From: Nemertoderma westbladi
Taxonomy: Eukaryota; Animalia; Xenacoelomorpha
Assembly: GCA_032718475.1 (NCBI GenBank)
Contig: JAUCBJ010000160.1
Coordinates: forward strand, 5,108-69,107
Direction: 5' to 3'
DNA length: 64,000 nt
Part shown: positions 1 through 64,000 of the stretch, in pieces
How the letters are laid out: each line of letters starts with the position of its first letter
Numbering within the stretch: position 1 is the first letter of the stretch
Position numbers and translations under genes: made by a program
Notes under the pieces: model-generated
Told to the model about the DNA's origin: nothing
Databases searched by the model: none
Seen by the model: only the letters and a program-made list of their open reading frames with translations

Positions 1-1
1 T

Positions 2-3000
2 GTTTCAAATGCTGTCATTCGCCCACCGGTTCAGTTTACATCGCAATCTACGACTTCGAGGAAGACTTGTGAGCCTACCGAACAACGGAGAACAGTGGAG
101 ACGCGACCGTTCAACCAGTTTACATCGCAATCTACGACTTCGAGGAAGACTTGTGAGCCTACCGAACAACGGAGATCAGTGGACGATGTTCCGAAACGAG
201 CCGTTAGAATTCGAACGACGCAACGGATGCGAGCACGTCGACCACCATATCCAGATGATAGTAGTACTTCGAGCGAATCGGATTACCCGAAACGCGAGGT
301 ATTTAGAACAGGGGCGGCCGATGAATATAAACGCGAGCGTTCAGACAACTCCTTTGCAGACAATCCTCCACAGAATACACCAACACAGAAGGCGTTACAA
401 CCAACGGACGCAATTAGTACACAACAGTTCGCCGACATTCTGCGACCAGTTGTCAACAAGTTGGCTCAGATCGAGGAGCGTCTGGAGGAAGTTCAAACCG
501 ATAGTTCGAGGAACACCGAATTCGAACACAATAGACACCCGAAGGCACCACAAAGACCGGTACCTTCAAACCCCACATCGTATCAGGGAAAAGCGCCAAG
601 AAGGGAGAACATCAACCAGGTTACCAACCAAGGACGCGAAACTCTGAACGTTGCTGAGGAGATAGCAAAATTCGCAGCCAGACAAGGATTGCCGGTACAA
701 CAACCACCGAAGTTTTCCGGTAGCTCAAAACACTGGCATACCTTCGTAGACTATATCGAATCCCAGATCGCCGTGTGCGCCTTTACATCACGGGAGAAGT
801 TCAATTACCTGCTCCAAACGTTGTCAGGAGAACCTAAACGTTTGGCGGAGACTTTCGTCGGTGTACCGGACGCTTTCGAACTAGCGTACGATCGTTTGAC
901 TTCGATATACGGAGGTACAGTGAGTATGGCCAGGTCAGTAATAGAGGAACTCTGTAAGGGAGGGGCTATCACTAAACCCGTCGACTTACTAAAACTGGCT
1001 GACGAGATTAAGAACGCTATCACTACCTTAAGATCAATTGGACAACTTGATTACGGGAATACCCCTACAGTTCTATTAAAGATAATAGGACGACTCCACC
1101 ATCGACTTCGTCGGGAGTGGAGGAAGGTCGAATACCAGCGAGAGGAGCGGGGAGGATTCTTAAAATTAGAAGATGTGTACCTTTTAATATCCAGGGAGGC
1201 GGTAGTAGAAACTCGATCTAACTATACCGACCAGCACATCGTGGCAGAAGGGATCACACTGCCATCCTCCAACCGACAAAAACCCCAGACAACATCCACA
1301 AAGACGGCCACTTACGCCACACCGACGGAATCACGACAATTCTCAGACGGTAATAGAGTATCTGCGCCCATTGGGACGAAACAGACGAGACAGCAACTCA
1401 GCGCCGACTTCAACGGCTGCCAATACTGCGAACATTTAGGTAAGCGGTATATTGGTCACAAGTTACGAGGTTGTCGACAATTTCGCGAGTTGAACTCAGA
1501 AGAACGACGGCTGCAGATACGGCCACTGGACTCTTGTTGGCGGTGTACGCGACACGGACACGTCCGTAAGGATTGCCCAAATACCGACACTTGTCCATCC
1601 TGTGGACGCAACCACGACGGTCTGCTCCACACAGACAGCCACACGCCGACGAAACGCTTCGCCAGGGAACACCCGGAAGCAGCAGCGAGATGTGATGCGG
1701 CTTACCGAAAACGAGAATCGAAAACGACTCCGACTTTCGTGACCCATATAGAGGATTGCTTTTCAGAACAATCCGGATCGTCGGACGAAGAATCAGACGA
1801 CGACGAATATTCTAATGGAGACGAACAACCGTCAATCGCGCTCCTGACCACTGACCAACTGAAGGGATTCAGTGTAATCCCGATTAAAGTTACTGGCACA
1901 AAAGGGAGTAAGAGGATTTACGCGATTCTAGACTCAGCCTCATCTCACAGTTACGTGGATGAAAAGATAGCTGACGTCGTAACGGATCTCAGACAAGGTA
2001 AACACGTAAGTTATACAGTAAGTAGTATGCATGGCCAGCGTGCAATACCAGTGACACGAGTTAAGTTGGACTTAGACTCTCTTCTTCCAAAATCGCAACA
2101 CAGCGAGAGGGAGAGATCTTTGTTACCCTTTAGAGATCTAACCTTTGCGGCCACGAAGGACTTTAGTAACCTACTAGGTCCAGTGCCGGAACAATCTCTG
2201 GAGGACCGTAAGTATTTCAGACACCTTGGTGTACCCGAATGTCCTGTCAATTATAGATCAGTAGCAATGCTGATCGGGACGGACCAATTCAACCTACATC
2301 AGGTGTGGGAAACCAGACCATCGGCAGTTGTAGCAGGAAACGCATACGCCTGCAGAACGCCGATAGGGTGGTATACACGAGCGCCTGTGCGCACACTAGA
2401 CGTAAGTGACGAGGAAGACGATGTACAGAGTACATGTAGTTTATTAACTACAAATTCAATTCATTCCTTTTCACACGACGTGAACCATACTACGCTACAG
2501 TCGACAAAACATGACAGACGTGTAACTAGTATGATAAGTCACAAGGAGCAGCTAATCCACAAGGTGAGTTTAGAACTTGGGGAGAAGACGAGTCAGCTAG
2601 AGATTCCATCGACGACAGATGATAGGCTTGCGAGTCTACCTACCCCAATAACCTCAACAGTGCCCATCGATATCGACGATGACGCGTTGAAAATTCATCA
2701 GTTGGAACAAGCCGCCTTGGACAAAGAATTAACGGAGAAGACTATCAGGTGGTTAGAACAAGATACGGCTGAACCTGGTAGCTACGACCCTTGTATGTCG
2801 GAACAGGAGAAACAATCTCTAAAGATCATGGAGGATACTATCCGACAGACGGAGGACGGACATTACGAGGTGGGGATGTTATGGCGTAGCCAAAGTCCTA
2901 AACTTATAAATAACTACCCACTGGCTTTAAGACGTCTACACTCAATCCGACAACGTCTATTAAAGGACGAGAAAGCCCATCTGCAGTATAACACTCAGAT

Positions 3001-6000
3001 GGAGACGTATTTGACGAAGGGATACGCTATCAGAATGACTAACCCGGAGCGAGTGACCGACCAGACATACTACCTGCCACATCACTATGTGAGACATCCC
3101 GATAAACCAGACAAAGTACGTGTAGTCAATGACTGTGCGGCTCTATTTGAGGGAATGTCCCTCAATAGTGAGTTGATGGATGGACCGAACATGAATAATT
3201 ATCTTATGGGGGTGATTATGCGCTTCCGTCAGCGCCAAGTAGCCTTTACTTGTGACGTTGAAGCGATGTTTCACCAAGTAAAAGCGTTAGAGCGAGACAG
3301 AGACAGTTTGCGGTTTCTCTGGTATCCGGAAGGGGACTTAAGTCTACCACCAGCGACTTACCAAATGCAAGTTCGCGTTTTCGGTGCCAGAGACAGCCCA
3401 AATTGTACGATGTACGCCTTGAAGCAAGCCGCTAGAGATCAGAAACATCTGTATGACCCAGAGATAATTAGAATTGTAGAACGTGACTTTTACGTTGACG
3501 ACGGATTACAGAGTTGCGACACAGTAGAACGTGCTACAACAGTAGCACATCAATTACGGGACTGCTTGGCGAGCGGAGGTTTTAACCTCACCAAATTCGC
3601 CTCAAACAGTGCCGAATTAGTTGACTCATTCGGAACTACTGAGCGTGGAGGTGGTGACATAGACCTAGAGTTCGAACCACTACCGACGACTAAGGTGTTG
3701 GGGCTCTTTTGGGACCCAAACACAGACAACTTTCGAGTGAAGGTGAGACTGGACAGTCAAGGAAACACACTGACCAAGAGATCATGCTTGTCAAAGTTGA
3801 GCCGATTGTTCGACCCGTTAGGATTCATCAGTCCAGTGATACTGCAAGCCCGCATTTATATGCGCAGTATATGGAAGGATGGACTAACGTGGGACGAGCC
3901 GATCTCATCAGATCAAGTGGACTTATGGAAGACCTGGGAGGCGGAATTGTCTTCGTTAGAGGATTATTCCATACCCAGGGTTTACTTTCCATTACAGAGT
4001 ACATTTCCTGACAACTTGGAACTACACTGTTTTTCCGACGCCAGTGACAACGGGTTTGGTGTGGCAGCGTATTTGCGCAGACAAGTAGAATCAGACGAGT
4101 TCGATGTTTCGCTCATTACTTCCAAGGCTAAGACCATGCCTACTAAGTATATGACGACACCACGAGCCGAGCTACAAGCCGCGACCCTGTCAACCACCAT
4201 CGTGAACCTCATACAGACAGAACTACAGTCGAGTTTACAGATATTTTATTGGACTGACGCGACGTTGGTTTTATTTTACATAAACAACGACACACTCGAA
4301 TTCAAGACATTCGTAGCTAACCGTCGCGCAGAGATTCTAGACCGTTCGATAAAAGAGGATTGGCGACATTGTCCCGGACCACAAAACCCAGCTGATATTG
4401 CGTCGCGAGGAATGATGCCTGAGGAATTCTGTAAACCGGAGAACAAAGAGTTTTGGCAACACGGACCCCAGTTCTTGCAGAAATCGACACAAGATTGGCC
4501 TCCGTTATACGACAACAAGTCCAACACCATTCCTAAGGACGCCGAAATCAAGAAACCAAAAAAGGGGAAGACAAAGAAAAGGACGACGGCGGCGAAACTA
4601 AAGAAAAAACCGAAGGCGAAATGGAAGGATATAACTTCAAAGGTCAAGAGAGGAAGACTTGCGAGCCTTTCTACACCAGACATATCGCCAGACGGTCAAC
4701 CAGACACGTTACTAGACAGTCAACCAGACATTTTGCCAGACATATCACAAAATGTTCCACCAGACGCTAGTAACACACTGACAAACAGTAAAGCCGCAGT
4801 TTCTCTATTGGAGCGGCCTTCTATTGACAAACTACCAGATACGTTACCAGACGTATCGCCAGACACATTACTAGACAGTCGACTAGACATTTTGTCAGAA
4901 ACATCACAAAATGTTCTACCGGACATTAGTAATGTATCAACTAACAGTAAAGCCGCAGTTTCCCTATTGGAGCGGCCTTGTATTGACAAACTACCAATTT
5001 TGACACACTTGAGCAACCATAAGCATGGTGAAACCTCATGTATTGCAGATGTGGGTAGTACCTACGCTAATGTAAATACAGGTGTTACTTTGCGCTCAAG
5101 AGACATACCGAACTTACAACCTATGGTGAGACCTGGGATTAATGTCGGCAGGAAAATAAGTTTACCGAAACCTGCTGACCCCATAGAGTTCAAACCACCA
5201 TTAACGATCGACTTACAAAGTACTGACGATCAAGGTAAGAAGACGAAGAAGGACAAATTACTTGTAGACCCGGACGGATCAACAGTCAACAAGGGAATAC
5301 TTACCGGCGGACCCGTGGGCCCTTCTAGTAATTCAAAACCTTCCAAGTTCTCCATTGACTTACCTGATGACGTCACAAATACTTACGTCGACCGTATCGT
5401 AAACTTAACAGACTCTTGGTCAAACGCTTGCCGAAAATTAGCGTGGATTGTACGTTTTGTACAATACGTTAAAGGCAAACGTGACTTTACACGTCGACTT
5501 ACATTGGCTGAGATTGACAGGTGTGAGATTAAATTAATTCGCCATTACCAACTGCGATATTTCGCGCGCGAATTCACATCTATACATCAAGGTCAACCAA
5601 TCAAGTCGTCACCGATACTGAGTTGGAGTCCGATAATTTATAATGGCTTACTTTGTCATAAATCTCGGCTTCAAAACATTGACTTTAACACAAACTTTAG
5701 GTACCCAATAATAATACCGCAACATCACGAACTACAACGTGCAATGATACTGGACGCACATTTACATCTGAAACACGCTGGAAGACACCACTGTCTTTCC
5801 TACTTACGTACTAGATTTGTATTAATTAGACCCAGTAAAGCATTAAGTTCAGTGACACGTACGTGTATTATTTGTAAAAAGGTACATTCTAGAATAGGTA
5901 CCCAAGAAATGAGTGAACTACCACAAGCACGACTTCAAGCATTCAGACCACCTTTTACAGAGACTGGAATTGATTGCTTTGGTCCCATACATACTAAACG

Positions 6001-6895
6001 TGGACGTATACTAGTAAAACGCTGGGGACTGATTTTCACATGTATGTCCAGTAGGGCAGTTCACATTGAACGTGTGATGGATCTTTCCACCAACGCGTTT
6101 ATACTAGCACTGCGGCGATTTATCGCTAGACGCGGACTAGTAAAATGCTTGTACTCAGACCAAGGGACAAACTTTGTTGGTGCTCGGAATGAGATTGCTA
6201 GAGCCTTTAAGAGATTAGATCATGATCAAATCTCGAACGAACTGCAACCTCACAAGATTGTTTGGAAGTTTAATCCTCCAGATAGTCCTTGGAGAGGCGG
6301 AGTCTGGGAGAGATTGATTAGATCTATCAAAACGGCCATGGCAAAGGTCATTCCAGTAAACCACATATTAACAGACGACCAACTGACAACATTGTTTGTT
6401 GAAATCGAGGCAATACTAAATACTAGACCAATAGTATTAGTACCCGATGACAAACAATCTCAGTTCGCTTTAACACCAGCACACCTGCTTATGCAGGCAC
6501 CGACCACATTGACGCCGATTTCCATTCCAATGGAAAGCGATAGTTACGTGAGAAAAGCGTGGAAAATCACGCAACTACTGGCTAACAAATTCTGGGAAAT
6601 ATGGCAAAACCATTATTTGCCCTCTATTTCTGCCAGAACAAACTGGTATAATAACACCCGCGCATTAAAGCCGGGAGATCACGTGCTGTTGGCAGAAGTG
6701 AATCTAAAAAGACGCTTCTGGATAACAGGTGTCATTTTAGCCACACATCCATCTATGGATGGAGTGACAAGAACTGTGACGGTACGAACAATTGAGGGTC
6801 GCACAGTAGACAGACCGACTCAACGTCTCGTACTTCTTGAAGAGACTCGTAACGAGTCTGGAGACTACAAATCTCCACCTAATACTAGTAAATAA
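2..6895 (+). CDS. BEL/Pao Gag-Pol polyprotein (frame open from window edge, 5'-partial)
   Basis: Gag PPKFSGSSKHW and knuckles CQYC..H..C, CWRC..H..C, CPSCGRNHDGLLH; protease AILDSAS; RT YYLPHH, DVEAMFHQV, FYVDD; RNase H CFSDAS, TPRAELQAA, WTDA; integrase H-H/CIIC, IDCFGP, SDQGTNFVGA, GGVWERLI. No stop in this frame from position 2. Confidence 0.96.
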   Translation, partial: VSNAVIRPPVQFTSQSTTSRKTCEPTEQRRTVETRPFNQFTSQSTTSRKTCEPTEQRRSVDDVPKRAVRIRTTQRMRARRPPYPDDSSTSSESDYPKREVFRTGAADEYKRERSDNSFADNPPQNTPTQKALQPTDAISTQQFADILRPVVNKLAQIEERLEEVQTDSSRNTEFEHNRHPKAPQRPVPSNPTSYQGKAPRRENINQVTNQGRETLNVAEEIAKFAARQGLPVQQPPKFSGSSKHWHTFVDYIESQIAVCAFTSREKFNYLLQTLSGEPKRLAETFVGVPDAFELAYDRLTSIYGGTVSMARSVIEELCKGGAITKPVDLLKLADEIKNAITTLRSIGQLDYGNTPTVLLKIIGRLHHRLRREWRKVEYQREERGGFLKLEDVYLLISREAVVETRSNYTDQHIVAEGITLPSSNRQKPQTTSTKTATYATPTESRQFSDGNRVSAPIGTKQTRQQLSADFNGCQYCEHLGKRYIGHKLRGCRQFRELNSEERRLQIRPLDSCWRCTRHGHVRKDCPNTDTCPSCGRNHDGLLHTDSHTPTKRFAREHPEAAARCDAAYRKRESKTTPTFVTHIEDCFSEQSGSSDEESDDDEYSNGDEQPSIALLTTDQLKGFSVIPIKVTGTKGSKRIYAILDSASSHSYVDEKIADVVTDLRQGKHVSYTVSSMHGQRAIPVTRVKLDLDSLLPKSQHSERERSLLPFRDLTFAATKDFSNLLGPVPEQSLEDRKYFRHLGVPECPVNYRSVAMLIGTDQFNLHQVWETRPSAVVAGNAYACRTPIGWYTRAPVRTLDVSDEEDDVQSTCSLLTTNSIHSFSHDVNHTTLQSTKHDRRVTSMISHKEQLIHKVSLELGEKTSQLEIPSTTDDRLASLPTPITSTVPIDIDDDALKIHQLEQAALDKELTEKTIRWLEQDTAEPGSYDPCMSEQEKQSLKIMEDTIRQTEDGHYEVGMLWRSQSPKLINNYPLALRRLHSIRQRLLKDEKAHLQYNTQMETYLTKGYAIRMTNPERVTDQTYYLPHHYVRHPDKPDKVRVVNDCAALFEGMSLNSELMDGPNMNNYLMGVIMRFRQRQVAFTCDVEAMFHQVKALERDRDSLRFLWYPEGDLSLPPATYQMQVRVFGARDSPNCTMYALKQAARDQKHLYDPEIIRIVERDFYVDDGLQSCDTVERATTVAHQLRDCLASGGFNLTKFASNSAELVDSFGTTERGGGDIDLEFEPLPTTKVLGLFWDPNTDNFRVKVRLDSQGNTLTKRSCLSKLSRLFDPLGFISPVILQARIYMRSIWKDGLTWDEPISSDQVDLWKTWEAELSSLEDYSIPRVYFPLQSTFPDNLELHCFSDASDNGFGVAAYLRRQVESDEFDVSLITSKAKTMPTKYMTTPRAELQAATLSTTIVNLIQTELQSSLQIFYWTDATLVLFYINNDTLEFKTFVANRRAEILDRSIKEDWRHCPGPQNPADIASRGMMPEEFCKPENKEFWQHGPQFLQKSTQDWPPLYDNKSNTIPKDAEIKKPKKGKTKKRTTAAKLKKKPKAKWKDITSKVKRGRLASLSTPDISPDGQPDTLLDSQPDILPDISQNVPPDASNTLTNSKAAVSLLERPSIDKLPDTLPDVSPDTLLDSRLDILSETSQNVLPDISNVSTNSKAAVSLLERPCIDKLPILTHLSNHKHGETSCIADVGSTYANVNTGVTLRSRDIPNLQPMVRPGINVGRKISLPKPADPIEFKPPLTIDLQSTDDQGKKTKKDKLLVDPDGSTVNKGILTGGPVGPSSNSKPSKFSIDLPDDVTNTYVDRIVNLTDSWSNACRKLAWIVRFVQYVKGKRDFTRRLTLAEIDRCEIKLIRHYQLRYFAREFTSIHQGQPIKSSPILSWSPIIYNGLLCHKSRLQNIDFNTNFRYPIIIPQHHELQRAMILDAHLHLKHAGRHHCLSYLRTRFVLIRPSKALSSVTRTCIICKKVHSRIGTQEMSELPQARLQAFRPPFTETGIDCFGPIHTKRGRILVKRWGLIFTCMSSRAVHIERVMDLSTNAFILALRRFIARRGLVKCLYSDQGTNFVGARNEIARAFKRLDHDQISNELQPHKIVWKFNPPDSPWRGGVWERLIRSIKTAMAKVIPVNHILTDDQLTTLFVEIEAILNTRPIVLVPDDKQSQFALTPAHLLMQAPTTLTPISIPMESDSYVRKAWKITQLLANKFWEIWQNHYLPSISARTNWYNNTRALKPGDHVLLAEVNLKRRFWITGVILATHPSMDGVTRTVTVRTIEGRTVDRPTQRLVLLEETRNESGDYKSPPNTSK
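31..183 (+). repeat. 84-bp period direct duplication in gag N-terminus
   Basis: CAGTTTACATCGCAATCTACGACTTCGAGGAAGACTTGTGAGCCTACCGAACAACGGAGA occurs twice, 84 bp apart. Confidence 0.9.
4680..4997 (+). repeat. 159-bp (53-aa) in-frame duplication between RNase H and integrase
   Basis: ACAGTAAAGCCGCAGTT at 4785 and 4944; PDTLLDS..DIL...SQNV.PD.SN..TNSKAAVSLLERP.IDKLP occurs twice. Confidence 0.9.
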
Positions 6896-7558
6896 TTAGG
6901 AGTTTACAAATAGATTTCCACGTACCTGTACACCGTAGTAAGGACAGCGGTAGAATTCCATTGTCTTTATATGTGAACATTGAGGGTAGTACCCTTATGT
7001 GTCACATAGGAGCGGGATTTGTAGGTATAAGAAATGGAATTCTACTTGGAACTCACAATATTGAGACATTTTCGAAATTTTAGACAATCCATTTGGATTT
7101 GAAAAATTTTTAAAATTTTCTCCAGTGAATAGATTTCAGGGTACAGTCGGGTGGAACTTAAAATTAGAGAAACAAGAGAGGAAGACTTGCGAGCCTTTCT
7201 TAAAATTTTTAATTAAATTTTACACGGTCTTGTTTCAATAAGTTACGTCAAAATAGACTCCCCTATATTTATTACTAATTCTTGACTGCTTATTTTCTGA
7301 TAATAGTTTGGGATCAAAAGGTGAGTATTTTAGACTCACGGCCAGTTTAGCCCAAATTCGTTTTTACTTCGGCAAAAAAAAAATTTTAGATAAGAAGCAG
7401 CGTGTCATTAAAGAAACCCTAGATCTTAGGCTATGGGTAGGAGGTTAGAGCGTTGTCGAGCCAAAAGGGCAGACGAAACTCTCACGTCTCCTCACAACTA
7501 ACTACAAACTCTGTTGTATTCCCTCTAGTAGTAATGATTATGTAACTACACCCTAATT

Positions 7559-10500
7559 ATGGAGAAAGGGATACAAGGAGAGCCGAGATGGGGATATGAT
7601 ATCCAAGAGGAGGCAGCAGCGCCATTCGAAAGATTTGGAGCCAAGGATTACACTATATTTGGTATAAAAGAATTATCGGAAAGTACAGCGAAACTCGCGA
7701 GAACTAAATATGACTCGAATGTATTAAAGAGAAGGCAAAACGCATTAAACGAAAGAATCGAAAGTTTGCGCCAAACCTTCAACGAACTTTACCCGTACGA
7801 TGCTTTGTGTGATACGGGAGACATTAGCGAAGACCCCGATACTGAAATTAGTCGTTTGTATCATACCATGCAATACCTAAAGGCGCACGAACCTATGCCT
7901 GCGGTACGCGATGAATTCGATGGAATGCATCTTTACAGACGAACTCGAGGGGACGATAGAGAAACCAAGGAAGCATTTTCAGTTTATAAACTTTATTATC
8001 AATGCGGTTCTTGTATGCGTGAACAACGAAATGCGATTCCGATGCGTTTGAATAAGGAAAATCCCGAACCGATATTGGCGAGATGTTCGAATCATCAACA
8101 ACTACGCTACCAGGAAGGAGGGTATCCTTTATCGAATCCATATCATTCATTTGCTATGACCGGACCAAAGGCGGGAGAAACTGTCATTTACCCACCTAAG
8201 GTTGTTGAACCCGATGTATTTGAACTTACGCTGGACGAGGCGAATCAGTCAACCCGCGAAAAGAAAGAAGCTCTTAGCCTATACAGAGCCTACAAGGCTT
8301 TCGAGAAAGGTGAGATGGAAGAATGGGGTGGAAGACTCGCGAGCCTACCTTGCCATTGGACGTCACACGATCAAACTTCAGCTAAGGAGATGACACCGGA
8401 AGTTTTCGAGAGCATAAACTTCGCTCAAAACGTTATTCAGAGACTACAGATTGCATCCCCGGAGAGGCCAAGAGAAATGCAACCGTATAGTACTGCAGCT
8501 ACGAAACCATTGAGTACGACACTCAACTTTCCTATTAGTATACCAGTCCGACAGGATACGACGTACGAAATACCCATCGTGGATCATCCAGAAATCATTT
8601 CAAACTTGGAGTTTCTTCCTGCAGTTGTTTTCAGCGATATGAGTAAGATATGTGATTTACGTAGACATATTACTCAAAAGGTCGTGAACAACGTTCCACC
8701 TCATATCCAAGATTTTAAGGAACTGGATAGAGCTGGTGCCGATATAGCTCCGAGTAATCTGAAAGGATATCTAACCAAGACGATTCGTTTATGGATTGGA
8801 ATCGGAACCTTCGAGTCGGATACAGATATTGCCGCAGATTGGCGAGGTAAGGTTATTCGTTTCGATGAGGATAAGGATATAGAGAAGATTTGGCAACCTT
8901 CGGAAGAATTGTTGGATGAATGGACTAGGACGTTTAGATCGTTTCAGGAAAACGGTTATATGTTTTACGATAACGAGGGCGGCAGTCATCAGCAGAGTTT
9001 GACTTCTAAGACTATACAGATTAGAGCGGCGGACGGAGTCCTGCACGTTTTCAGTAGACAGAGGAGCGACAAACGAATGCCGATACCTCCAGCGAATACA
9101 AAGCGACACCATCTTATCACCGATATAGTAAAGAAGATGGACCAAGCTTGTAATATTGACGCTAGAATGCTACCGAAGATGGTAAGAAACATGATTTTAG
9201 ATAAAACTGTTGTAAAGGTTGGATCAGGAGTAAGGGAGGATTTAATTAGCGACTTCGCCGGCATGACGGACAGCGATGACCGACTACCGACACCATACGT
9301 CGACACCCGACCTCTTATTCTGTGGTCTATAGAACAGGGATATTTTCGTGAGTATAATACTCAGAAGACTGGAACTGGATACATTTCCTACCTGTTATTC
9401 AATTGGGATTATAAGGAAGGTAAAAGAAACAAGTATATTGAAACTTATGGAGAAGGTGATACTCCAGATATGAGTGAGTTTGAATCACAGCTTAAATGGA
9501 GAGGATGCGTGTATTGGGCTATTACGTCACCTCCAAGAGCGGTCTTACAATATTATTTAGCAATAGAGTCGTCAGTGAATGTTTGCCTAATCGCCGACAT
9601 TGTGTCTCGGACTCTCAAAAGACATCCACTTTGTCTCGGAGAAGATCATACGTTCTACATGGAAGGGAGAATTCGTACCGACGTGTTTAGACGATTCCTT
9701 GAACCCTTCTACAACTCCGACGCTCAGTGTAATGCCTTTACTCGAGCAGGATTTAGTATATTTCGAGACGTGTATCTTCGCTGTGCGGGATCTCTTATCG
9801 AAAGACCATCTATGTTTACATTGTTACCCTATGAAGGAGAACGTATCGTGGAGATTATGGATGAATCACGGCAGACGCGCGCGTCTATCGGTCACCTCGG
9901 TGATGATTTCAACGTAACTACTACGATCGCCGACGATCCTTTAGAGGAACTTCTTGAGATTGAAAGGAACCTCCCGAAGAAATCTCAGACGGAGATTCGA
10001 CAACTTGAAGCAACAGATGCTATAGTTTGCCTACAACCTTCAGAAACCTACCAACCCATAGACCCAGATGATTACGATTATAGTGTGGGAGGAAGCGCTC
10101 GACCGATTGGAGATCTTATATACGAACGAGTGTGGTACCCTGCTAATACGATGTGTAGTAAATGTGGCGTCGCTGGACATCATATGGCAAAGTGCAGTGG
10201 AAAGCACATTACTACGACTCAGCTAATCTGTGGATGGTGTGGGGATCAAGGGTCTCATACCTTTTATACTTGCTGGAGATTTATGGCTCAGTGTACTTAC
10301 TGCAATATAAAGGGACATCGAGCATCTGAATGCCAACTAAGAGACATACCTTATGAACACGAATCTGTAAAACTCGTGAGGAAGTTATTTGATGAGTGGG
10401 AAGATTTGGCCGACGAACATGTATCGGCACAGAGAAGACGGTTTCCGATGAGAGCGCATCTCGGATTTTGGGCGGTAAATCCCCAGACGATGATGTCGGA

Positions 10501-11284
10501 AGGATATATCTCCGCTATGCCCCAATATGACGAACTTATCGAGGTTGTTGATATTTTGCCCCACGACAGCGGATTCCGAGTGGTGCGCGAGTATCTGTTA
10601 CAGATTCACCCGGATAACAAAAACACGTGGAATTTTCAGAAAGTCGTAAATCGTATCACGTATGGTGAATTTGATCGTTTCCGAACCGAAAAGCGGAATA
10701 AAGGAGCTTGGTTAACCGTCGCATGGGCGTACCGAGCCGCGTTTTACCATAAACGTATACGAGCGAGCGTATTCGAGGAAGAAGAGGTCCTAGAGGCGAC
10801 GAATATATCAGCCACTCCGGTTGCGCCGTCTGCACGTCACCCTCGGGAGGACGGACAGGGTAGGATCATACGGGTCCAGAAAGTGGGCCAACAATTGAAG
10901 AAAATTATTAATGTGGAAGAACGCAAGGGAGTTGAGCCGACTATTCGAGTTACTCGGGATACGGTATCACTTCCAAGAGAACCGGTAGGAGGATCGGGAC
11001 ATACACCAGCTGATCAACAGGGGGCGCAAGCTACTCTTGGGTCTGCGTCGTCCGCTTCTCACGCGTTCCCAGACGTTCTACCGACTGTAGTGACGACTGA
11101 TCGGTCACGAGGAATTGGTCGAGGTTTTGGGATGCCAAATAGACGAATTTGTGAGGAAATAGTCGCACCGTCTCTTAACGTCCCAAGTAAACCAGTGACT
11201 CGCCCCACAAGTCCCATATCGCGAGCAAAGTCACCTGTGCGCAGTTTTCGAGGACGCGGCAGGGCTCGATCCACTAAGCGATAA
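7559..11284 (+). CDS. Retrotransposon ORF2: DEDDy (WRN/Mut-7/EXD-like) 3'-5' exonuclease domain plus three CCHC zinc knuckles
   Basis: 1241-aa intact ORF. ExoI-like MFYDNEG (~8969), TIQI, LPKMVRNMILDKTVVKVGSGVREDL (ExoII-like, ~9170-9243), YVDT, ExoIII-like LQYYLAIE (~9545). Knuckles CSKCGVAGHHMAKC, CGWCGDQGSHTFYTC, CTYCNIKGHRASEC. Basic R/G-rich tail. Confidence 0.78.
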   Translation: MEKGIQGEPRWGYDIQEEAAAPFERFGAKDYTIFGIKELSESTAKLARTKYDSNVLKRRQNALNERIESLRQTFNELYPYDALCDTGDISEDPDTEISRLYHTMQYLKAHEPMPAVRDEFDGMHLYRRTRGDDRETKEAFSVYKLYYQCGSCMREQRNAIPMRLNKENPEPILARCSNHQQLRYQEGGYPLSNPYHSFAMTGPKAGETVIYPPKVVEPDVFELTLDEANQSTREKKEALSLYRAYKAFEKGEMEEWGGRLASLPCHWTSHDQTSAKEMTPEVFESINFAQNVIQRLQIASPERPREMQPYSTAATKPLSTTLNFPISIPVRQDTTYEIPIVDHPEIISNLEFLPAVVFSDMSKICDLRRHITQKVVNNVPPHIQDFKELDRAGADIAPSNLKGYLTKTIRLWIGIGTFESDTDIAADWRGKVIRFDEDKDIEKIWQPSEELLDEWTRTFRSFQENGYMFYDNEGGSHQQSLTSKTIQIRAADGVLHVFSRQRSDKRMPIPPANTKRHHLITDIVKKMDQACNIDARMLPKMVRNMILDKTVVKVGSGVREDLISDFAGMTDSDDRLPTPYVDTRPLILWSIEQGYFREYNTQKTGTGYISYLLFNWDYKEGKRNKYIETYGEGDTPDMSEFESQLKWRGCVYWAITSPPRAVLQYYLAIESSVNVCLIADIVSRTLKRHPLCLGEDHTFYMEGRIRTDVFRRFLEPFYNSDAQCNAFTRAGFSIFRDVYLRCAGSLIERPSMFTLLPYEGERIVEIMDESRQTRASIGHLGDDFNVTTTIADDPLEELLEIERNLPKKSQTEIRQLEATDAIVCLQPSETYQPIDPDDYDYSVGGSARPIGDLIYERVWYPANTMCSKCGVAGHHMAKCSGKHITTTQLICGWCGDQGSHTFYTCWRFMAQCTYCNIKGHRASECQLRDIPYEHESVKLVRKLFDEWEDLADEHVSAQRRRFPMRAHLGFWAVNPQTMMSEGYISAMPQYDELIEVVDILPHDSGFRVVREYLLQIHPDNKNTWNFQKVVNRITYGEFDRFRTEKRNKGAWLTVAWAYRAAFYHKRIRASVFEEEEVLEATNISATPVAPSARHPREDGQGRIIRVQKVGQQLKKIINVEERKGVEPTIRVTRDTVSLPREPVGGSGHTPADQQGAQATLGSASSASHAFPDVLPTVVTTDRSRGIGRGFGMPNRRICEEIVAPSLNVPSKPVTRPTSPISRAKSPVRSFRGRGRARSTKR

Positions 11285-11329
11285 AAGGGAGGGCAAGGGT
11301 GGACGGAAGACTCGTGGGCCTTTCTTATG

Positions 11330-11850
11330 ATTTGTGATTTATTTCGAATTATATGTTTTATATTTAGAAAATTTAGTAAACTTATATTTTATATTTGTGC
11401 TTATTTCGAACTTATGCAATTTGTATTGTTCCGAATTTATGAAATTTAGAAATAAGAACTCATATTTAGTAAACTTATATTTAGTAAGAATTTATATTTT
11501 ATATTTACGTGATTATTTCGAACTTATGCAATTTATATTATTCTGAACTTATGCAATTTATATTGTTCCGAATATTATGCAATTTATATCTTATAAGCAG
11601 TATTTGTACCTAAAGAGAAAGTTTTATAGACAGAAAAATTTGTGCTCAGAAAGACTCATATTTGTAATTATTCCAAAACTTATGCAATCTACATTTAGGT
11701 ACGAAAGTATTTGTAATTACTTGAATTTATGCAATATTTGAGATACAATAGTAGATGGAAGACTTGCGAGCCTTTCTTATTGTTTTCATTTATTTGTATT
11801 TGTAATTGTTTGAATTTATGCAATATCTGAGATGCAATAGATTTATATTG
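11330..11850 (+). repeat. Degenerate AT-rich repeats (GAACTTATGCAATTT core) in retrotransposon 3' UTR
   Basis: Repeated TTCGAACTTATGCAATTT / GAATTTATGCAATAT units. Confidence 0.75.
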
Positions 11851-12073
11851 GTGAATTTAATTTAGATTTATATTGTACTTACTTAGTAAAGCCATAAATA
11901 CGTAAAGTTTGAATTTGTAATTATTTTTGTATCGAATCATTACGTAAAAAGGAAGTATTGTTTGAAATTTAATTGTAAATATGTAAGTACGCCCTAAGTA
12001 TTCCATAGTTTGATTGATTATTGGTGAAAACCGTATATTTTATGCACGATAATATCCTGTTTTCATGGAGCGG

Positions 12074-12684
12074 TATAGAATTATATTCCCTAAATGCCGT
12101 GGATTTTCAAAATTTTATTTTATTCGAATTAACTTTGTAAAGATTGCTTTGAGTTCTCATTAGTATTGGTTCTATCTATCGTGTATCTATCGGTCAAGTG
12201 GTTCAGTAGCTCAGTTGGTAGAGCGTTGGAAATTATATGTGTAGTAGGTATCGAGTTCGAATCCTAGTAAGTGCGAATTATTTTTTGTGCAGAATTTCAA
12301 CTCATTTAAATTAACCGCTACAAATTAATTGCATTTGTCTGTACCAATAAGGCTGTAGTTATTTGATTGTAACCAATGTCGTGCAAGTTATATATTAGCT
12401 GGACCAATAAGCTATCTTTAAAACCTTGTTAGAATCTATAGAACAATCGAGAATTTTCTCGATTGATTGCGGCACAAATTTGGTATAAAAAGGTGCGATT
12501 TCGTTCATTAATCTAATCTCTACTTACACTACTACTACTTTAGTATTCACTTTATTATCTTATCAATATTCTGTCGTGCTTAGTTTATTCTCAGATTACA
12601 TTGTATTATAATTGTATCTTCTGTAATAAAGTCAGAATATTCTCTCAGCTTTTCTGTTTTACTATGAATTCACTACGGTGAACA
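12074..12684 (+). repeat. Putative 3' LTR of the BEL element
   Basis: Purine tract GGAGCGG at 12067, TATAAAA at ~12485, AATAAA at ~12625, end ...GGTGAACA. The start could alternatively be TGTT at 12058. The 5' LTR is not in the window for comparison. Confidence 0.55.
12200..12286 (+). ncRNA. tRNA-derived Pol III-type unit inside putative LTR (not a functional tRNA)
   Basis: A box/D-arm TAGCTCAGTTGGTAGAGC, B box GAGTTCGAATCC (12253-12264), T6 run at 12281-12286; anticodon arm does not pair. Confidence 0.6.
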
Positions 12685-13999
12685 AACTCAGGGACAGGAT
12701 GGCCGGCTAGAGATCGGGCCGCAGCAATGAACGGGAACATCACGGGAATGTAGACGAGAGACAACCCGCAATACCATTTAAAGTTATTCGCCCATCGCCT
12801 GAAAGGTTAGACAGCGTTCGATCCTTGCTACCTAAGTATAAGACCAAAAGATCAAAGGTAGACGTAGTGACACGCTGCAAGCCTAAAATTACATCATAGG
12901 GACTGTACTGTCTTGATTCAGGGAAAACCGCAGTAGACCTTCATATTCCTACGGGGGGGAGGGAGAGAGAGCAGATACTAGTACGCAGATAGGACGTAGG
13001 CACACCGGTACAAGGCATACACATTGGTTAGGGTGCAGCGAACTGTACGCTTAACTCTTGCTAAGTACAGGTGTGTGTGCGACTATTTACCGTACAACGG
13101 TGTCCGTTACATCAGAACTTGTAGGCTAGGGGGGTTGCTGTGTTTTCACCTGAATGGGGATTGTACCGTTCAGGCGGTAGGGCAGTTTACGCTAGGCGCA
13201 AATAAATTGAGGCTATCAGGGATATACTAACATCTACCGTGTCCCCGCCAACGCCCTAATAGGAAGTTACCTGGACTACCTGGGTGACTAAAATTCTAGA
13301 TAGGAGCCAGGATAGCTATTAGTACCCGTACGCCTACAGTAGTAAACTAACACATCTCTTCTTAGTATCAGGGACCTGGTACCTAAAATTGCCGAATTCT
13401 GGGCGTAGTATTAACCTTATGCCTGAATTTGAGTCCTGGAAATACGCAAGAGGGGAAGGAACCTTATCATTCGTGAGTATTGGACCTACAAGTTACAAAA
13501 TTAGAATATTCGTAAAATGCACACCGTACCCAGTAATTATATATGTGAAGGAGCAAAACTGCTTTTGACCGTTCAGAATTAACACGCGCGTTAGAAATTA
13601 TTTACACCTCAAAATATATAAAATTAACTTTCGTCCTTACTGCACTTTGCTCGCTAGTTAGACATCTCCAAATATCTGCCTCTATACCTAGCTAGCGTCC
13701 CTTTGCCCAACCATATAAATCACACCGCGGCAAAGTATACGAGCCCCTTAGTCCGTCAGTGAGTCAGCCTGATTTTAGGATTCGCTGCGCGGGATTTGTT
13801 TTATCGAAGTTTGTCTGCTCGTAGACTGTTTTCTGCCTCACCGGTTAAAAGAGATCGATACTGCAATATATTCGCTTACTTAGGGTTTACTGTTTTGGTG
13901 AGAAGGTCGGATTTATGATTTGATTTACAAACTTTACAGTAGGATATTGCAGGTATTGTTACCGTCTCTTCCGATAGTAGGAATAGGCGTATCTCTCCA
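12685..13999 (+). mobile_element. Possible unrelated LTR-like fragment into which the BEL element inserted
   Basis: More GC-rich non-coding segment with TATAAAT (~13714) followed by TCAGT ~40 bp downstream, ending ...CTCCA. No partner copy seen. Confidence 0.25.
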
Positions 14000-14119
14000 A
14001 TTTAATTTATCTCTTTAACTGTGCAACTACTGTGTATATTACTTTACCTGTGTAACAATTTCTCTCTGTATTTTTGTAACTAATTATCTCCTTACCTGTG
14101 TAACTATATCACTGCTTAC

Positions 14120-14268
14120 CTGTGTAAATATTCCTTTCGTTGTTGGCTCCATTGTAGTTGTTGTAATAGGTGTGCCACCGTAAGTTTGGGGTGCTTCAGC
14201 TGTTGATGTTGCCTCATTTAGCACAGCAGCAACATTAGATATAAACTGACTGGCATTACGAACACTCC
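14120..14268 (-). CDS. Polycystin-1/REJ-like gene, internal exon (4th visible)
   Basis: Acceptor tttttgatatgttatag, donor CAG|GTAAGC, phase 1 to 0. Encodes GSVRNASQFISNVAAVLNEATSTAEAPQTYGGTPITTTTMEPTTKGIFTQ, resembling the helical segment after the REJ domain. Confidence 0.7.
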
Positions 14269-14285
14269 CTATAACATATCAAAAA

Positions 14286-16420
14286 GACTTAGTCTGCGTG
14301 CTAGCAGAACAACGAAATCTGCCTTGCCGCGGCATGACTGGTCCTCTCTGTTGCAACAGCCAAGTGTGAGATCCAGCTTCACACTACAGCTGAGCAACAG
14401 GTATGAGGCAGATGCGGCAGATCACTGTGAGGGCTATACTGCCTTTACAGAAGCAGTTAAGTTAGCAGCTGCAGAAACAGTTCCTGTATACCCTCGAAAC
14501 AGGAAAAGGGCCCCCTGGACTGACAACAAAATTCAGAAGTGCCGAAATGACCTTCATAAGGCGCAGAAAGAGTCCCGACTCAAACAGACTACAGCGGCCA
14601 AGAATGCAGTTAAGGCTGCATCTAGGTCCCTGAACAGGCAGTACTCTGCTAATCTACAGGAGGTAATAAACCAACAGGTTGATGCCATCAATGATGCTGA
14701 CGACAGCAGGCAATCAATGGTTGGAAAGCCCACTTTGAAAAGCTCCTCAATAATGACAGGGTATTGCCTGATAACTTTATAGAAGTAAAAGTGTCTGAGT
14801 CTGTACTCCCAGATATTCCCATTGGCGATGTCTCCTTTGCAGAAGTGAAGGCTGCTGCAAAGAGCATTAAGACCAATCGTGCCAGTGGAGTAGATGGTGT
14901 TCCCCCTGAGGTCTTTAAAATACTTGAGTGTTTAAAGCTCATCTATCGCATCATAGTAGACATGTACCGAACAACAAGAGTCCCACAAGAAATGAAAACA
15001 AATAAGTTGGTGCCAGTTCCCAAGAAGGGCAACCTAACACTCTATGGTTCTTTTCGGGGAATCTCATTGATCTCGATTGCTGCAAAGCTATACAATAGGA
15101 TTCTATTAAATCGCATCAGGGATCCCATTGAGAGACTGCTCCGTGGAAATCAGAATGGGTTCCGTAAAGGTCGTGGAACCATGGAGCCCATTTTGGCACT
15201 TAGAAGGATAATTGAAGAGTTATCAAAAAAGAAAGACAGGCATCTGGCTGTTATCTTTGTTGACTTCTTCAAGGCCTTTGATTCAGTCTCTCGCTCACGT
15301 ATGTTCAGCATACTTTCATTATATTGGATTCCTGATGAAATTATTGCAGCAATCAGATCAGTATACGATGGTTCGACAACATTTGTGTCTACTGTTGACG
15401 GTGACACAGAACCATTTGAAGTGTTATGGGGCGTCCTCCAGGGAGACACACTTGCACCATTCTTGTTCATTATTGTGGTTGACTATGTTCTACGCATGTC
15501 CTTAGATCATTATAATGATGATGGGGTGATGATAACTCCACCTAATGGCTCCAGAAGTCGAGGAAATCCTGCCAAGTACCTAACTGATCTAGACTTTGCT
15601 GATGACTTAGGAGTACTCTCAGAATCATTAGAGGGAGCCCAACGGCTCCTCAGCTCATCAGAACATGCTGCTTCTAGTGTTGGTCTTTTTATTAACTCTA
15701 GAAAGACCAAAATTCTGAAAGTTAACTTTGAAAGTCCTCAGTAAGTCTCTGATCGGATGAGCATAAGCTCAAAGGATGGTATGCTTGAGCATGTGGACGA
15801 CTTCTGTTACCTGGGATCATGGATCCGGAAGTCAGGTGAGGACCTTCGAATACGTAAGGGAAAGGCATGGGCAGCCTTGAATAGGCTTTCCAGGATTTGG
15901 AAGTCACCGAGAATTAATCGGAAACTTAAGGTCCGATTATTTAGAGCAGCAGTAGTTCCAGTACTCCTCTACGGGAATCCATGCTGGGCTCTAACTGCTG
16001 AGGACACCAAATCTCTGGATGGCACATTCACAAGAATGCTACGCCGGGTACATTGTGTCAAGTACAATGCACACATCTCCAACCAGACTCTATATAACAT
16101 TGGAGGGGTCTCATTGGTTCCCCCAAGCTTGACACTAGAACAAAATCGCCTCCGCTTTGCAGGACATTGCTTTCGCCGTGAGGACCAGCCAGTGCTTAAT
16201 CTTGTACTTTGGCAGCCTCATGGAGTGAATAAGCATGGTGGACAGCCCATGACTTTCTTGAGACGCATCTTAAAGGACACTGGCCTTAAAGATGCGGATG
16301 ATCTAGCAAATGTCATGGGTGATAGGGAGTTGTGGCGGTGCAATTTCGTTGACAAGCCGGCACAGCATTCTTAAAAATGCAGCTGCAATGCAGCATGCCG
16401 ATCCTAGTAGTAGTAGTAGT
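14286..16420 (+). mobile_element. 5'-truncated RTE-clade LINE, copy 1 (frameshift and premature stop)
   Basis: RT motifs VPVPKKG, FRGISL, QNGFRKGR, FVDFFKAFDSV, GVLQGDTLAPFLF, LDFADD, FCYLGS, RLRFAGHC. (TAG)n tail. 15-bp TSD ATAACATATCAAAAA at 14271-14285 and 16421-16435. In-frame TAA at 15742. Confidence 0.93.
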
Positions 16421-17053
16421 ATAACATATCAAAAACGATGTAGAATACCGGTAGTATTAATATATTATATTATTTAAATATATATCTTATTTAAATGATC
16501 AAAGTTTTCATTTAAAAGTTAATTTTCTAAATGCTAAATCGTGTTGGCTAAAACTGTTTATTTTTCAAAAAGAAAGTAAAACTTTGTTGTCCAGCTCTTT
16601 AATCCGCCTTTTTGAGCTAATTAAATTAATAATTACTAACGTAGATCTGGAATAAATAATTCGAAATCAACAAAATAAATCTCTGGATCGTTGTTTGGAT
16701 ATAATTATTAATTTCTTGGAAGAAATATTATAACTTTTTTTCACTACACTCGAGGAATTTTATTACGGAACGCCAGTGAAGGGTCGAGAATGATTGAAAA
16801 AATATTCTATGATTTTTCTTATTCTTATTTTTTCCAAAATAATAAAAGTAATTTAAAAATAATTTTCCAAAGTAATACGTAATTTGAATCTTAAATTGGT
16901 ACTTTTTGTTGCTCAATTCTTTAATAAAATAATAGCGATATAGTGTTACAAAATAAATTGAACTGCGGTATTTTCCTATATTGCTTCCATAGTTACTGCG
17001 ATTCAAATTACTGTACTCTTCAACTCCTATAGTCAGGTCGCTTAGCAAGTTAA

Positions 17054-19950
17054 TGTGGACGTTTTGGACAAACTTCCCATAATTGGAATAGGTGTAGGTA
17101 ATTATCATACCTTTAATTTTTTAAGGGGAATCAACTTTGCAACATTATTTATCGGTCCCATCTTACCATGACAACAGGAGGTCATTTACAAAAGTCCACT
17201 TTCCAATAAACCTTCAGTCTTCTAACCTTAACCTACCCCCCATATATCAGCATCAGAGATTCCATTGACGTCATTTGTAAAACCCGGTTGCCATGGCAAC
17301 TGTTTCAAAAATGAATTTCAAACGCCGATTTTCAGTAAATATCCGAAAAATATAAAACCATTGATTAATAATTTTTGCCCATTTGGAAAAATTATCTAAC
17401 ATTATAAATATATTATCCCTGAGACCCTCTTGATTTCTAGTAGTGGATCAATTTAAATGGACCTGTGGTAGTCATGTAACCATGGTCACAAGTCACTAAA
17501 TATACTCTGCCAAATGTAATATAGTTCCGAACTATCTAAAAAAAAATCAATTTTGGATCTAGTGTCTTACATGTTGCCAAGTCCAGACAATTACTTTCCG
17601 ACCATTCAAGTTTGTCTCTGTTGCCATGGTGACCGATAACATTTGGAATGTGGACAAAATATTGAATAAAACATGTTCAGTTTACTTCAACTTTGATCAT
17701 ATGCACATGTCTTAGTTCCTCATTACGCAGTAGAGGTCTATTACCACTAGAACAGTCAATATAGTTACCATAGCAACGGGTATGTTTCATTATTTATGCA
17801 CTTCCGCTTTCTTATTTTTTTATACATTTGGAAGATAATAATTTTCTTGATTTGCAAAATATATATCTGGGGTCTATCATAGCTATTTTTTAATTATACA
17901 TAATTACTCATGACCATAGCAACGGGAGATTTCCATCTTATACACTAATTGATAGGTGGAATTTCTCAAAATTTTGTGAAACGGAACGTTTTTGACAGCA
18001 ATAACAAGATTTTTTCTTAGAGTGTTACATATAGAGGCAATACATCCTTAGCAACAGCGATTTTTGCATAGCTACGAGGAATTTTGCTCTAATTTTGTAG
18101 ATTTTCGCGTAACTACGACGAATTTAGTATTTATCAAAGCAACGTAATGTTTATATAGCTAGATAACAATTAATAAATCTATTAAAGTTTTTCGCATTGA
18201 CATTTGCAAAGTTCTGTACACTTCCAATTTGCAATTTTGCAAGCACATCCATTGTCACACCCTTTCTTACTCTTGCAAGCACACTTCATTAATTCCTTTG
18301 GTTCCTATGCTTTGGAAGCAATTGGAAGTATATTCCAGACAGGATTCCAAGATTGTGTTTCATCATCAAGTGACCATTCGAAATTATCGCTGGTACACAT
18401 TGGTCACTCTTATCGCTGGTACACTACATTCCTGCCTGGTAGGGTTCACGGTGGAAAGGTTCACGGTGGAAAGGTTCACGGTGGAAAGGTTTACGGTTGT
18501 AATTTATTATAAGACCAGTGAATTACAACATGTGAACGAATTAAGGAAGGTCCAAAAAACTTTAATAGATTTATAAATTGTTATCTAGCTATATAAACAC
18601 CACGTTGCCCAATATACCAATACCAATAAATACCAAATTCCAATAAATACCAAATTCGTCGTAGTTATGCAAAAATCTACCAAATCAAAGCAAAATTCCT
18701 CGTAGCTATGCAAAAATCGCTATTGCTAAGGATGTATTGCCTCTCATATGTAACACTCTAAGAAAAAACTTGTTATTGCTGTCAAAAACGCTCCGTTGCT
18801 AAGATATGTTCCAGGTAGCTATGGTAAATTCGTCGTTGCAATGTAAAACGTACCGTCGCTATGCAAAATCCGCCGTTGCTATGGAAAGCATTATACTGAT
18901 GCAGGAAACTTGTTTTTGCTTTGAATACCATATGAAATACTTTATGGTTGCTATGGAAAACCTATGTTGCTATGCAAGTATAGTAAGCAAACATAAATTA
19001 ATTTTGAAATTTTTGTCCATAATATGTTTCTATATACATTTTGAGAAATTCCACTTATCAATTAGTGTATAAGAGGAAAATCTCCCGTTGCTATAGTCAT
19101 GAGTAATTATGTATATTTAAAAAATAGCTATGATAGACCCCAGATATATAATTTGCAAATCAAGAAAATTATTACCTTCTAAATATGAAAAAATAAGAAA
19201 GCGGAAGTGCATAAATAATGAAACATATCCGTTGCTATGGTAACTATATTGACTGTTCTAGTGGTCATAGACCTCTACTGTGTAATTAGGAATTAAGACA
19301 TGTGCATATGATCAAAGTTGAAGTAAACTGAACATGTTTTATTCAATATTTTGTCTACATTCCAAATGTTATCGGTCACCATGGCAACAGAGACAAACTT
19401 GAATGGTCGGAAAGTAATTGTCTGGACTTGGCAACATGTAAGACACAAGATCCAAAATTGAATTTTTTTAGATAGTTTGGAACTATATTAAATTTGGCAG
19501 AGTTTATTTTGTGACTTGTGACCATGGTTACATGACTACCACAGGTCCATTTAAGTGGTCCACTACTAGAAATCAAGAGGGTCTCAGTGACAATATTTAT
19601 AATGTTAGATGATTTTTCCAAATGGGGAACAATTATTAATCAATGGTTTTATATTTTTCAGATATTTACTGAAAATCGGCGTTTGAAATTCATTTTTGAA
19701 ACAGTTGCCATGGCAGCCGGGATTTACAAAAGACGTCAATGGAATCTCTGATGCTGATATAAGTGGGGTAGGTCAAGGTTAGAAGACTGAAGGTTTATTG
19801 GAAAGTGGACTTTTGTAAATGACCTCATGTTGTCATGGTAATATGGGACCGATAAATCATGTTGCAAAGTTGGTTCCCCTTAAAAAATTAAAGGTATGTT
19901 AATTACCTACACCTATTCCAATTATGGGAAGTTTGTCCAGAACGTCCACA
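17054..19950. mobile_element. Non-autonomous foldback/MITE-like DNA transposon with ~1.1-kb inverted arms, TTAA-flanked
   Basis: 17054-18192 is the reverse complement of 18555-19950; the right arm has ~240 extra bp. TTAA at 17050-17053 and 19951-19954. No transposase ORF. Confidence 0.88.
18443..18497 (+). repeat. 15-bp tandem repeat (GGTTCACGGTGGAAA) in foldback spacer
   Basis: About 3.7 copies. Confidence 0.9.
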
Positions 19951-20479
19951 TTAACCTTATTTTTGATGTTAGCTGGTTAAGCGGGGTTAAGAGGTTAAGC
20001 AGCTTTACTCAATGTTAAATAATTTAGTGTTCTCGAAAATTTATTACGTAATAATTAGTGTGCCGCTTAGCTACAGAAACCAATATTGGATATTGAGTTC
20101 CGTTTTGGAGTTGGCCCCAACGCCTTGCAGACACGAACCCGATTTTGGGGTTTATTCGAATGAAAAAGTATAAGAATACGTAGAATAAGTAAAGATTAAG
20201 TAAATAAAGTAATAGAATAAAATGTTTTATTATCCGCAATTTTTGGGAGATTTATTGGGTAATTACTTTATTCTCCGTAAATAAGGACAGTAAAGCGGAT
20301 ATTTTAAAGAAAATTGTTTAATTAATTACTTGCTAGCTAGCTTCTATATAATAGTATCTCCACACGATTTATACGCGACCAATATCAAAAGAAATATAAA
20401 CAATTAATTATTCAATGACAATTAAAAATAGTGTTAGAGGTCGGATACTAGATAAAGTATGTCATCTTAACTGTCTTAC

Positions 20480-20597
20480 CTTCGTTCATTATTTTTGAGA
20501 AATTATTTGCAATTTGCTGGTCGAGAATATCTAGGAGACTATCCATTGCTTTAGCGGGGTCATCTGGAGAACTACCGTCGATTGTGGGTGAGGGAAC
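20480..20597 (-). CDS. Polycystin-1/REJ-like gene, internal exon (3rd visible)
   Basis: Acceptor ttgtag, donor G|GTAAGA, 118 bp, phase 0 to 1. Encodes VPSPTIDGSSPDDPAKAMDSLLDILDQQIANNFSKIMNE. Confidence 0.72.
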
Positions 20598-20701
20598 CTA
20601 CAACCAATATATTTGCTGAGTTAATTTTGATTCCGTTAGTTAACTGTAATTATATAGGGATGTTAATGATAGATTCTTTAGAGACATACAAATGGACGAT
20701 A

Positions 20702-21795
20702 CTCCAGAAGTCGAGGAAATCCTGCCAAGTACCTAACTGATCTAGACTTTGCTGATGACTTAGGAGTACTCTCAGAATCACTAGAGGAAGCCCAACGGCT
20801 CCTCAGGTCATTAGAACATGCTGCTGCGAGTGTTGGTCTTTTAAATAAGCAAACAGTCGGCCGAAGCCGGAGGCGACCCGAAGGCTCCTCTTTCGATAGC
20901 TGCTACCCGAAGGTAGGGGTGGGCGCTACTCCTATCCCAAGATTTGCTCCCAGTTATTTAACTGGTACTCATTTTATCGACCCCAGTGGATGAAAGGCTG
21001 AGTGGACCCTGGCGGGGCTGAACCTACAACCAATAGATTGCAGGCCCGGCGCTCAACAAACTGAGCTACCCCGCCGTTTCTCCAAAAAGACCAAAATTTT
21101 GACAGTTAAATTTGAAGTCCTCAGCAAGCCTCTGACCGGATGAGCATAAGCTCAAAGTATGGTATGCTTGAGCATGTGGACGACTTCTGTTACCTGGGAT
21201 CATGGATCCGGAAGTCAGGTGAGGAGGACCTTCGAATACGCAAGGGAAAGGCATGGGCCTGGGCATGCATTCCAGGATTTGGAAGTCACATAGAATTAAT
21301 TGGAAACTTAAAAGGTCCGATTATTTAGAACAGCAGTAGTTCCAGTACTCCTCTAGGGGAGTCCATACTGGGTTCTAACTGCTGAGGACACCAAATCTCT
21401 CGATGGCACATTTACAAGAATGTTACGCCGGGTTCACTGTGTCAAGTACAATGCACACATCTCCAACCAGACACTATATAACATTGGAGGTGTCTCATTG
21501 GTTCTCCCAAGCTTGACACTAGAACAAAGCCGCCCCCGCTTTGCAGGACATTGCTTTCGCCGTGAGGACCAGCCAGTGCATAATCTTGTACTTTGGCAAC
21601 CTCATGGAGTGAATAAGCATGGTGGACAGCCCATGACTTTCTTGAGACGCATCTTAAAGGACACTGGCCTTGAAGATGCGGATGATCTAGCAAATGTCAT
21701 GGGTGATAGGGAGTTGTAGCGGCGCAAATTTGTTGACAAGCCGGCACAGCATTCTTAAAAATGCAGCTGCAATGCAGCATGCCGATCCTAGTAGT
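20702..21795 (+). mobile_element. 5'-truncated RTE LINE, copy 2 (same family as 14286-16420), interrupted by a SINE
   Basis: Near-identical to 15549-16410; (TAG)n tail; imperfect TSD TACAAATGGAC/TACAAACGGAC; frameshifts and stops. Confidence 0.9.
20842..21075 (-). mobile_element. tRNA-derived SINE inserted in RTE copy 2
   Basis: Minus strand reads GGCGGGGTAGCTCAGTTTGTTGAGCG (A box) ... GGTTCAGCCCC (B box), then CACTCAGCCTTTCATCC...GGTCGATAAAATGAGTACCAG (resembles the Meta/Sauria-type central domain, from memory) and a hairpin-rich tail. Absent from RTE copy 1. Confidence 0.85.
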
Positions 21796-22197
21796 ACAAA
21801 CGGACACGAAGTGGGGCCTTCACGCAGCACGTGTCAACTTGGAAGAATTATAAGCCAAATCTAAGCAGATGTCACCTAATCAATTTACAACCTAGAGTCA
21901 GCCTGGATAACTGCCGACGATTTAAGACCAAAACTCAAAGACAACAACTCAGTCGGTGCCTTGTATATGTGCAAGGGATAAACCAGGAAGAAAAGATTAA
22001 AAATAGTAATTCAAAAAGCTGTAAGTTTCATTTTATACATTTATAAAATATATTCATTTCCGCCCACTAGCGGTAGATTGGAGAACTGCAGATAGTTTAC
22101 CGACTCCGCAAAGATATACGATGTGTTCTAAAACATGTCTCACAAGTTTCAGTTTAAACAGATAATAAATAACATAGAGTTTATCTTTAAGATATTT

Positions 22198-22213
22198 CGC
22201 CCTCTAGTGGCAG
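22198..22213 (-). promoter_or_regulatory. CTCF-like motif
   Basis: Reverse complement CTGCCACTAGAGGGCG matches CCASYAGRKGGC. Confidence 0.45.
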
Positions 22214-22855
22214 ACTGGGCTTTGAAAAACACAGCCAATGGTCGCGTACAACTAATCACAGCTAATCTTCAAATCGACAGCTTTAAATCCGGCAACGCTA
22301 TTAGCATTTCAAAATCATAACGACAACAACGACAATAACTATTTGCCATTATTGACCCACCCCCTTAACAGTTTCCGACAACTTCGTGGATCTCCCCACA
22401 AACGTCTGTCCAAAAGAAACAGAAACAGAAACAAAAAGCAAACGAACACACAAAGTTTAGGAAAATATCAGCTGATATTACTGAAACCTTTGTTCTATTA
22501 ACCTTAGTTTATTATTTTGGTTGGAATAATGTGCCAGTGCCACTGTAACCTGCTCCTTTCCATTAATTGATAATTTAACGTTGAGACGAGATATCAATAA
22601 TTCGACGATATGGGATTTGAGTCTAGATATATCCCCATTTATGTCTCAGAGTATTGTGAGTTAAATTAAGAAGAAATTAAACACCCAGACGTCATTTGTT
22701 GTCTAATTAATGTTTAAAGTCGGAACTGGTAGTCTCATTAGAGTTTCTTTCAAAAATGGATTATTTCCAATCCAAGATATCATAAAATATAAATCTAAAT
22801 AAATGAATTAATACAATATGAATTGAATTTTGCTTTTTATAACACACAAACCTAC

Positions 22856-23022
22856 CTGTATACTGCAAATGGAATTCACACTAAAAGCTCCGTGCGTATC
22901 GCCCACTTGCACAGACACGTTAACTGCGTAATTAAACTTTTTTTTTCCGGGTGGCATTCGAACAATTACTTCCGACTCTGAGCTGGATAAAATCTGTTGG
23001 CTGGGACCAGGACTCCTGCTAA
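22856..23022 (-). CDS. Polycystin-1/REJ-like gene, internal exon (2nd visible; REJ domain end)
   Basis: Acceptor tttgtgtttcag, donor CAG|GTAGGT, 167 bp, phase 1 to 0. RMPPGKKKFNYAVNVSVQVGDTHGAFS matches the REJ pattern LPxG....Y.v.v.V.V.D..Ga. Confidence 0.8.
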
Positions 23023-23259
23023 CTGAAACACAAATACGATAGATATATGGATAAGGGGTAATAGTTTCTAGGCTCTTTATGATAGGTAAGGACGATACTG
23101 AAAGTAAATAAATTAAGAATTGATAGGAAACTATATAGTACACAGGCCCTACCATAAAATCTAAAATAAACAATGTCTTATTTAAAAAAAATAATATTAT
23201 TTTAACTGTAGTTTTTGTAGAAACACTAGAAATAAAATGTATTTTTCTTGTATTTGTAT

Positions 23260-26200
23260 TCGTCTCTATAGATTATATTCTGTCCCACTAATCTATGTTG
23301 TCGTCTCTATTGATTATATTCTATCCTACTAATCTATGTTGTCGTCCTACTAATCTATGTTGTCGTCTCTATTGATTATATTCTATCCTACTAATCTATG
23401 TTGTCGTCCTACTAATCTATGTTGTCGTCTCTATTGATTATATTCTATCCTACTAATCTATGTTGTCGTCTCTATTGATTATATTCTATCCTACTAATCT
23501 ATGTTGTCGTCTCTATTGATTATATTCTATCCTACTAATCTATGTTGTCGTCTCTATTGATTATATTCTATCCTACTAATCTATGTTGTCGTCTCTATTG
23601 ATTATATTCTATCCTACTAATCTATGTTGTCGTCTCTATAGATTATATTCTATCCTACTAATCTATGTTGTCGTCCTACTAATCTATGTTGTCGTCCTAC
23701 TAATCTATGTTGTCGTCTCTATAGATTATATTCTATCCTACTAATCTATGTTGTCGTCCTACTAATCTATGTTGTCGTCCTACTAATCTATGTTGTCGTC
23801 TCTATTGATTATATTCTATCCTACTAATCTATGTTGTCGTCTCTATTGATTATATTCTATCCTACTAATCTATGTTGTCGTCTCTATAGATTATATTCTA
23901 TCCTACTAATCTATGTTGTCGTCCTACTAATCTATGTTGTCGTCTCTATTGATTATATTCTATCCTACTAATCTATGTTGTCGTCTCTATTGATTATATT
24001 CTATCCTACTAATCTATGTTGTCGTCTCTATTGATTATATTCTATCCTACTAATCTATGTTGTCGTCCTACTAATCTATGTTGTCGTCTCTATTGATTAT
24101 ATTCTATCCTACTAATCTATGTTGTCGTCCTACTAATCTATGTTGTCGTCCTACTAATCTATGTTGTCGTCTCTATTGATTATATTCTATCCTACTAATC
24201 TATGTTGTCGTCTCTATTGATTATATTCTATCCTACTAATCTATGTTGTCGTCTCTATTGATTATATTCTATCCTACTAATCTATGTTGTCGTCTCTATT
24301 GATTATATTCTATCCTACTAATCTATGTTGTCGTCCTACTAATCTATGTTGTCGTCCTACTAATCTATGTTGTCGTCCTACTAATCTATGTTGTCGTCCT
24401 ACTAATCTATGTTGTCGTCTCTATAGATTATATTCTATCCTACTAATCTATGTTGTCGTCTCTATAGATTATATTCTATCCTACTAATCTATGTTGTCGT
24501 CCTACTAATCTATGTTGTCGTCTCTATTGATTATATTCTATCCTACTAATCTATGTTGTCGTCTCTATTGATTATATTCTATCCTACTAATCTATGTTGT
24601 CGTCCTACTAATCTATGTTGTCGTCCTACTAATCTATGTTGTCGTCCTACTAATCTATGTTGTCGTCCTACTAATCTATGTTGTCGTCTCTATAGATTAT
24701 ATTCTATCCTACTAATCTATGTTGTCGTCCTACTAATCTATGTTGTCGTCCTACTAATCTATGTTGTCGTCTCTATTGATTATATTCTATCCTACTAATC
24801 TATGTTGTCGTCTCTATTGATTATATTCTATCCTACTAATCTATGTTGTCGTCTCTATAGATTATATTCTATCCTACTAATCTATGTTGTCGTCCTACTA
24901 ATCTATGTTGTCGTCTCTATTGATTATATTCTATCCTACTAATCTATGTTGTCGTCTCTATTGATTATATTCTATCCTACTAATCTATGTTGTCGTCTCT
25001 ATTGATTATATTCTATCCTACTAATCTATGTTGTCGTCTCTATTGATTATATTCTATCCTACTAATCTATGTTGTCGTCTCTATTGATTATATTCTATCC
25101 TACTAATCTATGTTGTCGTCTCTATTGATTATATTCTATCCTACTAATCTATGTTGTCGTCCTACTAATCTATGTTGTCGTCTCTATTGATTATATTCTA
25201 TCCTACTAATCTATGTTGTCGTCTCTATTGATTATATTCTATCCTACTAATCTATGTTGTCGTCTCTATTGATTATATTCTATCCTACTAATCTATGTTG
25301 TCGTCCTACTAATCTATGTTGTCGTCTCTATTGATTATATTCTATCCTACTAATCTATGTTGTCGTCTCTATTGATTATATTCTATCCTACTAATCTATG
25401 TTGTCGTCTCTATTGATTATATTCTATCCTACTAATCTATGTTGTCGTCTCTATTGATTATATTCTATCCTACTAATCTATGTTGTCGTCTCTATTGATT
25501 ATATTCTATCCTACTAATCTATGTTGTCGTCTCTATTGATTATATTCTATCCTACTAATCTATGTTGTCGTCCTACTAATCTATGTTGTCGTCTCTATTG
25601 ATTATATTCTATCCTACTAATCTATGTTGTCGTCCTACTAATCTATGTTGTCGTCTCTATTGATTATATTCTATCCTACTAATCTATGTTGTCGTCTCTA
25701 TTGATTATATTCTATCCTACTAATCTATGTTGTCGTCCTACTAATCTATGTTGTCGTCCTACTAATCTATGTTGTCGTCCTACTAATCTATGTTGTCGTC
25801 CTACTAATCTATGTTGTCGTCTCTATAGATTATATTCTATCCTACTAATCTATGTTGTCGTCCTACTAATCTATGTTGTCGTCCTACTAATCTATGTTGT
25901 CGTCTCTATTGATTATATTCTATCCTACTAATCTATGTTGTCGTCTCTATTGATTATATTCTATCCTACTAATCTATGTTGTCGTCTCTATAGATTATAT
26001 TCTATCCTACTAATCTATGTTGTCGTCCTACTAATCTATGTTGTCGTCTCTATTGATTATATTCTATCCTACTAATCTATGTTGTCGTCTCTATTGATTA
26101 TATTCTATCCTACTAATCTATGTTGTCGTCTCTATTGATTATATTCTATCCTACTAATCTATGTTGTCGTCCTACTAATCTATGTTGTCGTCTCTATTGA

Positions 26201-29200
26201 TTATATTCTATCCTACTAATCTATGTTGTCGTCTCTATTGATTATATTCTATCCTACTAATCTATGTTGTCGTCCTACTAATCTATGTTGTCGTCTCTAT
26301 TGATTATATTCTATCCTACTAATCTATGTTGTCGTCTCTATTGATTATATTCTATCCTACTAATCTATGTTGTCGTCTCTATTGATTATATTCTATCCTA
26401 CTAATCTATGTTGTCGTCTCTATTGATTATATTCTATCCTACTAATCTATGTTGTCGTCTCTATTGATTATATTCTATCCTACTAATCTATGTTGTCGTC
26501 TCTATTGATTATATTCTATCCTACTAATCTATGTTGTCGTCTCTATTGATTATATTCTATCCTACTAATCTATGTTGTCGTCCTACTAATCTATGTTGTC
26601 GTCCTACTAATCTATGTTGTCGTCTCTATTGATTATATTCTATCCTACTAATCTATGTTGTCGTCCTACTAATCTATGTTGTCGTCTCTATTGATTATAT
26701 TCTATCCTACTAATCTATGTTGTCGTCTCTATTGATTATATTCTATCCTACTAATCTATGTTGTCGTCTCTATTGATTATATTCTATCCTACTAATCTAT
26801 GTTGTCGTCCTACTAATCTATGTTGTCGTCTCTATTGATTATATTCTATCCTACTAATCTATGTTGTCGTCTCTATTGATTATATTCTATCCTACTAATC
26901 TATGTTGTCGTCCTACTAATCTATGTTGTCGTCTCTATTGATTATATTCTATCCTACTAATCTATGTTGTCGTCCTACTAATCTATGTTGTCGTCCTACT
27001 AATCTATGTTGTCGTCTCTATAGATTATATTCTATCCTACTAATCTATGTTGTCGTCTCTATTGATTATATTCTATCCTACTAATCTATGTTGTCGTCTC
27101 TATTGATTATATTCTATCCTACTAATCTATGTTGTCGTCTCTATTGATTATATTCTATCCTACTAATCTATGTTGTCGTCTCTATTGATTATATTCTATC
27201 CTACTAATCTATGTTGTCGTCTCTATTGATTATATTCTATCCTACTAATCTATGTTGTCGTCCTACTAATCTATGTTGTCGTCTCTATTGATTATATTCT
27301 ATCCTACTAATCTATGTTGTCGTCCTACTAATCTATGTTGTCGTCCTACTAATCTATGTTGTCGTCTCTATAGATTATATTCTATCCTACTAATCTATGT
27401 TGTCGTCCTACTAATCTATGTTGTCGTCCTACTAATCTATGTTGTCGTCTCTATAGATTATATTCTATCCTACTAATCTATGTTGTCGTCTCTATTGATT
27501 ATATTCTATCCTACTAATCTATGTTGTCGTCTCTATTGATTATATTCTATCCTACTAATCTATGTTGTCGTCCTACTAATCTATGTTGTCGTCCTACTAA
27601 TCTATGTTGTCGTCTCTATAGATTATATTCTATCCTACTAATCTATGTTGTCGTCCTACTAATCTATGTTGTCGTCCTACTAATCTATGTTGTCGTCTCT
27701 ATAGATTATATTCTATCCTACTAATCTATGTTGTCGTCTCTATTGATTATATTCTATCCTACTAATCTATGTTGTCGTCTCTATTGATTATATTCTATCC
27801 TACTAATCTATGTTGTCGTCTCTATTGATTATATTCTATCCTACTAATCTATGTTGTCGTCTCTATTGATTATATTCTATCCTACTAATCTATGTTGTCG
27901 TCTCTATTGATTATATTCTATCCTACTAATCTATGTTGTCGTCTCTATTGATTATATTCTATCCTACTAATCTATGTTGTCGTCTCTATTGATTATATTC
28001 TATCCTACTAATCTATGTTGTCGTCTCTATTGATTATATTCTATCCTACTAATCTATGTTGTCGTCTCTATTGATTATATTCTATCCTACTAATCTATGT
28101 TGTCGTCTCTATTGATTATATTCTATCCTACTAATCTATGTTGTCGTCCTACTAATCTATGTTGTCGTCTCTATTGATTATATTCTATCCTACTAATCTA
28201 TGTTGTCGTCCTACTAATCTATGTTGTCGTCCTACTAATCTATGTTGTCGTCTCTATAGATTATATTCTATCCTACTAATCTATGTTGTCGTCTCTATTG
28301 ATTATATTCTATCCTACTAATCTATGTTGTCGTCTCTATTGATTATATTCTATCCTACTAATCTATGTTGTCGTCCTACTAATCTATGTTGTCGTCCTAC
28401 TAATCTATGTTGTCGTCTCTATAGATTATATTCTATCCTACTAATCTATGTTGTCGTCTCTATTGATTATATTCTATCCTACTAATCTATGTTGTCGTCT
28501 CTATTGATTATATTCTATCCTACTAATCTATGTTGTCGTCTCTATTGATTATATTCTATCCTACTAATCTATGTTGTCGTCTCTATTGATTATATTCTAT
28601 CCTACTAATCTATGTTGTCGTCTCTATTGATTATATTCTATCCTACTAATCTATGTTGTCGTCTCTATTGATTATATTCTATCCTACTAATCTATGTTGT
28701 CGTCTCTATTGATTATATTCTATCCTACTAATCTATGTTGTCGTCCTACTAATCTATGTTGTCGTCCTACTAATCTATGTTGTCGTCTCTATAGATTATA
28801 TTCTATCCTACTAATCTATGTTGTCGTCTCTATTGATTATATTCTATCCTACTAATCTATGTTGTCGTCCTACTAATCTATGTTGTCGTCTCTATTGATT
28901 ATATTCTATCCTACTAATCTATGTTGTCGTCCCCCTAATCTATGTTGTCGTCTCTATTGATTATATTCTATCCTACTAATCTATGTTGTCGTCCTACTAA
29001 TCTATGTTGTCGTCTCTATTGATTATATTCTATCCTACTAATCTATGTTGTCGTCTCTATTGATTATATTCTATCCTACTAATCTATGTTGTCGTCTCTA
29101 TTGATTATATTCTATCCTACTAATCTATGTTGTCGTCTCTATTGATTATATTCTATCCTACTAATCTATGTTGTCGTCTCTATTGATTATATTCTATCCT

Positions 29201-32200
29201 ACTAATCTATGTTGTCGTCCTACTAATCTATGTTGTCGTCTCTATTGATTATATTCTATCCTACTAATCTATGTTGTCGTCTCTATTGATTATATTCTAT
29301 CCTACTAATCTATGTTGTCGTCTCTATTGATTATATTCTATCCTACTAATCTATGTTGTCGTCTCTATTGATTATATTCTATCCTACTAATCTATGTTGT
29401 CGTCTCTATTGATTATATTCTATCCTACTAATCTATGTTGTCGTCTCTATTGATTATATTCTATCCTACTAATCTATGTTGTCGTCTCTATTGATTATAT
29501 TCTATCCTACTAATCTATGTTGTCGTCTCTATTGATTATATTCTATCCTACTAATCTATGTTGTCGTCTCTATTGATTATATTCTATCCTACTAATCTAT
29601 GTTGTCGTCCTACTAATCTATGTTGTCGTCTCTATTGATTATATTCTATCCTACTAATCTATGTTGTCGTCTCTATTGATTATATTCTATCCTACTAATC
29701 TATGTTGTCGTCTCTATTGATTATATTCTATCCTACTAATCTATGTTGTCGTCTCTATTGATTATATTCTATCCTACTAATCTATGTTGTCGTCTCTATT
29801 GATTATATTCTATCCTACTAATCTATGTTGTCGTCCTACTAATCTATGTTGTCGTCTCTATTGATTATATTCTATCCTACTAATCTATGTTGTCGTCCTA
29901 CTAATCTATGTTGTCGTCTCTATTGATTATATTCTATCCTACTAATCTATGTTGTCGTCTCTATTGATTATATTCTATCCTACTAATCTATGTTGTCGTC
30001 TCTATTGATTATATTCTATCCTACTAATCTATGTTGTCGTCTCTATTGATTATATTCTATCCTACTAATCTATGTTGTCGTCTCTATTGATTATATTCTA
30101 TCCTACTAATCTATGTTGTCGTCTCTATTGATTATATTCTATCCTACTAATCTATGTTGTCGTCTCTATTGATTATATTCTATCCTACTAATCTATGTTG
30201 TCGTCTCTATTGATTATATTCTATCCTACTAATCTATGTTGTCGTCTCTATTGATTATATTCTATCCTACTAATCTATGTTGTCGTCTCTATTGATTATA
30301 TTCTATCCTACTAATCTATGTTGTCGTCTCTATTGATTATATTCTATCCTACTAATCTATGTTGTCGTCTCTATTGATTATATTCTATCCTACTAATCTA
30401 TGTTGTCGTCTCTATTGATTATATTCTATCCTACTAATCTATGTTGTCGTCTCTATTGATTATATTCTATCCTACTAATCTATGTTGTCGTCTCTATTGA
30501 TTATATTCTATCCTACTAATCTATGTTGTCGTCCTACTAATCTATGTTGTCGTCTCTATTGATTATATTCTATCCTACTAATCTATGTTGTCGTCCTACT
30601 AATCTATGTTGTCGTCTCTATTGATTATATTCTATCCTACTAATCTATGTTGTCGTCTCTATTGATTATATTCTATCCTACTAATCTATGTTGTCGTCTC
30701 TATTGATTATATTCTATCCTACTAATCTATGTTGTCGTCCTACTAATCTATGTTGTCGTCTCTATTGATTATATTCTATCCTACTAATCTATGTTGTCGT
30801 CCTACTAATCTATGTTGTCGTCTCTATTGATTATATTCTATCCTACTAATCTATGTTGTCGTCCTACTAATCTATGTTGTCGTCTCTATTGATTATATTC
30901 TATCCTACTAATCTATGTTGTCGTCTCTATTGATTATATTCTATCCTACTAATCTATGTTGTCGTCTCTATTGATTATATTCTATCCTACTAATCTATGT
31001 TGTCGTCTCTATTGATTATATTCTATCCTACTAATCTATGTTGTCGTCTCTATTGATTATATTCTATCCTACTAATCTATGTTGTCGTCTCTATTGATTA
31101 TATTCTATCCTACTAATCTATGTTGTCGTCTCTATTGATTATATTCTATCCTACTAATCTATGTTGTCGTCTCTATTGATTATATTCTATCCTACTAATC
31201 TATGTTGTCGTCTCTATTGATTATATTCTATCCTACTAATCTATGTTGTCGTCTCTATTGATTATATTCTATCCTACTAATCTATGTTGTCGTCTCTATT
31301 GATTATATTCTATCCTACTAATCTATGTTGTCGTCTCTATTGATTATATTCTATCCTACTAATCTATGTTGTCGTCTCTATTGATTATATTCTATCCTAC
31401 TAATCTATGTTGTCGTCTCTATTGATTATATTCTATCCTACTAATCTATGTTGTCGTCTCTATTGATTATATTCTATCCTACTAATCTATGTTGTCGTCT
31501 CTATTGATTATATTCTATCCTACTAATCTATGTTGTCGTCTCTATTGATTATATTCTATCCTACTAATCTATGTTGTCGTCTCTATTGATTATATTCTAT
31601 CCTACTAATCTATGTTGTCGTCTCTATTGATTATATTCTATCCTACTAATCTATGTTGTCGTCTCTATTGATTATATTCTATCCTACTAATCTATGTTGT
31701 CGTCTCTATTGATTATATTCTATCCTACTAATCTATGTTGTCGTCCTACTAATCTATGTTGTCGTCTCTATTGATTATATTCTATCCTACTAATCTATGT
31801 TGTCGTCCTACTAATCTATGTTGTCGTCTCTATTGATTATATTCTATCCTACTAATCTATGTTGTCGTCTCTATTGATTATATTCTATCCTACTAATCTA
31901 TGTTGTCGTCCTACTAATCTATGTTGTCGTCTCTATTGATTATATTCTATCCTACTAATCTATGTTGTCGTCTCTATTGATTATATTCTATCCTACTAAT
32001 CTATGTTGTCGTCCTACTAATCTATGTTGTCGTCTCTATTGATTATATTCTATCCTACTAATCTATGTTGTCGTCCTACTAATCTATGTTGTCGTCTCTA
32101 TTGATTATATTCTATCCTACTAATCTATGTTGTCGTCTCTATTGATTATATTCTATCCTACTAATCTATGTTGTCGTCTCTATTGATTATATTCTATCCT

Positions 32201-35200
32201 ACTAATCTATGTTGTCGTCTCTATTGATTATATTCTATCCTACTAATCTATGTTGTCGTCCTACTAATCTATGTTGTCGTCTCTATTGATTATATTCTAT
32301 CCTACTAATCTATGTTGTCGTCTCTATTGATTATATTCTATCCTACTAATCTATGTTGTCGTCTCTATTGATTATATTCTATCCTACTAATCTATGTTGT
32401 CGTCTCTATTGATTATATTCTATCCTACTAATCTATGTTGTCGTCCTACTAATCTATGTTGTCGTCTCTATTGATTATATTCTATCCTACTAATCTATGT
32501 TGTCGTCTCTATTGATTATATTCTATCCTACTAATCTATGTTGTCGTCCTACTAATCTATGTTGTCGTCTCTATTGATTATATTCTATCCTACTAATCTA
32601 TGTTGTCGTCTCTATTGATTATATTCTATCCTACTAATCTATGTTGTCGTCTCTATTGATTATATTCTATCCTACTAATCTATGTTGTCGTCTCTATTGA
32701 TTATATTCTATCCTACTAATCTATGTTGTCGTCCTACTAATCTATGTTGTCGTCTCTATTGATTATATTCTATCCTACTAATCTATGTTGTCGTCTCTAT
32801 TGATTATATTCTATCCTACTAATCTATGTTGTCGTCTCTATTGATTATATTCTATCCTACTAATCTATGTTGTCGTCTCTATTGATTATATTCTATCCTA
32901 CTAATCTATGTTGTCGTCCTACTAATCTATGTTGTCGTCTCTATTGATTATATTCTATCCTACTAATCTATGTTGTCGTCTCTATTGATTATATTCTATC
33001 CTACTAATCTATGTTGTCGTCCTACTAATCTATGTTGTCGTCTCTATTGATTATATTCTATCCTACTAATCTATGTTGTCGTCTCTATTGATTATATTCT
33101 ATCCTACTAATCTATGTTGTCGTCTCTATTGATTATATTCTATCCTACTAATCTATGTTGTCGTCCTACTAATCTATGTTGTCGTCTCTATTGATTATAT
33201 TCTATCCTACTAATCTATGTTGTCGTCTCTATTGATTATATTCTATCCTACTAATCTATGTTGTCGTCCTACTAATCTATGTTGTCGTCTCTATTGATTA
33301 TATTCTATCCTACTAATCTATGTTGTCGTCTCTATTGATTATATTCTATCCTACTAATCTATGTTGTCGTCCTACTAATCTATGTTGTCGTCTCTATTGA
33401 TTATATTCTATCCTACTAATCTATGTTGTCGTCTCTATTGATTATATTCTATCCTACTAATCTATGTTGTCGTCTCTATTGATTATATTCTATCCTACTA
33501 ATCTATGTTGTCGTCTCTATTGATTATATTCTATCCTACTAATCTATGTTGTCGTCTCTATTGATTATATTCTATCCTACTAATCTATGTTGTCGTCCTA
33601 CTAATCTATGTTGTCGTCTCTATTGATTATATTCTATCCTACTAATCTATGTTGTCGTCTCTATTGATTATATTCTATCCTACTAATCTATGTTGTCGTC
33701 CTACTAATCTATGTTGTCGTCTCTATTGATTATATTCTATCCTACTAATCTATGTTGTCGTCTCTATTGATTATATTCTATCCTACTAATCTATGTTGTC
33801 GTCTCTATTGATTATATTCTATCCTACTAATCTATGTTGTCGTCTCTATTGATTATATTCTATCCTACTAATCTATGTTGTCGTCTCTATTGATTATATT
33901 CTATCCTACTAATCTATGTTGTCGTCCTACTAATCTATGTTGTCGTCTCTATTGATTATATTCTATCCTACTAATCTATGTTGTCGTCTCTATTGATTAT
34001 ATTCTATCCTACTAATCTATGTTGTCGTCTCTATTGATTATATTCTATCCTACTAATCTATGTTGTCGTCTCTATCTATTTGTCGTCCTACTAATCTATG
34101 TTGTCGTCTCTACTGATCTATGTTCTCGTCCTACTAATCTATGTTGTCGTCTCTATTGATTATATTCTATCCTACTAATCTATGTTGTCGTCTCTATTGA
34201 TTATATTCTATCCTACTAATCTATGTTGTCGTCCTACTAATCTATGTTGTCGTCTCTATTGATTATATTCTATCCTACTAATCTATGTTGTCGTCTCTAT
34301 TGATTATATTCTATCCTACTAATCTATGTTGTCGTCTCTATTGATTATATTCTATCCTACTAATCTATGTTGTCGTCTCTATTGATTATATTCTATCCTA
34401 CTAATCTATGTTGTCGTCTCTATTGATTATATTCTATCCTACTAATCTATGTTGTCGTCTCTATTGATTATATTCTATCCTACTAATCTATGTTGTCGTC
34501 TCTATTGATTATATTCTATCCTACTAATCTATGTTGTCGTCCTACTAATCTATGTTGTCGTCTCTATTGATTATATTCTATCCTACTAATCTATGTTGTC
34601 GTCCTACTAATCTATGTTGTCGTCTCTATTGATTATATTCTATCCTACTAATCTATGTTGTCGTCTCTATTGATTATATTCTATCCTACTAATCTATGTT
34701 GTCGTCTCTATTGATTATATTCTATCCTACTAATCTATGTTGTCGTCCTACTAATCTATGTTGTCGTCTCTATTGATTATATTCTATCCTACTAATCTAT
34801 GTTGTCGTCTCTATTGATTATATTCTATCCTACTAATCTATGTTGTCGTCTCTATTGATTATATTCTATCCTACTAATCTATGTTGTCGTCTCTATTGAT
34901 TATATTCTATCCTACTAATCTATGTTGTCGTCCTACTAATCTATGTTGTCGTCTCTATTGATTATATTCTATCCTACTAATCTATGTTGTCGTCTCTATT
35001 GATTATATTCTATCCTACTAATCTATGTTGTCGTCTCTATTGATTATATTCTATCCTACTAATCTATGTTGTCGTCTCTATTGATTATATTCTATCCTAC
35101 TAATCTATGTTGTCGTCTCTATTGATTATATTCTATCCTACTAATCTATGTTGTCGTCCTACTAATCTATGTTGTCGTCTCTATTGATTATATTCTATCC

Positions 35201-38200
35201 TACTAATCTATGTTGTCGTCTCTATTGATTATATTCTATCCTACTAATCTATGTTGTCGTCTCTATTGATTATATTCTATCCTACTAATCTATGTTGTCG
35301 TCTCTATTGATTATATTCTATCCTACTAATCTATGTTGTCGTCTCTATTGATTATATTCTATCCTACTAATCTATGTTGTCGTCTCTATTGATTATATTC
35401 TATCCTACTAATCTATGTTGTCGTCTCTATTGATTATATTCTATCCTACTAATCTATGTTGTCGTCCTACTAATCTATGTTGTCGTCTCTATTGATTATA
35501 TTCTATCCTACTAATCTATGTTGTCGTCTCTATTGATTATATTCTATCCTACTAATCTATGTTGTCGTCTCTATTGATTATATTCTATCCTACTAATCTA
35601 TGTTGTCGTCTCTATTGATTATATTCTATCCTACTAATCTATGTTGTCGTCTCTATTGATTATATTCTATCCTACTAATCTATGTTGTCGTCTCTATTGA
35701 TTATATTCTATCCTACTAATCTATGTTGTCGTCTCTATTGATTATATTCTATCCTACTAATCTATGTTGTCGTCTCTATTGATTATATTCTATCCTACTA
35801 ATCTATGTTGTCGTCTCTATTGATTATATTCTATCCTACTAATCTATGTTGTCGTCTCTATTGATTATATTCTATCCTACTAATCTATGTTGTCGTCTCT
35901 ATTGATTATATTCTATCCTACTAATCTATGTTGTCGTCTCTATTGATTATATTCTATCCTACTAATCTATGTTGTCGTCTCTATTGATTATATTCTATCC
36001 TACTAATCTATGTTGTCGTCTCTATTGATTATATTCTATCCTACTAATCTATGTTGTCGTCTCTATTGATTATATTCTATCCTACTAATCTATGTTGTCG
36101 TCTCTATTGATTATATTCTATCCTACTAATCTATGTTGTCGTCTCTATTGATTATATTCTATCCTACTAATCTATGTTGTCGTCTCTATTGATTATATTC
36201 TATCCTACTAATCTATGTTGTCGTCCTACTAATCTATGTTGTCGTCTCTATTGATTATATTCTATCCTACTAATCTATGTTGTCGTCTCTATTGATTATA
36301 TTCTATCCTACTAATCTATGTTGTCGTCTCTATTGATTATATTCTATCCTACTAATCTATGTTGTCGTCTCTATTGATTATATTCTATCCTACTAATCTA
36401 TGTTGTCGTCCTACTAATCTATGTTGTCGTCTCTATTGATTATATTCTATCCTACTAATCTATGTTGTCGTCCTACTAATCTATGTTGTCGTCTCTATTG
36501 ATTATATTCTATCCTACTAATCTATGTTGTCGTCCTACTAATCTATGTTGTCGTCTCTATTGATTATATTCTATCCTACTAATCTATGTTGTCGTCTCTA
36601 TTGATTATATTCTATCCTACTAATCTATGTTGTCGTCTCTATTGATTATATTCTATCCTACTAATCTATGTTGTCGTCTCTATTGATTATATTCTATCCT
36701 ACTAATCTATGTTGTCGTCTCTATTGATTATATTCTATCCTACTAATCTATGTTGTCGTCCTACTAATCTATGTTGTCGTCTCTATTGATTATATTCTAT
36801 CCTACTAATCTATGTTGTCGTCCTACTAATCTATGTTGTCGTCTCTATTGATTATATTCTATCCTACTAATCTATGTTGTCGTCTCTATTGATTATATTC
36901 TATCCTACTAATCTATGTTGTCGTCCTACTAATCTATGTTGTCGTCTCTATTGATTATATTCTATCCTACTAATCTATGTTGTCGTCCTACTAATCTATG
37001 TTGTCGTCTCTATTGATTATATTCTATCCTACTAATCTATGTTGTCGTCTCTATTGATTATATTCTATCCTACTAATCTATGTTGTCGTCTCTATTGATT
37101 ATATTCTATCCTACTAATCTATGTTGTCGTCTCTATTGATTATATTCTATCCTACTAATCTATGTTGTCGTCTCTATTGATTATATTCTATCCTACTAAT
37201 CTATGTTGTCGTCTCTATTGATTATATTCTATCCTACTAATCTATGTTGTCGTCCTACTAATCTATGTTGTCGTCTCTATTGATTATATTCTATCCTACT
37301 AATCTATGTTGTCGTCTCTATAGATTATATTCTATCCTACTAATCTATGTTGTCGTCTCTATTGATTATATTCTATCCTACTAATCTATGTTGTCGTCTC
37401 TATTGATTATATTCTATCCTACTAATCTATGTTGTCGTCTCTATTGATTATATTCTATCCTACTAATCTATGTTGTCGTCTCTATTGATTATATTCTATC
37501 CTACTAATCTATGTTGTCGTCTCTATTGATTATATTCTATCCTACTAATCTATGTTGTCGTCTCTATTGATTATATTCTATCCTACTAATCTATGTTGTC
37601 GTCTCTATTGATTATATTCTATCCTACTAATCTATGTTGTCGTCCTACTAATCTATGTTGTCGTCTCTATTGATTATATTCTATCCTACTAATCTATGTT
37701 GTCGTCTCTATTGATTATATTCTATCCTACTAATCTATGTTGTCGTCTCTATTGATTATATTCTATCCTACTAATCTATGTTGTCGTCTCTATTGATTAT
37801 ATTCTATCCTACTAATCTATGTTGTCGTCTCTATTGATTATATTCTATCCTACTAATCTATGTTGTCGTCTCTATTGATTATATTCTATCCTACTAATCT
37901 ATGTTGTCGTCTCTATTGATTATATTCTATCCTACTAATCTATGTTGTCGTCTCTATTGATTATATTCTATCCTACTAATCTATGTTGTCGTCTCTATTG
38001 ATTATATTCTATCCTACTAATCTATGTTGTCGTCCTACTAATCTATGTTGTCGTCTCTATTGATTATATTCTATCCTACTAATCTATGTTGTCGTCTCTA
38101 TTGATTATATTCTATCCTACTAATCTATGTTGTCGTCCTACTAATCTATGTTGTCGTCTCTATTGATTATATTCTATCCTACTAATCTATGTTGTCGTCT

Positions 38201-41200
38201 CTATTGATTATATTCTATCCTACTAATCTATGTTGTCGTCTCTATTGATTATATTCTATCCTACTAATCTATGTTGTCGTCTCTATTGATTATATTCTAT
38301 CCTACTAATCTATGTTGTCGTCCTACTAATCTATGTTGTCGTCTCTATTGATTATATTCTATCCTACTAATCTATGTTGTCGTCCTACTAATCTATGTTG
38401 TCGTCTCTATTGATTATATTCTATCCTACTAATCTATGTTGTCGTCTCTATTGATTATATTCTATCCTACTAATCTATGTTGTCGTCTCTATTGATTATA
38501 TTCTATCCTACTAATCTATGTTGTCGTCTCTATTGATTATATTCTATCCTACTAATCTATGTTGTCGTCTCTATTGATTATATTCTATCCTACTAATCTA
38601 TGTTGTCGTCTCTATTGATTATATTCTATCCTACTAATCTATGTTGTCGTCCTACTAATCTATGTTGTCGTCTCTATTGATTATATTCTATCCTACTAAT
38701 CTATGTTGTCGTCTCTATTGATTATATTCTATCCTACTAATCTATGTTGTCGTCTCTATTGATTATATTCTATCCTACTAATCTATGTTGTCGTCTCTAT
38801 TGATTATATTCTATCCTACTAATCTATGTTGTCGTCTCTATTGATTATATTCTATCCTACTAATCTATGTTGTCGTCTCTATTGATTATATTCTATCCTA
38901 CTAATCTATGTTGTCGTCTCTATTGATTATATTCTATCCTACTAATCTATGTTGTCGTCTCTATTGATTATATTCTATCCTACTAATCTATGTTGTCGTC
39001 TCTATTGATTATATTCTATCCTACTAATCTATGTTGTCGTCCTACTAATCTATGTTGTCGTCTCTATTGATTATATTCTATCCTACTAATCTATGTTGTC
39101 GTCTCTATTGATTATATTCTATCCTACTAATCTATGTTGTCGTCTCTATTGATTATATTCTATCCTACTAATCTATGTTGTCGTCTCTATTGATTATATT
39201 CTATCCTACTAATCTATGTTGTCGTCTCTATTGATTATATTCTATCCTACTAATCTATGTTGTCGTCCTACTAATCTATGTTGTCGTCTCTATTGATTAT
39301 ATTCTATCCTACTAATCTATGTTGTCGTCTCTATTGATTATATTCTATCCTACTAATCTATGTTGTCGTCCTACTAATCTATGTTGTCGTCTCTATTGAT
39401 TATATTCTATCCTACTAATCTATGTTGTCGTCTCTATTGATTATATTCTATCCTACTAATCTATGTTGTCGTCTCTATTGATTATATTCTATCCTACTAA
39501 TCTATGTTGTCGTCTCTATTGATTATATTCTATCCTACTAATCTATGTTGTCGTCTCTATTGATTATATTCTATCCTACTAATCTATGTTGTCGTCTCTA
39601 TTGATTATATTCTATCCTACTAATCTATGTTGTCGTCTCTATTGATTATATTCTATCCTACTAATCTATGTTGTCGTCTCTATTGATTATATTCTATCCT
39701 ACTAATCTATGTTGTCGTCTCTATTGATTATATTCTATCCTACTAATCTATGTTGTCGTCTCTATTGATTATATTCTATCCTACTAATCTATGTTGTCGT
39801 CTCTATTGATTATATTCTATCCTACTAATCTATGTTGTCGTCTCTATTGATTATATTCTATCCTACTAATCTATGTTGTCGTCTCTATTGATTATATTCT
39901 ATCCTACTAATCTATGTTGTCGTCTCTATTGATTATATTCTATCCTACTAATCTATGTTGTCGTCCTACTAATCTATGTTGTCGTCTCTATTGATTATAT
40001 TCTATCCTACTAATCTATGTTGTCGTCTCTATTGATTATATTCTATCCTACTAATCTATGTTGTCGTCTCTATTGATTATATTCTATCCTACTAATCTAT
40101 GTTGTCGTCCTACTAATCTATGTTGTCGTCTCTATTGATTATATTCTATCCTACTAATCTATGTTGTCGTCTCTATTGATTATATTCTATCCTACTAATC
40201 TATGTTGTCGTCTCTATTGATTATATTCTATCCTACTAATCTATGTTGTCGTCTCTATTGATTATATTCTATCCTACTAATCTATGTTGTCGTCTCTATT
40301 GATTATATTCTATCCTACTAATCTATGTTGTCGTCTCTATTGATTATATTCTATCCTACTAATCTATGTTGTCGTCTCTATTGATTATATTCTATCCTAC
40401 TAATCTATGTTGTCGTCCTACTAATCTATGTTGTCGTCTCTATTGATTATATTCTATCCTACTAATCTATGTTGTCGTCTCTATTGATTATATTCTATCC
40501 TACTAATCTATGTTGTCGTCTCTATTGATTATATTCTATCCTACTAATCTATGTTGTCGTCTCTATTGATTATATTCTATCCTACTAATCTATGTTGTCG
40601 TCTCTATTGATTATATTCTATCCTACTAATCTATGTTGTCGTCTCTATTGATTATATTCTATCCTACTAATCTATGTTGTCGTCTCTATTGATTATATTC
40701 TATCCTACTAATCTATGTTGTCGTCTCTATTGATTATATTCTATCCTACTAATCTATGTTGTCGTCTCTATTGATTATATTCTATCCTACTAATCTATGT
40801 TGTCGTCTCTATTGATTATATTCTATCCTACTAATCTATGTTGTCGTCTCTATTGATTATATTCTATCCTACTAATCTATGTTGTCGTCCTACTAATCTA
40901 TGTTGTCGTCTCTATTGATTATATTCTATCCTACTAATCTATGTTGTCGTCTCTATTGATTATATTCTATCCTACTAATCTATGTTGTCGTCTCTATTGA
41001 TTATATTCTATCCTACTAATCTATGTTGTCGTCTCTATTGATTATATTCTATCCTACTAATCTATGTTGTCGTCTCTATTGATTATATTCTATCCTACTA
41101 ATCTATGTTGTCGTCCTACTAATCTATGTTGTCGTCTCTATTGATTATATTCTATCCTACTAATCTATGTTGTCGTCTCTATTGATTATATTCTATCCTA

Positions 41201-42852
41201 CTAATCTATGTTGTCGTCTCTATTGATTATATTCTATCCTACTAATCTATGTTGTCGTCCTACTAATCTATGTTGTCGTCTCTATTGATTATATTCTATC
41301 CTACTAATCTATGTTGTCGTCTCTATTGATTATATTCTATCCTACTAATCTATGTTGTCGTCTCTATTGATTATATTCTATCCTACTAATCTATGTTGTC
41401 GTCTCTATTGATTATATTCTATCCTACTAATCTATGTTGTCGTCTCTATTGATTATATTCTATCCTACTAATCTATGTTGTCGTCCTACTAATCTATGTT
41501 GTCGTCTCTATTGATTATATTCTATCCTACTAATCTATGTTGTCGTCTCTATTGATTATATTCTATCCTACTAATCTATGTTGTCGTCTCTATTGATTAT
41601 ATTCTATCCTACTAATCTATGTTGTCGTCCTACTAATCTATGTTGTCGTCTCTATTGATTATATTCTATCCTACTAATCTATGTTGTCGTCCTACTAATC
41701 TATGTTGTCGTCTCTATTGATTATATTCTATCCTACTAATCTATGTTGTCGTCCTACTAATCTATGTTGTCGTCTCTATTGATTATATTCTATCCTACTA
41801 ATCTATGTTGTCGTCTCTATTGATTATATTCTATCCTACTAATCTATGTTGTCGTCCTACTAATCTATGTTGTCGTCTCTATTGATTATATTCTATCCTA
41901 CTAATCTATGTTGTCGTCTCTATTGATTATATTCTATCCTACTAATCTATGTTGTCGTCTCTATTGATTATATTCTATCCTACTAATCTATGTTGTCGTC
42001 CTACTAATCTATGTTGTCGTCTCTATTGATTATATTCTATCCTACTAATCTATGTTGTCGTCCTACTAATCTATGTTGTCGTCTCTATTGATTATATTCT
42101 ATCCTACTAATCTATGTTGTCGTCTCTATTGATTATATTCTATCCTACTAATCTATGTTGTCGTCCTACTAATCTATGTTGTCGTCTCTATTGATTATAT
42201 TCTATCCTACTAATCTATGTTGTCGTCTCTATTGATTATATTCTATCCTACTAATCTATGTTGTCGTCTCTATTGATTATATTCTATCCTACTAATCTAT
42301 GTTGTCGTCCTACTAATCTATGTTGTCGTCTCTATTGATTATATTCTATCCTACTAATCTATGTTGTCGTCTCTATTGATTATATTCTATCCTACTAATC
42401 TATGTTGTCGTCTCTATTGATTATATTCTATCCTACTAATCTATGTTGTCGTCTCTATTGATTATATTCTATCCTACTAATCTATGTTGTCGTCCTACTA
42501 ATCTATGTTGTCGTCTCTATTGATTATATTCTATCCTACTAATCTATGTTGTCGTCCTACTAATCTATGTTGTCGTCTCTATTGATTATATTCTATCCTA
42601 CTAATCTATGTTGTCGTCTCTATTGATTATATTCTATCCTACTAATCTATGTTGTCGTCTCTATTGATTATATTCTATCCTACTAATCTATGTTGTCGTC
42701 TCTATTGATTATATTCTATCCTACTAATCTATGTTGTCGTCTCTATTGATTATATTCTATCCAACTAATCTATGTTGTCGTCTCTATTGATTATATTCTA
42801 TCCTACTAATCTATGTTGTCGTCTCTATAGAATCTATGTTGTCGTCTCTATA
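23260..42852. repeat. ~19.6-kb satellite of monomers A (21 bp CCTACTAATCTATGTTGTCGT) and B (20 bp CTCTATTGATTATATTCTAT)
   Basis: Directly visible: mostly 41-bp AB units with runs of up to 5 A. Variant B' (CTCTATAGATT...) is concentrated left of ~28800. Confidence 0.99.
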
Positions 42853-42878
42853 AACCACAAAGAGGAATATATTCTTAC

Positions 42879-43098
42879 CCGAATATTTATAGCTCACTAT
42901 ATCATCTCCTTCCGGATCCTCGAATGCCCCAGTGCAGTTGATTCCGTGGAAGAATTGGTTATCGAACTCATTACCCGGACCCGTTAACTCATTCATTAAC
43001 CTCTGGTCCGATTGTGAAACTAAACAAATCTCGCAGTTCGTTATGTCCAAAGGTTCTATTGGGATTCGTGAGGATTTTAACTGTGGCGGTTTATTTAC
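42879..43098 (-). CDS. Polycystin-1/REJ-like gene, internal exon (1st visible; REJ domain)
   Basis: Acceptor tatatttag, donor G|GTAAGA, 220 bp, phase 0 to 1. VNKPP...C...GPGNEFDNQFFHGINCTGAFEDPEGDDIVSYKYS matches the REJ pattern N.PP..C...G....F.i.C.g..D.d..l.Y. Confidence 0.78.
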
Positions 43099-43742
43099 CT
43101 AAATATATAAATGATGATAAATATATTATCAACTTTTCAAACCACGTCACACAGTCAGGGAGTACTTTCTGAATGGTCTCAAACAGGTCAATATCTGAAT
43201 TGATTAAAAACTGATTAAGCCTCTTTAATATGTATTTATCCAGTATTATAAATTATCGATTTAATTCCATTTAAATGCAATGTTATTATTAATGTCATGG
43301 AACATGGAAACATTTTGTCAAACTTGTTAACGACTTTGACAAAAAAAGTGACTTACAGTCCAACAAATAAATATAATATAATGCTTAATTACATTGTATT
43401 AACTATCAATTATTGCATCAGTTACAATGTTGTTATGCACTTTTATACTTTGAATAAATTATTTCTATAAGAGGGTCGCAAACAGGTTGTGTGTCCTTAA
43501 CAGTTGCAGAGTCGTCGTTGAGAACAGGTTGGCAAAGTGAGCAACGACGTCCAGGTGGGATCGAACTGGTGATCTCCATGATGAAGTCTGTTGTAGCGAG
43601 TGGCAAAGAGACGGCTAAGTAGGCCTAAAGTATGTTTGGGCACAGCGTTAGCAGATGATGGTTTGACAGATGGGAGGCCATGAGGAGGTAAATTGCGGAC
43701 ATACAAGGTATCAGGTAGTATTTCCAGGTCTATCTTTTACAT

Positions 43743-44257
43743 GAGCGGGTAGCTGAATGGTTCGAGCGTCAAACCTCCAACCTGGAGGTCACCAGTTCGA
43801 ATCCACCTCATTGTCAACTATGGAAAGCTGTTCCCAACCACTCAAAGTAATAATAATTTGAAACCACTCATTAACAAGATACAAATTATAACTATTGTAG
43901 GCCTGTCTATCACATCAACTGAGTGCGTCTTATATGTCCAGATATCATGCCTACAGACTATCTGTCAGATCAACACTCTCTTTTGATATAAAATAACCAT
44001 CACGCCTACAGTAGTATAAGTGTCTCACCTTTATAATCATTGTAGTAACTCCAATCCTTTTAAACGGATCGTCGGACGGCTTAACTTGAACTGATAAACT
44101 AAAGATTTCGTTGTGATCAGTATCTTCTTGTGTAAACGTTGCAGCCCCAATTGAAACATCGTCTACACATAAAGGAATTAAACTGATTAAACCGTCGTGC
44201 TAAGCCCGATGAACTGGGGCTTTCGCAATTCACCCCCTAACGTCAGATAGAGGAACT
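43743..44257 (+). mobile_element. Probable tRNA-derived SINE
   Basis: GAGCGGGTAGCTGAATGGTTCGAGCG (A box) ... AGTTCGAATCC (B box) head; 3' extent uncertain. Confidence 0.5.
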
Positions 44258-44720
44258 AATAATAATAATAATAAAAATTTATATAGCGCCTTTTAACGTG
44301 ATGATCAAAGGCGCTGCACTGCACAAAATTTAACGATTTAAAATTTTAAAAACATTAAAAAGTATTGCTTTACAAAGAGATCGGTCATTAATGAATTTAA
44401 AAGTTTAAAAACACGCTGAGAAACTTAATTCCCGTATTGCTTTATGAAGAGATGGGTTTTTAGCTGAGCCTTAAACGAATCAAGAGTGGGAGAGTCTCTG
44501 ATTTTCGAGGGTAGTGAGTTCCACCGAGTGGGAGCTGCAAAGGAGAACGACCGTCTACCATAATAGGTAAGTCTACACGTTGGAATGCGTAACAGTCCAG
44601 CACCACTTGTTCTTAAGGTACGATATGGTTCATATCGATCCAATAATTCGGCCAAGTAACTTGGAGCCAAATGATTAACGCACTTATATGTTAGTAGTGC
44701 TATCTTATACTCGATCCTCG
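44258..44720 (-). mobile_element. 3' fragment of an L2/CR1-type LINE
   Basis: ORF 44425-44670 APSYL...RTLR...G.RSFS..AP..WNSLP..IR....L.SFK..LKTHLF; 3' stem-loop GCGCCTTT...AAAGGCGC TATATAAAT and (ATT)n tail. Confidence 0.88.
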
Positions 44721-44851
44721 AACTGTAAAAGTCAGTCTGTGTGTAGGTTTTCTAATTAAGCAATGCTCACAGGTTACTACTACCAAATTTCAGATGAATC
44801 TGGTGGTTGGTTCTATTAATAATTACAGCTACTTTTACGTTTCTGTCAATT

Positions 44852-44867
44852 CGCCCTCTAGCGGCAG
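44852..44867 (-). promoter_or_regulatory. CTCF-like motif
   Basis: Reverse complement CTGCCGCTAGAGGGCG; one mismatch over ~20 bp to the site at 22198. Confidence 0.4.
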
Positions 44868-46600
44868 ACAGAGGAATTATAGAAGTCTGCCTGTGTAAAA
44901 TTTCTGAACTTTTGATAGATTTTATCCATGATTGACCGCATTATTAGAGGTTCAAAAATTATAGGCAGAAACTCGGTCACAAACTAATAATAGCTGCATG
45001 AACCGGAGTAAAGCTCCAGGGATAACAATTAACAGTGCTGAATAATGTAATTGTTTTCTTTTGAATTAATTAATTTACCCTCATGCATCTCAACTGGTCT
45101 GATAGTAACTGTACCGGTAGTATAGTTTAACCTTAATAAATGCATCTCAACTGGTCTGATAGTAACTCTACCGGTAGTTTAACCTTAAATTATTCACATT
45201 TCACTGTTAGTATTTGTCAACAATTTAAATTTTTCTAAAAAATTCCAATCTGAGGTGGGGGGTGGGGTGGTGATTCTTTTGATTCAGCAAAAATTAATCC
45301 ATTACAAATAAATTAGGGACAATGTTTACGTTGTCCATACAGTGCAGTGCTTTAAATGCTTCACAGTACCTCCCTTTTGGTATTATTCACTCTATTGTAT
45401 GGTATTGTATGCTGGTTCAGCCTATTGATAAAATCACCTTTCTCTGGGGTAAAATGGAGTGAACTTAACAACTAAACAACGACTTGAAAAACACGAAGTT
45501 GTTCTCTAAAATAGTTTACCATGGTTCAGGACTAGAAATAATCATAGAAGTTTCCCCAGCCCGTAACAAGTGCGTACCCGGGTATAAATAACAATAAATA
45601 AACAACCGATTAGAGTGATTGTTTACATTTCTTTCTGACACAAATTCATTTTTATATATATTATTATATAAAAGCTTAAAAATATGTCCAACTATTATGT
45701 AATACGGCTGGTCATTCTTTGGTCAATGGTCATTCTTTTCCTCGGCTAACAGCTTGACTTCTAATTTAAATAATTTCACGTCATTCAAACAATAGAGATT
45801 AAATTGTTTTCTTTAGAAGATTTTATGGCAACAATTAATTATTTTTTTTAGCATAGCTAGTCGAGTACCGTACTTATTACTGTTTCTATAGAAAGTATTC
45901 TAGAACAGGTTAGCTATTTACTATGGAAAAAATAAATGTTCTAGGACAATTGGGACGATATATTAACTAACAGAAATGGGATTTCCATAAGGTCAAGTTC
46001 CCACCCCCTGTCTCATCTTCATACCATTTTCGTATATTGCTCATGACGACTGTATTTTATCTACTTGTCTTTTACATTATGTAAAATTAAAATAACCAGT
46101 GCAGTACCGGTAGCTGCTTTTGGAGTTTTTATTTAAGCTCATGGTGGTTGTCGTTTTTGTCTCAATGCAATTATATATGACTTGGTAATTTGTTGGTATT
46201 GACAACGTAATATAAATTCAGATGACGTAGAAACAATTAGCATTACTAAAAAATGCTAATTAATTATCTGTCGAGAAATTATTATTATAGGGACAGGATA
46301 CTCCAACGAAAACAATAAACGTGAGTGAATATCACATGTTACCCCCCCCCCCCCCCCCATCCCCCATCTGGTAAAATTTGACTTTAAATTATTGCAAATT
46401 TTTTAGGGGTAGTATAATGCTTGATTAATCGGATTAGGCCTAGGCCTATAGCTGTATAGTCGATATTATGAATATCGTGTAAACCAAAGTACAAAAACAT
46501 CTCGAGAAATACATAGGAATTTAATTTCTACAGCAGATGTTGAGAAATATTAATAATGAACAATAGTTAGTTAAACAAGCACCTCCACCTCCTATGTGAA

Positions 46601-47023
46601 CTATGCAACACTGCCGGCGTTACTAGCTATCCTAGGCCACAGTTCCGCGCACTCCTTAGCTACTGGCCCAGTTATAGCGGAACCCTTCATCTCCCCCTTA
46701 TTGTTCACAATAACACCCGCGTTGTCCTCAAAGTATATAAATAGTCCCGCCTTTCTGCGGAAGGGTTTCCGCTGTCGGATAACCACCGCGGGTAGAACTT
46801 TCTTCCGGAGCTCCGGTTTACCCTTCTTTACGGTCGCGAGCACCATGTCCCCGGACGCGGCCGCCGGCATTCTGTTCAACCGCCCCCGGATTCCTTTCAC
46901 AGATATTACGTAGAGGTTTTTGGCTCCCGTGTTGTCAGCGCAGTTCATTACCGCACCAACTGGGAGCGCCAAAGACATCCTGAACTTCGCGCCGGTACCG
47001 GCTCCTCTGCCCCTCTTCGACAT
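46601..47023 (-). CDS. RPL23: 60S ribosomal protein L23 (uL14), intronless CDS
   Basis: MSKRGRG...[25 protein letters not shown]...[11 protein letters not shown]...[41 protein letters not shown]; full-length 140 aa. TOP-like CTCTCTTCT at ~47151-47160 and ATTAAA downstream (~46520). Confidence 0.97.
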
Positions 47024-47389
47024 GATTAGTGGTTAGGTTGTAGGTGGATGTACTGCTGTAGCTGTACTGATGTATGTATTGTATACTGGTATAGGCAGAT
47101 AGAGCAAACGTAGTGCAGTACGTACCGGTACCAGAAGTAAAATAAAAACCAGAAGAGAGATCAGGATGTGCTGGTATTGCAATCATTAACCAGTAGGCCC
47201 TCTGCCCATTTACAATTGAGGTGTCGTTTCGGCCTTCCCATAGGGTTAATATTTTAAATTAATATTTAAAAAATAACCGAGTGATTCCCCGAACTTATAT
47301 ATTTTATTCTAAGTTTATTAGGAGGTGGAGGAGGGGGTGGTAACCTAAACGGAATTTTAATTTACTATGAGAACAATGTCCCGTTTATA

Positions 47390-48340
47390 AGTGAGCATAT
47401 AATTAATGCTGTGAACCCTCGGTAACTTCCTGATGTACAGTTCAGTATAAACCATCAGGAATTAGGATTCCCCTGCTCTAAGAGCCCAAGGGACTGGCAT
47501 ATAACAGTACGGCTACTGGCTCTACTGCTGCCTGGTATAAACTTACTTTCACAGGTCTGATTTCAGGTTATTTCCACTCCCTTGATAGTTTATTAAATGT
47601 AGACCATACCTTGCCCATCTAAGATCCTGCAGTCTATGTAGCAGAAGTCAAGCATGACTAAACAGGCCATACAATGACTGACGGTGGACAGACTTACTTT
47701 CTGGTGTCTGACTGGTGATAGACTTAGGTTTTTTCACAAATTGACCAACATCGGATGCTGTTTGATATAGACTGCTGAGCAGTCTTTGTGAGTCATCAAA
47801 TGTTACTTATAATAAATCCAAATCATCAGCAACGTGAAGCCCATAAAGTGTATTGGTGGTTTTCCTCTATTTTTACTACCACCGGCTGTTTGTATTTCCG
47901 TCTATACAGTATAATGTTCTTTAAGAGACATTCGCTGTATAATCCGGCCCAATAATGAAGAGAAAAGGAGCACGCGTGTCACCTTTATGGACATCTCACG
48001 AGACTTCAACTGGGTCGGTTTCTCCATCTGATTAGAGATAAATGTTGTTAGTGTTGATTCCAGCATTTACATCACCAGAAACCCCACAAGCCGGAAGTAC
48101 CTTAAACATGCGTGGACGGGAGGCACAATCATAGGCCTTAAGGAATTTTACAAAGTTGACGGCTAGATGCCTCGTAGACAATTCTTCAATGATCCGACGA
48201 AATGAAAAAATGGGCTCCAGGGTATTTTTACCTATGAAACCCATATTGGTTGTTACGCAGGAACCTTTCAACAGAATCCTTATGCGGTTCTACATTATTC
48301 TGATGAAACAGCAACCTTAACTGCAACCGAAATCAGGCAA
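47390..48340 (-). pseudogene. Old degenerate RTE LINE fragment
   Basis: TLEPIFSFRRIIEELS..HLAVNFV.FLKAYD and GKVWSTFNKLSREWK...SLYQAAV..LLY align with the RTE RT at 15180-15970; many stops. Confidence 0.8.
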
Positions 48341-51300
48341 CAATACATTTTTAAATAATTAAAACGGATCAGTTTTATTAAGATTAACAGAAGGACCGAT
48401 GAGCCATGAAACATCTGAAATGAACTCATTCATTTTATCCATGAACTACAGTACATATTTAACCAAAAATGAACTGAAGGAACTCCGGCAGAGCGGGCTT
48501 TGTGTTGTTATGGCAAACTCCCTAAGATAGCAGGTATTCTAACATTATGAAAATACCACCGATTTCGAATAGTGATAGACGAATGAACACAGATTTGGTA
48601 TAAAAATAAATAAAAATGATAAAACAGAACAGAACAGAACAGAACTTAACAATACTATATTTAAGAATATAACGTGTTTAAATTTTAACAAAAATAAAAT
48701 AAAATAAACCACCATTGACAATCTTGACTTTCACAATCTTAACATTCACAATCTTAACATTCACAATAGCAACGTCCCAATATCATTTATTGCATAAATA
48801 GACATAATAGTAAAGAACATCGTAATAGGAACAGTTCCTTTAAAAATAGAAAGATTCACCCAATGAAAGAGGTTTGTTAATATTTTCCCCTCTACTAAGA
48901 ATTAAGTAGTACCAATTATTGTACCTTCAAATTGAAAACGTGAACTAAATCCATTGGTTCAGCCCATTGTCACTTTAAAGCAGTTACCATCAAAAATCGC
49001 ATAAAGAACTACAGTATATAAGGCTACTGTATTTCTATTAGTAGGCCCTACTACAGTATATAACATATTGCAAACGTTATCGTATAGTTTTACTTCAGGC
49101 CAAATACGTATATTATCCAGTGTGAAACCTCGGGTAAACCTCTCTGTGTGAAATTGGCTGTAATTCTCAAAACTTCCTATTGCAACACGAATAACAAATT
49201 TCACCGACCAGTTGAATACCGGTAATAGCTGAGATACTAAGCTTGATAAAATATTAAGACTGACTGACAATATAGATTTGTTGATGGCGACGTTCATTAC
49301 TAAACTGTATGAAGGGTAACTGTGTGTAAACTGTAGAAAACTGTACGTGGTTTGCCCTTCATTACATATCTTAAGAACATGCTAGTACACTATTGTAGGC
49401 CTATTTATATTTTCTATTGCGCCTCTAAAGATACAGTATCATACGCTTGTCTTCAAATGCCATTGTACAATAATTAATATCGTAAATAAATACTCCAACT
49501 GGCACCTTAAACAAATTTTCTCTACGGCAATAATAGAACCTGGCAATAATATGAGCTTACCTGACACACAGCCTTCGAAACGTAATGACTGCTAAAATAT
49601 TCACTAAACTAAGAGAACTCTACTGAAATAATACAACGCAAATAATCGAACGCAAATATAAAAAAGAATTACACAAAAAATACGACATATAAATAAAGTA
49701 ACTCCCGTGATATTTCCCGACCTCTAACACTATCCCCCAGTCGCTGTTGTGAATAAATACCTCGCGTGTCCAGCCAGACAGAGTAATACAGTAGGACTTA
49801 AACTCTACCGATAACACCACTGACTAGTTTAGTAGTTAGTCAACGCGTTATCCAGAGGTAGGTAATCCGATTCTGGAACGTAAGCGAAAGAATGTAGAGC
49901 GCACGCGTCGGCCAGGAGTCGAAGTCGGAGAAATATATACATAGTTCCGGTTCCCACGGTTACTGGTGTTGGGTAAGGCAGATGGGGTGGGGGGGGGGGG
50001 GGGGATTGAGCAAATCCCTCCTCCACGAATAATATCTAGTTTAGTCTAATTAACTATGTTAATTATTAATTAATACAAAAAAGTTAATAGTAGCAACAGC
50101 AGAATTGTAGTTTAATTTTTGGAAGCAATCAGCTGATTTTAGCGTCGACTTTCCCCAGGAGAGGGATAAATTTTGATATTGAAATTTGAATTTTGAAATA
50201 GCCCCACCCTACCTGGGTCGGAAGGGATAGTTGCAGGGACGGCAGAGTTTGATGTGGGGTTCCACGAGTGGTCAGTTGAGTTGCTCAGTTACTGGTAATT
50301 ATATATTAACATCATGGGACTAGTGCCCTGAACGTCGCGAGTGAGTTTTACTCTTTACACACTGGGTCTCGACTGCCAACCAACCACCCTGACGTCAGTT
50401 ACGTAATAGACAAAGCGGCGCGGCTGCAATTCAATAGTTCAAGTAATTAAATATAAACTTCTGTTCGTTTATAGACAGCACATACATTACAGTACCCATC
50501 GCACACTATATAAAGCAGTTACATTGTCACATCAGTGTACATCAGCGTCTGTAATACGCGACACATAAATAGGCCATACTTGTCCCGAATCGAATTCTAT
50601 ACAGTAACGAAACTACAGTACAGTATAATGTACATATAAATTGGTAATGTGCGTTATCGATATGTTTGTGTCAATAAAAAACACAGACACAGTGTATGTG
50701 TTATATTTCAATTAGCCTGAAAAGTAATGCACAAATACACAGTATATTTTTATTTCACTATTTTCTATAGTACAGTATTAGTGGTTATGCAGTTATGGTA
50801 ATGGCAAATGAAGAGAACAAGCAAAACAACTCAATCGTACATTCTGTACAGTAGAATTCTACATGTATAGTAACGTGCATAATACATATTAAAAAGTACA
50901 AATTAAATATTTCACAAGTTGCTTTCAAAATTTAAAGTAAATTAAAATGAATTAATAGTAATCAATTTATTAATTTCAGTAAAATGATAATAAAATAATT
51001 GAAACACTTATGATTCGTTATTTTTCTATTTCCTGTAACAGAATAATAATTCTTTTTATATAATTAATGTAATGGGTTGCTAAAAAATTAAATATGGAAA
51101 TCAAGATTAGGGAAGAAATGGATGGCCACGAATTTATAAAATAAATTCGTGCCAATCCATCAATATTGGTTAGCATTGCGTGTCATTGTTTAATTAATTG
51201 GAATGCGAATGTAATTATATTGCATATAAGTTATATAATATTGAATCATAATTTATATCTATCTCACACAAATATTTAACATGATTACAATCAAATACAT

Positions 51301-51589
51301 CTAGATATGAAATAATAACATTTTGTTATGATTTCACAATTATTGTTATACTGTAATAATCACTTACTGTTGTGTCGGGAATGCAGGGGGTGGGGGTATC
51401 AGTTCCAGATGTATGAAGGCCAGAGAGACAATACAATAGCCTGGAGGTGGGCGTTGTAGACTAAACTGACCTATGTTTACTTAGTAATTATAAATATACT
51501 GTACAATATCATACGTAAAAGAAATACAGAAATACAGTATTTTCCTATTTCGCGGTAATTCTATCTACTGTATAAAGAATGAAAATAGA

Positions 51590-52759
51590 CTAGGATGATG
51601 CAGAAGTGCCGGTAGTAGTAGCGGATGTGGTACTCGTATTAGTCGAAGTGGTAGTAGAAGTAGTAGAGGTGGTGGTAGCCGAAGTGACCGCAGCAATAGC
51701 CCGGGCTCTGGCAGTGGCAGAATCTGCTGGGCTCACAATCACGGTTCGTGGTTGGACCGCAATAACAGGAGTAAAGGAAGGCGCAGCTGGCAAATACTGC
51801 ATCGACAAGTTTGTCTGCTGGAGGGCAACGGATGGTGATATGGCAGCTATGTGCATATCGTGCACAGATAATATAATATCATCTGTGGCAGCTTTGCCAC
51901 ACTTGTACCACCCCGAGATGGTGAAACCCCCTTGCTCATTGATAGCCGTAGCCATTTTAGTTATGTTCTCACGTAGGTTATTGCTATCGAACCGTGAGCG
52001 GGGCAGTGTCAAAGCCTGACTTGACAAAAACAAATTTGTCAAACCCAAGCTCTGCCACAAATCACCATTCTCGAATGGTATCAGATGATCGCTGGTTAGA
52101 GCAACCACCACAGCAGCCAATGCCCATCCTTCTGTAGACACCTTGTCGATGCAGCAGCACTGCATCGTTGCCTTTCTCCTATCACAGAGAAATCCGGAGC
52201 AGGTAGGTCCCACTATCTGGGGAATGTCAAACCGCAGTTTCTCCCCCACCAGGCGAAAATGGTGGTACGCCATTTCTTCCTTGGAGGACATATCTAGAGG
52301 CAAAGAGTATAGACACTGACTTTGAACAATAGCAGGAAGTAGTGGAGAATGTGTATTTATAATAGGATTATCCAAAGAGTGGTGGAGGTAATCTCCTGTA
52401 AATATAGGATCACAGATTTGGACCACCCCTCCAAGTTTTACCTCGCGATGGAGAAATAGATTGCGAGAATGGTTAGAATCGCGGGTAAAGATTGTAAAAC
52501 ATAGGTCTGAATCTAGATCTCCAAGCACTACCTCCCGGTCAAAGGCTCCCTCTTTCTTGGCCTGCTTAGGTGGAGCAGACCCACCACCTCCGAACCCTGG
52601 CATTCGCCCCACACGTACGTAGGGGAGGAGGCGTTCTACCCGGGCAATCATAAGAATAACTCCCATCAGTACCGTCTGATTAGGAACATACAGTTTCGAT
52701 TGGTACCCTTGTACCACTTCTTGTATAGAAACCCGACGCCGATTGTTTATTCGATCCAT
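51590..52759 (-). CDS. 389-aa protein of unknown function (putative OB-fold plus Cys cluster), probable accessory gene of the Helitron-like element
   Basis: Uninterrupted GC-richer ORF in AT-rich DNA; ATG at 52759 preceded by acceptor-like cattcag; beta-rich N half; CSGFLCDRRK..QCCC; Thr-rich tail. The fold call is inference only. Confidence 0.7.
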   Translation of the reverse strand: MDRINNRRRVSIQEVVQGYQSKLYVPNQTVLMGVILMIARVERLLPYVRVGRMPGFGGGGSAPPKQAKKEGAFDREVVLGDLDSDLCFTIFTRDSNHSRNLFLHREVKLGGVVQICDPIFTGDYLHHSLDNPIINTHSPLLPAIVQSQCLYSLPLDMSSKEEMAYHHFRLVGEKLRFDIPQIVGPTCSGFLCDRRKATMQCCCIDKVSTEGWALAAVVVALTSDHLIPFENGDLWQSLGLTNLFLSSQALTLPRSRFDSNNLRENITKMATAINEQGGFTISGWYKCGKAATDDIILSVHDMHIAAISPSVALQQTNLSMQYLPAAPSFTPVIAVQPRTVIVSPADSATARARAIAAVTSATTTSTTSTTTSTNTSTTSATTTGTSASS

Positions 52760-53926
52760 CCTCACTACTGAATGAATTATTTAATCTTTAATTACTGCAG
52801 TAATTAATGGTTATATTACTTTAATACCAAAATATTTAGTCACTTTAGAAAATAATTAAACGCATTAACTGCTTAAGTAATACATAATTTAATATACAGT
52901 ATCTATCTAATTTAATATTTATTTGAATTATTTGAATGAACTGTTCATACTGTAGTCGTAAAATTTAATTACCGGTAGCTTACTATTTCTGATTTCAATC
53001 TAAAATCCATTACGCTTGTACTTACACTTGTTTATAACCATTCGGTTATTTAAAGAATAAATATGAAAATTATATGACGGTTGCCGTGGGACATTAAATT
53101 GAAACATATTTTCCACTACCGCAACAATAATATGTCAGTGGTATGTGTCACTACCAGCTAAGCCAAGGTGTACAGTACTGAATAACTAGTTCACTTTGAG
53201 ATAGGAAAATACCTAACCGGTATTAGAAGACTACTACTCAAATAAATACCGGTAATTCATTTTCTGGCTACTGTAGTTTTAATTATTTTCACTAAGAATT
53301 AACTTACCTTCAGCCAGTCAGGTATACTAAAGTTTAATTTAGTTCAGAAGCGTTTGCTGTTTGACTTAACTGGGTGTTTTAATAGGCCTACCCGCGGTAT
53401 CGGAAACGCTTGACTAAACAGTTATGACTTAAAACTGAAAGTTTTTATACCGGTACTAAACATGACTGGTGAATACAGCTACAGCGGTACAAACAGTACA
53501 GTTGACTTTTAATACTGAAAGTATTTCTGGCAATCTGGTAGCGCTATTTGAATACCAGTAACTGATATAGGCCTACTGAAACAGGGGCCTGAACATTTAT
53601 TAGTGATTACAGTAACAGCTGTCAGGCTGTACAAACAGTGGCAATTATAATACTGGAAGTATTTATGGTTGGGCTACTTAACCTCCATCTTACCATAGTC
53701 TGATAGTAGCATAACTGATATAAGTGGACTAACAGATGGTCAGATAGTTGATGACCGGTTCCTGGTATAGGACCAAGCTGGTGGCATTTACTACCGCGGT
53801 ACTAAAAGTATTTCAGCCTGCCTGACAGCCTGGCCGTCTGATTTTGGTAGCGCTTACCGGTAGCGGTACCGGTCTGCCGGTGTAGTTGCTGCAATCAGTA
53901 GTTACTGTATGTACAGTATCTTTTAC

Positions 53927-53940
53927 TTTGGCGCCCAAAA
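53927..53940. promoter_or_regulatory. E2F-like near-palindrome TTTGGCGCCCAAAA in putative bidirectional promoter
   Basis: Matches TTTSSCGC; lies between divergent splice donors (minus strand AAG|GTAAGT ~53308; plus strand TTG|GTAAGA ~54150). Confidence 0.35.
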
Positions 53941-55801
53941 GGGTTGGATTCCCGTTTTGTTTCTTAAATTTTAAGTGTTTTTAACCTGAATTATTATTTA
54001 AGATAGGCAATTAATGAGTTTCGCTATCGGTAACATCTGTTGTCATTGTTTTACTTAGTACTACAGTCAGACAGTATCACTTGGCCAATTATACCTGATG
54101 ACAGGGGTTAACAAACAGACAAATTAATCAAACAAATAGATTGGTCATTGGTAAGAAGTATAGCGGTCGCGGACGATGTAAACGAATTCAGTATGTCGTA
54201 ATGTCGATTAGCGTACTACGTCTCATCGCTTACTCTTCGTCTCTCCGCCCATAACGATTACAGATACAGAAACAGATGATTATAGATGTTACAGATGTTA
54301 TAGAAACAGATGATAGATTATTGTAACAAAGTATAACAAACAGGTTTGTTAATCACGTTTAGTTTGTTCTTGTACCTTATGCCAACCGCTACTGTCTTTC
54401 AACAATATCGTAGGTCTCCCATACAGTCAGACAGTATCTTAATAATAATTACACACATGTGGGTGGAATCACATTGAAAAGTTGTTTTACTAAATATAAA
54501 CTCATACTAGGCCTATAACTAATACCGAACTCGAACTGTAATTTAGGCCTATATTGTACTTTATGTAATAAATTTCAAGGGGTGAAAATATCGTGACAAT
54601 AAATTATTAGATTTTATTAATTGATGTACGCAGTTCGGTATGATAAATGCTTGCGATACAGATAACAATTAACCTGCATATTCGATGGTATAATGCTGTA
54701 TAAGCCTATGTATTATACTGTAGGTCGACATTTATTTCGTCACTTTCCATATCTAATGAATTATTCTGTATACTGTATAAGTACTGTATTGTGCAATATT
54801 TTTCTTTCAGTGCTTAATAATCACACAGTGTTTATAAGGAGGTTGGACCTAACGTTGAACCTAACAAGGAGGTTGAACCTAACCTAAAGATTCTTCGGAT
54901 GATTCTTCAACTAAATAAAAGTATATCACCAATGCTTGCAAATGGCCTGCTGATTTATTCTGCATTATAAGCTGATACCGTTAGTACAGTCTGACAGTAG
55001 TATATAAATAAATTATTATAACACGTAATATTATTATAGTTATCATCAACATAACAAACATTAGGTCTACCGGTAATTATCTTATCAATTAAAACTCAGT
55101 ATCTATTAGCGACGGGAACAACATTTTCCCTGCGAATTACGTCGACTCAATTAGACGGAAATCAATTTATTTGAATACGCCAATAATAAATTACAGTACG
55201 TACTGTAGGCCTACCTACTGTACCGGTAAAATTACTTTCATTATACAGTTGGTATATACTGCCTTTTAATCCTTAACTAGTTAATCTAATTAACCTTTTA
55301 CTTTACCACCATCGTTTAATCGTTTACATTAATTTTATTTACTTTTCAGATATATTCATATTTCCACGACGAACCTGTTATACAGTAAGTCTGTTGAAGA
55401 TAAAGTTTACATTCTGCTTGGATCCAGTTAAGTCTGCTGTGGGACAAGCGTGGAACTTTACTGAATATATCGAATATTCAACTGAATATAAATAAGTATA
55501 CGAATTATTTAATTAAATATTGGAAATGTTTGTTTATTGTTAATGTTTATATGTTTATTGTTACTGTTTAAAAGTTTAAATGTTTATGTTTATTGTTACT
55601 GTTTAAATGTTTATTTGTAAATGTAAATGTTTGTTTGTACTGTAGGATATTTACTTGGATCAATTGGGTTAATTTTGCCTTATTTGTTGTTAATTACAAT
55701 ATAAAACATATATGTGTAGGCGTACTGTAAGTCTAATATTACATTAAACTATTAAATCTGAGTATCTGTGGTGAAGGGTCTAAATCCTTTCTAAAATCAA
55801 A

Positions 55802-58800
55802 ATGCCTTTCGTGTCCAAAAAACGAAAACGACATATAAACAAATGTTCCAAATGCCAATGCATTATATCGAACGAACGGTCGGGTTTATCCGACGTTTGC
55901 GACCGCTGTGAATTGTCTGCTGTTGGTACGTCATCCATAAACAGCGAGATTCCTCTATCAAACGCCAACGATCCCCAAATTATCACTAGTAGCCAGATAG
56001 TACCACGTGAGGTACAGGTCATGTTACCAACAGACACTGACTCTGACGTAAGTATTAACCAGGTTGTTTCGACTTCCCAACCTGGTATAACATTACCAAC
56101 CGGCTTTGATTCTGACGAATTAATTAATATCATTGGCCTCGAAACAAATAGCCAAATAGAACAACCGGAAGTGAACGTAGTCTTACCAACCAATACTGAC
56201 CATAGTATAAATAGTATCCAGTATCCAATTATTTCTCCCGATAACTATTACAAAACTGGATTTGAGTCGGAATCCAGTTTGGAATATCCAGACAGTGACG
56301 TCGCGGACGAATCTTTTCCGACATACCAGAATGAGTCCGCCACTCAGGGCATCCTTGTTGACCGCTGTCAATTATGTAGTCGCTTTTGTAGTACACATTC
56401 CGATTATTGCAAAGCCCATCAAAAGAGATGGGATAAACGAAACCCGGTAACTAATACATCTACCAGTCTCAGTGTAGCGTCAGCTACTATAGAATGTAAT
56501 GCTAGTGGCAGTGATGATGGGAGTATAAGAACATCATTGACCGATGATTCATCGTCATCATTTGATTTATCAGATGATGATGATATTGACGACTTTGCGT
56601 CGGATGGAGAGGTAATTCCAGGTGAATCACAATTATCCAACCAGCCTCTAGAAAGGCGTAAATATTGTATAATATGTAACAATACACTCGTTTCACATAA
56701 TTCTATGTATTGCACGTCACATAGAGCCATCCAAACAGTTCGCTCTATAACCACATTGAACACAAATGAGTCAGATATTGCGATGGTACAGCAACCATTA
56801 ACACACAGCACAGAAATTTTAATGTGCCAGAATTGTTTTCGTTGGGCTCTACCTTCCAATGATATAGACCTCGGGTATATACTCAGAAGTTCCGTGGCAT
56901 TTACTAAACATTTCCGCCATATTCATAAACATTCTGCGGACGCATATACAATATTATGTACATTATGCGCTGTATATTTGACCACAAAATATAATAAATC
57001 CTCCGCCCGCCAATGGCAGTTCATGTGGCCCTCTGTTCTCTGGCACCTCCTTTCCGTTAAAGGTGTGGTTGATGATTTTCATCCGTGGAAATTCATCACA
57101 ACATCCTTGCGGGAATCGTGGTTGCCTTCAGTGTCCCAAATGCACCACTCATTAGTTGATGTCACCATAGAAATGCCGCCACCATATTTCAGAGATATTA
57201 CCACTGATATCTCGGTGTTTCTAGATGACATCAACTCGATGAAACTCGTGAGACTCATAGCCGCACTTAATCGACACCCAAGTTGTTCGGTTAGATGTGT
57301 TTATGGTTGTCACGAGTTTCTAGAATTCTCCAAACCAATATCATTGGCGGCGATATTAAATGAAGTCGTCCCCGACTTCACTGTCTACTGCTCTAAACAT
57401 CTGAAATATATGCGTCCTGATTGGATGGAGACAGTAAGTTTCCTCGAAATTTTCCAAGTTGCGCCGTCAGTTACGATATCCAACGAAGAGGGATTGTGTA
57501 TCCGTGTGTGTAAACTACATAAGGGTGGCAATACTCTTCGCTACGTACACGTCCCACCAAACCCTGTTGTAGGGAGTTTCCCCTGCACAATTCCCGACCG
57601 CCTTGGCTCTGCAGTCTTTGTTCCGAGAACATTTCGGACAGCCAAAGCCGGATACGCTTCCCACACCTACCAGATGTGGGAGGAACAGGGAGCGTATTCC
57701 GGTATGACCAGCTTCACTCTCTCCACTGATCGACGTTTTGATGTCACAGACGAGAGAGTGGGGCAGTTAGAATCTTTATTGCTCCAAACTCGCCCAGATT
57801 GCCTGGCCCTACTTTACAATCTTGTAAATAACGGTCAGTTGTCTGAGCAGACAATGGAGCAATTTATTAATGTTCTTAAACCTTTGGATTTACAGGGACT
57901 GTTTTCCGCCCTATCCAAAGGTACTGCAGTACCTCTATCAAGTGCTTTAGCACTACGGGACCAGTTAGGGACTGTGACTGTTCCTAATCTGGAACATATT
58001 CAGGAAAATGATCCGGAACATATTGGATCACTTCCTGATGATCAGATTGACCAGGTTTTAGAGCAAGTTTCTCTGGGGAACGTAGTTTGCGACCGCGTTC
58101 AGTCACCAGTTTTGTTGGCTGACCAGGGTGATGCCGTTGTTGAACCACTTAACAACCACCCAAATATACCCGAACCTGTAATAGGTACTGTAGTTGGAAA
58201 TCCGGTACAGTTCAACTCGTCCCAAATGAGATTGTGGCCGAAAATTATCCCAAACTTACAAAATTGCGACGGCTACGGCGCTATGCCCTTAGTACCTATC
58301 ATAAAAGATAATAGCAACTTGGTACTGTATCTTTGTTCTTCCATTTCACTTAACGTGGATGCAGTGTGGAAGTCATTACAACTTTCAGTCAATGACGGAA
58401 ACTTCAAATGGTGTGGCTATCTGCTACGCTATTTGTCTAAGTATATTACACCCTTCACTGCGTCAAAAAATAGTAATAGAAATATACCATTCATTAAACG
58501 ACCAACTGATTTACAAATTAATGAAGTTTTACGTAACATCCCATCAATGGAGAGCGCAGAGCCAGTGCAGCAGCAAGTTGCTACTATCTTCTCCAAGTTG
58601 AACAAAATAGAATATATTCGGATTGAACATAGATCCATTATTTCTAATGAAAATGTGTCTGAATTTGTTCAGAATCTCCCACCATCTTCAGAAGTGAATG
58701 TCGTATTTATATCGACAGTAGAAAGGCCATCACCGGCCTTTTCCACTCCATTTGTCCCGGCGAAAATTATTTCCATAAACAATATCAATACCTGGCAATT

Positions 58801-61800
58801 ACGCCTCCTTGCCACTTCGTCCTCCACTTCCGCCATCATATACCAGTCATATCCTTTCGGGGTTAATGGCTGGTATATAGAGTCTAACAAGACTCCAACA
58901 AAGTCGCCAGTGCTGCCGACTGACATACTGCGGAAATGGTCTCTCGCAGTCTATACAACTATATATACTGTAGACGGCTCCCTTTTGAGGGACCAAACCT
59001 TACAATCAATGGGTGGCCAATCTAAAGTTAAATGTGCCACACACCAGCTTCCTTTTATTAGAGAACTGCGAAATAATACATACAAATGTGGAGAAACATT
59101 AGAAAATGGGACGAGGTGCAAAAGGGTGGCTGCTTGGAGGTGTCCAGCATTTACTGCGCAACCCTGCAAGCAATGCGCAGCTGCACTTTGCAGGAAGCAC
59201 TGGCAGTCATGTTCTTCAGATCGGGGTAGTTTCATTGTTCCTCCACCGGAAGATGAGGCCATCCTGACTGTAGAGCATGATGAGCCTTTTCGTGACGATG
59301 ACGTCATTGATGACGTATATTGTGACGTGTCCCCGGAAGTAGAGGTCATCTCTCAAGAACCTCTAGATTACACAGACGATCTAGAATTTGCAATGAACTC
59401 CGGTGTATTTTCTGATGACACCGGGCATGACCCGGCAGGTGCTGTTCCTCAGACAGACAGTGGTCTGTCGAGCCTTTCTTTTAATGTTGAAAGAAAGATG
59501 GTCCCTGGACATGTTATTCTCAACCACGGGATGGGACTATTACAACGAAGGGGACATGTGGTAGACACGCCCGCATCGTTTAAGAGATGGCTGGAAAATC
59601 TCGTAGCTACTACACCAACAAAGTCCGTATCATTAATGTACCCCGAGTCAATTCTTTTCCCTTCCATTTTTTGGCAATTAATGGAGGATGGTTCAATTCC
59701 GGGTGCCATACCTCATCCCCTTTGGGGAAATTCCAGCGCCCGGAAAATGTTGGGGTTTGAAAGCCTAAGTAAACAATTGCAAGTGCGGGTTTTAAACCAA
59801 GACCTTTTAACCTCCACTGACCCCCGTTACTTACAATTTATTTTTGACGCATTACTAAATGTGTTATTCACACATTCGGACACCAGATTTGTTTCCAACC
59901 GTGGCTGGGAAGACATACTAAATTTTGCTGGAACCCTGCCAAAAGGAAATCAGACAGGGTTATTAAACCTGGATGTTACTGACAGTAACACCCGGGTGAT
60001 TGAATTGGCTAGTTGGCTAGCCGAGAGGGGTGAGCCTACATATTTTTATACTCACTCCTTCTCCATGGACAGCCACTACGGCGTCAAGCCTATATTTCAC
60101 CAGGTAGAATGTATTGTCGAGAAACACCGCCAACAATACATCTTAGATAACGGACTTCCCTGTGTTGGGGAAACTTACACTTGTAAGATGGCAGAATCGA
60201 TCCGCCAGTCAGCCATGATCCAGCTCCTCCGGTCCGTCCAAAGAGCTGGATCTTATCATATGAATTACATTAGATTTTCAGCTGAGCAGCCTCTTGGTGA
60301 GGTTGACGATATGTGGTACACCTGGGAGTTCCAGGACACCAAAGGGAATGTACCACATATACATTCTCTAATCATAGTAAAGAATGCCGACAAAGAGTCT
60401 GATGAGGTATTTCTCCGCATCAGAGCCTCCGAACAGACATTCTTTACTAAGGATGAGATTGAAGAGTTCCTTGCTGAGGGTCTCATTCGAGACAGAGACC
60501 ACCTGGATGAGATTTACCGCAATCTGGTACGTCTCATCCACGATTGTGAGAAATCGGGGTTTACCTGCCATAAGAAGGTAGACTCTTCCGGACAGCGTAT
60601 TTGCCGCAAACACGTGAACCCGCCATCGCATGGACATTATTATGAAGAGTTACCAAACAATCATTCCAAGGAAGCGTTACAGGTCTACCAACGACTGGGT
60701 ATGGCCACAATCAATGAATACGGCACCTTCCAATTGCATGCCCCAATCCGTGCTGGGAAACATTTCTACGCCTCAGAGTATACCTATCCAATATTCTCGC
60801 CCTGTAACAACAGATTATTTGCGGCCACACAGTGCAACGACAACCTATTGGTGTGCGATGGTTGCACCAGTTCACGTTATTGCGTCAAATACGCTGCCGG
60901 TGCTGAGGAGAAACGGGACGTACGATTTACCGCAGGCCAAGCATCGGCCAACGTAGTTCACGCTCAGGAGGATGAGCTGAAGAACATTAAAATTTCAGGT
61001 CCCGCCATTCTGCGCAAGGAGGAATTGGAGAAACAAGCCAGTAAACAAAAGACCGTGTTTGCTCGGCTTGTTGGTGCTCCTGAGTTGGGGTGGCACATTT
61101 TACACCTCCCCGTGACTGTCCCGTCGTCAGAATTTATCCATATTCCAACCACCTCCATAGAAAATAGGGCTGGGGTTGTTATGCCTTGGAAGAACCAAAA
61201 TCCAAAGCATCCAGCCCATACAGAATGCGAACGTGTTCGTTCACAACTGCTGAATCTACCATCCCATCGTCATTTCACATCGAACCAAACTATGACGATG
61301 GTAGATCAACAGGATTCCATCATATCAGTTGATCTAATGACGGTGTTTTGTCTGCGGCCACCAGAACTCTTGTTTGTTTTACGACCAAAGTTATATTTAA
61401 CTTGGTTTGCCCAAATTAAATTGCCATCCAAAAAATCTGAAATTAAATCTATACATGAAAGGAAATTAAGAACAAATATACGGGAGTCAATGTGGGTAGA
61501 TGGTACCAACCATATAGTACAACTACGACCATCTGCAGTAAATGAATTAAAATCATATTGTACAAATTATAATTGTAAACATGCCAACGATTCAGATCGC
61601 GTTACTGATATGCTGTCCATAATAGATCTAATAGAATTAAACGACAAGCAGGTTACTAATAATTACATATACCAAAATTGTATATTCAAAGACAAAATTC
61701 CAATTGCTTGCGACCGTACCATCACACCAATGAACCCTGTTAAATTCTTAGTCCACTTATTGTTGAGTATGGGGGAGTTTATAACAGAAATAGACCTGTT

Positions 61801-64000
61801 CTTCGTTCCAACAATGAGGGACTCGTTTATTAGAGCGGGACTTTTACCCGCTGCTGGTCCTTACACGCAGGAGAATGTAGACCAAATCCTCACCAAATAC
61901 CAGTGGGAGCAACTGCGACACGTTCCAGGTGGGGTGAGAATGTCCGATAAGTATATTGTGGCAGCGGATCATGTGCTGCAAAACCTCATACTCAACAATG
62001 AGGTGACTACTTATGACACACCTACTGTACTCCTAAGTACACTGCAAGAGGAAAATACCATAAAAATTGCAGGAATGCTGCATGATCTCAAACTGGCCAC
62101 AATAAGAGCATTAAAGTTCGACGTAGCCATCGTCAACATGCCGTCATTAGATGAACTGATGGCTGCCACTTTAGAACGGCCTCTTCCATGGAAACCCCAA
62201 TTGGGAATGGCCCCCGGACAATCCCAGGAATCCATGGAGGAACAGAAATATGCCATTGAGTGCATAACTCGGGCAGTTGATAGACTTCTTTCGGGGCACC
62301 ACAGTTATTCAAAATTCCCCGTGATCCTTGGACCACCAGGCACTGGGAAAACTTTAGTGATGTGCTATGGTGCGGTTTATGCCATCGCAGGTGGCGCTAA
62401 TATTATATTCACATCATTGGCCGCCGAACGAGCAGTTAAATTTGGTGGAATACACATCCATCAATTACTGCCAATTCCTGTGATTGACCACGAGGGTGGC
62501 ATCACTAATGTTACAGTTAACTCGGAACAAACGGTACGAAAATTACATAACCACAAGGAGAAGTTGGCCTATCTGCGAAATTTACATGTACTTTTCGTAG
62601 AAGAAATAGGTACAGTGAGCGCGGAGATGTTCGCTGTACTGGATCAGGTTCTCCGCCATGTTCGTGAGAATGACTCTCCTTTGGGCGGTGTACTAATGAT
62701 TGCCACTGGCGATACAAAACAGCTGCCCCCAGTAAAAGGTCATCCAATATGGGTGTCAACCCATATGTTTACTACGTTCAACATAATTTTATTGAACCAT
62801 TTTGTCCGTTCCGCCCTTGACCCCGACCTTATTCGGGTGAACACACTTATCAGGAAATTGCACCTTTCCGAGGATGAGATTATAGAGTACACCTCTATTC
62901 TCTCTAGGAAGTGCAATTTCGTACGAACTTGGGACGAGGTTGACTCCTCTACCTTAAGGGTTTTTGGTAAGCGAAAGGCCGAACGGCAGAGCGTTAAACA
63001 TATGTTGCATGTCGTTGGAAGCAGTGGAAAGAAGTGCATGGCAGTCACTGCAGAAGATGAAGAGTCAGTAACTGGTCAATCTGCATGGAAGTCTGCTTCA
63101 GCTGCTACAAGTAAGGTCCTCAATAATCGAACCGATGAGCAAGTACTTACACTATTCTGTGGTGCTGTCATGCGGGTCACACGGAATGACCTCTCCCGGA
63201 AAGGCTGCTTCCAAGGCCAACTATGTGTAGTAACCTCTCTGCCTACTCAACCACTCGGGCCATTTAAAGTAATGGTGGCTCCACCCGGTCAAAGGTCGGT
63301 TCCAGACGACCTACAAGGTAGTGGTTGGAAGGAATATACAATTCGTAAATTCCAGTCATTGTCTTATTCCGTAGGTCGTGGAATTAGTGGCCGTCGAACA
63401 CAATACCCGTTGCGACATTTTATAGAGGCTACTATCCATCGTATCTTAGGAGATACAATATTAAAATTAGCCACCGCTATTAGTGAGGTTGAGAGCGAGT
63501 ACCACCTCTGGCTCCGCTCTCAATTAATCGTCTTGATTAGTAGACTAGAACTTCTAATTAACCTGACCTTCGTAGGAAACAAAGACGACATTCTCCTTGC
63601 TACATCTACTTTACTACGTCAGGTAAGTCAGTACGACGTGTACATTGAACATGTGTTGTCTGTTGTGGCAACCAATGCACAACGACTACCTTCCGACCTC
63701 TACCCCGTAGTGGACATGAGTCTCCACCCCTTCCGGCCAGGTAATGTGACCCTCCCACAAACAACTTCCGGTTACGTATATTGCCTGATCTCTAGACCCT
63801 GTCCCAACGTCACTTATATAGGGGAGTCACAGAGTCTGGTATCTGCCCTAAAGAACCACAACCAAGGGGGAACATTTGGCACTAGTGATGATTTTACATC
63901 CAACATTTCACTAAGACCATGGGCAGTGCTCGCCTTCTTCACTGGGTTCGACTATCAACTTGGAACCAGTTACCAACGGCAACAGGTCATAGCTGGTTGG
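55802..64000 (+). CDS. Helitron-like RepHel transposase with C-terminal GIY-YIG domain (3'-partial, >2733 aa)
   Basis: ATG at 55802 (MPFVSKKRKRH); frame appears open to window end. Rep motif I GEPTYFYTHS (60029), motif II EFQDTKGNVPHIHSL (60326), motif III YCVKYAAG (60878). Pif1 motifs GPPGTGKT (62330), LFVEEIG (62600), GDTKQLPPV (62708), QYPL..ATIHR (63401). GYVYCL...TYIGE...HNQG...LRPW (63770-63925). Confidence 0.92.
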   Translation, partial: MPFVSKKRKRHINKCSKCQCIISNERSGLSDVCDRCELSAVGTSSINSEIPLSNANDPQIITSSQIVPREVQVMLPTDTDSDVSINQVVSTSQPGITLPTGFDSDELINIIGLETNSQIEQPEVNVVLPTNTDHSINSIQYPIISPDNYYKTGFESESSLEYPDSDVADESFPTYQNESATQGILVDRCQLCSRFCSTHSDYCKAHQKRWDKRNPVTNTSTSLSVASATIECNASGSDDGSIRTSLTDDSSSSFDLSDDDDIDDFASDGEVIPGESQLSNQPLERRKYCIICNNTLVSHNSMYCTSHRAIQTVRSITTLNTNESDIAMVQQPLTHSTEILMCQNCFRWALPSNDIDLGYILRSSVAFTKHFRHIHKHSADAYTILCTLCAVYLTTKYNKSSARQWQFMWPSVLWHLLSVKGVVDDFHPWKFITTSLRESWLPSVSQMHHSLVDVTIEMPPPYFRDITTDISVFLDDINSMKLVRLIAALNRHPSCSVRCVYGCHEFLEFSKPISLAAILNEVVPDFTVYCSKHLKYMRPDWMETVSFLEIFQVAPSVTISNEEGLCIRVCKLHKGGNTLRYVHVPPNPVVGSFPCTIPDRLGSAVFVPRTFRTAKAGYASHTYQMWEEQGAYSGMTSFTLSTDRRFDVTDERVGQLESLLLQTRPDCLALLYNLVNNGQLSEQTMEQFINVLKPLDLQGLFSALSKGTAVPLSSALALRDQLGTVTVPNLEHIQENDPEHIGSLPDDQIDQVLEQVSLGNVVCDRVQSPVLLADQGDAVVEPLNNHPNIPEPVIGTVVGNPVQFNSSQMRLWPKIIPNLQNCDGYGAMPLVPIIKDNSNLVLYLCSSISLNVDAVWKSLQLSVNDGNFKWCGYLLRYLSKYITPFTASKNSNRNIPFIKRPTDLQINEVLRNIPSMESAEPVQQQVATIFSKLNKIEYIRIEHRSIISNENVSEFVQNLPPSSEVNVVFISTVERPSPAFSTPFVPAKIISINNINTWQLRLLATSSSTSAIIYQSYPFGVNGWYIESNKTPTKSPVLPTDILRKWSLAVYTTIYTVDGSLLRDQTLQSMGGQSKVKCATHQLPFIRELRNNTYKCGETLENGTRCKRVAAWRCPAFTAQPCKQCAAALCRKHWQSCSSDRGSFIVPPPEDEAILTVEHDEPFRDDDVIDDVYCDVSPEVEVISQEPLDYTDDLEFAMNSGVFSDDTGHDPAGAVPQTDSGLSSLSFNVERKMVPGHVILNHGMGLLQRRGHVVDTPASFKRWLENLVATTPTKSVSLMYPESILFPSIFWQLMEDGSIPGAIPHPLWGNSSARKMLGFESLSKQLQVRVLNQDLLTSTDPRYLQFIFDALLNVLFTHSDTRFVSNRGWEDILNFAGTLPKGNQTGLLNLDVTDSNTRVIELASWLAERGEPTYFYTHSFSMDSHYGVKPIFHQVECIVEKHRQQYILDNGLPCVGETYTCKMAESIRQSAMIQLLRSVQRAGSYHMNYIRFSAEQPLGEVDDMWYTWEFQDTKGNVPHIHSLIIVKNADKESDEVFLRIRASEQTFFTKDEIEEFLAEGLIRDRDHLDEIYRNLVRLIHDCEKSGFTCHKKVDSSGQRICRKHVNPPSHGHYYEELPNNHSKEALQVYQRLGMATINEYGTFQLHAPIRAGKHFYASEYTYPIFSPCNNRLFAATQCNDNLLVCDGCTSSRYCVKYAAGAEEKRDVRFTAGQASANVVHAQEDELKNIKISGPAILRKEELEKQASKQKTVFARLVGAPELGWHILHLPVTVPSSEFIHIPTTSIENRAGVVMPWKNQNPKHPAHTECERVRSQLLNLPSHRHFTSNQTMTMVDQQDSIISVDLMTVFCLRPPELLFVLRPKLYLTWFAQIKLPSKKSEIKSIHERKLRTNIRESMWVDGTNHIVQLRPSAVNELKSYCTNYNCKHANDSDRVTDMLSIIDLIELNDKQVTNNYIYQNCIFKDKIPIACDRTITPMNPVKFLVHLLLSMGEFITEIDLFFVPTMRDSFIRAGLLPAAGPYTQENVDQILTKYQWEQLRHVPGGVRMSDKYIVAADHVLQNLILNNEVTTYDTPTVLLSTLQEENTIKIAGMLHDLKLATIRALKFDVAIVNMPSLDELMAATLERPLPWKPQLGMAPGQSQESMEEQKYAIECITRAVDRLLSGHHSYSKFPVILGPPGTGKTLVMCYGAVYAIAGGANIIFTSLAAERAVKFGGIHIHQLLPIPVIDHEGGITNVTVNSEQTVRKLHNHKEKLAYLRNLHVLFVEEIGTVSAEMFAVLDQVLRHVRENDSPLGGVLMIATGDTKQLPPVKGHPIWVSTHMFTTFNIILLNHFVRSALDPDLIRVNTLIRKLHLSEDEIIEYTSILSRKCNFVRTWDEVDSSTLRVFGKRKAERQSVKHMLHVVGSSGKKCMAVTAEDEESVTGQSAWKSASAATSKVLNNRTDEQVLTLFCGAVMRVTRNDLSRKGCFQGQLCVVTSLPTQPLGPFKVMVAPPGQRSVPDDLQGSGWKEYTIRKFQSLSYSVGRGISGRRTQYPLRHFIEATIHRILGDTILKLATAISEVESEYHLWLRSQLIVLISRLELLINLTFVGNKDDILLATSTLLRQVSQYDVYIEHVLSVVATNAQRLPSDLYPVVDMSLHPFRPGNVTLPQTTSGYVYCLISRPCPNVTYIGESQSLVSALKNHNQGGTFGTSDDFTSNISLRPWAVLAFFTGFDYQLGTSYQRQQVIAGW

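Follow-up and report, generated by a model that had tools for sequence, protein, structure and literature searches.

A gene with a DEDDy-like exonuclease domain and zinc knuckles in the env position of a BEL/Pao retrotransposon from Nemertoderma westbladi

The BEL/Pao element and its accessory gene

The window analysed here, a stretch of 64,000 nt of Nemertoderma westbladi DNA (contig JAUCBJ010000160.1; coordinates count from the window start), begins within a BEL/Pao retrotransposon. Its gag-pol ORF (2..6895, + strand; 2297 aa) is open at the 5' end of the window and has Pfam matches, all over cut-off, to Peptidase_A17 (E 2e-42), DUF5641 (1e-20), and DUF1759 (6e-11), together with a match to Integrase_H2C2. 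Gag knuckles (~1418-1640), the protease motif LDSA (1928), the RT motif YVDD (3491), RNase H (~4037), and the HHCC motif (~5759) and core (from 5969) of the integrase are located by motif on the + strand. The order protease-RT-RNase H-integrase downstream of Gag agrees with the definition of Belpaoviridae (PMC8742986), as do the three BEL/Pao-specific families (Peptidase_A17, DUF5641, and DUF1759), which bears out the assignment made in an earlier note on this DNA. The element occupies more than 14 kb inside the window alone; its 5' end and 5' LTR lie before window position 1.

Between gag-pol and an LTR-like repeat of ~1.9 kb lies an intact ORF of 1241 aa (ORF2; 7559..11284, + strand), in the place between integrase and putative 3' LTR that the earlier note had given it. 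An env gene is marked by a TM anchor or by homology to a viral glycoprotein; ORF2 has neither, since its highest 19-residue Kyte-Doolittle mean is 1.38, which indicates no TM segment, and no glycoprotein family was matched. ORF2 is a non-env gene occupying the env position, as had been claimed. On the + strand, the gene comprises an N-terminal region without assignable family (aa 1-444; 7559..8890), a DEDDy/PF01612-like 3'-5' exonuclease domain (8891..9628), an acidic linker (9659..10150; 18% D+E in aa 701-860), three CCHC zinc knuckles (10154..10333), and a conserved block after the knuckles (10376..10558). The knuckles, also predicted in the note, are present at C866-C879 (CX2CX4HX4C), C891-C905 (CX2CX5HX4C), and C912-C925; Pfam zf-CCHC matches ORF2 only below its cut-off (E 0.023).

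An AT-rich spacer (6896..7558, + strand) with short upstream ATGs separates pol from ORF2. It contains a candidate splice acceptor (7499..7531, + strand) with a CTAAC branch-like site, 14-15 pyrimidines per 20 nt, and tandem TAGs ending at 7528 and 7531, where the ORF2 exon may start, in the manner of env, ahead of the ATG. A splice-like joint to 7529/7532 was not found among the 15 joints listed of 131, which has no bearing on expression.

The putative 3' LTR (~12074..13985, + strand; ~1.9 kb, ends +/- ~10 nt, not TG...CA) finds support in the depth of aligned contigs, which steps at ~12066, continues to ~14003, and then falls near zero. It contains CCAAT (12344/12373/12404), TATA (12484), and AATAAA (12625) motifs and is preceded by a short, weak purine-rich tract that may serve as PPT (12065..12073, + strand). 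The purine run at 11283-11293, just past the stop codon, is not taken as the PPT because it coincides with no depth step; nor is 12650-13980 read as a second element's leader, because its depth is raised like that of 12066-12473 (runs X1, X3, and X4) and it has no clear PBS. A tRNA-like segment inside the LTR (12196..12275, + strand) has a Pol III A-box (12207) and B-box (12255) and was called by neither ARAGORN nor Rfam, which found no RNA genes. A scan for bacterial promoters, irrelevant to a eukaryotic host, gave chance-level results.

The exonuclease-like domain and its distant homologues

Judging from homologue layout, Atlas matches, and profile alignment to bacterial PF01612 proteins, ORF2 very probably has the DEDDy-type PF01612 fold. 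The ExoI, ExoII, and ExoIII-like motifs named in the earlier note are found at D471/E473 (YDNE; 8969 and 8975), D561 (KVGSGVRED; 9239), and Y666/E670 (YLAIE; 9554 and 9566). The ExoI D-x-E and the ExoII aspartate are in register with two distant homologues (P0003 and P0004) and with bacterial PF01612 proteins, and a joint MAFFT alignment places all three motifs in register. ExoIII retains the tyrosine; its acid is glutamate, a conservative change that had likewise been noticed earlier, whereas both homologues have aspartate, as do 95 of the 101 bacterial proteins, none of which matched with glutamate. By its sequence, the window copy is a variant DEDE-y rather than a canonical DEDDy member, and its predicted nuclease activity is uncertain because glutamate replaces aspartate at the fourth metal ligand. 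A 25-aa insertion follows ExoI.

Neither ORF2, its domain, P0003, nor P0004 matches PF01612 at the Pfam gathering score, for which reason the domain is filed here as DEDDy-like and not as a PF01612 member; no exonuclease was found in ORF2 by Pfam, NCBIfam, or phmmer on PDB. By Atlas features, aa 420-760 match a cluster that is 50% PF01612 at 0.93 (24 of the 30 matches are in that set). In hhalign, the family alignment matched a bacterial PF01612 protein with 88% probability (E 2.9e-6) over 114 columns, from ExoI to past ExoII; the bacterial comparison set was chosen by a motif-II-like pattern, and masking those 10 columns lowered the score to shuffle level (19.7 vs a shuffle maximum of 19.5; 15.7 vs 22.4). 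The bacterial HMM gave 2.4 bits for the window protein and 10.4 for P0004, compared with 3.6 for the best of 900 shuffles. The nearest solved relative by sequence is EXD2, the top PDB match of the domain profile, at a weak E of 0.083. AlphaFold models of ORF2 are of low confidence (pLDDT 31.7 and 34.3), and fold searches with the second of them were uninformative.

The two homologues were recovered by phmmer from 1.84 billion proteins (E 2.5e-5 and 1.9e-4) and align to ORF2 in pairwise BLASTP at 1.8e-13 and 6e-9. Both lack the N-terminal region and run, as ORF2 does, from the exonuclease through an acidic linker and three knuckles to the C-terminal block; because two independent proteins have the entire domain layout, that of ORF2 exceeds chance. 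Their catalytic residues are canonical (DTE / D / YLRxD). A structure search with P0003 gave clusters that contain PF01612 in all 10 rows (TM by target at most 0.73, in each case below the level at which the tool assigns a name); with the short clusters, its Atlas model (pLDDT 0.44) reaches a TM by target of 0.70-0.73, and its top Atlas feature match, a euglenozoan exonuclease with CCHC fingers (0.87), is a lead only. Two further phmmer matches (P0002 and P0005) were dropped as relatives since they match through the knuckles only. Length-limited word-index protein searches yielded no relative among 5842 candidates, and otherwise only P0003 or P0004 themselves, which, given those limits, does not establish absence; locus scans for the ORF2 family, RT, or the palindrome motif described below returned nothing related, and a phage tblastn was empty.

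Copies of the element and a repeated palindrome

The element is multi-copy: in run X1, 34,266 contig records fall on 1-15000, an interval that also takes in part of a flanking LINE. ORF2 is covered by variant pieces ~85% alike, and its edges coincide with no depth step or terminus, unlike the LTR. All 12 of the indels listed, from a total of 32, lie outside gag-pol and ORF2. Among the 40 best-supported of 513 listed places, ORF2 differs by 6 synonymous and 5 non-synonymous changes, at 11 sites spread over 10 codons, where the synonymous share expected is 0.22-0.30 (p 0.019-0.079), a weaker signal than that of pol (15/5); these weak signs suggest that ORF2 may be under purifying selection. The site of E670 is not one of those 40. 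In some copies, deletions with joints at 7698-9731 and 7718-9843 remove the entire exonuclease along with most of the N-terminal region, and among the contigs listed none bridges ORF2 and pol, or ORF2 and the LTR.

A 20-nt imperfect palindrome has eight copies between 60 and 11776, and the rest of the 64 kb has none. On the + strand, copies are located at 60..79, in the RNase H-integrase linker (4652..4671), in the spacer (7180..7199), inside ORF2 (8330..8349), and twice in the 3' UTR (11305..11324 and 11757..11776); another, at 144-163, lies within an 84-nt tandem duplication, and a divergent one in pol (2621..2640). Several copies stem from local duplication. A query with one copy gave 3 exact and 4 three-mismatch matches, compared with none at up to 4 mismatches in 30 shuffles; a pattern search, with a pattern derived from the copies themselves, has a chance expectation of 0.02. 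The palindrome is kept at the nucleotide level, because it is found in non-coding DNA and at two different reading-frame offsets. It could fold into an 8-pair stem with a 4-nt YGYG loop (84% of cells paired); a stable hairpin finds no support, since neither strand folds better than its shuffles (z +0.5 to -1.4), and covariation is not above shuffles. The 26 motif matches in metagenomes were taken as chance hits, each being single and flanked by neither BEL nor exonuclease sequence. We found no published account of this palindrome.

Possible roles and relation to known systems

The explanation that we propose, tentatively and as somewhat short of probable, is that ORF2 encodes an RNase D-type 3'-5' exonuclease with three knuckles, a protein that would trim or hold RNA 3' ends and thereby blunt host small-RNA silencing. 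The protein is somewhat likely to be made from an env-style spliced mRNA, in which the acceptor at 7528/7531 would be joined to the 5' LTR leader. On the model of trypanosome RNase D, the knuckles are fairly likely to grip single-stranded RNA and to feed its 3' end to the exonuclease; in that enzyme (TbRND), the knuckles increase RNA binding and cleavage (PMC7797062). Useful targets may be host silencing RNAs, their precursors, and antisense transcripts rather than the element's own replication intermediates. We infer the anti-silencing role; the recurrence of DEDD-type nucleases as cargo in unrelated elements (PMC5408684; PMC6431247; PMC9587614) would fit a function in host conflict. Against it, the rotifer DEDDy ORF3s showed no clear link to copy number and were themselves covered by small RNAs (PMC5408684).

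Several other readings have to be weighed against this one. ORF2 might act on the element's own RNA, with the knuckles recognizing the palindrome and the protein selecting, protecting, or 3'-trimming genomic or subgenomic RNA as a Rev-like factor or packaging helper. The confinement of the eight conserved copies to the element, the location of three of them (8330, 11305, and 11757) on a would-be ORF2 subgenomic RNA, and the possible YGYG-loop fold speak in its favour; by contrast, hairpins and covariation no better than shuffles, the origin of several copies by local duplication, the absence of any link between palindrome and ORF2, and the equal possibility of a DNA site or a Gag ligand render it rather unlikely. 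It is equally doubtful that the exonuclease of the ORF2 lineage is impaired and serves as an RNA-binding scaffold or decoy like EXD1 or the inactive DEDD folds of the Maelstrom type: the ExoIII glutamate, the insertion past ExoI, the 444 extra N-terminal residues, and the altered motifs of rotifer ORF3 (DEED; PMC5408684) agree with such a loss, whereas exchanging D for E is a conservative change, and ORF2 retains the tyrosine along with the remaining three acids.

The notion that ORF2 does nothing for the element, being either a passenger captured recently or an insertion of its own, draws on the marginal selection signal, the copies with deleted ORF2 parts, the lack of a spanning contig that links ORF2 in other copies among those listed, and the variation of rotifer ORF3, which looked neutral within the genome for env and GDSL ORFs (PMC5408684). 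It is quite improbable in view of the intact, intronless frame of 3.7 kb, the indels listed, which avoid ORF2, its presence in copies ~85% alike, the palindrome embedded in its coding sequence, and edges that lack the depth step seen at the LTR. Proofreading accompanies large RNA genomes. A WRN/EXD2/Pol A-like enzyme that trims or proofreads cDNA 3' ends inside the particle would suit an element whose >14 kb in the window compare with 4-10 kb in the ICTV profile, and PF01612 includes DNA exonucleases, with EXD2 and Pol A clusters among the matches. ORF2 is nevertheless separate from pol and probably expressed separately, the closest architecture, that of TbRND, belongs to an RNase (PMC7797062), and copies of the element differ at hundreds of sites, which makes this very unlikely. 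In a speculative and quite improbable reading, ORF2, P0003, and P0004 might be a hitherto unreported family of transposon-borne proteins with exonuclease and three knuckles that serves to tell self from non-self RNA, in which the knuckles would read the 20-nt sequence in the element's own RNA and the exonuclease would trim or sequester host silencing RNAs; if true, the env slot of BEL/Pao elements would hold a dedicated piRNA/siRNA counter-defence module. Few suppressors of small-RNA silencing in animals are, to our knowledge, known to be encoded by transposons.

Among known systems, the bdelloid LTR retrotransposons Juno and Vesta are gypsy-like. In them and in the Terminons, a DEDDy ORF3 follows pol (Rodriguez et al. 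2017, PMC5408684); by published description, these ORFs resemble ORF2 in being non-env, in having an RNase D-like DEDDy fold and no TM segment, in the change of one tetrad acid to E, and in that the function of both is a prediction. By contrast, the host here is BEL/Pao and not one of the rotifer lineages, the motif is DEDE instead of DEED, and ORF2 is a protein of 1241 aa with an N-terminus of no assignable family; a triple CCHC array is not described in the available text on Juno/Vesta, which mentions a Cys-His-Cys motif for Vesta2/5 (PMC5408684). TbRND of Trypanosoma brucei (PDB 7c42/7c45) has a DEDD exonuclease, then a linker, and C-terminal CCHC fingers in tandem (PMC7797062), and is the euglenozoan protein matched by P0003, with weak knuckle matches (E 4-5.5). 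It is a cellular enzyme that trims guide RNAs and has four fingers and 28 aa of linker, whereas ORF2 has three knuckles, ~170 aa of linker, and further domains and is located in a transposon; the likeness is probably convergent.

BEL/Pao elements with an env-like third gene (such as Cer13, Tas, and Atlas virus) likewise have a single gag-pol ORF with the order PR-RT-RH-IN and an extra 3' gene (PMC8742986, PMC3118150). The present element, even without its 5' end, and its LTR exceed the lengths quoted for the group (4.2-10 kb and 0.2-1.2 kb; PMC8742986, PMC3118150). In contrast to those elements, its third gene does not encode a glycoprotein. A domain resembling an exonuclease may exist in one nematode Cer element, but it did not turn up in the literature searched. 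KolobokD also employs a DEDD nuclease as accessory protein; unlike ORF2, it is a DNA transposon with a DEDDh (TREX/ERI1-like) enzyme (PMC9587614). No BEL/Pao ORF combining exonuclease and knuckles was found in the literature outside Repbase, most subscription papers, and the supplements of PMC3118150, which hold all BEL/Pao sequences and may include such elements. The earlier view that the architecture is undescribed holds for the BEL/Pao setting and for the knuckle fusion in a transposon, neither of which was found in print, but not for exonuclease cargo (PMC5408684) or exonuclease-CCHC proteins (PMC7797062); what is new, as far as found, is that a BEL/Pao element combines the two. What nuclease ORFs do in the env slot has been an open matter since 2017 (PMC5408684), and ORF2 provides a concrete protein and a substrate hypothesis amenable to in vitro assay. 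The present case is intact and multi-copy, belongs to another LTR superfamily, and comes with an RNA-binding module, relatives whose catalytic residues are canonical, and a candidate cis element, which suggests that nuclease cargo is a recurring strategy.

The element and its third gene

An intact 1241-aa frame 3' of a BEL/Pao pol, with three zinc knuckles and no transmembrane segment, had been described in the earlier note, and all three features were recovered. ORF2 is a real open frame at 7559–11284 (+), located 3' of gag-pol; its CCHC knuckles lie at aa 866–925, and hydrophobic segments are absent (maximum KD19 1.38). The gag-pol ORF (2–6895, +) is open at its 5' side, and the 5' end of the element falls outside the window. 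The presence of Peptidase_A17, DUF5641, and DUF1759, all over the Pfam cut-offs, and the motif order protease–RT–RNase H–integrase assign the element to BEL/Pao. Gag-pol also contains two tandem duplications (4700–4996, 138 nt, 86%; 32–183, 68 nt, 99%) and a long low-complexity insert in the RNase H–integrase interval of pol.

The putative LTR expected 3' of ORF2 can be placed at 12074–13985 (~1.9 kb, ends uncertain by ~10 nt) by depth steps and contig joints; in one contig, 12074 is fused to foreign sequence, and a second departs at 13971. CCAAT and TATA motifs and a polyA signal are present in it, as is a tRNA-like segment. The LTR is unusually long, with ~1.3 kb beyond the polyA signal, and its ends resemble TAT...ATA, not TG...CA. 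The tRNA-like segment (12196–12275), bearing the A box and B box of Pol III promoters, is situated in U3 and has the depth of the LTR. Such segments within LTRs are described for the Helenus TRIMs, which are non-autonomous (PMC10886601); the present element is autonomous.

Contigs of four public sequencing runs (X1–X4) fill 29–30 of 30 bins of window positions 1–15000, with 34,266 records in X1 (identities <90% to >99%; the span includes a flanking LINE piece). Summed depth of ORF2 is ~0.7 of that of pol in X1 and X3, and that of the LTR region is 2.0–2.6 times that of pol; contig depth does not equal copy number, as the tool warns, and served only to place the steps, which occur at ~12066 and ~14003. 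Contig pieces that are ~85% alike cover ORF2, indicating that diverged subfamilies also carry it. Of the best 40 of 513 sequence differences, pol accounts for 20, 15 of them synonymous, and ORF2 for 11, with 6 synonymous (p 0.019–0.079); the 12 indels listed, of 32, are all non-coding. There is no depth step at the ORF2 edges. Two findings count against ORF2 as part of the element: the contigs listed include none that spans pol to ORF2, and, as to the copies lacking ORF2 that the earlier note had considered, two deletion joints (7698–9731 and 7718–9843) take out the exonuclease in some copies. These joints are minor in X1 and X3 and on par with local depth in X2. It can be said with fair confidence that ORF2 belongs to the element. 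The depth of X2 climbs steeply toward 12500 and falls beyond, differing from X1, X3, and X4; either a polyA library or amplification of deleted copies could account for this.

A 20-nt imperfect palindrome is present in eight copies within 60–11776 and nowhere else in the 64-kb window. The copies sit in gag, pol, spacer, ORF2, and 3' UTR, in two frame offsets, which shows that ORF2 has resided in the element long enough to bear the element's own palindrome. An 8-pair stem closed by a 4-nt loop is one way to draw the repeat; both folding energy and covariation of this hairpin are no better than controls. Contigs suggest that 3' UTR units vary in number among other copies (joint from 11743 to 11295, loose ends at 11608).

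The region 5' of ORF2 comprises a CTAAC that resembles a branch site, a tract of pyrimidines, and a tandem TAG ending 28–31 nt short of the ATG; the start context is A at −3 and G at +4, and the interval holds an upstream ORF of three codons. These signals are a candidate layout for env-style subgenomic splicing, which PMC5408684 gives as typical for ORF3, the extra gene 3' of pol in rotifer LTR elements.

The exonuclease-like domain

The exonuclease claimed for ORF2 is supported in part: Pfam, NCBIfam, and phmmer against PDB detected none, but homologs, Atlas features, and hhalign indicate a DEDDy-like domain (RNase D-type, PF01612-like). With HMMER, a full search of 1.84 billion representatives gave four proteins, two of which resemble ORF2 in the knuckles alone and were discarded. 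The other two are ENA-assembly singletons, P0003 (558 aa) and P0004 (605 aa). They match ORF2 in the exonuclease region and stay aligned with it across the acidic linker, the three knuckles, and the C-terminal block; in each, the DTE, D, and YLRxD motifs are canonical. By Atlas features, aa 420–760 of ORF2 lie near a cluster with 50% PF01612 (0.93), the top three rows (0.93–0.94) being fungal clusters without names, and P0003 lies near euglenozoan exonuclease and CCHC proteins (0.87). All 10 structure rows of P0003 belong to PF01612-bearing clusters, each below the tool's naming bar. The top PDB match of a three-sequence profile is EXD2 (E 0.083), with ExoII and ExoIII aligned; two AlphaFold models gave no usable fold.

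For a bacterial comparison, 101 ORFs of 150–260 aa were retained from 120 loci chosen by a motif-II-like pattern, and PF01612 was confirmed in five of five members tested. Alignment of the family with these proteins by hhalign yielded probabilities of 88–90% and scores of 44–49 (shuffle maxima near 21), a partly circular test, because masking of the selection motif lowers the score to shuffle level, with the leftover alignment still on ExoI and in register. On the combined evidence, the middle domain of ORF2 very probably has a DEDDy fold. The predicted tetrad is D471, E473, D561, and E670, together with Y666. The position of E670 is occupied by D in P0003, P0004, and 95 of 101 bacterial proteins (six had no match), confirming the proposed E for the usual D in ExoIII.

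Other sequences in the window

A non-LTR retrotransposon remnant with several ORF pieces (14222–16374; RVT_1 E 3e-27) has very high run depth. It is followed by a foldback/MITE-like long inverted-repeat element (17049–19955; ~1.1-kb arms, 93–97% complementarity), a ~20-kb satellite array whose repeat unit is 41 nt (20+21) (~23100–43000), an open frame of 396 codons without a credible Pfam match (51590–52780, −), and a Helitron-like open ORF of 2739 aa (55784–64000; PIF1 helicase E 7e-10, weak GIY-YIG E 0.096).

Putative function and known systems

The DEDDy-like nature of ORF2 is held with good confidence; its function we only infer. In Trypanosoma brucei RNase D, tandem CCHC fingers C-terminal to the DEDD domain bind RNA and increase cleavage (PMC7797062), and by this analogy ORF2 would most likely be an RNA 3'-end-directed protein. 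A third gene is absent from most BEL/Pao elements (PMC3118150), and DEDD nucleases were captured repeatedly by unrelated elements (PMC5408684, PMC6431247, PMC9587614). This pattern is easier to reconcile with conflict with the host than with a core step of replication and favors, if tentatively, a role of ORF2 in countering host silencing. Processing of the element's own RNA seems rather unlikely, as does, to the same degree, an inactive decoy; it is more doubtful still that ORF2 is a neutral passenger, and trimming of cDNA is the least probable role.

The literature searched yielded no BEL/Pao exonuclease ORF and no exonuclease–knuckle fusion in any transposon. A nematode Cer element reportedly may carry an exonuclease-like domain. 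The env of that element is covered in PMC535339, and the third genes of Belpaoviridae in the ICTV profile are env-like only (PMC8742986). The architecture, which the earlier note did not know to have been described, appears new as a BEL/Pao case and as a knuckle fusion, but not as a DEDDy ORF3 in the env slot, which Rodriguez et al. (2017) reported for rotifer LTR elements (PMC5408684) and which is restated in two reviews (PMC5718144, PMC6338049). The rotifer elements and ORF2 share both a predicted DEDDy-type protein in the env slot and an altered tetrad.
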